Shown: piece after piece, positions 1 through 64,000 of the stretch
Numbering within the stretch: the stretch's first letter is position 1
Layout of the letters: each line of letters begins with the position of its first letter
Assembly (NCBI RefSeq): GCF_044741965.1
Contig: NZ_JBIUTQ010000007.1
Span: 1-64,000 of the forward strand
Reading direction: 5' to 3'
From: Streptosporangium sp. NPDC087985
GTDB taxonomy: Bacteria > Actinomycetota > Actinomycetes > Streptosporangiales > Streptosporangiaceae
DNA: 64,000 bases
Made by a program: the position numbers and the translations under genes
Notes under the pieces: model-generated
What the model saw: the letters and a program-made list of their open reading frames with translations, nothing else
The model's database searches: none
What the model was told of the DNA's origin: nothing

Positions 1-140
1 TCATCAAGGAGTACATCGAAAACCAGAAACGTCCGGGCTGAGCCGCTCGACGGCCTACCGGTCACCACACCGCTCGGGCCTTGGCGGCCCTCCCGTGCTG
101 TCGTTTCCTCCCGGGCGTGAACGCCCGGGGTTCCACGCCA
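1..140 (+). mobile_element. 3' end of an IS200/IS605-family element (TnpA C-terminus plus subterminal hairpins), cut by the window edge
   Basis: Frame 3..41 reads IKEYIENQKRPG-stop. This matches the C-terminal helix of Y1 HUH transposases (TnpA ...IRRYIENQ). Downstream 60-135 carries GC hairpins (cccgggcgtgaacgcccgggg) typical of IS200 right ends. Confidence 0.45.
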
Positions 141-155
141 GATCACGCTGAATGA

Positions 156-1691
156 TTGAATCCGACCATGTCATTCGATGTGTTGATCATGGGCGGCCGG
201 GTGCTGGACGGCACCGGTGCCCCGGCCTTCCGGGCGGACGTCGGGGTTACCGGAGACCGGATCGCCGCGGTGGGCCGGCTGGGCGGGGCGGAGGCCGCGA
301 CGGTGATCGACGCGGCCGGCCGGCACGTCCTGCCCGGCCTGATCGACTGCCACGCCCACGGGGACGCCCTGGTGTTCGACCGGGAGGTGCAGCTCGCCGC
401 GCTCCGCCAGGGCGTGACCACGTTCGTCCTCGGCCAGGACGGCCTGTCCTTCGCGCCCGCCTCCACCCCGGAGACCTTCGCCTACGCCACGCGCTACTTC
501 GCGGCCGTCAACGGGACCCACCCGTCGGCCGACGGGCCGCTCAGCGTGCGGGAACTGCTGGCCGGCTACGACCGGGCGACCGCGCTGAACACCGCCTACC
601 TGCTGCCGCACGGCACGATCCGCTACGACGTGATGGGCGCCGCCGAGCGGACCGCGTCCCCCGCGGAGCTGGCCCGCATGCTCGCCCACGTCGAGCGCGG
701 CCTTTCGGAGGGGGCGGTGGGGCTGTCGACCGGCCTGGAGTACGCCCCGGGGCGCTACGCGGACGCCGGGGAGATCGCCACGCTCTGCGCGCCGCTGGGC
801 GGCCTGCCGTACGTGACGCACATGCGCGGGTACGGCACGCTGGCGGAGACGGGCATGGCCGAGGTGACGGACATCGCCCGCCGGTCGGGCGTCGCCGTGC
901 ACGTCTCGCACTATCACGGCCCGGCGTCGACCCTGCTGCCACTCATGGATCAGGCCCGTCTCGAAGGGCTGGACATCACCTTCGACACCTACCCCTACCT
1001 GCGGGGCAGCACGATCCTGGCGATGGTGGCGCTGCCGTCGTGGATCCCCGCCGCCGACACCGGCCGGGCGCTGGAGCTTCTGGAGTCCGGGCCGGTCGCG
1101 TGGGATCCGGCGATCTGGCCGAGGATCACCCTGTCCCACGTGCCCGGCGCCGAGTGGGCCGAAGGGCTGTCGTTCCCGGCTGCCGCCGCCGAGGCGGGGG
1201 TTGAGCCGGGCGAGTTCTGCCGCCGCGTCCTGATCGACACCCGGCTGGAGGCCGGCTGCGTGATAGCCCGCCCTGACGAGGGCCCCGAGGGAGAGAAGTC
1301 GGTCCGTGCGATCCTGCGCCACCCGTGCCACACGGGCGGCTCCGACGGCATCTACGTGGGTGGGCACCCCCACCCCCGGGGCTACGGCGCGTTCGCCCGC
1401 ATGCTGGGCCACCACGTCCGCGAGACCGGCGACTGGACCCTGGAGCAGGCCGCCGTCCACCTCTCCTCCCACTCGGCCCGCCGTTTCGGTCTCGCGGGCC
1501 GGGGCCTGATCCGCCCCGGGCAGACAGCCGACGTCGTCGTCCTCGACCCCGCGGCGGTCTCCGACCGGGCCACCTACGCCGCCCCGCGCATTCTGGCCAC
1601 CGGTATCGACGACGTCCTCGTGTCCGGCGTCCCCGTCCTCGCCGGAGGCGAGCTCACCGGGGCCACCCCCGGCCGGGCACTGCGCCCCTGA
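156..1691 (+). CDS. N-acyl-D-amino-acid deacylase (D-aminoacylase), amidohydrolase superfamily
   Basis: 511-aa ORF. The N-terminal segment VLIMGGRVLDGTGAPAFRADVGVTGDRIAAVG and the metal-binding DCHAHGD motif are diagnostic of D-aminoacylases. Start 156 versus 168 is ambiguous. Confidence 0.85.
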   Translation: MNPTMSFDVLIMGGRVLDGTGAPAFRADVGVTGDRIAAVGRLGGAEAATVIDAAGRHVLPGLIDCHAHGDALVFDREVQLAALRQGVTTFVLGQDGLSFAPASTPETFAYATRYFAAVNGTHPSADGPLSVRELLAGYDRATALNTAYLLPHGTIRYDVMGAAERTASPAELARMLAHVERGLSEGAVGLSTGLEYAPGRYADAGEIATLCAPLGGLPYVTHMRGYGTLAETGMAEVTDIARRSGVAVHVSHYHGPASTLLPLMDQARLEGLDITFDTYPYLRGSTILAMVALPSWIPAADTGRALELLESGPVAWDPAIWPRITLSHVPGAEWAEGLSFPAAAAEAGVEPGEFCRRVLIDTRLEAGCVIARPDEGPEGEKSVRAILRHPCHTGGSDGIYVGGHPHPRGYGAFARMLGHHVRETGDWTLEQAAVHLSSHSARRFGLAGRGLIRPGQTADVVVLDPAAVSDRATYAAPRILATGIDDVLVSGVPVLAGGELTGATPGRALRP

Positions 1692-1728
1692 GGATAAGGT
1701 CCTCCAAGGCAACCGGAGGGGGCATCGG

Positions 1729-2838
1729 GTGAAGGGGATCGTGGACCCAGGCAGGGCCGTGGGGTCGTCGCTGTTCGGCGGGGCGTTCACCTTCCCCGTG
1801 ATGGTGGCGCACCGCGGCGCGCTGGAGCACAACATCGCGACGCTCGCGGCCTTCGCCAGGGACCACGGACTGATCCTGGTCCCGCACGCCAAGACGACCA
1901 TGTCGCCCGAGCTGGTCCGGGCCCAGCTCGACGCGGGCGCGTGGGGGCTGACGGCTGCCACTCCCAGCCAGGCGCTCACCCTGCGCGGGTTCGGCGTCTC
2001 CCGGATCGTCCTGGCCAACCAGGTCTTCGACCCGGCGGGACTCGACGCCCTCGCGGCCTGGCTCGATGAGGAGCCGTCGGCCGAGTTCCTGTGCTTCGTG
2101 GACTCGGTGGCAGGGGTGGAGACGCTGTCCAGGCACGCGGGGGGCAGACCGTTCCGGGTGCTGGCCGAGCTCGGGTACGAGGGCGGGCGGGGCGGCAGCC
2201 GTACGCTCGCGCAGCTTCTGGAGGTCGCCGCGGCGGCGCAGGCGGCGGACGGCGTGGAACTCGCGGGCGTCGCCGGGTACGAAGGGTCGCTGGGGTCGGC
2301 CCAGGAGGTGCGGGCCTACCTGCACCGGCTGCTGGAGGCCCTTGAGCACCTGCGGGTGCGCGACCCGATCCTGTCGGTGGGCGGCAGCCGGTGGTTCGAC
2401 GTGATCGGCCGGGAGCTCGCCGCCTGCCAGGCCAGGATCATGCTGCGCAGCGGCGCCTACGTCTCCCACGACGACGGCTACTACCGCGAGCGCACGCCGT
2501 ACACCCGGATCGAGGGTGAGCTGCGGGCCGCGCTGGAGATCTGGGCGCACGTGCTGAGTGTTCCCGAGCCGGGCCTGGCCGTCGTCGGGTTCGGCAAGCG
2601 GGACGCCCCCTTCGACGAGGGCCTGCCGGTGCCGCGCGGAGCCGTCGCGGACGCTACGGTGCTCAGGGTCCAGGACCAGCACGCGGTCCTGCGGCTCACC
2701 CCGGACTCGCCCGTCAAGCCGGGAGACCTGGTGTCGTTCGGCATCTCCCACCCGTGCACCGCTTTCGACAAGTGGCGGGTCATACCGGTGGTGGACGACG
2801 ATTATGTGGTCGTCGACCTGATAACGACCTGGTTCTAG
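1729..2838 (+). CDS. PLP-dependent alanine-racemase-N-domain family enzyme (DSD1 / D-serine deaminase / D-threonine aldolase-like)
   Basis: 369-aa ORF with GTG start after GGAGGGGG. The PHAKTTMSPEL motif (PLP lysine) is typical of the DSD1/YhfX fold-type III family. It is co-directional with the D-aminoacylase. Confidence 0.7.
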   Translation: MKGIVDPGRAVGSSLFGGAFTFPVMVAHRGALEHNIATLAAFARDHGLILVPHAKTTMSPELVRAQLDAGAWGLTAATPSQALTLRGFGVSRIVLANQVFDPAGLDALAAWLDEEPSAEFLCFVDSVAGVETLSRHAGGRPFRVLAELGYEGGRGGSRTLAQLLEVAAAAQAADGVELAGVAGYEGSLGSAQEVRAYLHRLLEALEHLRVRDPILSVGGSRWFDVIGRELAACQARIMLRSGAYVSHDDGYYRERTPYTRIEGELRAALEIWAHVLSVPEPGLAVVGFGKRDAPFDEGLPVPRGAVADATVLRVQDQHAVLRLTPDSPVKPGDLVSFGISHPCTAFDKWRVIPVVDDDYVVVDLITTWF

Positions 2839-2867
2839 GTTCTGGACATCTACCAAGGAGTGGCGAG

Positions 2868-3254
2868 ATGAGCGGCAAGCAGGAGCTGCTGACCGACGAG
2901 GGGGCGGCGCCGGTCGGCGCCTACTCGCAGGGCCTTGTGGTCGGCGACTTCGTCTACACCTCGGGTGCGGGTCCCCTGGACCCCTCGACCGGCGAGATCG
3001 TCGGGACCGACGTGGCCGAGCAGACCCACCAGGTGATGCGTAACCTGGGCGCGATCCTCGCCGTCCACGGCCTGGGCTTCGACGACGTGGTGAAGGCGAC
3101 CGTCCACCTGCGGCATCTCAAGCGTGACTTCGCCGCCTACAACGAGGCGTACAAGTCCTACTTCACCAAGCCGTACCCGGTCCGCACGACCGTCGGTTCG
3201 GACCTGATGGACATACTGGTCGAGATCGACTTCGTGGCCTACAAGCCGCGTTAG
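2868..3254 (+). CDS. RidA/YjgF family reactive-intermediate (enamine/imine) deaminase
   Basis: 128 aa with ATG 7 nt after AAGGAG. GAYSQGLVVGDFVYTSG...TTVGSDLMDILVEIDFVAYKP is the canonical RidA signature. Confidence 0.85.
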   Translation: MSGKQELLTDEGAAPVGAYSQGLVVGDFVYTSGAGPLDPSTGEIVGTDVAEQTHQVMRNLGAILAVHGLGFDDVVKATVHLRHLKRDFAAYNEAYKSYFTKPYPVRTTVGSDLMDILVEIDFVAYKPR

Positions 3255-3267
3255 ATTCTGACCGACT

Positions 3268-4497
3268 GTGTGGGAGGGCGGCGGTTTGGACAGCTCGCTA
3301 TACGTCCATGTCGAGGACGTGCGGGGGGAGGGCCTGGAGGCGGTCCTTGACCGGGTCGCCGGATACGGCGTGGCGGGCGTGACCGTGGCCGCGGCCTGCC
3401 AGAGCGCCCATGACGTCACCCCCCACGGCGGGTCCCGCGTGACGATCCGCAGGGACGGCGTGCACTTCGCGCCGCCCGAGGACCTGTTCGGCGGGCTCCG
3501 CCTGGTCCCGCCCGTCCAGGAGGGCGCCGGACAGGAGCCGCTGGCGGCCCTGCGCCTGGCCACCGCCGAGCGCGGCCTGCGGCTGCACGGCTGGGCCGTC
3601 TTCCTGCGGAACGCCACGCTCGGCCTGGCGAACCCCGACGTGACCGTGCGCAACTGTTTCGGTGACCGCGGCTCGCCCGCCGACCTGTGCCCCTCCCACC
3701 CGGACGTCCGCCTCTACTCCGTGGCGCTGGGCCGGGCGGTGGCCAGGCAGGGGGTTGACAGCGTGGTCGCCGAGGCGCTGCACTTCGCCACCTTCGGCAA
3801 CGGTCACCACCCCGAGCACGGATCCGTCCCGCTCGGGCCGATGGACGTCTTCCTGCTCGGCCTGTGCTTCTGCGACTTCTGCATGCGCCGCGCGTCCGAG
3901 TTGGGCGTCAGGGCCGAGGTGGCGCGTGAGGAGTGCACGAGGGTCGCGGGCGGCGTGCTCGACGGTGACCCGCCCGCACAGGGCGAGGTGACCCGGGCGG
4001 CACTGACCGCCTACGCCGGGCCCGAGGTGGTCGCCTACGCGCGAGCCCGCTCCGAGGCGGTGACCTCGCTGGTCTCGGAGGTGTCCGCGGCCGTAACCGC
4101 CGAGGGCTCCAAGCTGGTCTTCCTGGATGCGACCGGCGGGTTCAAGGGCCACGCCGACGGCCTGCCCTCGGCCGGGCTCGCCGCACACGACTCGTGGCAG
4201 CTCGGCGTGGACCTGGTCGCCCTCGGTGATCTGGTGCCCTCGCTCGGCGTGCTCGCCTACGCCCGCGACGCCGCCCGGGTCGCCGACGACGTGGGCGCCT
4301 ACCGCCGTTCGACCGGCAGGCACAGGGAGCTGCGGGTCGTGCTCCGGCCCGGCCTGCCCGACACCGACTCGGCCGACCGGCTCGCCGCCAAGGTCCGAGC
4401 CGTCCGGGCCGCGGGCGGTGACGCGGTCGACTTCCACGCCTACGGGCTCGTGCCGTACCCGATCCTCGACCGCATCCCCGGCGCGCTCTCCGGCTGA
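3268..4497 (+). CDS. hypothetical protein, last gene of the D-amino-acid operon
   Basis: 409-aa ORF with coding-like GC3 bias. No recognisable motif. Alternative TTG start at 3286 preceded by GGGAGGG. Confidence 0.5.
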   Translation: MWEGGGLDSSLYVHVEDVRGEGLEAVLDRVAGYGVAGVTVAAACQSAHDVTPHGGSRVTIRRDGVHFAPPEDLFGGLRLVPPVQEGAGQEPLAALRLATAERGLRLHGWAVFLRNATLGLANPDVTVRNCFGDRGSPADLCPSHPDVRLYSVALGRAVARQGVDSVVAEALHFATFGNGHHPEHGSVPLGPMDVFLLGLCFCDFCMRRASELGVRAEVAREECTRVAGGVLDGDPPAQGEVTRAALTAYAGPEVVAYARARSEAVTSLVSEVSAAVTAEGSKLVFLDATGGFKGHADGLPSAGLAAHDSWQLGVDLVALGDLVPSLGVLAYARDAARVADDVGAYRRSTGRHRELRVVLRPGLPDTDSADRLAAKVRAVRAAGGDAVDFHAYGLVPYPILDRIPGALSG

Positions 4498-4567
4498 CCC
4501 GGTGCGGGCATCTGGGTGTGATGAGGGATCCGGGGCCGCTGGCCCGGCTGGTGGGCGACCTGTGCGA

Positions 4568-5188
4568 TCAGGTCGACCGGCCGGTGAGGGCGGTGGCGAC
4601 ACCGAGCCCCAGGTAGACGATCCCGCTGAAGCGACGGAGTACCCCTGAGCGGCCGCGCAGCCGCCTGCCGAGCGCGCCCGCGCCCGCGGCGTAGATCAGG
4701 TCGGAGACCAGGCCGAGGAGCAGGAGGGTGCCTCCCAGGACGGCGATCTGCAGCGGTACCGACCCCGCCTCCGGATGCAGGAACTGCGGCAGGAACGCCA
4801 GGAAGAACAGGATCACCTTGGGGTTGAGCACGTTGACGACCATGCCTTCGAGGAAGATCGTGCGCAGCGGCTGCGGCGTGACCTCCCGGGCGGCCGGCTC
4901 CTGCCCGCCGGTCAGCGTCCGGACGCCCAGATAGACCAAGTAGACCACGCCGGCCCATTTGATCACGTTGAAGAGCGTGGCGGACCGGGCGATCACGTAG
5001 GAGAGCCCGGCCGCCGCCGCGGCGATGTGCACCAGGGTGCCGGTCTCCACGCCGAACGCACTCGCCACCCCGGCCGCCCGGCCCTGGGCGATGCCCCGGG
5101 TGGCGATGTAGAGGTGGTTCGGTCCGGGCACCAGGACCAGGGCCAGGGACGCCACCACGAAGATCAGGAATATGGATGTGGGGACCAT
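4568..5188 (-). CDS. LysE/RhtB family amino-acid exporter
   Basis: 206 aa. MVPTSIFLIFVVASLALVLVPGPN...FFLAFLPQF is a typical LysE-type translocator. The start at 5188 is internal to the longer shadow ORF 4568..5809. Confidence 0.8.
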   Translation of the reverse strand: MVPTSIFLIFVVASLALVLVPGPNHLYIATRGIAQGRAAGVASAFGVETGTLVHIAAAAAGLSYVIARSATLFNVIKWAGVVYLVYLGVRTLTGGQEPAAREVTPQPLRTIFLEGMVVNVLNPKVILFFLAFLPQFLHPEAGSVPLQIAVLGGTLLLLGLVSDLIYAAGAGALGRRLRGRSGVLRRFSGIVYLGLGVATALTGRST

Positions 5189-5294
5189 GGGGCCGACCCT
5201 AGGGCCGTTCCGGTCTCCGCTGTCAGGGCCATTCGCCGGCGCCGTCCGTGGACCATTCGGCCCGCTGTCGGTGTGACATGTCATACTCGCCGAC

Positions 5295-8045
5295 GTGAGG
5301 TGGCAGAAGGAGCAGAGCACGCTGATCGGGCGATTGGTGGAGCTTGACCGCCTGACCACCGTGCTCGACGCGGCCGCCGACGGGCTGGCCGGGGTGGCCC
5401 TCGTGGGCGGCGACGCGGGCATGGGCAAGACCCGGCTGGTGACGGAGCTGGGGGAGCGGGCCAGGGCCGCCGGCTTCGCCGTACTGGTCGGACAGTGCGC
5501 CGAGCTCGGCGACGCGCTGCCGTACCTGCCGCTGGCGGACGCCCTGCGCGGCGTGCGGGGAGAGCTGGGCGCGGCACTCGACGCCAGGCCTGTCCTCGGC
5601 AGGCTGCTGCCCGGCGGCGCCGACCTCGGGCCGGAGACCACCTCCGGCCTCACCCAGCAGCAGCTCTTCGGGTCGATGCTCGGGTTCCTGGCCGTGCAGC
5701 CCGTGCTCCTGGTCCTGGAGGACCTGCACTGGGCCGACCAGTCCACCCGCGACCTGCTGGTCTTCCTCAGCCGGATGCTGCAGACCGAGCGCGTCTGCCT
5801 GGTCGGCACCTACCGGACCGACGACCTTCACCGCCGCCACCCGCTGCGCCGGGTCCTCGCCGAGCTCAAGCGTCTCCCCTCGGTGACAGCCGTCGAGCTG
5901 AGCCCACTCGACCGCGGCGAGATGGCCGACTACCTGGCCGCCCTCGGCGGCGACGACGCTCAGATGATCAGCGAGGTCGTCGACCGCGCCGAAGGCAACC
6001 CGTTCTACGCCGAAGAGCTGCTGGAGGCCGCCAGCGAGGGATCCTCGATGACCGACAGCCTCGTCGGCCTGCTGCTCTCCCGCGTGGAGCTGCTCTCCGA
6101 TGCCGCCCAGAGGGTGCTCCGGGGCGCGGCCGTCGCGGGCCGCCGGGTCGACCACGACCTGCTCCGCGAGGCCTCCGGTCTGGCCGAGCTGGCCTTCGAG
6201 GAGGCCATGCGGGAGATCGTCTCCCGCGGACTGCTCCGCCCCAGCGGGGAGTACGGCTACGCCTTCCGGCACGCCCTGCTCCAGGAGGCCGTCTACACCG
6301 ACCTGCTGCCGGGCGAGCGGACCCGGATGCACTCCGCGTTCGCCCGGCTGCTCACCGCCCGCAAGGGTGCCGCCGCCGAGCTCGCCTACCACTACCTGGC
6401 CGGACACGACCTCGCCGAAGCCCTGTCGGCCTCGGCCGAGGCCGGACGGCGGGCCGAGCGCCTCGGTGCCCCCGCCGAGGCCCACCGCCACTTCGAGCAG
6501 GCGCTCGGCCTCTGGGACCGGGTCCCCGAGGCCGAGCGGCTCGCCGGGATGGACCATGTCCGGCTCGCGCTGCGCACCGCCGCCGCGGCGGCCGACATGG
6601 GCGACAACCACCGGGCCGTCGCCCAGCTCCGGGAGATCCCCCCGTCGGCCGAGGCGGCCGAACGGCTTGCCTACTACCTCTACGAATACGGCGACGGTGC
6701 GGGGGCGATCGTGGCCGCCGAGGCGGCAGTGGCCGCGGCCCCTCCAGGGACCCCCGTCCTCGCCAGAGCGCTGGCCACCCTCTCCCGCACGCTCAGCTGG
6801 GGGGCGCGGCACCCGGAGGCCAGACCGCTCGCCGACCGTGCGCTGGAGGTCGCCAGGGCCACAGGGGCGAGCGACGCGGAGAAGGGTGCGATGATCATGC
6901 TGGCCTCCTGTGCGGAGTTCGAGGGCGATCTCGCCCGGGCGGAGGAGCTGTTCGGCCCTGCCGCCGCCCGGGACTCCGACGACCTGGCCATGGACCTGCG
7001 CGCGATCTTCCACTACGCCCGGATCCAGTTCGAGCGCGGTTCCATGGCCGTCGCCGCCGTGACCGCCGACCGAGGCGTACGGCTGGCGACGGAGGCCGGG
7101 CTCTCCTGGAGCACCTACGGCACCGACCTGCGGTTCCTCCAGTTCATGATCCGCTACATGGCGGGGGAGTGGGCGCAGGCCCGGGAGACGGCCGCCGGGT
7201 TCGGCACGCGGGTCGGCAAGATTCCCGAGGCAGTCCTCTCCTCCTTCGCGCTGTTCGTCGAGGTCGCCATGGGGATGCCCGTGGTCGAGGAGCGGCTGAC
7301 CTGGCTCCGGCCGTTCTGGTCGGACTCCCTGGTCGCCTACATGTCCCGGGGGCTGGCCGCCGAACACGCCCTGTGGCGTCAGGAGCCCGGGCTCGCCCTG
7401 GAGCACGCGACCGCGGTCTTCGACGCCACGGACCCCGCCGACGTGGGCAACATCCGCGTCAGCGCGATCGCGCTGTGGGCACTGGCCGATCTGGGCCGGA
7501 CCGACGGCGCCGACGAGCTGCTCGCCCGCGCGCGGACGGCGGCCCGGCCGGGAATGGGATTCGAGGGGCAGGCCTGGCTGGCGCGGGCCGAGGCCGAGTG
7601 GCACCGCGTGCACGGCCGTGCCGACGTCGAGGCGTGGCGGGCGGTGGTCGAGGCGTTCGAGGTCGGATCCGTCTACGAGGTCGCGCGTTCGCGATGGCGG
7701 CTGGCCGAGGCGCTGCTCGCCTCGGGTGACCGTGTCTCGGCGCTGAAGGAGTGGCGGCGCGCCGTCGAGGACGCCGCGTCGCTGGGCGCCCGGCCACTGA
7801 GCGCCGCCCTGGCGGAGCTGGGTCGCCGGGCCCGGTTCACCTCGAACCAGACGGGACCGCTCACCGGCAGGGAGCAGGAGGTGCTCGCGCTGGTGGCCGA
7901 GGGCCTGCCCAACCGGGAGATCGGTGAGCGGCTGTTCATCGCGCAGAAGACGGTGAGCGTGCACGTCTCCAACATCCTGGGCAAGCTCGGCGTCTCCTCC
8001 CGCACCCAGGCCGCCGCCGTGGCCCGCAGGAAGGGCCTGCTCTAA
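5295..8045 (+). CDS. LAL-family (large ATP-binding LuxR) transcriptional regulator
   Basis: 916 aa. It has an N-terminal P-loop (GGDAGMGKTRL), a long helical/TPR-like middle, and a C-terminal LuxR HTH (LTGREQEVLALVAEGLPNREIGERLFIAQKTVSVHVSNILGKLGV). Confidence 0.85.
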   Translation: MRWQKEQSTLIGRLVELDRLTTVLDAAADGLAGVALVGGDAGMGKTRLVTELGERARAAGFAVLVGQCAELGDALPYLPLADALRGVRGELGAALDARPVLGRLLPGGADLGPETTSGLTQQQLFGSMLGFLAVQPVLLVLEDLHWADQSTRDLLVFLSRMLQTERVCLVGTYRTDDLHRRHPLRRVLAELKRLPSVTAVELSPLDRGEMADYLAALGGDDAQMISEVVDRAEGNPFYAEELLEAASEGSSMTDSLVGLLLSRVELLSDAAQRVLRGAAVAGRRVDHDLLREASGLAELAFEEAMREIVSRGLLRPSGEYGYAFRHALLQEAVYTDLLPGERTRMHSAFARLLTARKGAAAELAYHYLAGHDLAEALSASAEAGRRAERLGAPAEAHRHFEQALGLWDRVPEAERLAGMDHVRLALRTAAAAADMGDNHRAVAQLREIPPSAEAAERLAYYLYEYGDGAGAIVAAEAAVAAAPPGTPVLARALATLSRTLSWGARHPEARPLADRALEVARATGASDAEKGAMIMLASCAEFEGDLARAEELFGPAAARDSDDLAMDLRAIFHYARIQFERGSMAVAAVTADRGVRLATEAGLSWSTYGTDLRFLQFMIRYMAGEWAQARETAAGFGTRVGKIPEAVLSSFALFVEVAMGMPVVEERLTWLRPFWSDSLVAYMSRGLAAEHALWRQEPGLALEHATAVFDATDPADVGNIRVSAIALWALADLGRTDGADELLARARTAARPGMGFEGQAWLARAEAEWHRVHGRADVEAWRAVVEAFEVGSVYEVARSRWRLAEALLASGDRVSALKEWRRAVEDAASLGARPLSAALAELGRRARFTSNQTGPLTGREQEVLALVAEGLPNREIGERLFIAQKTVSVHVSNILGKLGVSSRTQAAAVARRKGLL

Positions 8046-8090
8046 ACGCTTGCCGCCGTCTCGCCAGGTGAGGCTCGCGTGACCGAGACC

Positions 8091-8165
8091 TGTGCGGACG
8101 GGACCCACGCGGACAGGGCCTGCGCGGACAGGGCCTGCGCGGACAGGGCCTGCGCGGACAGCGCC
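8091..8165. repeat. 15-bp tandem repeat (gcggacagggcctgc), about 4.5 copies
   Basis: Direct reading: units at 8109-8123, 8124-8138 and 8139-8153, plus degenerate flanking units. In frame it encodes ADRAC x3 in a 29-aa GTG-initiated micro-ORF (8079..8168). Confidence 0.7.
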
Positions 8166-8587
8166 TAGCCGTCGCGTGTGGCCAGGGCCAGATCGCGGAC
8201 GACCTGGATCAGCTCGGCCGGGTCGAACGGCTTGGTGAGGTAGGCGTCGACTCCGATGTCGAGTCCCCGGCGTTTGTCGTCGTCCTGTGCCCGCGCGGTG
8301 ATCAGGACGACCCTGATGTGGCGGGTCTCCTCGGAACCCCGCAGCCTGGTGGCGGTCATCCAGCCGTCCAGCCTGGGCATCATCACGTCGAGCGTGATCA
8401 CATCGGGCATCACGTCGAGCACTCGATCAAGGCAGTTCTGCCCGTCGTAGGCGGTCTCCACCTGGAACCCCTCCAGGGTCAGGTTGACCGCGATGAGCTG
8501 CCGGATGACCTCGTCGTCATCCACGACCAATACCTTGCCCGGAACATCGCCCACGGCCGTGAGGCTAATCCCTCCCAGCCGTGTCAC
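8165..8587 (-). CDS. single-domain response regulator (REC/CheY-like receiver only)
   Basis: 140 aa. VLVVDDDEVIRQLIAVNLTLEGFQV...ITLDVMMPRLDGW...DAYLTKPFDP carries the conserved Asp pocket and the K of the receiver domain. No output domain. Confidence 0.8.
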   Translation of the reverse strand: MTRLGGISLTAVGDVPGKVLVVDDDEVIRQLIAVNLTLEGFQVETAYDGQNCLDRVLDVMPDVITLDVMMPRLDGWMTATRLRGSEETRHIRVVLITARAQDDDKRRGLDIGVDAYLTKPFDPAELIQVVRDLALATRDG

Positions 8588-8773
8588 GCGCGTTTTTCGG
8601 CGGATGCGTACGGACGGCTATCCACCGGGGACAGGTTCCCGGCGGGCCGGCGGACCTCCGTTCCTGTGGACGGTCCGGTGTCTCTCCACAGAATTCAGTT
8701 CGGCTCCTTGGGGGGCATCCCGGCCCGCGCATTCTGAGGCCTCGATCGTTCATCGAGCCCAGGGAGGGCACGC

Positions 8774-9835
8774 ATGATCACGACAGTCCTCACCGCCACC
8801 GCCTTCGTGGCGGCCCTCGCGGGGAACAGCCCCCAGGCATCCGCGGTCGGCACCTGTCCGCAGGCCGTCGATGACTGGAAGCGTCCGCTGCCTGGCACGG
8901 AGGTGCCGGACGGAGTCCGGAGGTGGTTCGACGAGTTGCCCGAGGGCGTCGGCAGGTGGTTATGGGAAGCGATGCGTACCGCGCTCACCCCCGCCTGCGA
9001 GGCCGGCCGCCCGAGCTTGGAATCCCCGCCCCCGACCATCCGCGTCGACGCCGGGGACGACACCTCCGGCCCGTACACCTCCCCGGCGGCGCAGGTTGCC
9101 GACGGCTCCGGGCTTTCCGAGCCTCCCAGGTCCGGTGCCCCCGGCATCGCCGGCTTCTCCGGTCCTTCGGGGGACGTATCCCCTGATCTCCCCGATCCTT
9201 CCGCCCCTTCGAGGGATGCGTCCCCCGACGTCACCGGTCCTTCCGCTCCTCCCGGGGATACCTCCCCCGATCTCACCGGTCCTTCCGAGGATGTCTCCCC
9301 CGACACCGCCGGTTCTTCCGGGCCCGCGTCTTCCTCGCGTGCCCGCCGGCCCGCCGTCGTCTCCCTGGATAAGCCCGCGAAACGGGAGGCGTCCCGCCCC
9401 TCGCCCACGTCATCCCGGCCACCGCGCCGCCCGTCACCGGGGCAGACGGCGGTGGCGGCGGCGCTCCGCCACGTCGGCAGGCCGTACGTCTGGGGCGGCG
9501 GGTCGGGCGCGGGACCGACCGGCGGCGGTTTCGACTGCTCCGGCCTCGCCCTGCACGCCTGGTCCAAGGCGGGGACCGCGCTCACCCACTACACCGGCAG
9601 CCAGTTCAAGCAGGGCCGCCGCGTGCCGTTCTCCCAGCTCCGCCCGGGAGACCTGGTCTTCTTCGGGGGCGGCAGCGGAGACCCCACCCACGTGGGTGTC
9701 TACGTGAAGAACGGTGTCATGGTGCACGCCCCGAAGACCGGCGACGTCGTCAGGACGACGAACTTCGCCGACTCCCCCTACTACCGCTCGCGCTACCGGG
9801 GGGCCGTCCGCCCGGGCTCCGGGCCCCTCGCCTGA
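8774..9835 (+). CDS. secreted NlpC/P60 (C40) cell-wall peptidase with Pro/Ser-rich repetitive linker
   Basis: Signal peptide MITTVLTATAFVAALAG. The repetitive linker is SGPSGDVSPDLPDPSAPSRDASPDVTGPS. The C-terminal RPYVWGGGS...GFDCSGL...HVGVYV domain carries the catalytic Cys/His of NlpC/P60. Confidence 0.85.
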   Translation: MITTVLTATAFVAALAGNSPQASAVGTCPQAVDDWKRPLPGTEVPDGVRRWFDELPEGVGRWLWEAMRTALTPACEAGRPSLESPPPTIRVDAGDDTSGPYTSPAAQVADGSGLSEPPRSGAPGIAGFSGPSGDVSPDLPDPSAPSRDASPDVTGPSAPPGDTSPDLTGPSEDVSPDTAGSSGPASSSRARRPAVVSLDKPAKREASRPSPTSSRPPRRPSPGQTAVAAALRHVGRPYVWGGGSGAGPTGGGFDCSGLALHAWSKAGTALTHYTGSQFKQGRRVPFSQLRPGDLVFFGGGSGDPTHVGVYVKNGVMVHAPKTGDVVRTTNFADSPYYRSRYRGAVRPGSGPLA

Positions 9836-9917
9836 CAGAGCCGGTGCCCCTGAGATCGCCACTTCGCGCCACGAGTGTCGGTTCCCCTCCAGATGCTGGT
9901 AATCTAAACACTCGTTG

Positions 9918-9992
9918 GCCCCCTTAGCTCAGGGGATAGAGCACCGGCCTCCGGAGCCGGGAGCGCAAGTTCGAATCTTGCAGGGGGCACCA
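9918..9992 (+). tRNA. tRNA-Arg (anticodon CCG)
   Basis: Cloverleaf read directly. Acceptor GCCCCCT/AGGGGGC. D-arm GCTC-AGGGGATA-GAGC. Anticodon stem CCGGC/GCCGG with loop CTCCGGA (anticodon CCG). T-arm GCAAG-TTCGAAT-CTTGC. Discriminator A plus encoded CCA. Confidence 0.9.
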
Positions 9993-10016
9993 ACGTTTCA
10001 CCAGGGGAAACCCAGC

Positions 10017-10042
10017 GACGACCCGCGGCAACGCGGGTCGTT
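10017..10042 (+). terminator. GC-rich hairpin just downstream of tRNA-Arg
   Basis: gacgacccgcg-gcaa-cgcgggtcgtt, 24 nt after the tRNA 3' end. Confidence 0.35.
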
Positions 10043-10134
10043 CTGCGTTCCGGGGTGCCACCGGCGTGAAAGGCAGGCGCGGCCCGGAGCGGTCGCCGAG
10101 ACGTCGATCTGGCGAGCTCCCTGCCGGGCCGGGT

Positions 10135-10944
10135 TCACGGCTCCGCCGAGCGGCGAAGGGCGGTCCTGGTGGTGTCCTCGGGATAGGGCGACAGCCGTAC
10201 GGCGTCCTGGACGTGCATCCAGCCCGCTGCCACCTCCTCGCAGAGTCCGGCGAGGGCGGCGATCTCGGCGTGCTGGGCGATGACGAACGCGCGATCCACC
10301 GGATCCCCGTGGCCGGGCACGATGACGTCGCCGTCGCCGGTGAGCCCGAGCAGGCCGTCGACGGCCGTCGGCCATTCGAGCGGGTAGGCGTCGCCGTACG
10401 CGGGCGGCGCGCCGTTCTCCACCAGGTCGCCGGCGAACACCACACCGGCGTCCGGCACGTGGACCACGAGATCGTTGCTGGAATGACCGCGGCCGAAGTG
10501 GGCCATGACGACGCGCCGCCCGCCGACGGCCAGCTCCGCCCGGTCGGTCACGAGGTGGTCCGGCAGCACGATATCCGTCTTCTCGATGTCGTCGGCGATG
10601 CCGGGGCGCCCCTCCTCCCGGTACCGCCGCGCCCAGGTGTCCTTCGTCCCGGCCCCGCCCTCGATCAGGTCGGTCCGGCAGCCCTCCTGCGCCCAGACGG
10701 CACACTCCAGGAACGGCCGCGTGCCGAAGCTGTGGTCGAAGTGCGAGTGGGTGATCACCACCGTCCACGGATCCCGGGTGATCCGCCGCACCTCCGCGGC
10801 GAGCTCCGCCCCCTGCCGCTCGTCCCCTCGCGTGTCGACCACCAGGCAGCCGCCGTCACCCATGACCAGTCCCACCGACAGGTCCAGCTCCGCATACCGC
10901 CGGACCAGCACCCGATCGGCCACTTCCATCCATCGACCTTCCAT
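10135..10944 (-). CDS. MBL-fold metallo-hydrolase (glyoxalase-II/beta-lactamase-like)
   Basis: 269 aa. The VITHSHFDHSFG (HxHxDH) zinc motif is present, plus a downstream HGD. ATG at 10944 lies 8 nt after GGAGAA. The longer 488-aa ORF is an N-terminal artefact that overlaps the kinase gene. Confidence 0.8.
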   Translation of the reverse strand: MEGRWMEVADRVLVRRYAELDLSVGLVMGDGGCLVVDTRGDERQGAELAAEVRRITRDPWTVVITHSHFDHSFGTRPFLECAVWAQEGCRTDLIEGGAGTKDTWARRYREEGRPGIADDIEKTDIVLPDHLVTDRAELAVGGRRVVMAHFGRGHSSNDLVVHVPDAGVVFAGDLVENGAPPAYGDAYPLEWPTAVDGLLGLTGDGDVIVPGHGDPVDRAFVIAQHAEIAALAGLCEEVAAGWMHVQDAVRLSPYPEDTTRTALRRSAEP

Positions 10945-11024
10945 GCACCGTATTCTCCACTGGTTGCCGTGCCGTGATCGAGTACCGGCAGGCGTGGGCC
11001 GATGTGGTCGGACGCCGGCGCGGC

Positions 11025-11918
11025 TCAGGCGAGGACGCGGCCGACCATCCGGGCGTACATCCGGCCGGGGCTGGGCACCGATGGCGGGTTGAGGAAACCG
11101 GGGAGCATCGGAAGGTCCACGGCGAAGGACTGCAGGCGCTCGTAGAGAGCGTCGGCGTCGGTGGGACGCCGGTCGGGGTCCTTCTCCAGGAGGTCTTCGA
11201 CCAGCCGGTTCAGCTCCGCGGGGACACCGGGGACGGCGGGCGGCCGTTCCTTCACCTGGCGTTCGAACACGGCGTACTCGGTGGGCCCGGTGAAGAGCTG
11301 CCTGCCCGTCAGCATCTCGTGGATCACGCAGCCGAGGGCGTAGAGGTCGCTGCGGGGGCCGGCGAGGCCACTCTGGATCTGCTCGGGGGCCATGTAGGCA
11401 GGCGTACCGAGGAGCTGGCCGACCCGGGTGAACCGGGTCGAGTCCGCCTCGCGGAGCATGGCGAGGCCGAAGTCCAGGACCTTGACGCTGCCGTCGGGGC
11501 AGAGCATCAGGTTGGTCGGCTTGAGGTCGCGGTGGTAGATGGACAGCGCGTGGGCGGCTGACAGCACCGCACACGCTTGGGCGGCGATCGCGGCCGCCCA
11601 CGGGACCGGGAGCGGGCCGTGCTCGCTGACCAGGTCGGCCACGGTGACGCCCTCGATGAACTGCATCACCTGGAAGAGCCGCTGGTCGGAGGTGCCGAAG
11701 TCGTAAAGGACCGGCGCGCCGGGGTGCTCCAGCTTCGCCAGAATGCGCGCTTCGCGGAGGAAACGCCGGTTCAGTTCCTCGTCCGGGCCGCTGAGCAGGC
11801 GCAGGAACTTGACGGCCACCTTGCGGTCGAGGTGCTTGTCGTGGCCGGCGTAGACGGCACCCATGCCGCCCTGGGCGAGGGGGAGGTCATCGAGCACGTA
11901 CCGGTCGCCGATGACCAT
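11025..11918 (-). CDS. minimal Ser/Thr protein kinase (Hanks-type catalytic domain only)
   Basis: 297 aa. It has a Gly-rich loop LAQGGMGAVYAG, VAVK, the catalytic loop HRDLKPTNLML, DFG, and APE (AYMAPE). There is no TM, PASTA, FHA or other accessory domain. RBS GGGGAGGG is present. Confidence 0.85.
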   Translation of the reverse strand: MVIGDRYVLDDLPLAQGGMGAVYAGHDKHLDRKVAVKFLRLLSGPDEELNRRFLREARILAKLEHPGAPVLYDFGTSDQRLFQVMQFIEGVTVADLVSEHGPLPVPWAAAIAAQACAVLSAAHALSIYHRDLKPTNLMLCPDGSVKVLDFGLAMLREADSTRFTRVGQLLGTPAYMAPEQIQSGLAGPRSDLYALGCVIHEMLTGRQLFTGPTEYAVFERQVKERPPAVPGVPAELNRLVEDLLEKDPDRRPTDADALYERLQSFAVDLPMLPGFLNPPSVPSPGRMYARMVGRVLA

Positions 11919-11945
11919 CCGACCCTCCCCTGGACGTGGCGGGAA

Positions 11946-13844
11946 TCAAACCCTTTGGTCGCATGGCCGGAGGTGGCCGTCAACCAGTCCGTCAAAGCCT
12001 AGCCGGATCAGCGTTTCTCCCAGCGCCGTCGTCTCGCGTACCCGGTCCTCCAGTGCGAACAGCTCACGGAAGGCCGTGCCGTACCGCCGCTGGTCGGCGA
12101 GGGGCAGCATCGGCACCCGCGACCGCCGCACGTCGAGGCGGCTGGAGCCGGGGTGGATACGGGCCGCGTCGGCGGAGCGGAGAAAGCCGGCCAGGAAGTC
12201 GGGGTCGAGCCGTTGCGGGTCCACGCGGTAGAGCGTGAGCTGCGGGCCGAGCGCCGCTCCGCTCCGGGTGATCACCCGGACCACGCCCAGGGTGGTGGTC
12301 ACGACGTCCCCAGGTCTGATCATGACCAGTGCGGGGTCGAGGACGGTCCGTCCCGACGGGGGCGTGCCCAGGGCGATGTCGTCGGCGGTCAGGACCGGGA
12401 GCGGGCCTTCGCCGGCCGTCATCTTGGATGGGGCCTGCAGGATGGTGAGCAGGGCGGCCTTGGCCAGCTCGCCGACGGTGGTGGTCGGCAGGTCCTGCCG
12501 TTCGGTGAGCAGCTCAAGTGCCGGAGGGGCCTCCGGCAGCGTGGCCGAGGTGTCGCGGAAGCGGTCCAGCGCGTCGGTGAAGTCGCGCAGGAAGTCGGGG
12601 CCGCCCAGCTGCGGGCGGTGCCGGGCCGGGCTGAGGTCCACCTCGTCGTCGAGCAGGTCGATGATCCGGACGGTACGGCTGTCGCCGGACGGCTCGGCCT
12701 CCGGGTCGCACGTGTAGGCACGCCAGGCGGGTTCCACGGCCGACAGGTCCTCGCTCGCGTCCATTATCAGAATCCGGGAGGGAGGGCGCCTTCCGTCGGG
12801 GCGGCGCAGGATCCACAGATCGGGACCGCCCGGGCCCAGCGTCACCACGGCCCGTAGCGCCCCGGTGCGCAGCAGGTTGCCCCGGATACGCTTGCCGGGA
12901 CGGCGGCCGGCCGCCGCGGCCGGCATCAGGATCGTCACCAGGCCACCCGGCCTCACGTGGGCCAGACAGTGCTGTACCCAGGCAAGCTCGGGCTCCCCGC
13001 GGGGCGGCAGGCCGTACTCCCACCGGGGATCGCCGGTCAGCTCCTCGTAGCCCCATGCGCGCTCGTTGAACGGCGGGTCGCAGACCACGGCGTCGGCGAG
13101 CTCGCCGGCCAGGCCGTCCTCGCGCAGCGAGTCGCCCGCGACGACCCGCGCCCGGGTCCCGCGCAGCAACAACCGGACCGCGGTGAGCAGCGCGTTGGTC
13201 TCGTTGGTCTCCTGGCCGAGCGGGGTGCCGGCGTGCAGGAGGAGGGTGCCGACGCCGCAGGCCGGATCGAGGACGGTCCCCCCCTCCTGGCCGGCCAGGA
13301 GGGACATGAGCGCGGCCACGTCGTCCCTGGTCACCGAGAGCTGGCGGGAGTGAGCCTCCACGTAGCGCTCGCAGAGGAACTCGAAGGTGTCCAGCGGGCC
13401 ACGCTCGGCGGCCAGTTCGGCCACCAGCCTGACGAGCGCGAGGTCGTCCAGCCGCAGATCGGGGGAGCTGGGAAGGTCCGTCGTCGCGGCGGCCAGACCG
13501 GCGAGGGACCGGGTGCCGTGTTTCCGCCACGTCTCCGGTTCCCGGTGGAGGAACAGCAGGAACGCGCCGACCCTGCCCACCAGGTCACCCAGGCGCAGGT
13601 CGTCGACCGAGGTCCGCAGCCGCTGCCAGACCAGGTCGCCGAGGGAGACCTCGAACGACTTGCCGTGGCGGCGCAACCACGCGGCGATCTCGGGCAGGGA
13701 GAACAGCGGGCTGGAGGCCGTACCCCCCGTGGGCTGGGGAAAGTCATCGTGGCGGCGGCGCCAGTTGCTCACCGCGGCGCGGCCGACAGAGGCGAGCCGG
13801 GCGATGTCGCCCGCGTTCACCGTGATGTCCTGGCTCTCCTCCAT
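11946..13844 (-). CDS. single-chain HTH + N6-adenine DNA methyltransferase + HsdS-like target-recognition domain protein
   Basis: 632 aa. The N-terminus DIARLASVGRAAVSNWRRRHDDFPQP is a MerR/excisionase-type HTH. MTase motif I is DPACGVGTLLL and motif IV is VVCDPPFN (DPPF, amino-MTase). The C-terminal ~250 aa has the HsdS TRD pattern (TLYRVDPQRLDPDFLAGFL...GSSRLDVRRSRVPMLPLADQRRYGTAFRE). It stops 27 bp before the kinase start. Confidence 0.8.
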   Translation of the reverse strand: MEESQDITVNAGDIARLASVGRAAVSNWRRRHDDFPQPTGGTASSPLFSLPEIAAWLRRHGKSFEVSLGDLVWQRLRTSVDDLRLGDLVGRVGAFLLFLHREPETWRKHGTRSLAGLAAATTDLPSSPDLRLDDLALVRLVAELAAERGPLDTFEFLCERYVEAHSRQLSVTRDDVAALMSLLAGQEGGTVLDPACGVGTLLLHAGTPLGQETNETNALLTAVRLLLRGTRARVVAGDSLREDGLAGELADAVVCDPPFNERAWGYEELTGDPRWEYGLPPRGEPELAWVQHCLAHVRPGGLVTILMPAAAAGRRPGKRIRGNLLRTGALRAVVTLGPGGPDLWILRRPDGRRPPSRILIMDASEDLSAVEPAWRAYTCDPEAEPSGDSRTVRIIDLLDDEVDLSPARHRPQLGGPDFLRDFTDALDRFRDTSATLPEAPPALELLTERQDLPTTTVGELAKAALLTILQAPSKMTAGEGPLPVLTADDIALGTPPSGRTVLDPALVMIRPGDVVTTTLGVVRVITRSGAALGPQLTLYRVDPQRLDPDFLAGFLRSADAARIHPGSSRLDVRRSRVPMLPLADQRRYGTAFRELFALEDRVRETTALGETLIRLGFDGLVDGHLRPCDQRV

Positions 13845-13928
13845 ACTGGGCCACAGTAGTTGACTGTGCCTTAACGGTCTACAACATGTTTGCTTGTGAA
13901 GTGCTTCAACCAATGCTTTACTGCCTTC

Positions 13929-14726
13929 ATGGCACTGAACGAAGGATTGGCACTGCGCTACGCGGCCCGCTCCGACGTAGGCGTCCGCCGCGAGGCGAAC
14001 GAGGACTCGGGCTACGCGAGCGCGCGTCTGCTCGCCATAGCCGACGGCATGGGTGGTCACGCGGGTGGAGAGGTCGCCAGCTCGCTTGCCGCCACCGCCA
14101 TGGCGGCCCTGGACGACAGCCTTCCGGCCAGCGGTGTCGACCTGGTCGCCGCCCTGAAAGGCGCGGCGAGGGACGTCAACCACACGCTGCACGACATGAG
14201 TGAGCAGGACCCCGCGTTACGCGGGATGGGCACCACCCTGACCGCCATGCTGTGGGACGGCGCCGCCTTCGCCCTTGCCCACGTCGGCGACTCCCGCGCC
14301 TACATGCTGCGCGGCGGTGCCCTCTACCAGATCACCCATGACCACACTCTGGTCCAGTCGCTGGTGGACGAGGGCCGCATCACCCCGGAGCAGGCCGCCG
14401 AGCATCCGCGCCGGTCCATGGTGCTGCGGGTCCTTGAGGGCACCGGTGACGGTGAGCTGGACCTCTCCCTGCGCGAGGCCCAGCCGGACGACCGCTACCT
14501 TCTCTGCTCCGACGGCCTGACCGGGGTGGTCGGCCCGGAGACCCTGTTCAACACGCTGACCGAAATCGCCGACCCCGACGAGGCCGCCCGGTGGCTCATC
14601 GACCTGGCCAACCGGGGCGGCGGTCCCGACAACATCACCTGCATCGTGGCCGACTTCGGGGCCCACGCCGTCTCCGCTGAGCGGTTCCTCGTAGGCGCCG
14701 TGGTCGAGCGGAAACTGACCCCCTGA
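13929..14726 (+). CDS. PP2C-family Ser/Thr protein phosphatase
   Basis: RYAARSDVGVRREANED...LLAIADGMGGHAGGEVAS...DGLTG...GGPDNITCIVADF carries the PPM metal-binding aspartates. It is divergent from the MTase. An alternative ATG start at 13890 exists. Confidence 0.85.
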   Translation: MALNEGLALRYAARSDVGVRREANEDSGYASARLLAIADGMGGHAGGEVASSLAATAMAALDDSLPASGVDLVAALKGAARDVNHTLHDMSEQDPALRGMGTTLTAMLWDGAAFALAHVGDSRAYMLRGGALYQITHDHTLVQSLVDEGRITPEQAAEHPRRSMVLRVLEGTGDGELDLSLREAQPDDRYLLCSDGLTGVVGPETLFNTLTEIADPDEAARWLIDLANRGGGPDNITCIVADFGAHAVSAERFLVGAVVERKLTP

Positions 14727-14762
14727 GGCTGCCCCGCCCCGGAGAGCGGGAAGTGAGGGCGT

Positions 14763-15593
14763 TTACCAGGTCTTGCCAGTGATGCGCTCGTACGCCTCGA
14801 TGTAGCGGGCCCGGGTGACCTCCACGACCTCGGCGGGCACCTCCGGGGCGGGCTCCTTCTTGTCCCAGCCCGTGCCGGTCGCCCAGTCGCGGACATACTG
14901 CTTGTCGAACGAGAACTGCGCGTGACCGGGCTCCCACCGGTCGGCGGGCCAGAACCGCGAGGAGTCGGAGGTCAGCACCTCGTCGCCGAGCACGAGCGTG
15001 CCGTCGTCGGCCCAGCCCAGCTCGATCTTGGTGTCGGCGATGATGACGCCCCGCTCCGCGGCGAGCTCGGATCCCCGCCGGTAGATCTCCAGCGTGATCC
15101 GCCGCAGCTCCTCGGCGACCCCCACGCCTTCCAGGGAGACCACGTCGTCGAAGGCGATGGGCTCGTCGTGCTGCCCGAGCGGCGCCTTGGTGGACGGGGT
15201 GAAGATCGGCTCGGGGAGCCTGGAGCCGTCCACCAGGCCGGGGGGCAGCGGCACGCCCGAGACCGTCCCGTGCGCCTGGTACTCCTTCAGGCCCCCGCCG
15301 GTCAGGTAGCCGCGCGCGACGCATTCGACCTGCACCATCTTCAGCTTCCGGCACCGTACGGCGCGGCCCGCGAACTCGGCGGGCACGTCGGTGGCGGAGA
15401 TGACGTGGTTGGGGACGATGTCGGCGAGCTGCTCGAACCACCACAGGGAGAGCTGGGTGAGGATCTTCCCCTTGTCGGGGATGGGCGTGGGCAGGATCAC
15501 GTCGTAGACCGACACGCGGTCGGAGGCCACGAGGATGATGTCCCCGCGGTCCTCGTAGACGTCACGGACCTTCCCTGAATGAAGAAGCTTCAC
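14763..15593 (-). CDS. purC: phosphoribosylaminoimidazole-succinocarboxamide synthase (SAICAR synthetase)
   Basis: 276 aa. MKLLHSGKVRDVYE...IIADTKIELG...LTSDSSRFW is the canonical PurC signature. Confidence 0.9.
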   Translation of the reverse strand: MKLLHSGKVRDVYEDRGDIILVASDRVSVYDVILPTPIPDKGKILTQLSLWWFEQLADIVPNHVISATDVPAEFAGRAVRCRKLKMVQVECVARGYLTGGGLKEYQAHGTVSGVPLPPGLVDGSRLPEPIFTPSTKAPLGQHDEPIAFDDVVSLEGVGVAEELRRITLEIYRRGSELAAERGVIIADTKIELGWADDGTLVLGDEVLTSDSSRFWPADRWEPGHAQFSFDKQYVRDWATGTGWDKKEPAPEVPAEVVEVTRARYIEAYERITGKTW

Positions 15594-15736
15594 TGCGTTC
15601 CTTGCTCTCGCTCGACCCGGTCGCTGACCGACACCTGTTCACCGTATTCGACATCCGGCGACGACCTGGCAGCCGGGCCGCCCCTCACCGGGTCCGGGGC
15701 GGGGCGGGTTTCTCGGTCGGTGACCGGGGCGGTGGG

Positions 15737-17437
15737 TCACGGGCGCCTGCGGGCTCGCAGGATGGCGTCGTGGATGGTGACCTCACGGCCTTCGGGGTCG
15801 CCGGCGGGGCGCGGTCTGGTGTCGGTGACGAGGACGTCCCACTGGTCGGGGGCGAGGGAGTGCGCGACCTCCTCGGCGGTGAAGAACATGTCGGGTATCG
15901 GTGTGCGGGGCATCGTGGTCTCCAGGTCCGAGATGTGGTGGCCGACGATGAGCAGGGTGCCGCCGGGGGCCACCGTGGTGGCCAGCCGGGCGAACAGCGC
16001 TTGGCGCTGGATCCCCGGCAGGTGCATGAAATGGGCGGAGACCAGGTCGAAAGGGCCTCCATCGGGTGTCCAGGCGGTCAGGTCGGCGTGTACCCAGCTG
16101 ATCCGCCCGGCCACGTCGGCGCCGAGGGCGTCGGCCTGTTCGGCGCCGCGCCGCAGGGCGGTAGTGGAGAAATCCACCGCCGTGACCCGCCAGCCGCGTG
16201 AGGCGAGCCAGAGGGCGTCGGCCCCTTCGCCGCAACCGACGTCGAGCGCCGTGCCGGGGGGCAGGTCGGTGGTCTCGGCCACGAGCTGGGGATTGGGGCG
16301 ACCGCTCCAGATCGCGGTGCGGGAACGGTAGCGCTGCTCCCATGCCTGCTCGCTGAACATGCTCTCGGTCGGGGCGTCGCGGTCGGCGTGCTGGTGGGCA
16401 CCCGGTGGCGTCGCGGTGGCAGGGCCACGGTGGTGGTCGCCGGGCACCCGCTCGGCATGGCCGGAGAGGGGCTCGGGCCTGCGGCGGTGAGCGGCCACGG
16501 CGTGGCGGGTGTCCTCGGCGATGAGGTCGGTGTTGATGGCCGCGGCGGTGTTCAGTGCCGAGGCGGCGGCGACGATCACCTGGGCGCGCAGGTCCGCGAC
16601 GTTGCCGGCCACCCACACCCCGGCCACCGAGGTGGCCCCGGTGGGATCGGCGGGCACGTGGCTGCCGATGACGTGGTCGCCGACCAGCTGCGGGGTCGGC
16701 TCCAGCCCGAGGGAGGCGAGCACGTCGGCCCGGGCGGTGAAGCGCGGCGCGACCACCACGGCCTGGCAGGGGACGAGCCGCCCTGAACGCATCCGGATGC
16801 CGCTGAGCCGGTCGTCGGTCGTCTCCACGGCGGTGACCTCGCCCTCCACGAGCGTGACGCCCCGGGCGACGAGCTGCTCGTACTCCTCATCGGTGGGTTT
16901 GGAAGCGGTGTGCAGGAACAGGGTCACCCGCGCGCTCCACTGCCGGAACAGCAGGGCCTGGTGCGCGGCCAGCGGGCTGTCGGCCAGGATGCCGATCGCC
17001 TGGTCGCGTACCTCCCAGCCGTGGCAGTACGGGCAGTGCAGGACGTCGCGCCCCCACCGTTCGGCCAGTCCGGGGACGTCGGGCAGCTCGTCCACCAGAC
17101 CGGTGGTCACCAGCAGCCGCCGTGCCCGCACCGTTCGGCCGTCGGCGAGCAGCACGCGAAAGCCACCCTCCCCCTCGTCCAGGGGGTGGGCCGAGGTGAC
17201 GGTGCCGGTCACGATCTCACCGCCGTAGCCGGTCACCTCGGCGCGGCCGGCGGCCAGCAACTCGCCGGGGGGCGTGCCCTCGCGGCCCAGGTAGTTGTGC
17301 ACATGCCCGGCCGGGGCGTTGCGCGGGGCGCCGGCGTCGACCACCAGCACCGAGCGGCGCGCCCGGCTCAGTGCCAGGGCCCCGCTGAGCCCGGCCGCAC
17401 CACCACCGACGACCACCACGTCGTACTTCTCCTCCAC
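15737..17437 (-). CDS. in-frame fusion: FAD/NAD(P)-dependent oxidoreductase (thioredoxin-reductase-like) + class I SAM-dependent methyltransferase
   Basis: GTG start at 17437 lies 7 nt after AGGAGA. KYDVVVVGGGAAGLSGALALSR is a Rossmann FAD motif. A ~50-aa low-complexity linker follows. The MTase module MFSEQAWEQRYRSRTAIWSGRPNPQLV...LDVGCGEGADALWLA begins at an internal ATG (16360). No stop codon separates the two modules. Confidence 0.7.
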   Translation of the reverse strand: MEEKYDVVVVGGGAAGLSGALALSRARRSVLVVDAGAPRNAPAGHVHNYLGREGTPPGELLAAGRAEVTGYGGEIVTGTVTSAHPLDEGEGGFRVLLADGRTVRARRLLVTTGLVDELPDVPGLAERWGRDVLHCPYCHGWEVRDQAIGILADSPLAAHQALLFRQWSARVTLFLHTASKPTDEEYEQLVARGVTLVEGEVTAVETTDDRLSGIRMRSGRLVPCQAVVVAPRFTARADVLASLGLEPTPQLVGDHVIGSHVPADPTGATSVAGVWVAGNVADLRAQVIVAAASALNTAAAINTDLIAEDTRHAVAAHRRRPEPLSGHAERVPGDHHRGPATATPPGAHQHADRDAPTESMFSEQAWEQRYRSRTAIWSGRPNPQLVAETTDLPPGTALDVGCGEGADALWLASRGWRVTAVDFSTTALRRGAEQADALGADVAGRISWVHADLTAWTPDGGPFDLVSAHFMHLPGIQRQALFARLATTVAPGGTLLIVGHHISDLETTMPRTPIPDMFFTAEEVAHSLAPDQWDVLVTDTRPRPAGDPEGREVTIHDAILRARRRP

Positions 17438-17531
17438 CGCGTGCTCTCCTCTGCTCGTCGGTACGGCCGGAGTGGGGTCACGGCGGCCGTCTCGTCGCTG
17501 GACTATCCGCCCACGGCGGCAGATTTGACAA

Positions 17532-18167
17532 ATGGTGTTGCCAGGATGGCAAATAGGTGGGGTGAACGACGACGCTCCCGCCCTCGCCGGCGCTCTCGAC
17601 GATGTCATGGACGCCGTGGGCCCGCGCCTGAGAGTCCTGCGCCAGCAGCGCGGCGCGACCCTGGCGCAGCTCTCCGGGGCCACCGGGATCTCGGTCAGCA
17701 CCCTGTCCCGCCTGGAGTCCGGCCAGCGCAAGCCCACCCTGGAGCTTCTGCTCCTGCTGGCCCGAGTCCACCAGCTCCCCCTGGACGAGCTCGTCGGCGC
17801 GCCGGCGACCGGCGACCCGCGCGTCCACCAGCGCCCGATCATCCGCAACGGCACGACGTTCATCCCGCTGACCCGCCGGCCCGGCGGGCTCCAGGCCTAC
17901 AAGATGGTCATCCCGGCGCGCTGGCCCGCGTGCGGGCCGGAACAGCGGGTCCACGAGGGGTACGAGTGGATTTACGTCCTATCCGGGCGACTGAGCCTGT
18001 TGCTCGGCGAGAAAGAGATCGTCCTGACACACGGAGAGGTGGCGGAGTTCGACACCCACATCCCGCACGCGTTCAGCAACCCCTACCCGGAGCCCGCCGA
18101 AGTCCTCAGCCTGTTCGGACCCCAGGGCGAACGCCTGCACGTCCGCGCCCGCCCCTCCAACAGGTGA
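17532..18167 (+). CDS. XRE-family HTH regulator with C-terminal cupin domain
   Basis: LRVLRQQRGATLAQLSGATGISVSTLSRLESGQRKPTLELLLLLARV is an HTH_3 fold. The C-terminal YEWIYVLSGRLSLLLGEKEIVLTHGEVAEFDTHIPH is a cupin_2 fold. It is divergent from the oxidoreductase-MTase gene. Alternative starts at 17562 and 17607. Confidence 0.75.
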   Translation: MVLPGWQIGGVNDDAPALAGALDDVMDAVGPRLRVLRQQRGATLAQLSGATGISVSTLSRLESGQRKPTLELLLLLARVHQLPLDELVGAPATGDPRVHQRPIIRNGTTFIPLTRRPGGLQAYKMVIPARWPACGPEQRVHEGYEWIYVLSGRLSLLLGEKEIVLTHGEVAEFDTHIPHAFSNPYPEPAEVLSLFGPQGERLHVRARPSNR

Positions 18168-18234
18168 ACCGTCTCCCGCACCCGATGACCGCCACTCCTC
18201 CCCTTGGAGACTCCGCAGCCGGGCGAGGCCATGG

Positions 18235-21200
18235 TCACGGCTCGGGGGAGAGGCGGTCGGCGGCGTGTTCGATGGCGGTGCTCACCCGGTCGGCCAGCAG
18301 GCCGACCGCGCCGACCGCACGGGTCACCGGGTCGTCCTCGGCGCCGCCGAGTGCCTTCTCACGCAGGTAGGCCGCCTTCACCTCGGCCCACCGGGCGGCC
18401 TGCCCGGCCGTCATGGTCCCCCGCAGCTCGGCCAGCTTGAGCAGGTTCGCCTCGGCGCCGGAGGTGAGGGTCCGGGCCTCGCCGAGGTAGTGGTCGTCGA
18501 TCAGAGCCTCCAGTTCGGCGTCGTTCATGACCGGGACGATCCTGGCGGCGAGCTTGTTCATGTTCCGGTAGGACCCCTGGAGCTGGAACGGCGGTTCGGT
18601 CCTGGACGCGTCGGACTGGGCGGCCGAGGCGATGTAGGCCCGGTTGCCCGCCAGTACCACCTGCTGGACGCGGAGCAGCCCCCGCAGGACCGGGAGCATC
18701 TCGTCGAGCTCCGCGGCGGAGTACGGGTGGGAGAGCCGGTCGGCCCGGACGGTGGGGTCGCCCTGTGCCAGCCGTACCAGGAGACGGATGTCACCGCGGT
18801 CCCGCGTGGACAGCGGGGCGAGGAACGGGTTGGAGGTGAGCGCGTTGTCGATGTAGCTCAGCGCGAACAGCTCCTCCTTGCCGGACAGCACCTCGCCCAG
18901 GTTCCACACGTCGGCACGGTTGGCGAGCATGTCGGGGATGCGGAACCGCCTGCCGGACTCGGTGTACGGATTGCCCGCCATGCAGACCGCGAAGCGCTTG
19001 CCACGCAGGTCGTAGGTGCGGGTCTCGCCCTCCCAGACACCCTCCATCTGCCGCTGGCCGTCGCACAGCGAGATGAACTTCTGCAGTAGTTCGGGGGAGG
19101 TGTGCTGGATGTCGTCGAGGTAGAGCAGCACGTTGTTGCCCATCTCCAGGGCGAACGAGATCTTCTCGACCTCCTGGCGGGCCGTCGCGTCGGGCGCCCG
19201 CGCCGGGTCCACCGAGGTGACCAGATGCCCCAGGGCGGGGCCGTTGACCTTCACCAGCATCAGACCGAGCCGGCTGGCGACGTACTCCATGAGGGTGGTC
19301 TTGCCGTAGCCGGGCGGTGAGATGAGCAGCAGCATGCCCATCTGGTCGGTCCGCTTGGCGTCGCCGGCCGCGCCGATCTGCTTGGCCAGGTTGTCACCGA
19401 TGAGCGGGAGGTAGACCTCGTCGAGGAGCTCGTTGCGGACGAAGGCGCTCATCACCTTCGGCCGGTACTCCTCCAGGCGCAGCCGCGTCCGTTCCGCGGC
19501 GACCAGGTCGTTGCGCCGCCTCTGGTAGGCGCGGTAGGCGGGGACGAGGTGCTCGCGGAAGTGCCGGGTCCGGCTGAGGAACTCGTCCAGGCGCAGGTCG
19601 AGCCCGCGTCCGGAGATCCGCGGGTGCGTGCCGAGCAGGTCCTCGACCGTGGTGGTCAGGGGCACCGAGGAGTCGTGCCGGGTCACCTCGCACAGCAGTA
19701 CGGCCACCGCCTCCGGCAGCTCGGCCGGTGACTCGAACGCGCCGAGCCACGCCTCGGCCAGCCGGTGGCGCCCGGCCAGGTCGTCCTTGAGCGCCCGCAG
19801 ATCGTCGTCGAACTCCTGGCGTGCCGTCCCCAGCGCCCGGTCGAACCGTTCCAGCAGCGACCGTGCCCCCGCGCTCGTCACGAACCCGGACGGCTCGCCG
19901 GCCAGTTCCTCGAAGAGGTATTCCCCGGCGAGCGTGCAGACGTCCTCGCTGTCCCGCCCGTCCGGACGCCCCGCATCGCCGGGTGCCCGGGCTGCCCGGC
20001 CGTTCCCGGCGGGGGTGCCGTCCGCGGTGCCGCTGAGAGCGGCCATGAAGGTCGTGATGGCGGAGCCGAGCGCGCCGCGGATCTCATCCACCGCGTCGAC
20101 CCGGCCGAACAGGGCGCGTGCCCGTGCCAGCGAGACCACCCGGGTGGTCCACGCCCCGCGAGCGGCCTCGTCCACGCCGAAGGTCCAGAAGAGCTGGGCC
20201 GCCGCCCTCGCCGCGGGGGGATAGCGCAGCAGGCCGGCGCCCGCGTGCAGCCGCAGCAGGGCGTTGAGGATGGCGGCCGCGTCGTGGTCGTGCACGCCCC
20301 GCTCGTAACCCTCGTCGTAACGGGTCTGCGCCACCGGGCGGACGATCTCCAGCAGGCTGCCTCCGTCCGCCGCCGCGCGCAGCGCGTCGAGCGTGACGGC
20401 CGATCCGCCCACGCTCAGCGTGCCGGCCTCGGCGGCGGCCAGGATGGAGGCGGCCAGGTGCTCGCCCCGGTAGACCTCGGCCGTCTCGGAGACCAGCGAC
20501 TGGTTCCAGAACGGCTGGGTCTCGGCGAACGCCTCGTCGCGCACCGGCGAGCGGTAGTCGGTCCCGGTCACGGCGAACGCCAGCCGGTCTCCGTGCGGCA
20601 CCAGCGTGAGGTCGGCGGCCTGGGTGTTGACCGCGAACCGGTGCCGGCCCAGGCGGATCGTCTCGCCGCCGTCGGTGTACAGGTCGAGCCGGTCGCGCAG
20701 GGCGCGGCCCGCCTCCTGACGGGCGGACTTGATCCGGCCTTCGAGCTCCTCGGCCCGGACCTGGTCGCCCAGCGCGCGCAGCTCCCCGGTCACACCGTGC
20801 AGCTTGACGACCATCGGGTCGGAGCCGAAGTAGGTGTTGACCTCGTCGAGCGATCCGAGCCCGGCCGCACGGCGGCGCACGCTGGACAGGATCCGGGTGG
20901 CGGAGTCGGCCAGCCGGTCGGCCCTGCGGGCGCGCTCGTCCAGCAGCGCCTGCCGCCGCGCGGAGAACACCTCGTAGACGTCCTCCCGCTTGGCCGCCAG
21001 CTGGGCCAGGAAGTCGTCGAACTCGGCGAAGCGTGACTCCAGGCCTTCCATCTGGAGCATCAGCCGGCCGAGCTGCTCGTCGCAGCGTTCGGGGGTGTCG
21101 GCCATCGCCAGAGCCCCGGTGATCGACTGTCCCAGCAGTGCGAACTCGGCCGCGAACGCCGCCCGTCCCTCGCTCGCCAGCAGTTCCCCGCGCCGCGCGT

Positions 21201-23298
21201 CCAGTGTGGCGCGGGCCCGGTTGATCCCGCCGAGCACCTCGCCGACCCGCTCCAGGATCGCGGTCCGCGCGGTCGCGTCGGCGATGTCGAGCGTGCCGAC
21301 CACCTCGACCACGATCTCCAGGCCCTGCGTCTGCCCGGCCAGCCGCTCGCGGATCGGCTCGGCCTCGGCCACGGTCGTGATGGTCCCGGCGTCGGAGACC
21401 AGCCGTTCGACCTCCGCGTGGTAGCCGGCGAAGGCGTCCTCACCCCGCAGGAAGCCGGCCGCGCGCTGCGCGGTGGTGCCGAGCTCGGCGTCGAGCTCGG
21501 CGCGCAGCCCGTCGATCCGGCCGGTGTCCACGTAGCGCAGCTCACGCAGGGTCACCAGACGTCCCTGGGCCCGCCGCAGCTCGGCGAGATGGGTGATCCA
21601 TTCCTGCGCGGAGCGGGGGGCCTGCGCGTGTGCCAGCCGTACCAGGGAGGTGATCTCACCGGCGGCGGTCTCCAGCGCGGTCGCGGCCTGCTCGGTGAGC
21701 GACTGGACCTTCTCGAACTCCTCCAGCACCTGTTCGGCGGACGCCCGCACGTCGGCGAGCGGTCCTCGCAGCCCGTGCTCGCCCAGCCAGTGGTAGTGGT
21801 CGAAGGCCCGGGTGCAGGCCGAGATCAGCGCCTCGAAGACAGGGATCGACGGCGCCATCTCCTCGATCATCCGGGCCACCGAGAGGCAGTCGGAGATCCC
21901 GCGCACCAGTTCGGCGTTACCGATCCGCTCCAGCGGCCCGGTACCGGCGGGCTGGGCGGCGGCGTAGACGTCCGACGTGTACGGCGTCTGCCAGACCTGC
22001 ATCGGGTGGACCCGGGTGGGCTCGCCGGAGGTCGCCCTGAAGACGATCAGCGTGCCGTCGTCGAACAGCGAGTAGCCATGGCAGGAAAGAGGTGTGGACA
22101 CCTGTTTGCGGATCACGTTGTACGGCAGCAGCAGCGACCGGCCCTCGGCCCGGGCGTGGAAGACGTAGAGCACGTCCTCGCCGTTGGCCGAGCGGATGAC
22201 CCGCTCGAACTCCAGGCCGGAGACATCGGTGTCGAAGGTCTTGCTGACCCCGGTGGACAGGTAGTAGCCGCCGGGGAAGATGATCCCCTGGTCCTCGGGG
22301 AGGCGCTGGCAGGCCTGGCCGATGCCGTCGAGGCGGACCACGCCCTTGGTCCTGGTGTTGAAGACCAGGTGCCGCCATTCGGTCTCGTTGTAGGGCCGGA
22401 TACGCAGCAGGATCAGCGGGCCGATCCTGGCGTGGTACACATCGGCGTCGGCGAGGCTCTGCAGCGGTTCGGCGACCGGCTCGCGGTAGATGCCCTCGCC
22501 CGTCTCGGTGTTGTTCTCGATCTTGACGGTGAGGTCGCCGCCGACGGTCTCGACGAACACCTCGCCCTGGATCGAGATGTGCGGGTGGCGGCCGAGCACG
22601 TGGTCGTCGCGGGTCGTGGGGATCCACTCGAAGTCGTGCGAGGGCGGGAACGTGTGGTCACGCTCGCCCCGGTCGTCGATGTAGGTGAGTGTGCCGTCCA
22701 CCCCGACCTGCCAGCGCAGCACGCGGATGTCCTGCGGTCCCGTCTGGAAGACGGCCAGCATCTTGCCCTCGACCCGGCGGAGCTGGAGCAGCCGCGTCCC
22801 CCGGTAGTAGCGGTAGAGCTCGGCGAAGTCCCGCTCGAACTGCGGATGGCGGAACAGCGGCGCGGGGTCGAACCGGAAGGCGTCGCCGTCCAGACCACCC
22901 CCGGCACCCGCCGCTCCCCGCACGAAGGTGTGCATGGAGAAGACGTCCTCGACGGTCGTCTCGGGCTTCAACCCCATGAAAACGTTGTAGCCGAACAGGA
23001 TGAGCCCCTGACGGGGGTCGTGCCCGTCTCCCGTCCCCCCGCGTGGGCTCGCCGTCCCGCCGAGCGCCACGATGTCGCGGGGGACGCAGTTGTTCTCGGT
23101 GCGGATCCGCTCGGTACCGATCAGGCGGAGCTCGGCTCCGCCGAATACCTCGAGACGCTGGGTGTTGAGCGTCTCGGCCCGGCGGGCCAGCTCGCCCGCC
23201 CGCTCGGCGAGCCGGGCGCGGAGCACCTCGTAGGTGCCCGCGTCCAGCTCGGAGCGGTCACTGGGAGCATCGACGACCTCTGTCATGGGCGGCGTCAC
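18235..23298 (-). CDS. 1687-aa multidomain protein with C-terminal AAA_5 (MoxR/dynein-type) ATPase, co-operonic with flotillin
   Basis: One uninterrupted ORF. It has a beta-rich N-terminal ~450 aa and a long helical/coiled-coil middle. The C-terminus carries Walker A ISPPGYGKTTLM, Walker B VLLYLDDIQ and sensor-1 MAGNP. Its ATG overlaps the flotillin stop (ATGA, 23295-23298). Confidence 0.8.
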   Translation of the reverse strand: MTPPMTEVVDAPSDRSELDAGTYEVLRARLAERAGELARRAETLNTQRLEVFGGAELRLIGTERIRTENNCVPRDIVALGGTASPRGGTGDGHDPRQGLILFGYNVFMGLKPETTVEDVFSMHTFVRGAAGAGGGLDGDAFRFDPAPLFRHPQFERDFAELYRYYRGTRLLQLRRVEGKMLAVFQTGPQDIRVLRWQVGVDGTLTYIDDRGERDHTFPPSHDFEWIPTTRDDHVLGRHPHISIQGEVFVETVGGDLTVKIENNTETGEGIYREPVAEPLQSLADADVYHARIGPLILLRIRPYNETEWRHLVFNTRTKGVVRLDGIGQACQRLPEDQGIIFPGGYYLSTGVSKTFDTDVSGLEFERVIRSANGEDVLYVFHARAEGRSLLLPYNVIRKQVSTPLSCHGYSLFDDGTLIVFRATSGEPTRVHPMQVWQTPYTSDVYAAAQPAGTGPLERIGNAELVRGISDCLSVARMIEEMAPSIPVFEALISACTRAFDHYHWLGEHGLRGPLADVRASAEQVLEEFEKVQSLTEQAATALETAAGEITSLVRLAHAQAPRSAQEWITHLAELRRAQGRLVTLRELRYVDTGRIDGLRAELDAELGTTAQRAAGFLRGEDAFAGYHAEVERLVSDAGTITTVAEAEPIRERLAGQTQGLEIVVEVVGTLDIADATARTAILERVGEVLGGINRARATLDARRGELLASEGRAAFAAEFALLGQSITGALAMADTPERCDEQLGRLMLQMEGLESRFAEFDDFLAQLAAKREDVYEVFSARRQALLDERARRADRLADSATRILSSVRRRAAGLGSLDEVNTYFGSDPMVVKLHGVTGELRALGDQVRAEELEGRIKSARQEAGRALRDRLDLYTDGGETIRLGRHRFAVNTQAADLTLVPHGDRLAFAVTGTDYRSPVRDEAFAETQPFWNQSLVSETAEVYRGEHLAASILAAAEAGTLSVGGSAVTLDALRAAADGGSLLEIVRPVAQTRYDEGYERGVHDHDAAAILNALLRLHAGAGLLRYPPAARAAAQLFWTFGVDEAARGAWTTRVVSLARARALFGRVDAVDEIRGALGSAITTFMAALSGTADGTPAGNGRAARAPGDAGRPDGRDSEDVCTLAGEYLFEELAGEPSGFVTSAGARSLLERFDRALGTARQEFDDDLRALKDDLAGRHRLAEAWLGAFESPAELPEAVAVLLCEVTRHDSSVPLTTTVEDLLGTHPRISGRGLDLRLDEFLSRTRHFREHLVPAYRAYQRRRNDLVAAERTRLRLEEYRPKVMSAFVRNELLDEVYLPLIGDNLAKQIGAAGDAKRTDQMGMLLLISPPGYGKTTLMEYVASRLGLMLVKVNGPALGHLVTSVDPARAPDATARQEVEKISFALEMGNNVLLYLDDIQHTSPELLQKFISLCDGQRQMEGVWEGETRTYDLRGKRFAVCMAGNPYTESGRRFRIPDMLANRADVWNLGEVLSGKEELFALSYIDNALTSNPFLAPLSTRDRGDIRLLVRLAQGDPTVRADRLSHPYSAAELDEMLPVLRGLLRVQQVVLAGNRAYIASAAQSDASRTEPPFQLQGSYRNMNKLAARIVPVMNDAELEALIDDHYLGEARTLTSGAEANLLKLAELRGTMTAGQAARWAEVKAAYLREKALGGAEDDPVTRAVGAVGLLADRVSTAIEHAADRLSPEP

Positions 23299-25337
23299 TG
23301 CTTGCCGGAGTCGAGGGCGGCCGAGGTTTCGGCGGAGCCGGGCTCCCGCGTGGCGCCCAGCAGGTCACGTAGCCTGTCCGCGTCGGCTCCGCCCGAGTTG
23401 ATCAGTTTGACCAGCAGCGCGGAGAGGGAGAGGTTGCGCACGTCGGCGGTGTCGAGCGAGCCGAGCACCCTGGTCAGGTCGGCGGGCAGGCTCTGTGAGC
23501 CGTCCAGGTACGGCCCGGCCAGCGTCTGGGCGACGTCGGAGTGCTGCACGAAGCCGTCCACGATCTTGCCCATGCTGATCGAGCCCACCAGCCGGTCGAG
23601 GAAGACGCTGTCGCCGCCGACGATGTCGATGTTGGCCTTGGACAGGCCCGCGGACAGCACCTCGGCCTGCGCCTCGGCGACCTTGAGCTGGACGTTCACC
23701 CCGGCCAGGCGGATCTCCTTCTCCGCCTCCAGCCGCAGGCGGTACTCCTCGTGACCGCGGCTCGCGTCGTCCAGCGCGGCCATCGCCGCCGCCTTCTCGG
23801 TCAGGCCCTCGGCCTCGGCCTTGAGCCTCTCCCGCACCCCCATGGCAGAGGCCAGAGCCTTGGCCTGGTCGCCCTCGGCGGCGGCCAGCGCCTTCTCCCG
23901 CTCGATCAGGGCCTCGGCGCGGCCGATCTTCTCGATCGCTTCGGCGTCCCGCTCGCGCACCTGCACCTCGGCCAGGCCGGTCGCCGCCGTCTCGGCCTGG
24001 ACACCTTCGGCCAGACGGATCTTGGCGCGGGCGTCGAGCTCGGCGGCCTGCTGCCGCGACTCGGCCAGCACCAGTGTCTCGCGCGCCTGGTGCCGGGACG
24101 CCGCCTCGGACGCCTCGGCCGCCTTGATGTCCTTGACCAGGCTCTCCTGTGCCTCGGCCTCGGCCTGGATGATCAGGGCCTGGCGGGTCCGCTCGGCCTC
24201 CTCGACCACCCGCAGGCGCTTGATGCTCTCCTCCTCCTCGGCGACCGTCTTCTCCACCGCGATCCGCTCACGGATCACCTCGGCGATGGAGCGCTTCTCG
24301 CCTTCGAGCTCCTTGTCCTTGGAGATGCGGGACAGCTCGGTCTCGCGCTCGCGGGAGATGACCTCCAGCATGCGGTCCTTCTCGATCCGCTCGGACTCGA
24401 TGGCGATGACCCGCTCGCGGTTCTTCGCCGCCACGGCGATCTCGCGGGCCCGGTTCTCCTGCTGGATGCCGAGCTGCTCGTCGGTGTGCAGGCCGGCGGC
24501 CTGCGCCTTGAGCCGCTCCTCGGCCTGCACCTTGGCGATCTCCGCCTCCTCGCGGGCGCGCATGGTCTCGACCTCGCGCCGCTGCTTGATCTCCGCGTCG
24601 GCCTGGCGGCGCTCCAGTTCCAGGATGGCCTCCCGCGCGTCCACGTTCTGGCGGGTGATCTCCTTCTCCTCGTGCCGCTGGAACTCGTTGGTCCGCACGT
24701 GCTCGATGGCGGTCAGCTCGGTGATCTTCCTGATGCCCTGCGCGTCGAGGATGTTGTCCTTGTCGAGAGAGAGCAGCGAGGTCTGCTCCAGGTAGTCGAT
24801 GGCCGCGTCCTCAAGGCTGTAGCCGTTCAGGTCGGTGCCGATGACCTGGATGATCTGGTCGCGGAACTGGTCGCGCTGGGTGTAGAGGTCCACGAAGTCG
24901 AGCTGCTTGCCGACCGTCTTGAGCGCCTCGGAGAACTTGGCGTTGAACAGCTCCTGCAGCGTCTCCTTGTCGCTGGCCCGCGCGGTGCCGATGGCCTGGG
25001 CGACCTTGACCACGTCCTCGACGGTCTTGTTGACCCGGACGAAGAAGGTGATCCGGATGTCGGCCCGGATGTTGTCCCGGCAGATCAGGCCCTCGCGGCC
25101 GGTCCGTGCGATCTCGATGGTCTTCACCGAGATGTCCATGATCTCCGCCCGGTGGAACACGGGCAGCACGATCGCCCCGGTGAAGGTGACGTCCACCTTG
25201 TTGACCTTGGAGATGATCAGTGCCTTACCCTGCTCGACCTTGTTGAACAGGCGGCTGATCATGATAAGTAAACTGACGACGACGAGAAGGATGACGGCGA
25301 GAAGAATGCCCAGCCCGGTGGAGATGACGTCGTTCAT
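23295..25337 (-). CDS. flotillin-family SPFH/band-7 protein (FloT/YqiK-like)
   Basis: 680 aa. It has an N-terminal TM helix (GLGILLAVILLVVVSLLIMI), an SPFH domain, and a very long Glu/Ala/Arg-rich coiled coil (EAEIAKVQAEERLKAQAA...). Confidence 0.9.
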   Translation of the reverse strand: MNDVISTGLGILLAVILLVVVSLLIMISRLFNKVEQGKALIISKVNKVDVTFTGAIVLPVFHRAEIMDISVKTIEIARTGREGLICRDNIRADIRITFFVRVNKTVEDVVKVAQAIGTARASDKETLQELFNAKFSEALKTVGKQLDFVDLYTQRDQFRDQIIQVIGTDLNGYSLEDAAIDYLEQTSLLSLDKDNILDAQGIRKITELTAIEHVRTNEFQRHEEKEITRQNVDAREAILELERRQADAEIKQRREVETMRAREEAEIAKVQAEERLKAQAAGLHTDEQLGIQQENRAREIAVAAKNRERVIAIESERIEKDRMLEVISRERETELSRISKDKELEGEKRSIAEVIRERIAVEKTVAEEEESIKRLRVVEEAERTRQALIIQAEAEAQESLVKDIKAAEASEAASRHQARETLVLAESRQQAAELDARAKIRLAEGVQAETAATGLAEVQVRERDAEAIEKIGRAEALIEREKALAAAEGDQAKALASAMGVRERLKAEAEGLTEKAAAMAALDDASRGHEEYRLRLEAEKEIRLAGVNVQLKVAEAQAEVLSAGLSKANIDIVGGDSVFLDRLVGSISMGKIVDGFVQHSDVAQTLAGPYLDGSQSLPADLTRVLGSLDTADVRNLSLSALLVKLINSGGADADRLRDLLGATREPGSAETSAALDSGKQ

Positions 25338-25349
25338 GTGGTCCTTCGG

Positions 25350-25943
25350 TTAAATAGGGCGGTGGGGGTCGAGTTCCGCGTCGTACGGCATCACCCAGAA
25401 GAACTCACCCGCGGAGTCATAGGCGAATATCAGGGCGGTGCTGCCGGCGTCGAAGACGTCGTCGCCGGTCTGACGGACCTGAACGAGAGCGGAGGAGCCG
25501 TCCGCGGCGGTGACCTCGGCCTGGCCGAAGCTCCTGTCGACCCGGCCCGTACGGATGACGCACGTCCGGCCCACGAAGTCGGCGCGGGAGGGGAGTTGTT
25601 CCTTCCGGGTGACACGGCGCAGGGGCAGCAGGATCAGGCGGGTGCCGGCCCAGGCGCAGACGAGCGCCGCCACCAGCACGCCGGTCAACGCGAGAGTGCC
25701 GCTGAACAACACCCCGCCGGTCAGGCTGGTGAACCACGCGATGACCACCATCAGCGACACGGCCACGGAGATCGGCACTCCGCCCAGCCCGAGGCCGCTG
25801 AGGAACCCCGCCGTATCGTCGACCTCGCCGTCGAGCCCGAGGCCGCTGACCATGGCGAACAGCCAGTAACCGACGACCACCACAAGGAGGAATGTGAAAA
25901 GGGCGGTCGGGAAAGCTAATACCGCATCGACGAACTGGCCCAT
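25350..25943 (-). CDS. NfeD/YqiJ-like membrane protein (flotillin partner)
   Basis: 197 aa. It has 3-4 TM helices followed by a C-terminal beta/OB-like soluble part. It lies 12 bp upstream of the flotillin gene, as in yqiJ-yqiK and yuaF-floT pairs. Confidence 0.75.
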   Translation of the reverse strand: MGQFVDAVLAFPTALFTFLLVVVVGYWLFAMVSGLGLDGEVDDTAGFLSGLGLGGVPISVAVSLMVVIAWFTSLTGGVLFSGTLALTGVLVAALVCAWAGTRLILLPLRRVTRKEQLPSRADFVGRTCVIRTGRVDRSFGQAEVTAADGSSALVQVRQTGDDVFDAGSTALIFAYDSAGEFFWVMPYDAELDPHRPI

Positions 25944-26133
25944 TGGCTATGAGATCCCCTGTTGGTGCGCACAGTGGCGCTTCCCCGAGCGCATGTTCCT
26001 GACTATACAAATCTAAAGATCAACCAAAGGGGATGGTTCCCGAAACCCGAAGAATATCGAGAAAGTTATCGAACGTACGGGAAGGCCGAGGAGGCGGAGC
26101 GGAGCTCCGGGTCCTCGGCCGTGGGGGAGAGGA

Positions 26134-26226
26134 TCAGGCGGCTCGGGTGACCATGTAGGCCAGGCCGACGAGGATCACGACGGGGATGAGCCACACGATC
26201 GCCTCGATGGCGAATTCCTTGTACAT
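26134..26226 (-). CDS. candidate 30-aa single-TM micro-protein
   Basis: MYKEFAIEAIVWLIPVVILVGLAYMVTRAA. The ATG lies 8 nt after GGAAGGG. The hydrophobic core is flanked by charged ends. It has no homology anchor, so it is tentative. Confidence 0.3.
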   Translation of the reverse strand: MYKEFAIEAIVWLIPVVILVGLAYMVTRAA

Positions 26227-26415
26227 GCGGGGCGCCCTTCCGGAGCGATGTCGCCGAGAAGTACGGAGAATCCGACGATAGCGGTTGACCCGCGCCACGA
26301 CCAGGATCCGCACCAACCGCCCGCCGGGAAGGAGGGCCCGCCCCCTGCCGGCGGACCACCGTCCATACGGCTCCGGGACGTCGGACGGTGCCGCGCCGGG
26401 GACCTCCGGACGCGC

Positions 26416-27177
26416 CTACGAGGGGACGGCCGAGCCGACGACCACGGGAGTGTCCGTACCGGGACCCTCGACGACGTCAGCCACCACGCAGGTGATGTTG
26501 TCGGGGCCACCCGCCTCGCAGGCAAGCTCGATGAGCCGCCGGGTAACCGCGTCGAGGTCGTCGACGTCGGCGAGCACCTGACGGAGCTGGCCGGCCTCGA
26601 CCACCCCGGACAGCCCGTCGGAGCAGAGCAGGTAGCGGTCGCCGACCTCGGCGTCGCGCAGGGAGAGATCGGGGTCGATGGTGTCGCTGCCGTCCAGGAC
26701 CTGGAGCAGTATCGACCTGTGCGGATGCCGGGCGGCCTCCTCGGCGGTGATCCGGCCGTCGTCCATCAGCGTCTGGACCAGGGTATGGTCGTAGGTGATC
26801 TGGTAGAGGTCACCGTTGCGGAGCAGGTAGGCACGTGAGTCACCGATGTGGGCGAGGGCGACCCGGGGGCCGTCCCAGAGCATCAGGGTCAGAGTGGTGC
26901 CCATGCCGGTGAGGCTCGGATCCTCCTCGACCAGCTCACGCAGGCGCTGGTTGGCCTTGCGGACCCCGGCCTCGGCAGAGGCGACCAGATCCTCGGAGTC
27001 CTCATGGTCCAGGGCGGCGACCGTGGCGATCGCCGCCGAGCTGGCGACCTCCCCGCCGACATGGCCGCCCATCCCGTCGGCGACGGCAAGCAGCCGGGCG
27101 CCGGCGTAGGCCGCGTCCTCATTGCCCTGGCGGACCCGGCCGACATCGGAGCCTGCCGCATAGCGGAGCGTGATCAT
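26416..27177 (-). CDS. PP2C-family Ser/Thr protein phosphatase (paralog of 13929..14726)
   Basis: MITLRYAAGSDVGRVRQGNED...LLAVADGMGGHVGGEVAS...GGPDNITCVVADV is near-colinear with the first PP2C. The start at 27177 is internal to the longer shadow ORF. Confidence 0.85.
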   Translation of the reverse strand: MITLRYAAGSDVGRVRQGNEDAAYAGARLLAVADGMGGHVGGEVASSAAIATVAALDHEDSEDLVASAEAGVRKANQRLRELVEEDPSLTGMGTTLTLMLWDGPRVALAHIGDSRAYLLRNGDLYQITYDHTLVQTLMDDGRITAEEAARHPHRSILLQVLDGSDTIDPDLSLRDAEVGDRYLLCSDGLSGVVEAGQLRQVLADVDDLDAVTRRLIELACEAGGPDNITCVVADVVEGPGTDTPVVVGSAVPS

Positions 27178-27406
27178 CTTCAAACCACTGGAACGTCGAG
27201 TTGCACGAGTGAGTCGCTTTCCGGCAGTTGGGACGGGCTTAGGGCGAACCGAGTTGTTCCACGATCCACTGAACACCATGGTGACGCAAGCGGCCCAGGG
27301 AAGTGTTGCCACATCTGTTGACAGGCGTGGCGGCGCGTAAGCTGTTTCGGCGCCCCGGAGATTGCCGGGGGGCTCCCCACCTCACGCACGGCTAGGAGAC
27401 CAGGAA

Positions 27407-28990
27407 ATGACCGCGATCCTCCAGGAGGCGGCACGGCGCCGCACGTTCGCGGTGATCAGCCACCCCGACGCCGGTAAGTCGACCATGACTGAGGCGCTGG
27501 CGCTGCACGCCTCCGCGATCAGCGAGGCCGGCGCGGTGCACGGCAAGGCCGGCCGCCGCGGTGTGACCTCCGACTGGATGGACATCGAGAAGGCCCGTGG
27601 CATCTCCATCACCTCCGCCGCCCTTCGGTTCGAATACCGAGGGCACATGTTCAACCTGGTCGACACCCCCGGTCACGCCGACTTCTCGGAGGACACCTAC
27701 CGGGTGCTGGCCGCAGTCGACTGCGCGGTCATGCTACTCGACGCGGCAAAGGGCATGGAGCCGCAGACCCTGAAGCTGTTCGAGGTCTGCCGGCACCGGC
27801 GGATCCCGGTCATCACGTTCGTCAACAAGTGGGACCGGCCTGGCCGCGAGGCGCTGGAGCTGCTGGACGAGATCCAGGAGAAGACCGGCCTGCGGCCCAC
27901 TCCGATCACCTGGCCCATCGGCATCGGCGGCTTCTTCCACGGCGTGGTGGACCGGATCGCCGACCGTGCGGTCCGCTACACCCGCACCCCCGGCGGGGCC
28001 ACCAAGGCCATCGAGACGGACCTCCTCCCCGAGCAGGCGCTCGCCGAGCTGGGAGAGGACTGGGAGCGGGCCAGGGACGAGGTCGACCTGCTCTCGGCGA
28101 TCGGCTCCGACCACGACCAGAAGGCGTTCGAGGCGCACGAGTCCACCCCGGTGCTGTTCGGCGCCGCCCTGAACAACTTCGGCGTCGGCCGCCTGCTGGA
28201 CGCCATGGTCGACATCGCGCCCCCGCCGGCGCCCCGTCCCGATGTCAAGGACGACCCGCGCCCGATGGATAAGCCGTTCTCCGGCCTGGTCTTCAAGGTG
28301 CAGGCCAACATGGACCCCTCGCACCGTGACCGGATCGCCTTCGTCCGGGTCTGCTCGGGCCGGTTCGAACGGGGCATGGTGCTGACCCACGCGGCGACCG
28401 GGCGTCCTTTCGCCACCAAGTACGCCCAGTCGGTCTTCGGCCAGGAACGCGCCACGATCGAGGAGGCCTTCCCCGGAGACGTGGTCGGCCTGGTGAACGC
28501 CACGGCCCTGCGCCCCGGCGACACCCTCTACGACGGCCCCGGGGTCGAGTTTCCGAGGATCCCGAGCTTCGCACCTGAGCACTTCTGGACGGCCCGCTGC
28601 CGCGACTCCAGCCGGGCCAAGCAGTTCCGCAAGGGCATCGACCAGATGGAGGCCGAGGGCGTCGTCCAGGTCCTCCGCTCCGACATCCGAGGCGACCAGT
28701 CGCCGGTGCTCGCGGCGGTCGGCCCGATGCAGTTCGACGTGGTCAAGCACCGGCTGGCCGGCGAGTTCAACACCGAGATCGCGATGGACCGGCTCGACTT
28801 CAGCCTGGCCCGGATCACCGATGCCGAGTCCGCGCCGATCCTGGCCCGCCAGCGCGGGGTGGAGGTCTTCACCCGCGCGCTCGACGGGGAGCTGCTGGCG
28901 CTGTTCACCGACGAGTGGCGGATGCGCGGCGTGCTGCGCGACCACCCTGACCTGATGCTCAAGGCACTGCTCGCCGATACCCGCGGCTGA
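27407..28990 (+). CDS. prfC: peptide chain release factor 3 (translational GTPase)
   Basis: RRTFAVISHPDAGKSTMTEALAL (G1), DTPGH (G3), NKWD (G4). RBS GGAGACCAGGA precedes the ATG at 27407. Confidence 0.9.
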   Translation: MTAILQEAARRRTFAVISHPDAGKSTMTEALALHASAISEAGAVHGKAGRRGVTSDWMDIEKARGISITSAALRFEYRGHMFNLVDTPGHADFSEDTYRVLAAVDCAVMLLDAAKGMEPQTLKLFEVCRHRRIPVITFVNKWDRPGREALELLDEIQEKTGLRPTPITWPIGIGGFFHGVVDRIADRAVRYTRTPGGATKAIETDLLPEQALAELGEDWERARDEVDLLSAIGSDHDQKAFEAHESTPVLFGAALNNFGVGRLLDAMVDIAPPPAPRPDVKDDPRPMDKPFSGLVFKVQANMDPSHRDRIAFVRVCSGRFERGMVLTHAATGRPFATKYAQSVFGQERATIEEAFPGDVVGLVNATALRPGDTLYDGPGVEFPRIPSFAPEHFWTARCRDSSRAKQFRKGIDQMEAEGVVQVLRSDIRGDQSPVLAAVGPMQFDVVKHRLAGEFNTEIAMDRLDFSLARITDAESAPILARQRGVEVFTRALDGELLALFTDEWRMRGVLRDHPDLMLKALLADTRG

Positions 28991-29052
28991 TCGTCTGATA
29001 CGGCCTGCGCGGGGCTGCCCAGCGCAGGCCGTACATGGTGAGATATGTCCCT

Positions 29053-30033
29053 ATGAGTATGATCAAATGGGGAATTCTCGCGACCGGTGGGATCGCCGCC
29101 ACGTTCACCGAAGACCTGAAGCTCCTGCCGGACGCCGAAGTGGTCGCGGTCGGATCCAGGTCCGTCGAGTCCGCCCGGACGTTCGCCGACCGGCACGGCA
29201 TCCCCCGCGCCCACGGGAGCTGGGCCGAGCTGGCCGCCGATCCCGGCGTGGACATCATCTACGTCGCCAACACGCAGAACGCCCACTACGACGCCGTGCT
29301 GGCCTGCCTGACCGCGGGCAAGGCCGTACTGTGCGAGAAGGCCTTCACGCTCAACCGGATCCAGGCCGCCAAGCTGGTGGACGTCGCGCGGGAGCGCGGG
29401 CTGTTCCTCATGGAGGCCATGTGGACCCGCTGCATCCCGGCCGTCCGAAAGATCGTGGAGCTGGTCGAGGGGGGAGCGATCGGCCCGGTCACCACCGTCC
29501 ACGCCGACTTCGGGATCTCCGCCGACGTCGGTCCCGAGCACCGGCTCCGCGACCCCGCGCTGGGCGGCGGCGCCCTGCTCGACCTGGGCGTCTACCCTGT
29601 CTCCTTCGCCCACCTCATGCTCGGCGACCCCGCCAAGGTGCAGTCCTGGGCCCGGCTGACCCCCGAGGGCGTGGACGAGAACACCGGCATGCTGTTCGGC
29701 TACGACAGCGGCGCGGTCGCCATGCTCTCCTGCGGCATCACCACCAGCGGCCCGGTCACCGCCTGGATCTCCGGCCCGCTCGGCCGGATCGAGCTGCCGG
29801 GCCCGTTCTTCCGGCCCGACACCTTCACCCTGCACCGCACGGACGCCGAGCCGGAGACCTTCCACGTCCCCTACGAGGGGGCCGGCATGCTGCACGAGGC
29901 CGCCGAGGCCATGCGCTGTCTGTGCGAGGGCCTGCTGGAGAGCCCGCTCGTGCCCTGGCAGGCGACTCTTGACGTGATGGGTCTGCTGGACGAGGTCCGT
30001 GCGCAGGTGGGGGTGCGCTTCCCCGGCGAGTGA
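29053..30033 (+). CDS. Gfo/Idh/MocA-family NAD(P)-dependent oxidoreductase
   Basis: MSMIKWGILATGGIAATF...EKAFTLN is the family signature. The start is ambiguous among 29035, 29053 and 29059. Confidence 0.8.
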   Translation: MSMIKWGILATGGIAATFTEDLKLLPDAEVVAVGSRSVESARTFADRHGIPRAHGSWAELAADPGVDIIYVANTQNAHYDAVLACLTAGKAVLCEKAFTLNRIQAAKLVDVARERGLFLMEAMWTRCIPAVRKIVELVEGGAIGPVTTVHADFGISADVGPEHRLRDPALGGGALLDLGVYPVSFAHLMLGDPAKVQSWARLTPEGVDENTGMLFGYDSGAVAMLSCGITTSGPVTAWISGPLGRIELPGPFFRPDTFTLHRTDAEPETFHVPYEGAGMLHEAAEAMRCLCEGLLESPLVPWQATLDVMGLLDEVRAQVGVRFPGE

Positions 30034-30035
30034 GT

Positions 30036-30385
30036 CTGTGTGGTGCGGGGTTTTCGCCGTGCGCGCTGCGGTGGGTGTGCTGGTTTGCCGGTGTTCGCGC
30101 TGCGGTGGGCGGGTGTTCCGGCCGGCCGTCTCAGTTGCGGCCCGGTGTTTCAGGCCTCCGGCCTGGCGGGCGCGACGGTCGCGGTCCTTTGATACGCCGG
30201 CCGGAACACCCACCCACCTCCGCGCCACGCCTGCCTCGCCGTACGGCCCGCACGCCGTAGCCGCTCGCTTCCGGGCCGCCCAGCGGGCTCACTGACGCTG
30301 AAGCAATCCGTTCGAGGCCGTTCAGGTTGATCGCCGTAGCTGAAGCCTCACCGACGAAAGGAGCGCATGGCGGGGCGCCTTATTA
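30036..30385. repeat. copy 1 of a ~350-bp dispersed repeat with internal palindromic sub-repeats (MITE/REP-like)
   Basis: About 95% identical to the reverse complement of 52635..53035. It contains sub-units cgcgctgcggtgggYgggtgttccggccgg in direct and inverted orientation. Confidence 0.8.
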
Positions 30386-30464
30386 TCACTACTTTTCGTT
30401 ATGACGTTGTTGCAGTGCGTTGCGAACGGCCGTGGACGCGGCCCGACAGGCACCGGAGGTGCCC

Positions 30465-30932
30465 ATGCGACGTATCAGAACCAGAGTAGGCATTCCTGCG
30501 GCGGCGGCACTGCTCGCCCTTCTTACCGTGGCCCCACCCGCCGTGGGAGAGCAGGCCGGCGGGGCGACCTCGCGTGCCGCGGCCGAGGACGCCTACTTCG
30601 AGTTCGCCGCCCCGCCGAACTCCAAGGAGTTCGTCATCAAACTCACCGACCCCGTCATGATCCGGAATGCCAGGGACATCCTGAGCGGTAAGGAGACGAA
30701 CGCGGTCCATGTCATGGGGAGAATCGTCAAGCGCCCCGCCCCGTACAACCCCGGCTGGAGCTTCTCCTACGACCCGGCGACGATCTCGTTCTTCGCCTTC
30801 GCCATCGAGGTGTGCGACGCGTCGACGATGTACGTCGAGGACCACCTCGACGAGGCGGGTGGCGCGTTCCTGCCCGGCAACTTCTGGTGCCCCTGGTCCT
30901 CGCGACTGACGCGGGAGATCCCGGCGCCGTGA
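30465..30932 (+). CDS. secreted hypothetical protein
   Basis: The ATG follows GGAGGTG. Signal peptide [28 protein letters not shown]. 155 aa with no recognisable family. Confidence 0.55.
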
Positions 30933-31216
30933 GGCACCGCGCGGCGGACCGGCCTCGCGCACGCGAGGCCGGTCGCGGCCGGTGGAGCGGACCAGACTAC
31001 GGGCCGACGGCGCTCTCCTGGTCTTGTGCATGAAGGTTCCGCGTCCGCCACGGTGGTGCCAGATTCTCTGGCCCTCACATCACGACCACCACCCCGCCGG
31101 CACGTGCCTTTCCGGCCATTGCAGGGCCGAGAAGGGCCGAGGGGTAGGGCTGGGCGGGACTGACGGCAGGTGACAGCCTTGTCGGGGGGATGCCTGTCGG
31201 CCGGTGGTCGTCGTGG

Positions 31217-31705
31217 TCAGTTACGTGGGGTTGGGGTGTGGGGGAGGTGGAACCAGACGGCGTTGCCGGCATGGTCGTGTTGGTGGGTGCCCCAGGCGGT
31301 GGCGAGGAGGTCGACCAGGAGCAGGCCGCGTCCGCCGTCGCTGTCGAGGTCGCCGGCGCGGATGAAGGGCAGGCTGGTGGCCGAGCCGTCGTCGATGACC
31401 TCGATGTGGACGGTGGTGGCGTCGGTGCCGATACAGATCATGACTGAGCCGTTGGGGGTCCGGCCGGAGTCGGAATGGAGGACGGCGTTGGTCATGACCT
31501 CGCTGAGGAGGAGCGCTACGTCGTCGAGGGTGAGGTCGCTGGTTCTGCCTGTCAGGAGGTCGCGGGTCCACTGGCGGGCGGTGGCGACGGCGGTGGGGGC
31601 GGCGGAAAACTCGGCGTGGCCGAGCAGGTGCAGGGTGGCCCAGTGGGTGGAGATGGCCTGGTGACGTTCATAACGGCAAACGGCCGTCTGTCCTGGGGTC
31701 TTCAT
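31217..31705 (-). CDS. HATPase_c (RsbW/anti-sigma-kinase-like) ATP-binding protein partner of the XRE-DUF397 module
   Basis: 162 aa. LSEVMTNAVLHS...GGRGLLLVDLLATAWG has the N-box and G-box of GHKL ATPases. It is divergent from the XRE gene. Confidence 0.65.
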   Translation of the reverse strand: MKTPGQTAVCRYERHQAISTHWATLHLLGHAEFSAAPTAVATARQWTRDLLTGRTSDLTLDDVALLLSEVMTNAVLHSDSGRTPNGSVMICIGTDATTVHIEVIDDGSATSLPFIRAGDLDSDGGRGLLLVDLLATAWGTHQHDHAGNAVWFHLPHTPTPRN

Positions 31706-32242
31706 GCGATCGCTGCCGAGACGATGACGTCGGCGACGTTGTCGGCTTCGGCGCAGATGCATTGGCCGGGGCGCCAGAGCCGCGCCCACCAGGGCCTCCA
31801 GACGAAGACCCAGCCACGGGCGTGGCGGGCGGCGGTGATGCGGATACGCCGGTCGCCTGCGGACAGAACCTCCAGAACCGGTGGTCCGCTGGTGGGCAGC
31901 ACCAGTGAGGTGCCGACGCCGAGGACTCTGAGGTCCCAGCCCAGCCGTACCAGATAAATGAACTGCTCTTGTGGCGGGTTGCGCACGTCCATAGCTCGGC
32001 TCCCGAGTTTGCTGGCATACGACGGGTGGTCCCACGGGGTGAACGTCAGCCGCGCGGCTTTTCGAGGTCACAGGCATGTGACTCTTGGTTTCCAACTGTT
32101 CACACGTGGTGTACCGACATGATGGGCGCAACCCGGGCTGTCCGGCAATACGAATGTCAATATTGCCAATATGACGATGGGAGCTTGCCCAACCTCGCAG
32201 GGTGACGGCAGACTTGCGATCTCGACTCAGGGGAGAGCCAGC

Positions 32243-33103
32243 GTGGGCGCCGAGCAACCAGCTACCATCCGAACTCGAAGGCTGGCGACCGAACTGCGCC
32301 GCCTACGGGAAATCGCCGGCCTGACGGGCGATCAAGCGGCCAGGTCACTGGGGTGGAACCCTTCCAAACTCAGCCGTTATGAGACAGCCACAAGGCGGGT
32401 GCAGCCGAAGGATCTCCAGGCACTTCTCGACCTCTACGCACTCCCCGAAGACAGACGGCAGGACCTCGTGGACCTGGCGAAGAACGCCCGGTTCAAAGGG
32501 TGGTGGGACGCTTACGGCGACACGTTTCCCACTGAACTCGCCACTTACATCGCCTTGGAAGCTGAAGCTGCGGCGATCCGGGGGTTCTCAGCTCAGATCG
32601 TTCCGGGAATGCTCCAAACGGACGAGTACGCGCGGTCCGTCATCCGCTCCGGTCTGATGGATCTTGCACCCCGAGGTGAGACCGAGCGTCGGGTGGAAGC
32701 ACGCAAGACCCGGCAAAGGCTCCTCAGGAGGGAGGTCGGCCCTCTCGATTACTCGGTCATCATGAGCGAGGCGGCCTTGCGGAACAGGATCGGCTCTTCG
32801 GAGGACATGCGCGCTCAGTGCCGCCATCTGATGGACCTGGCCCAGCTCCCCAACGTGACCGTCCAGATCATCCCCTTCACTTCCGGCGCTCACCCCGCGA
32901 TGGCGGGAACCTTCTCCATCCTCAGTTTCCCTGCCCGCTACGACGAGGACGTGGTCTACATCGAGACCATGACCAGTAACCTCTGGGTAGAGGACGAAAA
33001 TGACGTACACCGCTATACACTCGTATTAGATCATCTTCGCACGATTGCCTACGGGATCGATGAATCCCTCTCTTTCCTGGCGACGATGGCCGACCAGCTT
33101 TGA
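32243..33103 (+). CDS. XRE-family HTH regulator with DUF5753 (Scr1-type)
   Basis: The GTG start follows GGGGAGAG. RRLATELRRLREIAGLTGDQAARSLGWNPSKLSRYE is the HTH. The DUF5753-like C-terminus is typical of the Streptomyces XRE/DUF397 pairs. Confidence 0.8.
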   Translation: MGAEQPATIRTRRLATELRRLREIAGLTGDQAARSLGWNPSKLSRYETATRRVQPKDLQALLDLYALPEDRRQDLVDLAKNARFKGWWDAYGDTFPTELATYIALEAEAAAIRGFSAQIVPGMLQTDEYARSVIRSGLMDLAPRGETERRVEARKTRQRLLRREVGPLDYSVIMSEAALRNRIGSSEDMRAQCRHLMDLAQLPNVTVQIIPFTSGAHPAMAGTFSILSFPARYDEDVVYIETMTSNLWVEDENDVHRYTLVLDHLRTIAYGIDESLSFLATMADQL

Positions 33104-33132
33104 TCATCGATCTGTTGGAAGGGAGCCGCGGG

Positions 33133-33366
33133 ATGCCCTCCGAGCAAGCCGTGTGGCGGACCAGCAGCTTGAGCGCCAACGGTGCTGACTGTGTACAGGT
33201 CGCCGTGGTCGATGGTTCCAGCACCTCAGATCGCGAGGCAGGTACCAGCCTGTTTCTGGTCCGCGACTCCAAGAACCCCGACGGCCCCCGGCTCCGATTC
33301 AGCCCTGACGGGTGGGCGGTCTTCGTCGACGGCATCAAAGCCGGCGATTTCGACAGCCTTGGATAA
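33133..33366 (+). CDS. DUF397 protein (Scr2-type)
   Basis: WRTSSLSANGADCVQVA...DSKNPDGPRLRF...WAVFVDGIKAGDFD. The ATG lies 7 nt after GGAAGGGAG. It sits immediately after the XRE gene. Confidence 0.75.
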   Translation: MPSEQAVWRTSSLSANGADCVQVAVVDGSSTSDREAGTSLFLVRDSKNPDGPRLRFSPDGWAVFVDGIKAGDFDSLG

Positions 33367-33984
33367 TCGCCTTACCTGGCGGATGGCGGTAGGGGGCGAG
33401 GTTGCGCTCCCAGCGGCGACGGCCCTCTGTTCGGCTTATCTGAGCTCCCGGCAGGACACCGGAGGCCTCAGAGTCTGACAGAGATGGCTGGGAGCGCTCG
33501 CCGAGCAGCTCGAACAGCACTACGGCAGCGCCTACACCCTGATCGCCTATCTCAAGGGCACTGGCGGGAAGCTGATCCGCCGACTGGTCCGCAACGGTGC
33601 GTTGCTTTCGATGGTCGACCAGGTCCACTGGAAACTGCTCGCTGATCTGCTGGGAATCTCCGACAACGCCGCCGCCTCTAGGGGCCCAGGACGACTCCAC
33701 CCCTCGTGAGCTGGGGGTGGCTTCCCAATGCCGTCACGGCCTTGGCCTTGTCCTTCATGACGCCGTCCTCGGCACGAGGAACGATGGCTCGGCATGGCTC
33801 GCGACGCACTCGGCCGCGACCGTCGCCCTCGGCCTGTACCTGCGAAGAGGGCGGCGGTCGATCCTGCTACATGAGCAGGCCGGTGAGATCCGTTTGATCA
33901 TGCATAGGCCGCTGTCCCGGCCGGGCCTCCATGATGCAGACAGAGTCTGGTCACGTACGGAGAGAGCGACAGGGCGGACCTGTC

Positions 33985-34021
33985 GGTGCTTCCACGTGAG
34001 ATCACCTCACGTGGAAGCACC
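33985..34021. other. perfect 16-bp-stem palindrome (ggtgcttccacgtgag-atcac-ctcacgtggaagcacc) spanning the PepSY gene stop
   Basis: Read directly. It is probably the terminator/3' stabiliser of the minus-strand PepSY gene. Confidence 0.6.
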
Positions 34022-35425
34022 GGCGGACCCCCTGGACGGCCTTCCCCTGAGTAGTCCGAGCAGCACGTCGACGACGAGGAATGCGGCCAGGGAGATCCCG
34101 AGGAGCGGCAGGAACAGCCCGACCGCCACGGCCACCGCAGCCAGAGCCGGAAGCACGGCCCGAGGGACCTGCCGCCACGTGCCGCGGGGATAGGGACGGC
34201 CGAAGCGTTTCTGGGTGGGACGGCGCTGCCACCACATGCGGTAGCCGTACACGATGAGGAAGACGAGCCCGATCGCCAGCGCGCCCACGACGATCTGGTT
34301 GGCCAAGCCGAACAGCAGGCCCATGTGGCCGTCGATACCCCAGCGGGTGAGCTTGGCGGCCAGCGGGAAGTCGGCGAAACGCAGTTCGTCGGTGACCTGG
34401 CCGGTGGCCGGGTCGACGGCGACCTGGTCCAGCCGCTGCGGCCACTCCTTGTCGATCTCCTTGACCACGTAGGCGTCGGCGGGCTTGCTCGGCCAGACGA
34501 TTTCCAGCGGCCCGGACAGCCCCTTGCCCGCCGCGGCCTGGACGATCTGGTCCACTGAGGCGTCTTCAGCGGATTCGGAGGGCATGTGCCCCGCGTGGTC
34601 CGCGTGATCGCCGGTGGCGGCGGAGACCGAGGGCGTCGTCCAGCCGAGCGCCGCGCGCAGCTCGTCGACGTTCTCGCCCGCGTACTTCGACCAGGTCAGC
34701 CCGGTGGCGGACAGGAAGAGCAACCCTGCGGCCACCCACAGGCCCACTGATCCGTGCCAGGACAGTGTGCGCCGCCGCCCGGTGAGCGTGCGGTCCGGTG
34801 CGATGATCGCGCGCAGCCGGCGTACGGGGCGGCGGCGGCCCAGCCACAGCAGGACGCCGCCCAGCGCCACCACCCACAGCCAGCTGGCGGCGAGCTCACT
34901 GTAGATGCGTCCTGGTTCACCAAGGAGCAGGGTGCGGTGCAGGTTGGAGATCCAGGTGCGCAGCGGCAGCGCACCGGAGCTGCCGTAACTCTCTTCTGCG
35001 CCGCGGATCTGTCCGGTGTGGGGGTCGACGAAGACGGCCAGCCGGAGCCCTTCCTCCAGTTCGGGCACGTTGAGCAGGACCTGTGTGGTCCTGCCGGGCT
35101 CGGCCGGCGTACGGACGGCGCTGATGGTTCCTTCGGGGTGGGCGGCCCGGGCGGCGGTGATCTGCTGGGACAGCGGCAGTGTGGTCGCCCCGACCGGCGC
35201 GGTCAGCTCGTGAGCATAGACCAGTCTCTCCAGCTGGAAGGAGGTCGCGTACAGCAGTCCGGTGGTCGCGGCCACCAGCAGGAACGGCGCGATGAGGATT
35301 CCGGCGTAGAAGTGCAGGCGCAGCACCAGCGGGCGGATCGCCGCCCAGCCGGACCGCCTGGACGAGGCGGACGCATCGGGATCGGGAGAGACTCGGGCGG
35401 GCTGGGTCTCAAGGTCGGATGTCAT
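34007..35425 (-). CDS. PepSY-associated TM-helix membrane protein
   Basis: 472 aa. It has multiple TM helices (HFYAGILIAPFLLVAATTGLLY, WLWVVALGGVLLWLG, GLVFLIVYGYRMWWQRR) and a His-rich periplasmic segment. RBS GGAGAA is present. Confidence 0.8.
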   Translation of the reverse strand: MTSDLETQPARVSPDPDASASSRRSGWAAIRPLVLRLHFYAGILIAPFLLVAATTGLLYATSFQLERLVYAHELTAPVGATTLPLSQQITAARAAHPEGTISAVRTPAEPGRTTQVLLNVPELEEGLRLAVFVDPHTGQIRGAEESYGSSGALPLRTWISNLHRTLLLGEPGRIYSELAASWLWVVALGGVLLWLGRRRPVRRLRAIIAPDRTLTGRRRTLSWHGSVGLWVAAGLLFLSATGLTWSKYAGENVDELRAALGWTTPSVSAATGDHADHAGHMPSESAEDASVDQIVQAAAGKGLSGPLEIVWPSKPADAYVVKEIDKEWPQRLDQVAVDPATGQVTDELRFADFPLAAKLTRWGIDGHMGLLFGLANQIVVGALAIGLVFLIVYGYRMWWQRRPTQKRFGRPYPRGTWRQVPRAVLPALAAVAVAVGLFLPLLGISLAAFLVVDVLLGLLRGRPSRGSAGAST

Positions 35426-35503
35426 CGGGATGTTTCTCCGTTTTACAGGGATGTGCAAGCCGACAGGCACACATCACCAAGGCAGGGGCAAACGAGCCGG
35501 AAG

Positions 35504-36042
35504 TCACGGTTGGGTCCGATCCCAGGCGATGGACAGGGAGTCGACGCCGTAGACAATCGAGATCTTCCGGAAGGCGATCTCCTCGGCCGGTACGGCCAGG
35601 CGCAGGGTGGGGAAGTGGCGCAGCAGCGCGGGGGAGGCGATGCGCATCTCCATCTGGGCTAGCGGCGCGCCGACGCACCGGTGGATGCCGTGCCCGAAGG
35701 CGAGATGGGAGACCACCTCGCGGCCGGGGCGGCGCTGTCGATGCCTGGGCCGAGCGCGGGGTCGCGGTTGGCTCCGGTCAGCGAGCACAGCACCATCGGT
35801 CTTTGCGTTCGCGGGTGACCAGCTCCGTTAGGTAGGCCATCAAGTCGTTGACCGCCTGGAGTGAGACCTCGGGGCCCGCGGAGAGGTCGAACCGGTCGGT
35901 GCTCAGGCGCAGGAAGTCGGCGCGGTCGGCGTAGGGCACGCCCAGCAGCTCGCAGACCACCAGCGAGGGGATGGGGAGCGCGAAGGACTACATCAGGTCG
36001 GCCGGGGAGCCTGATCTCTCGGGGGAATTCTGTTTCTGACAT
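35504..36042 (-). pseudogene. cytochrome P450 3' remnant (frameshifted, N-terminal ~60% missing)
   Basis: Three frames carry successive P450 C-terminal motifs: ELLGVPYADRADFLRL, ANRDPALGPGIDS (ANRDP...FPDP-like), and the heme loop FGHGIHRCVGAPLAQME. Lower-GC non-coding DNA lies upstream (36043-36369). Confidence 0.7.
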
Positions 36043-36369
36043 CGATCAGATCCTCATCGTCATGCAGTCGGGCGCCGTGGCGCTGGTGGGGGCGTCGGAC
36101 CCGCGAAGAGCCGGACACCCTCCTCTTTCAGGGCTTTACGGTGCACAAACTCACGACATCAGTAGTCGTATCAGGACTAGAGGTAGTTCCAGATCTGCAT
36201 CAATGGTTGTAGATCGCACCCGGCAGCCCCTCAGGGGAGAGAATCGAGCGATGGGAGCGCAACGGTCTTCGCTGCCTCCACGGCCGGACATCCGCGTCCG
36301 ACGCTCTGGTTCCAGCGAAGGGTTGACGGAAGCCGGGTGCGATATCGCGGTGAAAGGGCTTGAACTCTG

Positions 36370-37578
36370 TCAGGCGAGGAGAGTCTCTCCGATCCATCCG
36401 CCGGCGGAGCAGCCCGGCGGGATGGCGAACACGGCCGAGCCGATCGGGGTCGTCCACTCGTTCAGCAGGTCGCCCTCGGCCAGTCTCTTCTGGACGGGAA
36501 TGAACTGCCGGGTGATGTCGGCCTGGTAGGAGGCGAACAGCAGTCCGGAGTCGGCGTGTCCTTCGGGGGTGAGTCCTTCGTCGTAGTTGTAGACCCGGCG
36601 CAGGATCCGCATGCCCGGGTCTGCGACGTGGGCCCGGCGGATGTGGGCGTATTCGGAGATGACCGGGAAGCCGAGCGCGTTCAGCCTGTCGAAGTCCGGC
36701 TCGTCGTGCTCCTGCTGCCCGGTCAGCGGGGCGCCGGTGTCCAGGCGGCGGCCAACCGTGAACTCCTTGGCCACCCGGTCGGCGGCGTCCCACGTCTCCA
36801 GCCCCATGCGGATGCGCCGCAGCACCAGGGTGGTGCCGCCGCGCAGCCACTGCGGGCCGTCGTTGACCCAGATGGCCCGGTCGAAGTCGGGCGTGCCCGG
36901 TTGAGGGTTGACGGTCCCGTCGAGCTGGCCCATGAGGTTGCGCTGGGTCATGCCGGGAGCCATGGTGTGCGCGCTGCGGCGGAATCCCCGCTGGGTCCAG
37001 CGCACCCGGGCGAAGGAGCGGGCGTCCTTGACCGTCATACGCAGGGCGTGGGCGAGGGTGACGGCGTCGTCGGCGCAGATCTGCAGCAGCAGGTCCGCAC
37101 CGGTCCACCGCTTCTCCAGCTTGTCGATCACGAACCCCGGAAGGGGCGCTATCGACTCCGGCCGCTGGTCCTCCACTCCGGCTGCCCTGAAAAGGCCGGG
37201 GCCGAAGCCGAAGGTGACGGTCAGCCGGGAGGGGAGCGTGGCCAGCTCCGGTTCGGTGTCGGCCAGGGCGGCCCGGCCCTCGGTCAGGCGGCGGGCGTCG
37301 TCGGTGAGCAGGCGCATCATGCGTACGGCGGCTTCGCGGCCGGTGTCCGGTAGCAGGTCCAGGCCGACGAACACGGCGTGAGCCTGCGGGATCGTGGCGA
37401 TCCCGGCCTGGTGGACGCCGTGGAAGGGCTCGGTGGCCGAGCCGTCGGGGAGCGGGGGAGCGGTTTCGGACGTGGTCGTGGATATGGCCTGCTGGGGGGC
37501 ATATGCCACGAGGGCACCGGCCGCTGCGGCGGCGCCCCCCGTGAGCAAGCCCCGCCGTGTCAGTCGGGGTTGCCGCAT
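36370..37578 (-). CDS. Tat-secreted DyP-type peroxidase (EfeB/deferrochelatase-like)
   Basis: Twin-arginine leader MRQPRLTRRGLLTGGAAAAAGA. The Dyp signature is present (FGFGPGLF, RxxxGF...D). Its ATG overlaps the PCuAC stop (TGATG). Confidence 0.85.
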   Translation of the reverse strand: MRQPRLTRRGLLTGGAAAAAGALVAYAPQQAISTTTSETAPPLPDGSATEPFHGVHQAGIATIPQAHAVFVGLDLLPDTGREAAVRMMRLLTDDARRLTEGRAALADTEPELATLPSRLTVTFGFGPGLFRAAGVEDQRPESIAPLPGFVIDKLEKRWTGADLLLQICADDAVTLAHALRMTVKDARSFARVRWTQRGFRRSAHTMAPGMTQRNLMGQLDGTVNPQPGTPDFDRAIWVNDGPQWLRGGTTLVLRRIRMGLETWDAADRVAKEFTVGRRLDTGAPLTGQQEHDEPDFDRLNALGFPVISEYAHIRRAHVADPGMRILRRVYNYDEGLTPEGHADSGLLFASYQADITRQFIPVQKRLAEGDLLNEWTTPIGSAVFAIPPGCSAGGWIGETLLA

Positions 37579-38138
37579 CAGCCGTGGTCCTTGTCTCCGT
37601 GCATGTCGTGCTGGTAGTCCTCGTTGCCGCCGGCGAAGTCCTTGCCGACCGCGGTGAACGTCAGGGTCTGGCCGCCCTTGAGGGTGAGGGTGAAGGGGAT
37701 CTGCGCGCCCGGCTTCACCTCTTCGGTGACGCCCATCAGCATGATGTGGTCACCGCCTGGCTGGAGCTGGTGCGTGCCCCGCGCGGGGACCACGAACCCG
37801 CCCTCCTTGGGCCGCATGACCATCTTTCCGCCGGAGTCGGCCACCCCGTGCAGCTCGATCTTCGGTGACAGCGGTGAGGAGCCGGAGACGACGGTCACAT
37901 CGGCGTCGGTGTTGTTGACCAGGGTGCCGAAGGCGGCGCTCATCCCCTTCTTGACGGTCTTCACCCACGGGTCGGTGATCGCGAGGGGCGGGACGGTGAC
38001 GGAGGGAGTGGCCGCGACGGCGGGTGCCATGGAGCTCGCGACAGCGACCGGTGCCGTGGTGGTCTGGGAGCCGCACCCGCTGAGCGCCGTCACCGCGGCG
38101 ATCAGGATTCCGGCAGGGGCGATACGACGAGGAGACAC
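37578..38138 (-). CDS. copper chaperone PCu(A)C-family lipoprotein
   Basis: Lipobox LSGCGS after the GTG start (GAAAGG RBS). The H(M)...M...HxM motifs are present (PKIELHGV, GKMVMRP, GDHIMLMGV). Confidence 0.75.
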   Translation of the reverse strand: MSPRRIAPAGILIAAVTALSGCGSQTTTAPVAVASSMAPAVAATPSVTVPPLAITDPWVKTVKKGMSAAFGTLVNNTDADVTVVSGSSPLSPKIELHGVADSGGKMVMRPKEGGFVVPARGTHQLQPGGDHIMLMGVTEEVKPGAQIPFTLTLKGGQTLTFTAVGKDFAGGNEDYQHDMHGDKDHG

Positions 38139-38324
38139 GTTGATGCCTTTCTTCTGGCTGTGCCTGCAGGCCGCGGCCGAATGCCGCCTCGATGTGGCCA
38201 TGCCGGACAGACAGCCGGGATTGTCACGCTGATTCGGTCCACCGAGCAGCCGGATGGCGGCATCGGCGCAGGCCCGCGCATGCGGGCTCGGGAACGAAGT
38301 AATGCCTCCGAGTGACCTGGGCGG

Positions 38325-38906
38325 TCAGCTGGAGGTGGCGGTGACAAGCCGGGGAGGACCACGCCTGCTCACGGTGTGGCGCAGCACGGCAGAGCGGAGA
38401 ACTTCCGGCTCGATCGTGCTTGGCGTGAAAAACGAGGTGTATGCCGGAGCCGCGTGCACGATGAGCACACGGCACAGTCGTGCGTCGAGCCGCCGCAGCA
38501 GCGCCCACAGCACGGCCTCACCGCGCGCCAGCCACAGTGAGGTCAGTCCCACGGCCCAGCCGTGCATGACCAGCATGCCCAGACCCGGCATCAGCCCGGA
38601 GTGGACGTGCCCGATGACCTCGGCGGGGGACGCGGCGTGCGCGAGGGAGAACAGCACGTGCTGGCCGGCTTGCAGGCCGGCCAGCAACGGCAGGATCACC
38701 GCCAGCGTGCGTTCGCGCTTCGACAGGACAAAGGCCGCGACGAATGCGATCGCCAGAGCACCGGCCGTGCTCGGTGCGGAGACCGAGCCTCCGGCGAAGA
38801 CATGCGCCAACATGCTCAAGCCCAAGCAGACCACGGTGAAGGCGGTGGCGCGGGCGAGACGGAAGGGCATGGTCGCGGGCATAGCGCAGTAATTATCCCA
38901 TGTCAT
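38325..38906 (-). CDS. His/Met-rich polytopic membrane protein, paralog 1 of 3
   Basis: 193 aa. The conserved core GLMPGLGMLVMHGWAVGLTSLWLARGEAVLWALL and the C-terminal ...LRHTVSRRGPP are shared with 49626..50189 and 50617..51183. The ATGA overlap with the acyl-CoA dehydrogenase stop gives the start at 38906; 38882 or 38870 is also possible. Confidence 0.6.
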   Translation of the reverse strand: MTWDNYCAMPATMPFRLARATAFTVVCLGLSMLAHVFAGGSVSAPSTAGALAIAFVAAFVLSKRERTLAVILPLLAGLQAGQHVLFSLAHAASPAEVIGHVHSGLMPGLGMLVMHGWAVGLTSLWLARGEAVLWALLRRLDARLCRVLIVHAAPAYTSFFTPSTIEPEVLRSAVLRHTVSRRGPPRLVTATSS

Positions 38907-40117
38907 AGCAATGGTGCGTAATGGAGGACCCGCCGGGCCACCGCCGTGACGTGCAGCTCGTCGGGACCGTCGAGCAGGCGGGCCATCCGTCCGGTGCGAA
39001 ACAGCGCGGGCAGCGGTGTGTCGGGCCCCAGCCCGGCCGCGCCGTGGACCTGGATGGCCGCGTCGGTGACCTGCTGCAGCATCCGGGCGGCGGCCACCTT
39101 CGCCAGGCCGGTCTCCACGCGGGCGTCCAGCCCGGCGTCCACGAGGGAGACGGCCTCGAACACCAGCGGGCGCGTAGTCCTGATCGCCAGCAGCGCGTCG
39201 AAGACGAGCCGCTGGACGAGCTGGAGATCAGCCAGCCGTCCTGAGGCCGCCGGCCGTGAACGCGCCCGCTCACGCATGAGGGTGAAGGCCCGCTCGGCCT
39301 GACCGAGCCAGCGCAGGCAGCGCAGCAGCCGGCCGAGCCGTACCCGCTCGCCGATCACGCGCAGACCCCGGCCGGGCTCGCCGAGCAGGTGGTCGGGCGG
39401 GACCGTGACCCCGTCCAGGGCGATCTCCCACTGCCCGCCCGCACCCAGAACCGGCAGCTCGCGGACCACCCGGAAGCCGGGAGAGGAGGTGGGGACGAGC
39501 AGCAGGGACAGGCCGGTCGTGGAAGGCGGCGCGCCGCAGGTGCGGGCAAGCACGACCGCCAGGTCCGCGTCGCCCGCACCGGTGACGAACCATTTGCGGC
39601 CGTGGATCGTCCAGGAGCCGTCAGCCTCCCTGCTCGCCCGCGTGGCGGTGAGAGCGGGATCGGAGCCGGGCGTGTCCGGCTCGGTCATTGCGTTGCACAT
39701 GGTCATCCGCCCGTCGGCGATCTGAGGCAGGTACAGCTCCCGCACGGTAGGTGTGGCGTGCCCGACCAGGGTCTTCACATCCAGCAGTGCTGGGGAGCCC
39801 AGCACGCCCGGACCGTGATCGCTGGCTCCCTCCGCCTCCGCCACGTGCGCATATTCCGCCAGAGACAGGCCCGCGCCACCCAGCTCGGCCGGGAGTGGCA
39901 GTCCCCACAGCCCCTCGGACCGTGCTTCGCGCCTGAGCCGTTCGAGGAGCGCCCGCGCGCTCACGCCACCCGAATCCAGCTCGGCTTCATGGGGCATCAC
40001 GTGCTCGCGGACGAACTCGGTCACGCGGTCGCGCAGCTCGAGCGCCTGAGGCGGACAGGCGGGAGCGCCCCAACTGAGGCGCTCGGCATCGGTCATGACG
40101 GCGGCTTGCTGTGACAT
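38903..40117 (-). CDS. acyl-CoA dehydrogenase family protein
   Basis: 404 aa. CNAMTEPDTPGSDPALTATRA...GRKWFVTGA and the C-terminal QVHGAAG match the ACAD fold. RBS GGAG 6 nt upstream. Confidence 0.8.
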   Translation of the reverse strand: MSQQAAVMTDAERLSWGAPACPPQALELRDRVTEFVREHVMPHEAELDSGGVSARALLERLRREARSEGLWGLPLPAELGGAGLSLAEYAHVAEAEGASDHGPGVLGSPALLDVKTLVGHATPTVRELYLPQIADGRMTMCNAMTEPDTPGSDPALTATRASREADGSWTIHGRKWFVTGAGDADLAVVLARTCGAPPSTTGLSLLLVPTSSPGFRVVRELPVLGAGGQWEIALDGVTVPPDHLLGEPGRGLRVIGERVRLGRLLRCLRWLGQAERAFTLMRERARSRPAASGRLADLQLVQRLVFDALLAIRTTRPLVFEAVSLVDAGLDARVETGLAKVAAARMLQQVTDAAIQVHGAAGLGPDTPLPALFRTGRMARLLDGPDELHVTAVARRVLHYAPLL

Positions 40118-40254
40118 TCCAACTCCAGACATGTCGGGAACTGAGCGAAAAATCCATCCGACTCCCTGCTGTGGAACAGGTCGGGTGAACGCTCGCCCGA
40201 GTTCCCACCCGCGTCAGGCAAGACTCGCGGCCACCGCCGCGGAAAAGGAGAGCC

Positions 40255-42030
40255 ATGGCACACCCCGCCACCGCCCGAGCGGCACATCCGCTCGCCGGCA
40301 TCGGTCTGCGGACGGCCGGGCCACCCGCCCTCACCACCACCGTCGCCCACCACCTCACCCTCCTGGGGGCCGCCGACCTCGGATCCGCGGCCTCGGACGG
40401 CCCCGGCACCGTGTCACTCACCGGCGCGGGCGGGCGCCCGCTCACTGCCGAGATCGCCTGGGCGGCAGCCGCCCCGATCGACGAGGTGACCGACGAGGCC
40501 ACCGCGCAGGCCGCGACCGGCGTGGCCCACGTCCATGGCCGCCGCACCGGTGAGCCATGCGGTCTGGCTGTCGACTACCTGACCACGGCGTGCGCCGTGC
40601 TGACCGTTCAAGGTCTCCTGGCCGGACTGATCGGCCGTGCCCGGGGATCGGCCGTCGAGACCGTACGGACCGGCGTGGACTTGGCCGGACTGCTCTCGGT
40701 CGGTCAGTACCTGGCCGCCGCCAACGCCGAGGACGACGAAGCGGTGCCGCTCGCCCCGGGAGGCCCGCCGTTCACCACGGCCGACGGCGTGTGTTTCGAG
40801 GTCGAGACGCTGGACCCGGTTGTGTGGGTGACGTTCTGGCAGGCGCTCGGCGTGGCCAAACGCCTGGCCGGTTCCGCGTGGCGGTCCTTCCAGTTCCGCT
40901 ACGCCACCGCCTGCTCCCCGCTGCCTGAGGAGCTGCACGCACGGGTTCACGCGGTCGACTGGCAGAGCGTACGGCGGGCCGCGAAGGAGTCGGGGGCGTC
41001 GCTCTGCGCGCTCCGATCTCTCCAAGACCGGTTGGCCGAATCCCGTGCGCAGGCACCATGGCAGCTGTCACCGGGGCTGCCGGCCTCGCCCCTGTCCCCG
41101 TCGGCCGAGGTCGGCCGCCCGCTGGCCGGTCTCACGATTCTGGAGGCCGGACGGCGGATCCAGGCGCCGCTGGCCGCCTACGTCCTGGGCCTGCTCGGCG
41201 CGGACGTGGTGCGGATCGAGCCACCCGGCGGGGACCCGCTGCGCGGCATGCCGCCCACGTGCGGTGACCTGTCGGCCCGCTGGCTGGCGCTCAACCGGGG
41301 CAAGCGCGCCGTGGAGATCGACATCAAGTCGGCCGCAGGCCGGGCGGAGCTGCGCGACCTGGTCGAGGGCGCGGACGTCTTCGTGCACAACTGGGCCCCG
41401 GGCACCGCCGAGCGCCTCGGCCTGGACGACGGCGACCTGTCAGCGGTCAACCCCGGCCTGGTCTACGCCTACACCAGCGGCTGGGCCGGGCGGCTGGCCG
41501 ACGTCCCGATGGCCACCGACTTCATGGTGCAGGCCCGCACCGGCGTGGGCGAGGCCGTGCGGCCCGCCGGTGAACCACCCGCCCCGTCGCTGATGACCCT
41601 GCTCGACGTCCTCGGCGCCCTGCTGGGCGCCGAGGCGGTGCTCGCCGGGCTCCTGCTGCGCGAACGTGCGGGACACGGCGTGCGGGTGGACTCCTCGCTG
41701 CTGGGCGCGGCCGAGATGCTCACCGAACCCGGTCTGCGGCGGGTCGCCTCCGGAGCCGCCCCCCGCAGACCGGCCGGATTCCGCAGTCCCCTGCCCACGG
41801 CGGACGGCTGGGTGGCCGTCGCAGACGACTGCGCCGGGCAGGCGGACGCCGCCTCCCTCACCGGACTGGCCACACCCGAGGCTGTCGCGTCCCTTCGCCG
41901 CCGGGGGCTGCGAGCCACCGCCGTAACGACCGCACTCGACAGGCTTCCCGCCGATCCACGTTTCGCATCCGCTCTCACCCGTGACGAGCACGGGGCCGTT
42001 GTCGTACCCGTTCCCTGGAGGTTCGCATGA
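40255..42030 (+). CDS. CoA-transferase family III (CaiB/BaiF) protein with ~280-aa N-terminal extension
   Basis: The C-terminal half LAGLTILEAGRRIQAPLAAYVLGLLGADVVRIEPPGGDPLR...NRGKRAVEIDIKSAAGR is the CaiB/BaiF signature. The N-terminal half is unrecognised. Confidence 0.75.
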   Translation: MAHPATARAAHPLAGIGLRTAGPPALTTTVAHHLTLLGAADLGSAASDGPGTVSLTGAGGRPLTAEIAWAAAAPIDEVTDEATAQAATGVAHVHGRRTGEPCGLAVDYLTTACAVLTVQGLLAGLIGRARGSAVETVRTGVDLAGLLSVGQYLAAANAEDDEAVPLAPGGPPFTTADGVCFEVETLDPVVWVTFWQALGVAKRLAGSAWRSFQFRYATACSPLPEELHARVHAVDWQSVRRAAKESGASLCALRSLQDRLAESRAQAPWQLSPGLPASPLSPSAEVGRPLAGLTILEAGRRIQAPLAAYVLGLLGADVVRIEPPGGDPLRGMPPTCGDLSARWLALNRGKRAVEIDIKSAAGRAELRDLVEGADVFVHNWAPGTAERLGLDDGDLSAVNPGLVYAYTSGWAGRLADVPMATDFMVQARTGVGEAVRPAGEPPAPSLMTLLDVLGALLGAEAVLAGLLLRERAGHGVRVDSSLLGAAEMLTEPGLRRVASGAAPRRPAGFRSPLPTADGWVAVADDCAGQADAASLTGLATPEAVASLRRRGLRATAVTTALDRLPADPRFASALTRDEHGAVVVPVPWRFA

Positions 42031-43655
42031 CCCTGCACTTGGACGACCTGGTGCCTGCCACGCTGAGACGCGAATGGGCCGCCGACGGCACCTGTCCGGA
42101 CCTCGGCCTGTACGCGCTGTTCCGCGCTCATCGCCTCGCGGCCCCGGACCGGGTCGCGGTGATCGACGTGGCGGGCGAGCTCACCTATGCCGAGCTGGAC
42201 CGCCTGGCACGCAACGCAGCGGCCGGGCTGCGGAAGCTCGGCGTCTGTGAGGGCGACGTCGTCGGCGTCCAGCTGTCCAACGGCCGGGACGCGGTCGTCG
42301 CCGACCTGGCGCTGGCCGCGCTCGGAGCCGTGGCCCTGCCCTTTCCCGTGGGGCGCGGCGTCGCCGAGGCCGTCTCCCTGCTCGGCCGTTCCGGTGCGCG
42401 GGCCGTCATCGCGGCCGTCGACCACCGGGGGACGGCGCACGCGAGTGAGCTGGTGGCCGCCGCAGAGCAGCTGCCCGGCCTGCGGGCCGTCGTCGCCGCC
42501 GGTCCGCAGGAACCCCCGGTGGGCAGCGTGGCGTGGAGCGAGGTGCTCTCCGCCGACGGCCGCGCCTTCGTCCCGGCCCGGCCCGATCCGGACGGCGCGG
42601 CCCGCATCCTGGTCTCCTCCGGCTCGGAGTCCGAACCCAAGATGGTCGCCTACTCCCACAACGCGCTCGCCGGCGGCCGGGGCAACTTCATGGCCACGCT
42701 GATCGCCGACGCGAACCCGCCCCGCTGCCTGTTCCTGGTCCCGCTGGCCTCGGCTTTCGGCAGCAACGGCACCGCCGTCACCCTTGCCAGGCACGGCGGC
42801 TCCCTGGTGCTCCTCGATCACTTCTCTCCCCGGGCCGCCCTCACCGCGATCCGCGACCACCGGCCCACCCACGTGCTGGCCGTACCGACCATGATCCGCA
42901 TGATGCTCGACCAGCCGGACACCGGACCGAACCCACCCATGACCGCGCTGGTGCTGGGCGGTGCCGAGCTGAACGCGGCCACGGCCGCCGAAGCGGGCCA
43001 GGTGTTCGACTGCGCGGTCGTTAACCTGTACGGCTCGGCCGACGGGGTGAACTGCCACAGCGGATTCCGTCCGACTGCGGCGAGCGATCCCGGTCCCGGG
43101 GTCGTGGTGGGCCTGCCGGACCCCCGGGTGGCGGAGATCCGCATCGTCCCCACCTCGGACGAGGAGGAATTCGGCGAGATCATCGCACGCGGCCCGATGA
43201 CCCCGATGTGCTACGTCGGCGCGCCAGAGCTGAATCAGCGCTACCGCACGGCAGACGGCTGGGTCCGCACCGGAGACCTGGGGGTGATCGACGCCGACGG
43301 GCGGCTGCGCCTGATGGGCAGACTCAAGCAGGTCGTCATCCGTGGCGGCACCAACATCAGCCTGGCCGAGGTGGAGCACGCACTGGCGACCCACCCCGAG
43401 GTGCGCGAGGTGGTGTGCCTGGGCGTGCCCGACCAGGTGATGGGAGAGCGGCTGGCGGCCTGCGTGGTGCCACGCCCCGGCCATACCCCTGACATCGCCG
43501 GCCTCGCCTCCCACCTGCTCCGGCAAGGGCTGGAGCGGGGCAAGCATCCCGAGCACCTGCTGCTGGTGGAGGAGCTGCCGCTGACCCCGGCGGGCAAGCC
43601 CGACCGGGATGCGCTACGCGATCTCCTGCTGGGGGGGCAACCCGGATCGGTGTGA
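42027..43655 (+). CDS. AMP-dependent synthetase/ligase (acyl-CoA synthetase-like adenylate-forming enzyme)
   Basis: ILVSSGSESEPKMVAYSH is the AMP-binding motif. WVRTGDLGVIDADGRLRLMGRLKQVVIRGGTNI is the hinge/A8 region. ATGA overlap with the CoA-transferase stop. Confidence 0.85.
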   Translation: MTLHLDDLVPATLRREWAADGTCPDLGLYALFRAHRLAAPDRVAVIDVAGELTYAELDRLARNAAAGLRKLGVCEGDVVGVQLSNGRDAVVADLALAALGAVALPFPVGRGVAEAVSLLGRSGARAVIAAVDHRGTAHASELVAAAEQLPGLRAVVAAGPQEPPVGSVAWSEVLSADGRAFVPARPDPDGAARILVSSGSESEPKMVAYSHNALAGGRGNFMATLIADANPPRCLFLVPLASAFGSNGTAVTLARHGGSLVLLDHFSPRAALTAIRDHRPTHVLAVPTMIRMMLDQPDTGPNPPMTALVLGGAELNAATAAEAGQVFDCAVVNLYGSADGVNCHSGFRPTAASDPGPGVVVGLPDPRVAEIRIVPTSDEEEFGEIIARGPMTPMCYVGAPELNQRYRTADGWVRTGDLGVIDADGRLRLMGRLKQVVIRGGTNISLAEVEHALATHPEVREVVCLGVPDQVMGERLAACVVPRPGHTPDIAGLASHLLRQGLERGKHPEHLLLVEELPLTPAGKPDRDALRDLLLGGQPGSV

Positions 43656-43694
43656 TTTTTCCCGGGCCGGAGGCGACTCCGGCCCGGGAAAAAT
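43656..43694. terminator. bidirectional rho-independent terminator between convergent ligase and sigma-factor genes
   Basis: tttttcccgggccggag-gcgac-tccggcccgggaaaaa is a perfect hairpin with T-run/A-run on either side. Confidence 0.7.
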
Positions 43695-43700
43695 CTTCGG

Positions 43701-44291
43701 TCAGGCAGCCCTGTCCGCGGCTTCCAGTGAGGAGATCAGCTGGCTGCGTGCTCGCGCCACGCGGGAACGCACCGTGCCGATCGGGCATCCGATCATCGCG
43801 GCGGCCTCGGCGTACGGCATGCCCACGAGCTGGGTGAGCACGAAGGCCTCACGCCGTTCGCGCGGCACCTTGGCCAGCAGGTCGGCCAAGGCCACGCCGT
43901 CCTCGCATCCCGGCAGCCCGCGGGGCTGACATCGCTCGGCGGCGGCCTGCCAGTCGGCGAGATCGGCGACGATCGGGCGAGAGGCCGCCGAGCGGAACCG
44001 GTCGACGACGACCCGCCGGGCGATGGACAGCAGCCAGGTGCGGGCCGATGACCGGCCGGCGAACCTGGGCAGGCTCCCCAGAACGCGCAGGAACGTCTCC
44101 TGGGTGAGGTCCTCCGCCGAGTGGCTCCCGGCCAGGTAGGCGATGAATCGGCGTACGTCGGTGTACACCGCACGGGTGAAGGCCTCGACGTCCGCGGGCG
44201 CTCCTGCGCGCGCGGCCAGGGCGAGCACTGTCAGATGATCGTCTGAGCGTTCGGTGGTGGCGTCATGGTGGGGGGCGCGGTGGTCGCGCAT
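43701..44291 (-). CDS. ECF-subfamily RNA polymerase sigma-70 factor (no adjacent anti-sigma gene)
   Basis: Region 2 is ETFLRVLGSLPRFAGRSSARTWLLSIARRVVVDRFR. Region 4 is EAFVLTQLVGMPYAEAAAMIGCPIGTVRSRVARAR. The start at 44291 is internal to a longer shadow ORF. Confidence 0.8.
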   Translation of the reverse strand: MRDHRAPHHDATTERSDDHLTVLALAARAGAPADVEAFTRAVYTDVRRFIAYLAGSHSAEDLTQETFLRVLGSLPRFAGRSSARTWLLSIARRVVVDRFRSAASRPIVADLADWQAAAERCQPRGLPGCEDGVALADLLAKVPRERREAFVLTQLVGMPYAEAAAMIGCPIGTVRSRVARARSQLISSLEAADRAA

Positions 44292-44568
44292 GACAGAACT
44301 CACGATGGTCGTTCCTTGCATCGCAGGGCAGAACGGATACACGGTTCGGGGGGTGCGTGGCCCCTGTTGGACTGGTTGAGGAGGCAGGGGCACGGGAGGG
44401 CAGGCGTCGGGAAAGGCGGCCCACGGGGCCGGAGCGTGTAGGGCGGCGCAATGGCCCCAGTGACGGGTCGCATCACCCAGCCCACTCCGATGGGAACCCC
44501 GGCGGGCCCATGAGCGACTGTCTGATGCGCGGTTGTCGTGTGGACCCCGCCGGCAGAAGGAGATGGCG

Positions 44569-45759
44569 ATGCGGCTGGAACGACCGGTAGGTCCTGCGAG
44601 CGATCGGGTCCGGGAGCGATGGGTCACCGTCCTGCTCACCACGGCCATGGGCGTGTCGATGCTTCAGCTCTTCCTGATCGGTGCGCTCGGTCCCCGCCTG
44701 GTCGGGGAGGCGGGCATCTCCCGCACCGCGATCGGCCTGACCACGACCGCCGGATTCGGCGTCGCCGCGCTCCTGTCGCTCACCGCCGGCCGCTGGGTGG
44801 ATCGGCTGGGGGCCCGCCGTTGCCTGGTCGCACTGCTGCTGCTGGCCGCGGTGGCACTGGCACTGATCGGCTCCGCCTCGGGCACGCTGATGCTGCTGGT
44901 GGCGGTGGCGCTGGGTGGCCTCCCGCAGGCCCTGGCCAACCCCGCCACCAACAAGGTCATCCTGGCCACGGTCGAACCGGGCAGGCGAGGTGCGGTCACC
45001 GGCTGGAAGCAGTCCGGAGTGCAGCTCGGCGCTTTCGCGGCGGGACTGCCGCTGGCGGCGCTCGCCGCATGGACGGGATGGCGCGGCGCGGTATGGACAG
45101 CCGCCGTGATCGCCGCCCTCATCGCGTGCTGGGCCATCCGCGTGCTGCCATCCGACTCCACCGCCGCCGCGGCCACGCCACCCGCGGACATGCCGCGCGC
45201 CCGCGTCGGCCGGTTGGCGCTGTTCTCCTTCCTGCTCGGCTGCGGGATCGCCGCGGTGAACACCTACCTTGCGCTGTTCGGTGCCGAGCGGCTGGGACTG
45301 GGACCGGTCGTGGCGGCATGGTTGGTCGCGGTCCTGGGTCTCACCGGAGTCGCGGGCCGGGTCGGCTGGTCGCGGCGGGCGGGCCGCCTCGACCGGGCCG
45401 AAGTGCTTCTCGTCCCTCTCGCGGCGGGAGCCTGCGGAGCGGTCCTGCTGCTCGGAGCAGCCTCGTGGGTTCCCTTCCTGGTCTGGGTGGGCGCGGCGGC
45501 CGTCGGAGCCTTCGCCGTCGCGGGTAATGCGGTCACCATGGTCTCGGTGATCAAGCGCGCCGACCCCCGCAGCGCCGGCCGGGACTCCGCGCTCGTCTCG
45601 GCGGGATTCTTCGCCGGTTTCGCCGCCGGGCCGCCGCTGTTCGGGATCCTCGTCGAGATCGGGGGATACGGACCGGGCTGGGGGCTGGTGGCCGCCGAGT
45701 TCGCCGCTGCGGCCGCCGTCGCGGCGCCGCTCCGATTCCGGGCCGGGGCACTCCGATGA
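44569..45759 (+). CDS. MFS transporter
   Basis: 396 aa with 12 predicted TM helices and a GRWVDRLGARR-type loop. The ATG lies 6 nt after AAGGAG. Confidence 0.8.
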   Translation: MRLERPVGPASDRVRERWVTVLLTTAMGVSMLQLFLIGALGPRLVGEAGISRTAIGLTTTAGFGVAALLSLTAGRWVDRLGARRCLVALLLLAAVALALIGSASGTLMLLVAVALGGLPQALANPATNKVILATVEPGRRGAVTGWKQSGVQLGAFAAGLPLAALAAWTGWRGAVWTAAVIAALIACWAIRVLPSDSTAAAATPPADMPRARVGRLALFSFLLGCGIAAVNTYLALFGAERLGLGPVVAAWLVAVLGLTGVAGRVGWSRRAGRLDRAEVLLVPLAAGACGAVLLLGAASWVPFLVWVGAAAVGAFAVAGNAVTMVSVIKRADPRSAGRDSALVSAGFFAGFAAGPPLFGILVEIGGYGPGWGLVAAEFAAAAAVAAPLRFRAGALR

Positions 45760-46781
45760 GCTGGGCGGAGAAGGCGCTGCTTGAGGTTCTGGAGCGGTCC
45801 GGCACGGTCGAGGCGGATGCGGGAGGGCGATGGCCGCTGTATGCGGACCCCGTCTCCGGCGGCTGGACGACCACCGCCCGCGGATCATGGACCGGTGGTT
45901 TCTGGACGGGACTTCTGTGGCTGCGAGCGATCATGAGCGGTGATCCGGCCGACCGGGCCACCGCGATCAGCCGCACCGCATCGCTCGATCCGTGGATCTG
46001 GGCCGACACCGGAGCCCGAGGCCTCATCTTCTGGTACGGCACCGCGTTCGGCGTGGCAGAGGGGGACGCCCTGGCGGCGACGCTGCGAGAGCGCGCGGCC
46101 GGTGCCTGCCTGGACGCCTATGTCCCCGAGCTCGGGCTGGTGCCCTGGGGCGGCGCGTTCGGCGGTCCTCGGGAGCTGGCGCGCGTCGACGGCCTGCCCG
46201 GCCTCATGCAGCTCCTCCGTCTGGCGGGTCCTGACGGAGCCGTGGCCGCCCGGACCCAGCTGGACCTGCAGTTCGCTCTGACGGCAGGTGAGCGCCAGCT
46301 CCGCCCGGCCTGGCAAGCCCTGCCGGACGGCACCTGGGAACCCCACCTCGCCCTGCCGCCAGGCTGGAGCCGCACGGCGGCCTGGCTGTCGCTGGCGGTC
46401 GCCGACACCGGCGACGGCGATCGGCGGCGGGCACTGCTCGCACATCCCCAGGTGGCGGCCCGGTTCGCTGCACGCTCGCCCGCCGTCCCCTGCGCACGCC
46501 CCGGCGGGCCACCGGACACCTCGGCCGCTGCGATCGAGGCAGTCGCCGCTCTCAAACTGGCCGCGCGGGCCGATCAGCATGAAGCCGCCCGGCTGCGGGA
46601 CCGGGCCGCCGCCGTGCTCCGCGAGCTGGTCTCGGCACACCTGCGTGACGGCCGCCTGCTGGACGGCTGCTATGACCTGGACCACGGCATGGCCACCTGC
46701 CATGAGCTGGTGTGGGGCGACTTTTTCCTGGCTGTTGGCCTCGCGGTGCTCACCGGGGCGATCGATCCTTTCGCCTGCTGA
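45756..46781 (+). CDS. glycoside hydrolase family 88/105-like (unsaturated glucuronyl/rhamnogalacturonyl hydrolase-like) protein
   Basis: GGWTTTARGSWTGGFWTGLLWL matches the GH88/GH105 N-terminal signature. ATGA overlap with the MFS gene. Family assignment is tentative. Confidence 0.55.
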   Translation: MSWAEKALLEVLERSGTVEADAGGRWPLYADPVSGGWTTTARGSWTGGFWTGLLWLRAIMSGDPADRATAISRTASLDPWIWADTGARGLIFWYGTAFGVAEGDALAATLRERAAGACLDAYVPELGLVPWGGAFGGPRELARVDGLPGLMQLLRLAGPDGAVAARTQLDLQFALTAGERQLRPAWQALPDGTWEPHLALPPGWSRTAAWLSLAVADTGDGDRRRALLAHPQVAARFAARSPAVPCARPGGPPDTSAAAIEAVAALKLAARADQHEAARLRDRAAAVLRELVSAHLRDGRLLDGCYDLDHGMATCHELVWGDFFLAVGLAVLTGAIDPFAC

Positions 46782-47196
46782 ACGCTGTGGCCAGGGTGTG
46801 AGCGACGGCCTCGCCCAGACGGTCTGGCAAGCGCGGACAGTGCCAGGCGACGTGGTCGTCAGGCCGGATCAGGACGGCGCCGTCGGCCGCGATGCCGTAG
46901 ACGGCGGCGATGTCCGCGTCGCCCACGTGCACCAGCAGGGGCACACCTGCCGGCGCCGCCTCTTGCCAGGCCGCTCCGTCCGGTCCGGTCAGCAGGGTGA
47001 AGCCGGTGCCCACGAGGTCGAGCGTGGAGACCTCGCGTCTGTCATGGCGTGTCCTACTGAGCGCCCGGTCCTTGGGAAAGGCCGAGGCGGCGGAGTGCCG
47101 CTCGACCAGCAGAGAGGGCACGCCGAAGCGCGACAGCGCGATGGACGCGCACAGGCCGACCGGTCCGCCGCCGACGATGAGCACGGGGATGTCCAC
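46750..47196 (-). pseudogene. internally deleted FAD-dependent monooxygenase (148 aa instead of ~400)
   Basis: The N-terminal FAD motif MDIPVLIVGGGPVGLCASIALSRFGVPSLLVER is joined after ~50 aa to the extreme C-terminal motif ...GAVLIRPDDHVAWH. Confidence 0.55.
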
Positions 47197-47251
47197 GTGT
47201 CTTCCTCCTGAGGAGGGTGGGGCGGCCAGGATGGCCGCCCCACGAGACCGG

Positions 47252-48040
47252 TCAGCCGAGAGCGGCGGTGATGGCGTCGGCGTTGGCCTTGTACATGGCG
47301 ATCAGGTCCAGCCCCTGGTCGGGGAAGTTGTCGATGACCACGCGCTTGGCCTCGACATTGGCGAGGGCGTCCCCGCCGGGCATGGCCGAGTTGTCCAGCA
47401 CCAGCCGGGGCTTCTTGGCGGCCAGCTCGGAGATCTGACCGGCGGTGGGCGGCTGCGGGCCGTACACCCCGGCGGGCTGGACTCCGGTCAGGTCGGCGGC
47501 CCAGGCGACGAACGCCTGCGCGACGATCACCGGTGCGATGCCCTCGGCGGCGCCGGTGACCTTCTCCTTCATCGCGGCGTACTCGGTGTCGAAGGTCGCG
47601 GTCCACGCCTTGGCCGCTTCCGCGGTGCCGAACTCCCCGCCCAGCCGCGCAACCTCGGCTCTGACCTTGTCGGGAGTGTTGTCCAGGGACACCTCGATCA
47701 GCTTGGCCTTGGATCCGGCGGCCTCCTTGAGCTTGCCGGCGAAGCCCTCGAAGGCGGCGTACAGCACCACATCGGCCTGGGCGACCTTGACCAGGTCGGA
47801 GGGCTTGGGATCGTAGTCGGGGGCGTGGTGCACGCCGGGCGGCACGATCACCGTGATATCGGTCGCGCCCGCGGCCTTGGCGAATCCCGCCTCCCAGGTG
47901 GAGGCTGCGACAACCTTCAGCCCCTTCGCCGTCGGTGAGGGTGCCGCGGAGGTGCTTTCCCCGGTGCCTCCGCAGGCGGCCATGGCCACGGTGGTGATGA
48001 CGGCCACGGCCGTGAGACGGAGCCGGCGCATTGTAATCAT
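47252..48040 (-). CDS. metal (Zn/Mn/Fe) ABC transporter substrate-binding lipoprotein, TroA/ZnuA family
   Basis: Lipobox AMAACGG. The LKVVAASTW...VVLYAAFEGF architecture is typical of cluster A-I SBPs. Confidence 0.8.
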   Translation of the reverse strand: MITMRRLRLTAVAVITTVAMAACGGTGESTSAAPSPTAKGLKVVAASTWEAGFAKAAGATDITVIVPPGVHHAPDYDPKPSDLVKVAQADVVLYAAFEGFAGKLKEAAGSKAKLIEVSLDNTPDKVRAEVARLGGEFGTAEAAKAWTATFDTEYAAMKEKVTGAAEGIAPVIVAQAFVAWAADLTGVQPAGVYGPQPPTAGQISELAAKKPRLVLDNSAMPGGDALANVEAKRVVIDNFPDQGLDLIAMYKANADAITAALG

Positions 48041-48852
48041 TTCGCGAGAACTCTTTCTGGGATCGAATGGAGCAGAACAGTGCAGACCCCGCCGACCAGC
48101 ACCAGCACCGGACCGGGGGGGAAGTCGAAGAGCAGGGCGAGGAAGAAGCCGCCGATGTTGAAGGCCAGCCCGAAGACGACCGACCAGCCGACCATCGCCG
48201 GCAGTGACCGGCCGACCCGGCGGGCGGCCAGGGCGGGCAGCAGGGTGAGCGCGTCGACCAGCAGCGCCCCGGTCAACCGGATGGCCGAGGCGATCGCCAC
48301 CGCGATCACCACCAGCAGGATCAGGGTGAGCCGCTCCACCGCGACCCCGGAGCAGACGGCCAGCTCCCGGTCGTGCAGGAGCAGGGCCAGGTCTTTGCGG
48401 CGCAGGCCGTACAGGACCGGGACGATCACCGCCAGCGCGGCGAGCGCGACCACGTCGCCGGGGCGGGTGGCCAGGATCGACCCCCACAACAGCTCGAACG
48501 CCCCGTTGGCGTTCACCCCGGAGATCGACAGCACCAGCAGCGCCGCCGCGATGGCCAGCGTCATCAACAAGCCCATCGCACCCGACAGCCCCGCGCTGCT
48601 ACGGGCCAGTGGGGTGAGCGCGCCGCCGGTCACAGCGCACAGCACCAGCGCGCACAGCAGCGGGTCCAACCCGGTCAGCAGGCCGATCGCGATGCCCAGC
48701 AGCGCGACGTGCATCATCGCGAACCGGACCGGCATGATGTCCAACCCCACGATGAACACCCCGACGATCGGCAGCGTCACCGAGCCGAGCAGCAGCGCCA
48801 GCAGGGCCAGCCGGACCGAGGGGATCTCCAGCAGTGTCCAGACCGAGTTCAC
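48037..48852 (-). CDS. metal ABC transporter permease (ZnuB/MntB-like)
   Basis: 271-aa polytopic ABC-3 family permease. ATGA overlap with the SBP gene. Confidence 0.85.
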   Translation of the reverse strand: MNSVWTLLEIPSVRLALLALLLGSVTLPIVGVFIVGLDIMPVRFAMMHVALLGIAIGLLTGLDPLLCALVLCAVTGGALTPLARSSAGLSGAMGLLMTLAIAAALLVLSISGVNANGAFELLWGSILATRPGDVVALAALAVIVPVLYGLRRKDLALLLHDRELAVCSGVAVERLTLILLVVIAVAIASAIRLTGALLVDALTLLPALAARRVGRSLPAMVGWSVVFGLAFNIGGFFLALLFDFPPGPVLVLVGGVCTVLLHSIPERVLAK

Positions 48853-49535
48853 CGGACCTCCCGCAACCGCCCGGCGGCCATCTCGGCCACCCGCCCGCAG
48901 GCCTGGGCGACCGCCCGGTCATGGGTGACCACCACCACGCTCACCGGCAGGCCGGCCAGCACCGCCGCCACCTGCTCCTGACCGGCGAAGTCCAGCGCCG
49001 CGGTCGGCTCGTCGGCCAGGACCAGCCCTGCTCCGGCCGCGACCTGCCCCAGCGCCCGCGCCAGGTAGGCCCGCTGCAGCTGGCCCCCCGACAGGGCGGC
49101 GAGCGGGCGTTGCAGCAGTTCGGCCACCCCCAGCTCCTCGGCTGCGGCCAGGGCCTGTTCGAGGTGGCGGCTACTGGCCAGCAGCTCGCGTACCAGCAGC
49201 GGGAAGCGTCCGGCCGCCTGCCGTTGCGGGATCCAGGCGACTTCGGTGCGGCGGCGGGTCCAGTCGGACGGCCCGCGCGCCTGCCGGCCCGCGACCTCGA
49301 TCAGCCCGCTTGTCCGGCGGTGCAGGCCAAGGACCGCGCGCAGCAGCGTGCTCTTGCCGGAGCCGTTGGTGCCGGTGATCGCCAGGTGTTCACCGGGGGC
49401 GAGCGTCAGGTCAACTCCGTCCACCGCGAGGAGCCGGCCGTGCCGACAACTCACCGCCGACAGGCGCAGGCCGGCGGCGTTCACCGGGGAATCTGTGTTC
49501 ACCAGGGGATCAGGGAGGGGAATGGGCATGGGCAT
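48849..49535 (-). CDS. metal ABC transporter ATP-binding protein (ZnuC-like)
   Basis: Walker A GTNGSGKST, signature LSGGQLQR, Walker B LVLADEPTAALD. ATGA overlap with the permease. Confidence 0.85.
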   Translation of the reverse strand: MPMPIPLPDPLVNTDSPVNAAGLRLSAVSCRHGRLLAVDGVDLTLAPGEHLAITGTNGSGKSTLLRAVLGLHRRTSGLIEVAGRQARGPSDWTRRRTEVAWIPQRQAAGRFPLLVRELLASSRHLEQALAAAEELGVAELLQRPLAALSGGQLQRAYLARALGQVAAGAGLVLADEPTAALDFAGQEQVAAVLAGLPVSVVVVTHDRAVAQACGRVAEMAAGRLREVR

Positions 49536-49625
49536 ACTCCGGCCGGGGGTGAGGGTACGGCGACAGCCGGGCGGAGCCGATCCACCCGGAAAAGCGGTAA
49601 GGGAAGGCCGGCCGGTCCTGAGGGA

Positions 49626-50189
49626 TCAGCCGGAGACGGGCGACGGCACAGGCGGCCCACGCCGGCTCACCGCGTGGCGGAGCAACGCAGGCCGGAGGAT
49701 CTCCGCAGCGAGGCAATCCGCGCGCCCTGCTCCGGGCAGCGTGTGCACCACTCCGGAATAGTTCACCAGCAGGCGGCACAGACGGACGGCAAGGCGGCCC
49801 AGCACCGCCCACAGGGCGGCCTCACCTCGCGCCAGCCACAGCGCGGTCAATGCCGCGGCCCAGCCGTGCATCACCAGCATGCCCAGGCCGGGCACCAGCC
49901 CGGAGCGACCATGGCCGCCCATCTCGGCCAGCGGCGCAAGGCTGGGTGCCGCCGACAGCAGCAGGTGCAAGGCCACCTGCACTCCTGTCAGCAGCGGCAG
50001 GATCACGCCCGTGCCACGTTCACGGCCGGTCGCGGGCAACGCCACGACGAAGGCCACCACCAAACCGCATGCGGCCGTCCGAACGCTGACCACGCCACCG
50101 GCGAAGAGGTGGGCGACGACGCCCAGCACGAGGCACGCTACGGCGAAGACAGCGGCCCGAGCGACGCGGAGAGGTAAGCCGAGGAGCAT
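49626..50189 (-). CDS. His/Met-rich polytopic membrane protein, paralog 2 of 3
   Basis: GLVPGLGMLVMHGWAAALTALWLARGEAALWAVL...LLRHAVSRRGPP. It sits directly upstream of the metal ABC operon. Confidence 0.6.
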   Translation of the reverse strand: MLLGLPLRVARAAVFAVACLVLGVVAHLFAGGVVSVRTAACGLVVAFVVALPATGRERGTGVILPLLTGVQVALHLLLSAAPSLAPLAEMGGHGRSGLVPGLGMLVMHGWAAALTALWLARGEAALWAVLGRLAVRLCRLLVNYSGVVHTLPGAGRADCLAAEILRPALLRHAVSRRGPPVPSPVSG

Positions 50190-50199
50190 AACAGGAAGA

Positions 50200-50493
50200 T
50201 CATTCCGTGGTGCCGGGGCGGCTCCGGCGTGAACTCCGGAACCAGACAGTCACACCGATCATCACCAGCGCGACGAGCCCGCCCCAGATCCACCCCGGAA
50301 CACCCTGAGAGGTGCCCTGGCTGTCGGCCGCCGACACCGGGGCCGCTGCCACCGGAGCGGGCGAGACCGCCGCCGGGCGAGGCGACGAGGAGACCAGCGC
50401 GGCGGGCGCGGCGGGCGCGGTGAGCATGAGGAACAACCCGCAACTAAGTGTCGCCAGAACCGTTCTGCGGATGAAGCGTGGCAGATATGCCAT
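50200..50493 (-). CDS. small secreted Ala/Pro-rich protein with C-terminal TM anchor
   Basis: 97 aa. Signal MAYLPRFIRRTVLATLSCGLFLMLTAPAAPA, then a PA-rich segment, then the C-terminal GWIWGGLVALVMIGVTVWF + RSSRRSR. GGAG RBS. Confidence 0.45.
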   Translation of the reverse strand: MAYLPRFIRRTVLATLSCGLFLMLTAPAAPAALVSSSPRPAAVSPAPVAAAPVSAADSQGTSQGVPGWIWGGLVALVMIGVTVWFRSSRRSRPGTTE

Positions 50494-50616
50494 CACAGGC
50501 TCCAGAAAAGACTCCCGGGCCGTGTTTCTGGCGCGGCCGGGTAAGGAAGGACGCTTCCGTGCGAAAGGAGAGCGTCTGGTCACGGGGCACGCCGGCCACC
50601 GGACCCTCCAGGTCCC

Positions 50617-51183
50617 TCAGCCGACGCGTTCCAGCGCGGGCGGGCCACGCCTGCGGAGCGCCGGGGAGATCTCCCAGCCGCCGTACGGCCGGACATCGCG
50701 AGCCGCTACGGCCTGCCAGATGGGTCGCGGTGTTTCGGCGGCGGTGATGACGAACAGCCGGATCACCGGCATCCGCATGCCGTACAGGCGGATCATGAGC
50801 CAGAGCGCGCTCTCGCCGCGATGCAGCCACCACCCCGTCAGCAACGCCACCACAAGATGGACAACCATCATGCCCAGACCGAGATGGCCGTGATCGGCGG
50901 AGAGCCCCATGTGCGGTGTCGGCGCGGCACGGGTGAACAGTTCATGTAGCAGAATCTGCGTTCCGGCGGTCGCGGGAAGCACGACTTCCAGGCCGCGCTC
51001 ACGTCCGTTGAGCGCGTAGGCCAGGCAGAAGGCGACCACCGCACCGAGAAGTCCCAGATGCGGGGGGACCAGCCCACCGCCGGCCAGGGCGTGGCCACCA
51101 GCGGAGACCACGAGGCACAACGTCGCGAAGACGAGTGCTCGCAGCACGCGGAGCGCCGACGCCACTGGGGTCATAAGGGACAT
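50617..51183 (-). CDS. His/Met-rich polytopic membrane protein, paralog 3 of 3
   Basis: HGHLGLGMMVVHLVVALLTGWWLHRGESALWLMI...ALRRRGPP has the same architecture as the other two paralogs. Confidence 0.6.
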   Translation of the reverse strand: MSLMTPVASALRVLRALVFATLCLVVSAGGHALAGGGLVPPHLGLLGAVVAFCLAYALNGRERGLEVVLPATAGTQILLHELFTRAAPTPHMGLSADHGHLGLGMMVVHLVVALLTGWWLHRGESALWLMIRLYGMRMPVIRLFVITAAETPRPIWQAVAARDVRPYGGWEISPALRRRGPPALERVG

Positions 51184-51301
51184 CCTTGCAGTCGGCCCGC
51201 TCGGGGAGAAGACCGATATCTCGAATCCTTCACCGCTACCGGAATGCGGGCTAGTGCTCCGGGCTTCAGCCCGGAGGTGAAGGCCCGCGCGTGAGTGCCC
51301 G

Positions 51302-51619
51302 CTAGGGCGCGAGCGTGCTCTGGACCGGGCGGTTTTGCTGCTCGATGTACTGGCGCACGATCGACAACGGTGCGCCGCCGACGCTCCCGGCGAAGTAGGA
51401 GCCCGACCACAGCTTGTTGCCCCGGTAGTAGTGGGCGGCCAGCTCGGGGAACTCTTGTCGCATCCGCCGGGACGCCACGCCCTTCAGCGAGTTGACCAGC
51501 TTGGACAGGGCGACCTTGGGCGGGAAGTCGACCAGCAGGTGGACGTGGTTGACTCCGCCGTTGAACTCGGCCAGCTCGGTCTCGAAGTCGGCGCACACGT
51601 CCCTCATGATTTCTTCCAT
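51302..51619 (-). pseudogene. IS200/IS605 TnpA (Y1 HUH transposase) remnant lacking the N-terminal ~45 aa
   Basis: IMRDVCADFETELAEFNGGVNHVHLLVDFPPKVALSKLVNSLKGVASRRMRQEFPEL...LWSGSYFAGSVGGAPLSIVRQYIEQQ carries the HuH motif and the C-terminal Tyr helix. Confidence 0.7.
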
Positions 51620-52201
51620 TTGGAGAAGAAGTCGGCCCGCCGGCGTGCGGCCCGGCCGAAGAAGACCCGCCCCTCGGGGCGGGAGCAGCGCACCTACGAC
51701 CAGATCGCCCGGCTGCGCGCGAAAGCCAAGCGCCGAGCCGTCGACTGGCAGCACCAGACCACCACCGAACTCGCCGACACGTTCGCTGTGATCAAGGTGG
51801 AGAAACTCGCCATCCTCAACATGGTCACATCCGTCAAGGGCACGATCGAGGCCCCGGGCAGGAACGTCGCCCAAAAGGCGGGCCTGAACCGGTCGATCAG
51901 CGGCGAGGCGTGGGGCCGGACCGTCACCCTGCTCGAATACAAGACCACCGACCGGGGCGGACAGGTCATCAAGGTCCCCGCCCCAGGCATCTCACAGACC
52001 TGCCACCGATGCGACCACCGCGATGCGGCCAGCCGCAACGGAACCGTGTTCGCCCGCGTCAACCCCGCGTGTGGGTGGGTCGGCCACGCCGACACCAACG
52101 CCGCGATAAACATCAACAACGCCGACGGATCAGCGGTGTCAGGACGTGGAGACCTCGGGGTTACCCGGTCGGTGAAGCGTCAACCCCCGCGCGCCGCTTA
52201 A
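51620..52201 (+). pseudogene. IS605-family TnpB (OrfB) remnant lacking the N-terminal half
   Basis: ...AQKAGLNRSISGEAWGRTVTLLEYKTTDRGGQVIKVPAPGISQTCHRCDHRD...CGWVGHADTNAAININ has the RuvC-III + zinc-finger motifs of TnpB. No start codon. It is followed (52205-52290) by the hairpin ccccggcc-ctcag-gccgggg typical of the IS right end. Confidence 0.7.
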
Positions 52202-52634
52202 CCGCGACGCGACGGGAGAATCCCCGGCCCTCAGGCCGGGGAGGGGGTCAACGGATCCCTCTGTCCCTCAATGAACGCTCGCAACTCCGAGGAGTTAAGC
52301 AGGCTGCCTACCCCTACCGTTTCACCGCAGAGGAGTCCCGGATTCTTCCTCGCAACGCGGACCGTGCTGGTCAGCAGCCGCCATCTGACCTGGGTACGGC
52401 CCTTCCCCCCCGTCTTCGGGGACTCGACGGCTGCGAGGCTGACCAGATGCTGAGCGGTGACGGGGAACCTGATGACGGCCGAGTTCGCCAGCCCGTGGGG
52501 CCGGCAGTGGGCTGCTCGGTTGCTCCACAGCGCGGATCGGCAGCACTTGACGACAGCGATCGGACACGCCGACCCCCACCCGAGGATGGACGGTAGCGAC
52601 CCGCCCAGGCCGCCCCTCACCCTTGAGACGCCCG

Positions 52635-53035
52635 TGCTTCCTACGGCGCCCGACCCTGCGCTCCTTTCAGAGGTGAGGCTTCAGCTACGGCGATCAACCT
52701 GAACGGCCTCGAACGCATTGCTTCAGCGTCAGTGAGCCCGCTGGGCGGTCCGGAAGCGAGCGGCTACGGTCTGCGGGCCGTACGGCGAGGCAGGCGTGGC
52801 GCGGAGGTGGGTGGGTGTTCCGGCCGGCGTATCAAAGGACCGCGACCGTCGCGCCCGCCAGGCCGGAGGCCTGAAACACCGGAGCGCAACCGAGACGGCC
52901 GGCCGGAACACCCGCCCACCGCAGCGCGAACACCGGCAAGCCAGAACACCCACCGCACGGACCAGAGGCCAAGCCGGAACACCCACCCACCGCAGCGCGC
53001 ACCAGGAACAGCCCCGAAAACGACTCAGACGCGGC
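52635..53035. repeat. copy 2 (inverted) of the ~350-bp dispersed repeat
   Basis: Reverse complement of 30036..30385, with an extra internal sub-unit (ccggaacacccacccaccgcagcgcgc). Confidence 0.8.
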
Positions 53036-53044
53036 CCGGGTCTC

Positions 53045-54268
53045 TCAGGGAGCGGAGGTGAAGACCAGAGAGGCGTTGTGGCCGCCGAATCCGAACGAGT
53101 TGGTCAGCGCCGTCGTCAGCCGGCCGCGCCGCGGCCGGCCGGTGACGATGTCGAGTTTGACCTCCGGGTCGAGGTCGTCCAGGTTGCGGGTGGCGGGGAT
53201 GACCCCGTCGCGGATCGCGAGGATCGTGGAGATCGCCCCCATTGCCCCGGCTGCGCCGCACAGGTGGCCGGTCATTGACTTGGTCGCGGTGACTGCCGGA
53301 TGTGTCCCGATCGCCGCGGTGATCGAGCGGGCCTCGGTCAGGTCCCCTGCCGGGGTGGAGGTGGCGTGGGCGTGCACGTGCTCGACATCGAGCGCGTCCA
53401 GGCCGGCGGAGGCCAGTGCCAGCCGCAGGGCGCGCACCTGTCCGTCCGTGTGGCCCCCGGTGATGTGATGGGCGTCGGACGTGATGCCCGCACCGGCCAG
53501 CGTCGCATGGACGCGGGCTCCACGGGCCGCGGCGAACCCGGCACGCTCCAGGACGACCAGAGCGGCTCCCTCGCCGAGGACGAACCCGTCCCGTGCCGTA
53601 TCGAAGGGCCGGGACGCCTCCTGGGGTGCGTCGTTGCGGGTGGAGAGCGCTCTGGCCTGGGCGAACCCGGCGAGGGTGAGCGGATGGACGCATGCCTCGG
53701 CGCCGCCCGCGATGACGACGTCGGCCCGGCCGAGACGGATGAGGTCCAGGCCCATCGCGATCGCCTCGGCTCCCGAGGCGCAGGCGCTCACCGGAGTGTG
53801 CGCGCCGCCGCGGGCGCCGAACTCGATGCTGACCACGGCGGCGGGCCCGTTGGGCATCAGCATGGGAACGGTGTACGGCGAGACCTTCCGCGCCCCGGAT
53901 GTCTCCAGGATGTCATTTTGGGTCAGGGTGCTCAGCACGCCGCCGACGCCGGTGCCGATGACCACCGCCAGACGCTCGGGTTCCGTCTCCGGGGCTCCGG
54001 CGTCGGCCCACGCCTCGTGTGCGGCGATCAAGGCGATCTGCTGGCAGCGGTCCAGCCGTCTGGCCTTCACCCGACCAAGCACCTCGGCGGGCTCCACCTG
54101 TAGCCGGCCCGCGATCCGCACCGGCAGGTCGGCCGCCCACTCTTCCTCGATGGGGCCGATCCCGGACCGCCCGGCCAGCAGGGCGGCCCATGTGGAGGCC
54201 ACATCACCGCCCAACGGTGTCGTGGCGCCCAACCCTGTGACTACCGCATCAGCTCTACCGACCGCCAT
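53045..54268 (-). CDS. fabF: beta-ketoacyl-[ACP] synthase II
   Basis: Active-site Cys PVSACASG, HATST and KSMTGHLCGAAG motifs, and the C-terminal NSFGFGGHNASLVF. Confidence 0.85.
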   Translation of the reverse strand: MAVGRADAVVTGLGATTPLGGDVASTWAALLAGRSGIGPIEEEWAADLPVRIAGRLQVEPAEVLGRVKARRLDRCQQIALIAAHEAWADAGAPETEPERLAVVIGTGVGGVLSTLTQNDILETSGARKVSPYTVPMLMPNGPAAVVSIEFGARGGAHTPVSACASGAEAIAMGLDLIRLGRADVVIAGGAEACVHPLTLAGFAQARALSTRNDAPQEASRPFDTARDGFVLGEGAALVVLERAGFAAARGARVHATLAGAGITSDAHHITGGHTDGQVRALRLALASAGLDALDVEHVHAHATSTPAGDLTEARSITAAIGTHPAVTATKSMTGHLCGAAGAMGAISTILAIRDGVIPATRNLDDLDPEVKLDIVTGRPRRGRLTTALTNSFGFGGHNASLVFTSAP

Positions 54269-54439
54269 CAGATGCCCCTTTTCTCCGTTATGGAACGCTT
54301 CTCCCCGGGAAGCCGTGGCAAGGTGCTCCGGCTCTGATCCACGTTGTCAGGACAGTGGTCGGCCTGGCAGGTGCGGTGGCCGACAAAGACGGCGGGGCAA
54401 AGTTTGTCGGATCTCCATGATCTTGAATCCAGGCCAAGC

Positions 54440-54545
54440 ATCAGGTGCCGGCCGGCTGGAACATCCACCCACCGCAGCGCGCACGGCGAAAGCCGCGCAC
54501 CCGGGAAACACCCAAGCAAGAGGGACGGAGCTCAGACGCGGGCCC
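54440..54545. repeat. partial third copy of the dispersed repeat (terminal ~100 bp)
   Basis: ccggccggctggaacatccacccaccgcagcgcgcacggcgaaagccgcgcaccc matches the end of copies 1 and 2, in the same orientation as copy 2. Confidence 0.6.
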
Positions 54546-55137
54546 AGTCGTGACGCTCCAGGAAGGCGCGGCCACCGGTGGCGTACTCGGCGAAGGCCTC
54601 CTGGACCGTCCCGAGGTCGGGGACGTGCGTGCGGAACATCAGGTTCTGGGCGCTGTCCTTGTACTCCAGCTCGTAGCCTGTGATCTCCGGAGACACCTGG
54701 ACGAAGTGCTCACCGAAGACGACCAGCGCGGTGAACGGGTTCTGCGGTGACAGCGTGGCCAGCGCATCGGCGACGAGCCGCAGATCCGGATCGACCACGA
54801 TCATCCCGTCGCCCGTGTGCATCTGCATGCCGGAGTAGACGCCCAGGGGTGCCAGGTTGTGCACCAGCCCCCGCTGCGGGTCGTAGCAGACCAGGTCGTA
54901 CTCGCGGGCCAGGGCGAAGACCTCGCCCGACACCTCGTCGGCCCGCTCCGGCTCCACGGCGACCAGCGCGTACGCCGGAAAGAGCTGCGCGATCCCGGGC
55001 AGCCGCCCGGCGAACGCCGCCACTCCGGGATACGGCTCGGCAGCGGGCTCGCCGCGGCGGAGCGCCTGGAAGACGTTCTCCGCCTGCCCCTTGGTGATCG
55101 GTTCGGACTCGTGCCAGACGGCCAGTTCTACGCTCAC
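54532..55137 (-). CDS. hypothetical protein
   Basis: 201-aa ORF with coding-like composition. GTG start. No recognisable motif. Confidence 0.45.
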   Translation of the reverse strand: MSVELAVWHESEPITKGQAENVFQALRRGEPAAEPYPGVAAFAGRLPGIAQLFPAYALVAVEPERADEVSGEVFALAREYDLVCYDPQRGLVHNLAPLGVYSGMQMHTGDGMIVVDPDLRLVADALATLSPQNPFTALVVFGEHFVQVSPEITGYELEYKDSAQNLMFRTHVPDLGTVQEAFAEYATGGRAFLERHDWARV

Positions 55138-55359
55138 GGTTCCATCGTCCTACAGGCGGGTCCGCAGGCCGAACGGTTGCCATCCGGGAGCGGTGTCAGG
55201 CTTGGGGCCTCTCTGCGGAGCGGACCCGGGACGGCTCAACGGTGCGGAACGGACAGCGGCCGGCGTCGACGAGGTCTCCCCTCGTCAGGAACTTCTTGAA
55301 TCCGCCTATCTCTTGCGCCCTCCGCTCGTGAGAACATCCGGCTTACCCTCGCAGCCGGG

Positions 55360-55560
55360 TCAGACGTCGAAATCCCCGTTCTTCACGGCCTTGACGAAGG
55401 TGTTCCACTCCTCGTGGGTGAACGACAGAACGGGACCGGTACCACCGTCTTTGCTGTCCCGTACACCGACCCAGCCGTCCTGAGAAGCGATCTCAACGCA
55501 CTGGCCGTTGTTGCACTTGGACCGCCAGATTGCTCCATGGAACTCCGAGCCGCTGTCCAT
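55360..55560 (-). CDS. DUF397 protein
   Basis: WRSKCNNGQCVEIASQDGWVGVRDSKDGGTGPVLSFTHEEWNTFVKAVKNGDFD. Confidence 0.7.
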   Translation of the reverse strand: MDSGSEFHGAIWRSKCNNGQCVEIASQDGWVGVRDSKDGGTGPVLSFTHEEWNTFVKAVKNGDFDV

Positions 55561-55731
55561 GCGTTTCCTCCCGGAAAGATTGACAACTCTTCTATGGAAG
55601 AACGTCGCGCCGTGAGAATTATAGTATATTTTTACGTCACCGACTTGTGGTCGTTTGCTGTGGTTGCCGGGGGGCGAGTGTCTGATGTGTCATCGGATAT
55701 GAATTCTGTGGCCACCCGTCGCAAGAGAAAC

Positions 55732-55759
55732 GGCGTCGGCGGGATCTTCCGCCGACGCC
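55732..55759. terminator. hairpin ggcgtcggcgg-gatcttc-cgccgacgcc downstream of the second DUF397 gene, within an AT-rich spacer
   Basis: Read directly. It lies 40 nt past the minus-strand stop at 55800. Confidence 0.45.
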
Positions 55760-55799
55760 GCCCCCATGGTCTCGTGCCTCCTGTATGGGAAGCCAGCTT

Positions 55800-56012
55800 C
55801 TACAGGTCGAACTTTCCGTCCTTGATGCTGTATATGAAAGATCGGAATTCCGCTACGGTAAATTCAAGGATCGGCCCACTCTGATCCTTGCTGTCACGCA
55901 TGCCCACGTCTCCATTGGGAAGTCTGGTGATTTCCACGCAGGAGCCGTTGTTACACCGGCTTGAGACCTGCCATTCCAGAGTGGAAGGCTCGGCGAGTTT
56001 GGAAGACGTCAT
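55800..56012 (-). CDS. DUF397 protein (second tandem copy)
   Basis: WQVSSRCNNGSCVEITRLPNGDVGMRDSKDQSGPILEFTVAEFRSFIYSIKDGKFD. The ATG lies 5 nt after GGAGAG. Confidence 0.7.
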   Translation of the reverse strand: MTSSKLAEPSTLEWQVSSRCNNGSCVEITRLPNGDVGMRDSKDQSGPILEFTVAEFRSFIYSIKDGKFDL

Positions 56013-56070
56013 CGTCTCTCCATGAAAATTCGTTGGGATTGGTATGTTGTGTGATGACGGAGCGCGCCGG

Positions 56071-56928
56071 TCAGGCAGCGAATCTGTCGTATGCCCTCGC
56101 GATGTGTGCACCTGATTCTTGTGGGCTCAGGGCCACTGCGCGAAGATGGTTGAGCGTTTCTCTGAAACGTTCAATTTCTCTGGCTTTCTCCAGGTAGAAG
56201 CTACCCATGAGGGTGTCCAGGTACACCGTGTCCCCGATCGTGGGATCGGAAAACTCCAATAAAACGAAAGCGCTGTCGAACCCCATGTGGGCGCCGATGA
56301 CGAAGGGGATCACCTGAATGGTCACGTGGGGGAGTTCGGAGGCTTTCTTGAGGTGCTCCAACTGTTTCCTCATGACATCGGCCCCGCCCACATGGCGATG
56401 CAGCACGGATTCGTCGAGAAGAACCCAGTATTTAGGCGGGAGGGGGCCGTGCAGGCGTTCCTGGCGTCTCAGCCGGTAGGTGACCCGCTCTTCCAGCACG
56501 TCCGGATCTATCCTGGGCAGGTATCCCCTGATGACCGCGCGAGCATAGTCCTCGGTCTGGAGGAGTCCCGGGACGGTTGTCGTCTCGTATTCGGAGATCG
56601 ACGTGGCATCGATCTCCAGACCGAGAAACGGGCGGAAATCGACGTCTTCCGTCTCCTGCCACCACACCTGTTGTTTGGCCTCTCGGGCCAAGGACATCAG
56701 GGCGTCGATCTGCGCCTGGTCGGTCATCCCGTAGAAGAGGCAGAGGTCGCGCACGTCCCGGGGGAGCGCGCCGCGCTGGGCGGTCTCGATCCGACTGATC
56801 TTCGCCGGCGAACACTCGAGCTGTTCGGCGGCCTCCCTGATGCTCTTCCCGGCCTGTTCACGGAGCTCGCGCAGACGGCTGGCGAGTTGTCGGCGGCGCA
56901 GAGTGGGGTTGTTACCGGCCATCGGCAC
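56071..56928 (-). CDS. XRE-family HTH regulator with DUF5753 (Scr1-type), second module
   Basis: LASRLRELREQAGKSIREAAEQLECSPAKISRIE is the HTH. The C-terminus is homologous to 32243..33103. Confidence 0.8.
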   Translation of the reverse strand: MPMAGNNPTLRRRQLASRLRELREQAGKSIREAAEQLECSPAKISRIETAQRGALPRDVRDLCLFYGMTDQAQIDALMSLAREAKQQVWWQETEDVDFRPFLGLEIDATSISEYETTTVPGLLQTEDYARAVIRGYLPRIDPDVLEERVTYRLRRQERLHGPLPPKYWVLLDESVLHRHVGGADVMRKQLEHLKKASELPHVTIQVIPFVIGAHMGFDSAFVLLEFSDPTIGDTVYLDTLMGSFYLEKAREIERFRETLNHLRAVALSPQESGAHIARAYDRFAA

Positions 56929-57156
56929 TCACCTCTTTTTCCCCGATGGTGCAGGCGGCTGCCGCCTCCTCCAGGAGGTCTTCCCAGGTCGCAGCGATGG
57001 TAACAGTCAAACGGCATTCTCGTCTGGCAATCTCACAAGGTAACCGCCAAGGGTATATTCATATGGCAATTGCCAATGGCAGTCGTCGATGGCGCAGACT
57101 CGGGTAAAGGGAAAGCACGGCCCCGTAGGGGCGAACCTTCAAGGGGGTGATGGTCC

Positions 57157-57462
57157 TTGAAGCACAACATCGAGATACGTGACGATCGCTGGATCGGCGT
57201 AGGAAGCCTACTGATCATTTGCCTGCGGGCGCTGGACGCCCGGATTTTCGCGGAACTGGACGCGTTCATGTGGGTGCAGGAATGGGAGACCGATCGCGGC
57301 CGGCTGTTCCGGCGCACCTACCGTGATCCCAGGTTCGGCACCCTGCTGGAATGCGGCCTGTGCCACGGCGAGGACACGACCGGCAGGCGGGAGCCGTGCT
57401 CGCTCTGCGACGGCACCGGGCGGATCGACTGGCTCAGGTCGGAAGTGCACGATGAGCCGTAA
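57157..57462 (+). CDS. small hypothetical protein with C-terminal DnaJ-type CxxCxGxG zinc-finger pair
   Basis: 101 aa ending CGLCHGEDTTG...CSLCDGTG. Confidence 0.4.
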   Translation: MKHNIEIRDDRWIGVGSLLIICLRALDARIFAELDAFMWVQEWETDRGRLFRRTYRDPRFGTLLECGLCHGEDTTGRREPCSLCDGTGRIDWLRSEVHDEP

Positions 57463-57639
57463 GCCGGGCGCGCGGCGATCTTCCCGCCGGCGGCGTATGT
57501 CCGTGGTTGTTGATGTCATCCGTGTCGCGTCGGCACCGGGACCGATCGAGGAGTCAATGTCATCAGATGGGACCAGTTCACAGTGACAGGTGGGGGAACG
57601 TGCGCATGAGAAGGAGAACACAGGGCATGTTTCCACATC

Positions 57640-57893
57640 GCTGAAGGGCGGTGCGATGATCGAGGTCTGGCCGGGTTATCCCTCACCTCTCAACGACGAC
57701 CCGTTCCCGTTGCTGTTCAACGCCCACCACGACGTCATCAAATTCACGGTTCCGAAGGACGAAGGACTACGGCGACATGTGGCTGACGGAGGTCGATACG
57801 GCGATGCCGATCACAGTGAACACCCGGATCTGCCGGGCAGGGGAGGACGTACCGGTGGCCGGCAGGTCAGTGAGGGTGGTGCGGCGTGTCTGA
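57640..57893 (+). pseudogene. 3' remnant of treX/glgX (glycogen debranching enzyme), frameshifted, N-terminal ~600 aa absent
   Basis: DDPFPLLFNAHHDVIKFTVPKDEG, then after a +1 shift, YGDMWLTEVDTAMPITVNTRICRAGEDVPVAGRSVRVVRRV-stop. This resembles the conserved GlgX C-terminus (LLxNAHHEP..FTLP ... ARSxxVL). Its stop overlaps the treY GTG start. Confidence 0.55.
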
Positions 57894-60069
57894 GCCGTTC
57901 ACGGTGCCGACCTCGACCTACCGGATCCAGCTGACCCCCGACTTCGGGTTCGCCGAGGTGGCCGCGCTCGCTCCCTACCTGCGGGATCTGGGGGTCAGCC
58001 ACGTCTATCTGTCGCCCATCCTGCAGGCCTTCCCCGAGTCACGGCACGGCTACGACGTGACCGACCACTCCCGGATCCGGGCGGAGTTCGGCGGGATCGA
58101 GGGTCTGCGGACGCTGGCGGCGACGCTGGCCGCGCACGGGCTGGGAACGGTCGTGGACATCGTGCCCAACCACATGACGATCCCGGTGCCCGAGTCGGGC
58201 AACGCGCCGCTCTGGTCGGTGCTCAAGGACGGGCAGGCGTCGCCGTACGCGCCGTGGTTCGACATCGACTGGGCCGGCGGCAAGGTGAACATGCCGGTGA
58301 TCGGCGATGCCACCGAGCCGGTGGTGGACGGCGACGTGCTGCGCTACCACGACCACGAGTTCCCCTTCCCCGACACCCACTACCGGCTGGTCGACTGGCG
58401 CCAGGGACCCGGCTACCGGCGTTTCTTCGACGTGTCCTCGCTGATCGGGCTGCGCGTGGAGGAGCCGGAGGTCTTCGGCGCCACCCACGAGGTCATCCTG
58501 AAGCTGGTCGCCGAGGGGGCCGTCCACGGCCTGCGGGTGGATCATCCCGACGGGCTGGCCGAGCCCCGCGGTTACCTGTCCCGGCTCCGTGAGGCCTCGG
58601 GTGTGTGGACCGTGGCGGAGAAGATCCTGATCGGCTCGGAGCGGCTGCCCGCGGACTGGGACTGCGACGGCACCACCGGCTACGACGTGCTCAACCGGAT
58701 CACCAGACTGTTCGTGGATCCCGAGGGGAGCGGACGGCTGGTGGAGCTGTTCGTCACCCACACCGGCATGCCGCACGACTACGCCACCGTGGTCCGGCGG
58801 TCCAAGCGGGAGGTCATCGACCTGTTCTTCACCGCAGAGGTCGACCGGCTGCACGCCGTTGTCGGCTCCGACCGCGAGACCCTGGTGGAACTGCTCGTCG
58901 CGATGCCGGTCTACCGGGCGTACGCGGTGCCGGGAGAGCAGGTGCCCGAGGTCGCGGCCTCGATCGTCGAGACGGCCGGGCAGGTCGCCGCCACCCGGCT
59001 GCCCGAGGGTGCCCCGGTCGCGGAGGTCGTCGGCAGGGTGCTGCGCGGTCCGGCCGACGCGGTCATCCGCTTCCAGCAGATCTGCGGACCGGTGATGGCC
59101 AAGGGGGTGGAGGACACCGCGCTCTACCGGTGGTACCCGCTGGCGTGCCTGAACGAGGTGGGCGGGGAACCGGACCACTTCGCCGGGACCGTCGGCGAGT
59201 TCCACATGTTCGCTCAGGAGATGTCACCGACCACGATGACGACGCTGTCCACGCACGACACCAAACGCTCCGAGGACGTGCGCGCCCGGCTGGCCGTGCT
59301 GTCGGAGCTGCCCGGGGAGTGGGCGGCGGCGGTCGGGGAGTGGGCGGCGAAGGTCTCCTTCGACCCGGCGCTGGACTACCTGGCCTGGCAGAACCTGATG
59401 GCCGCGTGGCCGATCAGCCAGGACAGGTTCTTCGACTACCTGTTCAAGGCGGCCCGCGAGGCCAAGACCTCGATCTCCTGGGCCGCTCCCGACCCCGACT
59501 ACGAGGCGGGCCTCCGCAGCTTCGTCACCCGGGCGATCGCCGAGTGCGGCGCCTCGATCGCGGAGTTCGCCGCCGGGATCGAGCCGTACGCCCGGTCCAA
59601 CTCGCTGGGCCAGAAGCTCGTCCAGCTCATGCTGCCGGGTGTGCCTGACCTCTACTGGGGCAACGAGATCACTGACTTCTCCCTGGTGGACCCGGACAAC
59701 CGCCGCCCGGTGGACTTCCCGCTCCGCCGCCAGATGCTCGCCGGGGAGGGTGGGACGCCCTGGGACGAGGCCAAGCTGCTGGTCACCACCCGGGCGCTGA
59801 ACCTGCGGCGGCGGCTGGATCCGGCTGCGCCGTACGTCCCGCTGGACGGCGGTGAGCACGTGGTCGCCTTCGCACGCGGGGAGCGGGCGGTGGCGGTGGC
59901 CACCCGGCTGCCGGTAGGCCTGGCGCGGCGCGGCGGCTGGGGAGACGAGACGGTCATGCTGCCGCATGGCACGTGGCGCGACCTGCTGACCGGTGCCGAG
60001 CACACCGGCCGTATCCCGCTGGCCCACCTGCTGTCGGCCTACCCTGTCGCGCTTCTGGAAGGGGAGTAG
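57886..60069 (+). CDS. treY: malto-oligosyltrehalose synthase
   Basis: 727 aa. YRIQLTPDFGFAEVAALAPYLRDLGVSHVYLSPI...GLRVDHPDGL are the GH13 TreY signatures. Confidence 0.9.
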   Translation: MSEPFTVPTSTYRIQLTPDFGFAEVAALAPYLRDLGVSHVYLSPILQAFPESRHGYDVTDHSRIRAEFGGIEGLRTLAATLAAHGLGTVVDIVPNHMTIPVPESGNAPLWSVLKDGQASPYAPWFDIDWAGGKVNMPVIGDATEPVVDGDVLRYHDHEFPFPDTHYRLVDWRQGPGYRRFFDVSSLIGLRVEEPEVFGATHEVILKLVAEGAVHGLRVDHPDGLAEPRGYLSRLREASGVWTVAEKILIGSERLPADWDCDGTTGYDVLNRITRLFVDPEGSGRLVELFVTHTGMPHDYATVVRRSKREVIDLFFTAEVDRLHAVVGSDRETLVELLVAMPVYRAYAVPGEQVPEVAASIVETAGQVAATRLPEGAPVAEVVGRVLRGPADAVIRFQQICGPVMAKGVEDTALYRWYPLACLNEVGGEPDHFAGTVGEFHMFAQEMSPTTMTTLSTHDTKRSEDVRARLAVLSELPGEWAAAVGEWAAKVSFDPALDYLAWQNLMAAWPISQDRFFDYLFKAAREAKTSISWAAPDPDYEAGLRSFVTRAIAECGASIAEFAAGIEPYARSNSLGQKLVQLMLPGVPDLYWGNEITDFSLVDPDNRRPVDFPLRRQMLAGEGGTPWDEAKLLVTTRALNLRRRLDPAAPYVPLDGGEHVVAFARGERAVAVATRLPVGLARRGGWGDETVMLPHGTWRDLLTGAEHTGRIPLAHLLSAYPVALLEGE

Positions 60070-60072
60070 CCC

Positions 60073-61812
60073 GTGTTCGAAGTCTGGGCGCCGCAGGCGA
60101 CCGCGGTCGACGTGGAGATCGGCGAGATCCGCTATCCGATGGACGCCAGGGTGGGCGGCTGGTGGTCGGTGGAGGTGCCGGGGGCCGGTCACGGGACCGA
60201 CTACCGGTTCCGGCTGGACGGCGGCGAACCGCTGCCGGATCCCCGGACCCGGTGGCAGCCCGAGGGGATCTTCGGGCCGAGCCGGGTCTACGAGCACGAC
60301 CGGTACGTGTGGGGTGACGAGCTGTGGCGCGGGCGCGGCCTGCCCGGGGCGGTGATCTACGAGCTGCACGTCGGCGCCTTCACTCCCTCAGGGACCTTCG
60401 AGGCGGCGATCGAGAAGCTGGAGCACCTCACCACGCTCGGTGTCGACTTCGTCGAGGTCATGCCGGTGCCGCCGGTGCCGGGAGAGCGTAACTGGGGCTA
60501 CGACGGGGTCGATCTGTGGGCCGTCACCGACAACTACGGCGGTCCCGACGGGTTCAAACGCTTTGTGGACGCCTGCCACCGGCAGGGCCTCGGTGTGATC
60601 CTGGACGTCGTCTACAACCATCTCGGCCCGTCCGGGAACTTTCTGGCCCCGTTCGGCCCCTATTTCCACCCCAGTGCCTCCTCCTTCTGGGGCCAGGCGG
60701 TCAACCTGGACGGTCCCGGCTCCGACGAGGTGCGCCGCTACTTCGTCGGCAACGCGCTGCAGTGGCTGCGCGACTACCATGTCGACGGCCTGCGGCTGGA
60801 CGCCGTGCACGCGCTGCACGACAGGCGGGCCGTGCACCTGCTGGAGGAGATGGCCGTCGAGGTGGAGGCGCTGTCGGCGGCCGTGGGCAGGCCCCTGACG
60901 CTCATCGCCGAGTCCGATCTCAACGACCCCCGGCTGGTGACCCCGCGCGAGGCCGGTGGATACGGCCTGGCCGCGGCCTGGAACGACGACGTCCACCATG
61001 CCCTGCACGTGGCGGTGACCGGGGAACGGCACGGCTACTACGACGACTTCGCCGGGGCCCTGCCCAAGGTCCTCACCTCGGCCTACTTCCACGACGGCAG
61101 CTTCTCGACCTTCAGGGGGCGCTCGCACGGCCGCCCGGCCCGCCACGTGCCCGGCTACCGCTCCGTCTGCTCCGCGCAGAACCACGACCAGATCGGCAAC
61201 CGGGCCGAGGGCGACCGGATGGCGCCGGAGGCGCTGCGACTGGCCGCCGGGCTGCTGCTGACCTCGCCGTTCACCCCGATGCTGTTCATGGGCGAGGAGT
61301 GGGGTGCGCGCACGCCGTTCCTGTTCTTCACCGACCACGTCGAGCCGCGGCTCCGTGACGGCGAGGCGGACCGGCGGCGGCGGGAGTTCGTCGGCTTCGG
61401 TTACGACGACTGGGCCGACAAGGCGCCGGACCCGGGGGAGGAGCTGACGTTCCTGCGCTCCAAGCTCGACTGGAGCGAGCTCGACGACGCCGCCCACCGG
61501 GCCCATCTCGACTGGTATCGGGCTCTGATCGCGCTGCGCCGCGCGCATCCGGACCTGTCGGACCCGAGGCTGGAGCGGGTCCGGGTCGAGCATGGTGAGA
61601 CCTGGCTGGTCGTCCACCGGGGAGCGTTCCGGGTCGCCGCGAATCTCGGCGCGGTCCCGCTCACGGTACGGCTGGCGCCCGGCCAGGTCCTGCTCGCCTC
61701 CGACCCGGGCGTCCGCTTCGGTGATGACCCCGTCCCCTCGGGTTTCGGTGAGGGTCTGATCCTGCCCGCCCGCTCCCTGGCGGTGATCCGGCCAGGCGGG
61801 CACGGGCTCTGA
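60073..61812 (+). CDS. treZ: malto-oligosyltrehalose trehalohydrolase
   Basis: 579 aa. FEVWAP...YRFRLDGG is the N-terminal E-set. The catalytic region GLRLDAVHAL...AESDLNDP carries the TreZ signatures. Confidence 0.9.
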   Translation: MFEVWAPQATAVDVEIGEIRYPMDARVGGWWSVEVPGAGHGTDYRFRLDGGEPLPDPRTRWQPEGIFGPSRVYEHDRYVWGDELWRGRGLPGAVIYELHVGAFTPSGTFEAAIEKLEHLTTLGVDFVEVMPVPPVPGERNWGYDGVDLWAVTDNYGGPDGFKRFVDACHRQGLGVILDVVYNHLGPSGNFLAPFGPYFHPSASSFWGQAVNLDGPGSDEVRRYFVGNALQWLRDYHVDGLRLDAVHALHDRRAVHLLEEMAVEVEALSAAVGRPLTLIAESDLNDPRLVTPREAGGYGLAAAWNDDVHHALHVAVTGERHGYYDDFAGALPKVLTSAYFHDGSFSTFRGRSHGRPARHVPGYRSVCSAQNHDQIGNRAEGDRMAPEALRLAAGLLLTSPFTPMLFMGEEWGARTPFLFFTDHVEPRLRDGEADRRRREFVGFGYDDWADKAPDPGEELTFLRSKLDWSELDDAAHRAHLDWYRALIALRRAHPDLSDPRLERVRVEHGETWLVVHRGAFRVAANLGAVPLTVRLAPGQVLLASDPGVRFGDDPVPSGFGEGLILPARSLAVIRPGGHGL

Positions 61813-61841
61813 CCGTCGTGCCGGTTCGGAGCGCCGGCGGC

Positions 61842-62819
61842 TCACACGGGGACGTGGTTCCGGAGACGGAGCCCATCAGGACAGGGCCGGAGATATGTCT
61901 GGTCCCGGATGTACCCCGCGGCCTCGCCCCGGGCGTGATGCCGGAGCAGGGTCACCGGCACACTGAGCGCCACCAGGCCGGCCTGGTAGGAGGCGATGAC
62001 CTCCGCCAGGTCGGTCCGGTGGACCGGGTCGAGCCGGCCGCTCATCATGCCCACGCAGTGCTGGAGCACGTTGACGTGACGGCCGATGCTCGTCTTCCCG
62101 GCGAGGGCCGTACTGAAGACGTACGTGTACTCGGCGGCCAGTTCCGCCCGGTCGAGCGTGCCCGCGCGGGCCACGATCCGCCCGGCCTCGCGGTAGGCGG
62201 CGGGATCGTGGGAGAGCAGCTGCATCTTGTGGCGGGAGTGGAAGGCGACCAGGTCACGCGGGTGCCAGTCGCCCCCCAGCAGAGCCCGCAGCCGGGCGTG
62301 CGCGAAGATCCGCTCCACGAAGTTCTCGCGGAGCAGCGGGTCGTTCAGCCGTCCCTCGTCCTCCACCGGCAGGAGCGGATGGGCGTCGATGATCCGGGCC
62401 GCGAACACCCCCCGGTTTTTGCGGTCGACGGCCACGTCCCCGGCGTAGAGGGGGACGCCGTGCACGCCGCAGCTGGGACTTCTGGCCTTGAAGACGTAGC
62501 CGTCCACGTCGAGGGTGCGTGCCCGTTCGCCGGCCAGCATCGCAATCCTGCCGGTGAGATCCGCCCGGGTCCCGCTGGTGACCAGGCGCGGGCCCCCGGG
62601 CGAGCGCTCGAGCCGGAGGCTCTCACGCGGAGTGCCGAGGCCGATCTCCATCTCCGGGCAGATCGGCACCCAGTCGACGTAGAGGTCCAGCTCGTTGCTG
62701 ATGAACCTGTCGCGGCTGTGGCCGCCGTTGAAACGCACCATCTGGCCCGTGAGGCAGCTGGACACCGCGACCCGGGGTCTGACCTGGCCGTCCGTGTCAT
62801 CGTCCATGTGGTGATTCAT
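61842..62819 (-). CDS. DUF523 + DUF1722 (YbgA-like) protein
   Basis: VAVSSCLTGQMVRFNGGH...SPSCGV matches DUF523. The C-terminal helical DUF1722-like part follows. Several in-frame ATGs lie in a 24-nt tandem duplication at the 5' end, so the start is ambiguous (62807, 62819 or 62843). Confidence 0.7.
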   Translation of the reverse strand: MNHHMDDDTDGQVRPRVAVSSCLTGQMVRFNGGHSRDRFISNELDLYVDWVPICPEMEIGLGTPRESLRLERSPGGPRLVTSGTRADLTGRIAMLAGERARTLDVDGYVFKARSPSCGVHGVPLYAGDVAVDRKNRGVFAARIIDAHPLLPVEDEGRLNDPLLRENFVERIFAHARLRALLGGDWHPRDLVAFHSRHKMQLLSHDPAAYREAGRIVARAGTLDRAELAAEYTYVFSTALAGKTSIGRHVNVLQHCVGMMSGRLDPVHRTDLAEVIASYQAGLVALSVPVTLLRHHARGEAAGYIRDQTYLRPCPDGLRLRNHVPV

Positions 62820-62997
62820 GCCACGGACGCTCTCGTTCATGCCATGGACGCCCTCATTCAAGCCGCGATCGGAGTGAGGAGGTCCGACAGGCGGCGCAGG
62901 TCGGCCACGTCGTAGTGGCGCTATCTGTCCGAGCTGGACGCTGTGCCGCCGACGGTGCCGGGCGGAACGATTCGTCCTCTCCGCGCGTCGCAAAGGT

Positions 62998-63939
62998 GTG
63001 ACCTCCTTCGACAGCATCGACGATGACCTGCACGCCGCCCAAGATCGGGTGCGACGGCTGGAACAGCTGACCAGGCAGCGGCAGACGGTGACCGTACAGC
63101 TCGACGAGGTCGGGCAGCTCATCAGTGACCTGGAGCACCGGCTCGTCAAGGAGGAGCGTGACGTCTCCCGGTTGGAGAGCGGGGGCTTCACGGCGTTCCT
63201 GTCCGGACTCGCCGGGTCCAAGGAAGAACGGCTTGTCAAGGAGCGGGCTGAGGCGCAGGCCGTGCGGCAGCGTCTGGACGGGCAGCGGACCCGTCTCGAA
63301 TGGCTCCGGGCCGACCAGGCGGCCGTGGAGCGCGGCCTGGCCGAGATCGGTCCGGCCCATGAGGAGTTCGCCGGGCTGCTCGCACGGAAGGAACGTCTGC
63401 TTATCGAGTCGGCAGACTCCAGGGGACGCGAGCTCACCGAGATCGGCCGCCGGCTGGCCGACATCCACGCCGACCTCCGCGAACACGAGGAGGCCCACCA
63501 GGCCGGGATCGCCGCCGTCCACGCGGTCGGTCAGGTCCTGCACTGCCTCGGCAACGCCCGCGGCGCCTCCACCTGGGACATGCTGGGCGGTGGCATTTTC
63601 GCGGACATGGTGGAGCACGGGCACCTGCGCAACGCGGACGAGGCCGCCTGGTATGCCCAGCGCGCGCTGGACGCCTTCTCCCGGGAGCTCGCCGATGTCG
63701 GGGTGCGCGTCGCCCCGCAGCTGCCCCAGGTGGACACCCGCTGGTTCGTCGACGCGTTCTTCGACAACATCATCGTCGACGCGATCAAGCACCGGCGGAT
63801 CGCCCGTACCGGGCAGGCCGTCGCCGAGGTGGCCCAGTGGGCGAACGACATGGTGAACGAGCTGGCCGTCCGCCGTGGCGATCTGGTGCGCCGTCGCGAC
63901 TCCCTCGTCGCCCGCCGCGAGGAGGTGCTCACCGGCTGA
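62998..63939 (+). CDS. hypothetical coiled-coil protein
   Basis: 313 aa with heptad-rich segments (VRRLEQLTRQRQTVTVQLDEVGQLISDLEHRLVKEERDVSRLE). GTG start with poor RBS, so the start is uncertain. Confidence 0.55.
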   Translation: MTSFDSIDDDLHAAQDRVRRLEQLTRQRQTVTVQLDEVGQLISDLEHRLVKEERDVSRLESGGFTAFLSGLAGSKEERLVKERAEAQAVRQRLDGQRTRLEWLRADQAAVERGLAEIGPAHEEFAGLLARKERLLIESADSRGRELTEIGRRLADIHADLREHEEAHQAGIAAVHAVGQVLHCLGNARGASTWDMLGGGIFADMVEHGHLRNADEAAWYAQRALDAFSRELADVGVRVAPQLPQVDTRWFVDAFFDNIIVDAIKHRRIARTGQAVAEVAQWANDMVNELAVRRGDLVRRRDSLVARREEVLTG

Positions 63940-64000
63940 GAAGGAGATCCGTCCGGTGGGCTGACGGGACCGGCCAACGGTGGCAAGCTCGGGGCTGAAG

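Follow-up and report, generated by a model that had tools for sequence, protein, structure and literature searches.

The treX (glgX) gene of Streptosporangium sp. NPDC087985 is very probably a pseudogene, produced by an internal 1875-bp deletion and a 7-bp duplication, and it lies directly before an intact and constrained treY-treZ pair. All 10 close relatives have an intact orthologue at this position, and purifying selection on what remains of the gene has been lost, the two marks by which a pseudogene is recognized. The analysis covers a window of 64,000 nucleotides from one contig of this strain. The operon encodes a pathway in which TreX removes glucan branches, TreY isomerises the linkage at the reducing end, and trehalose is set free by TreZ (PMC11046441; PMC5042117). 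TreX/GlgX strips the short branches left by GlgP, after which TreY and TreZ turn linear α-1,4 chains into trehalose (PMC11046441). Set beside the treX-treY-treZ (glgX-treY-treZ) operons of Mycobacterium tuberculosis, Streptomyces venezuelae, and Sulfolobus, the TreY and TreZ of the window are equivalog-level members, whereas treX is reduced to 12 + 64 codons, is frameshifted, and is without CBM48 and GH13.

In 10 of 10 close relatives treX (GlgX) has 701 codons and ends in GTGTCTGA, overlapping the treY start. The stop-to-stop ORF that ends at the treY start spans ~705-911 codons in every one of them, the coding sequence itself being 701. The remnant in NPDC087985 comprises 76 codons (12 + 64; ~57656-57893, + strand). 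Codons 1-12, located at 57656-57691, read MIEVWPGYPSPL, compared with MIEIWPGDPYPL in the relatives. They are followed by codons 638-701 and the TGA stop (57692-57893, with the stop at 57891-57893), which represent the C-terminal tail of GlgX as traced by tblastn and by alignment A2, where the tail shows 87% mean column identity with seven relatives. The two pieces are joined in frame. Missing between them are 1875 bp, or 625 codons (codons 13-637 of 701), which encoded CBM48 and the GH13 catalytic domain in its entirety; in the S. canum locus (L083) the absent stretch is 7939-9813. Base-by-base comparison with the loci of S. canum and Streptosporangium sp. NBC_01639 (L081), both of which were also compared by their gene calls, together with blastn coordinates, places the deletion junction at 57690-57694. 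The 5′ arm ends in CCTCTC (CTC at 57689-57691), and the 3′ arm starts with AAC GACGAC, codon 638 being AAC in the remnant and ACC in the relatives. The dinucleotide TC is found at both ancestral breakpoints and constitutes a 2-bp microhomology, the only repeat at the junction; a repeat search found no terminal repeats there.

Within the tail, GAAGGAC occurs twice in tandem (57754-57760 and 57761-57767). This 7-bp duplication, at 57754-57767, is absent from seven of seven aligned relatives and results in a net +1 frameshift in the remnant tail. The tail reads CCGAAGGACGAAGGACTAC where all seven aligned relatives read CCGAAGGACTAC, and on three-frame translation MIEVWPGYPSPLNDDPFPLLFNAHHDVIKFTVPKDEG and KDYGDMWLTEVDTAMPITVNTRICRAGEDVPVAGRSVRVVRRV* appear in successive frames. 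Starting from the ATG at 57656, the present ORF specifies 92 aa, and its stop codon falls at 57932-57934, 46 nt inside treY, and the ORF list contains a 114-codon ORF, 57590-57934, that runs into treY. GTGTCTGA is retained at 57886-57893, identical to that in seven relatives, with the remnant TGA overlapping the treY GTG (57886), and a Shine-Dalgarno-like GAGGG for treY is kept in the native treX 3′ end. The order, strand, and stop/start overlap of treX and treY are as in the intact operons of the relatives. An earlier note on this DNA had described a frameshifted GlgX remnant that ends at the treY GTG, and both features are borne out, by the 7-bp duplication with its net +1 shift and by the TGA/GTG overlap within GTGTCTGA. 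Its statement that only the last ~80 codons survive is correct in part: the last 64 codons are kept, and so are the first 12 codons and ~136 bp of upstream sequence.

The assignment of 57640-57893 to GlgX, also proposed in that note, was substantiated by tblastn searches of the window with the full-length TreX proteins of relatives, which gave similarity far beyond chance. The C-terminal piece was matched in two frames, frame 2 at 57689-57766 and frame 3 at 57747-57854, and its combined E values ranged from 1e-20 to 1e-22 (about 1e-21 with TreX from six relatives, 3e-22 to 8e-22 with the TreX proteins of NBC_01639 and S. canum). Unexpectedly, these searches also revealed an N-terminal match: the N-terminal piece and in-frame leader of TreX from six relatives align to 57602-57691 (E = 6e-8). 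The S. canum TreX scores 1005 bits against TIGR02100 (cut-off 640.9) and contains CBM48 and alpha-amylase domains. Measured against such a full-length GlgX, the remnant has no ~700-aa protein and no CBM48 or GH13 domain, and its reading frame is interrupted. Indeed, the frame-repaired 76-aa remnant matched no model in Pfam or NCBIfam; because it is too short for these libraries, its homology is established by tblastn and by DNA alignment with relatives. With neither a CBM48 nor a GH13 domain left, the debranching enzyme encoded at the treX locus itself has been lost, as had been predicted. Within the 64-kb window tblastn found no other GlgX, and the sole extra match was a weak, expected cross-match to TreZ.

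A scan with TreY, taking one genome per species, yielded 80 loci, the closest of which come from Streptosporangium, Planobispora, and Planomonospora. Of the 75 actinobacterial loci with enough upstream sequence, 72 carry a full-length treX next to treY, on its upstream side and on the same strand; in the other three (L038, L045, and L072) no treX was found within the fetched flank. Contiguity of treX-treY-treZ is thus the norm in actinobacteria, as the earlier reading of the locus had assumed, and it is seen in 10 of 10 close relatives. Across Streptosporangiaceae genera, TreX identity is 84-99%, compared with 64-89% for TreY, and by sequence comparison TreX ranks as the most conserved gene of the operon in the family. 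Among the members listed in the four clusters checked, the full-length named Streptosporangium TreX proteins all have 701 aa, and none of the members listed was, by name, a GlgX of NPDC087985. A search of 50%-identity GlgX representatives returned entries from Streptomyces, Nocardioides, or metagenomes, with the paralogue groups not separated. A second GlgX, at 48-50% identity, is present in several Amycolatopsis and Aeromicrobium loci, and S. venezuelae has two glgX genes (PMC5042117).

The remnant has drifted, whereas treY and treZ are intact and constrained. After frame repair, 59 of its 76 positions are invariant in 10 relatives, and seven of these 59 are changed in the window. The corresponding changes at invariant sites number 6 of 468 in TreY and 6 of 391 in TreZ, together 12 of 859 (Fisher p = 8.7e-5, odds ratio 9.5 for the remnant against TreY and TreZ combined). 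Pairwise dN for the remnant is 0.089 against NBC_01639 and 0.082 against S. canum; the same treX segment compared between those two relatives gives 0.029, and their whole treX gives 0.018 with an omega of 0.09. The dN of the remnant is therefore raised three- to fourfold, a rate estimate that is noisy because the segment is short (76 codons). The treY gene (57886-60069, + strand) encodes a 727-aa malto-oligosyltrehalose synthase that scores 737.8 bits against TIGR02401 (cut-off 498.65), and treZ (60073-61812, + strand) encodes a 579-aa malto-oligosyltrehalose trehalohydrolase that scores 702.4 bits against TIGR02402 (cut-off 538.8) and matches profile positions 3-544 of 545. Both proteins are full length and above the NCBIfam equivalog cut-offs, in agreement with the earlier description of a treX pseudogene directly before an intact treY-treZ. 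TreY matches an NCBI entry from Streptosporangium sp. NPDC087985 with 100% identity; among other species the closest are S. canum and Streptosporangium sp. NBC_01639, to whose TreY it is 89% identical over its full length. The dN/dS values, 0.30-0.33 for treY and 0.22 for treZ, equal those between the two relatives. Collectively, the excess of private changes and the raised dN identify the remnant as an old, drifting pseudogene, and these sequence comparisons indicate that the loss of treX is real and not recent.

The region upstream of the remnant is native. In blastn, window positions 57520-57683 align with positions 7767-7930 of the NBC_01639 locus, in its mscL-treX intergenic region (78% identity, E = 2e-30), and a nine-sequence alignment (A3) supports 57520-57655 (+ strand) as the native treX upstream region and leader. 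Directly before the treX ATG (57625-57658; alignment A3), the hairpin CACCGC-TGAAGG-GCGGTG encloses the Shine-Dalgarno sequence. This hairpin is invariant in eight relatives from three genera and reads CATCGC...GCGGTG in the window, where one C-to-T change keeps a G.U pair. When 55000-58200 was scanned with Rfam, the only matches were to snoRNAs at chance level, so the hairpin corresponds to no known RNA family; it may control translation of the operon. A simple promoter/terminator scan of 57000-58100, not built for actinomycete promoters, found nothing near the remnant. Because the upstream region, the leader, the start codon, and the 3′ end with GAGGG and GTGTCTGA have all been spared, treY-treZ are most likely still transcribed, and we infer that their expression most likely proceeds from the former treX promoter.

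Upstream of this leader lies a variable module of lower GC content (0.55-0.65) between mscL and treX (55360-57462), delimited by Pfam matches, composition, and blastn. It contains a DUF397 gene (55360-55560, − strand), a second DUF397 gene (55800-56012, − strand), an XRE regulator with HTH_31 and DUF5753 (56071-56928, − strand), and a gene for a 101-aa Cys-rich CxxC...CxxCxGxG protein (57157-57462, + strand). In having an HTH_31+DUF5753 regulator that adjoins two DUF397 genes, the module resembles the actinomycete gene sets that pair a WhiJ-like XRE(DUF5753) regulator with BldB-like DUF397 genes; here the set is a neighbor of the treX deletion and not part of it. Window positions 55266-57472 correspond to 131-2335 of the S. 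canum locus with 87% nucleotide identity. The gene order in S. canum is mscL, DUF397, DUF397, XRE/DUF5753, the 101-aa Cys-rich protein, a SARP (1071 aa), an I36-like and a MarR-like gene, treX (701 aa), treY, and treZ. S. carneum and strain NPDC051022 likewise have the DUF397, XRE, and Cys-rich genes, then a SARP of ~1150 aa and an intact treX. In NBC_01639 the module is absent and mscL directly faces treX; relative to that genome the module spans ~55370-57519, and its right end stops 136 bp or more short of the treX ATG. A repeat search detected no terminal repeats on either side of the XRE/DUF397 module. Judged by synteny, the module is a variable insert in the mscL-treX intergenic region.

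The earlier note had taken this arrangement differently: an accessory segment made up of the Cys-rich gene, the XRE/DUF397 module, and AT-rich spacers would have replaced the upstream part of treX, with the remnant marking the right edge of an island. The module is indeed variable, being absent from NBC_01639, its GC content is lower, and a large variable region lies further left, at ~30-53 kb. However, the module and the deletion are separated by native treX sequence, the leader and codons 1-12, which contradicts the claim that everything upstream was replaced, and both ends of the deletion fall inside the treX reading frame, not at a breakpoint on the right edge of an accessory region. The syntenic comparison also goes against a replacement of treX by the module, since S. 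canum, S. carneum, and others carry the same module before an intact 701-codon treX; coexisting with intact treX in several species, the module is not the cause of the truncation. Its right boundary relative to NBC_01639, near 57519, is well separated from the treX ATG, and two core genes, KAS (53045-54268) and the gene for a 201-aa protein (54532-55137), keep the variable block at ~30-53 kb apart from the remnant. Replacement by an island is, on this evidence, hardly credible. Very improbable, too, is an assembly or sequencing artefact, in which the genome would hold an intact treX and the contig would have collapsed 1.9 kb and acquired a 7-bp error. The source is a draft assembly, the contig being 277,830 bp long; against such an error, no collapse-prone repeats are present at the junction beyond the 2-bp microhomology, base-calling errors are not typically 7-bp tandem duplications, and an artefactual deletion in a functional gene would not explain why private amino-acid changes at invariant sites are ~ninefold in excess.

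The remnant might instead serve as a short upstream ORF whose translation, irrespective of the peptide made, feeds ribosomes to treY or regulates treY-treZ. The in-frame deletion, the preserved ATG, the conserved Shine-Dalgarno hairpin, the native GTGTCTGA overlap, and the purifying selection that persists on treY and treZ would all suit such a function. The duplication, however, moves the stop to 46 nt within treY and so breaks the native stop/start overlap, and treY has its own SD-like GAGGG. An in-frame outcome is in any case a one-in-three chance, and any internal deletion would by chance leave the start and 3′ end in place. We consider a functional upstream ORF improbable. As for programmed frameshifting, it was considered and ruled out, the shift being a lineage-private 7-bp duplication in a gene without catalytic domains.

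The remnant is best described as ordinary gene decay, a further case of a well-known kind of pseudogene, since what removed treX was a deletion inside the gene rather than the arrival of an island. The ancestral gene, 701 codons long and first in a treX-treY-treZ operon, lost codons 13-637; with only 2 bp of microhomology at the junction, illegitimate recombination or end-joining, rather than homologous recombination, is suggested. The 7-bp duplication, which shifts the frame of the remaining C-terminal codons, suggests replication slippage. The treY-treZ pair, most likely still transcribed from the old treX promoter, would continue to make trehalose from linear α-1,4-glucans. Branched glucan would need a debranching enzyme from another locus; failing that, its use would stop at limit dextrins. 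Ordinary pseudogenes formed by microhomology deletion and slippage likewise show a 2-bp junction, a tandem-duplication frameshift, and faster amino-acid change afterward; compared with them, the only distinctive point here is an in-frame deletion that spares both ends of the gene. The locus would accordingly be annotated as a treX pseudogene (internal deletion plus 7-bp duplication) and not as an island boundary.

The absence of a linked treX is shared with the actinobacterial treY-treZ loci that have no adjacent treX (L038, L045, and L072). In Corynebacterium glutamicum, too, glgX is encoded away from treYZ. Together with those 3 of 75 loci, this organism provides precedent for treYZ without a linked debranching gene. 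In contrast to these unlinked treYZ loci, the loss here is recent enough to have left a recognizable scar and took place within a genus that otherwise has an intact, very conserved treX. Despite the strong conservation of TreX across Streptosporangiaceae, this lineage evidently lost treX some time ago and kept treY and treZ under selection. This pattern suggests either that another, redundant debranching enzyme is encoded elsewhere in the genome or that the linear glucan from which trehalose is made is supplied without TreX. It is rather unlikely that NPDC087985 has no other debranching enzyme while treY-treZ remain under normal purifying selection, which would make it a natural knock-out. Were this so, the strain would show that the TreY/TreZ route works without a cognate TreX, with linear glucan for TreY/TreZ coming, for example, from GlgP, MalQ, or turnover in the GlgE pathway.

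Compared with every relative examined, other genes near the remnant have also been lost or reduced. An mscL remnant with ~15 alignable N-terminal codons, in which the start ATG has become ATA, lies at 55159-55310 (− strand; alignment A4). The NBC_01639 gene call for mscL has 142 aa, and a region of the same size aligns in S. carneum and NPDC051022 (L025/L028); ~370 bp of it are missing in the window, and a tblastn search of the window with MscL gave no match. Where relatives carry a SARP-type regulator (BTAD+AAA_16, 1071-1152 aa; positions 2447-7619 of the S. canum locus and 4000-7458 of L025), the window has by synteny a spacer of ~57 bp (57463-57519). A low-stringency search of 57430-57660 found no remnant of the SARP gene, and no remnant of the S. 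canum I36 inhibitor-like and MarR-like genes was detected in the spacer.

At 62858-62959, downstream of treZ, a block of 3.3-5 kb is missing, with ~50 bp of the 3′ end of an ECF sigma factor gene left behind (62858-62910). According to the gene calls of NBC_01639 and S. canum, the block carries genes for an ECF sigma factor, a photolyase, and a MerR-type regulator, which is B12-binding in S. canum; S. canum has TipAS and DUF2268 genes in addition. S. carneum, NPDC051022, and NPDC002721 have unmatched DNA of similar size at this site. A light-response and photorepair module thus appears to have been lost in this lineage. Further left, a 148-aa ORF (46750-47196, − strand) represents an FAD-dependent aromatic-ring monooxygenase of which only ~45 residues at the start and ~100 at the end are left. 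It aligns with PDB chain 9qm3_A (540 aa) over residues 8-47 and 429-525 of that chain, and in Pfam positions 2-42 of 349 of FAD_binding_3 are followed directly by Rng_hyd_C. This ORF constitutes a second internal in-frame deletion, with an anatomy like that of the treX remnant. Taken together, the losses affecting mscL, the SARP block, the sigma factor/photolyase block, and the monooxygenase suggest that the neighborhood is a deletion-prone, variable region of the chromosome, with nothing specific to trehalose.

The variable DNA further left is considerable. The interval from the RF3/GFO genes (27.4-30.0 kb) to KAS (53.0 kb) spans ~23 kb in the window (30000-53000) but only 2.8 kb in NBC_01639, where it contains an epimerase, a TetR regulator, and a small ORF. 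The 23-kb segment includes genes for PepSY_TM, DyP peroxidase, PCuAC, acyl-CoA dehydrogenase, CoA-transferase, AMP-ligase, and ECF sigma factor proteins and for MFS and ABC-3 transporters; a second XRE(DUF5753)/DUF397 set, with HATPase_c_2, is located at 31.2-33.4 kb. Another stretch, 11946-25337 (− strand), encodes an N6 DNA methylase (748 aa), a fused FAD oxidoreductase-methyltransferase (708 aa), a 1687-aa DUF3686+DUF7902+AAA protein, and a 680-aa protein without a Pfam match, and looks like a defence or DNA-modification island. A ~290-bp intergenic repeat at 52641-52931 is also present in NBC_01639, twice and in opposite orientation (L081 positions 1736-1987 and 5970-6259), and short fragments of it flank KAS in the window (52973-53002 and 54449-54492); the repeat could represent a small mobile or REP-like element. 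Finally, at the 5′ end of a 2-thiouracil-desulfurase/DUF1722 gene (− strand), positions 62795-62855 form an insert that is specific to the window among the aligned relatives and that holds an imperfect short repeat of CATGCC..GGACGC.. units. The 540-aa ORF call for this gene is probably an over-extension of a ~320-aa gene.
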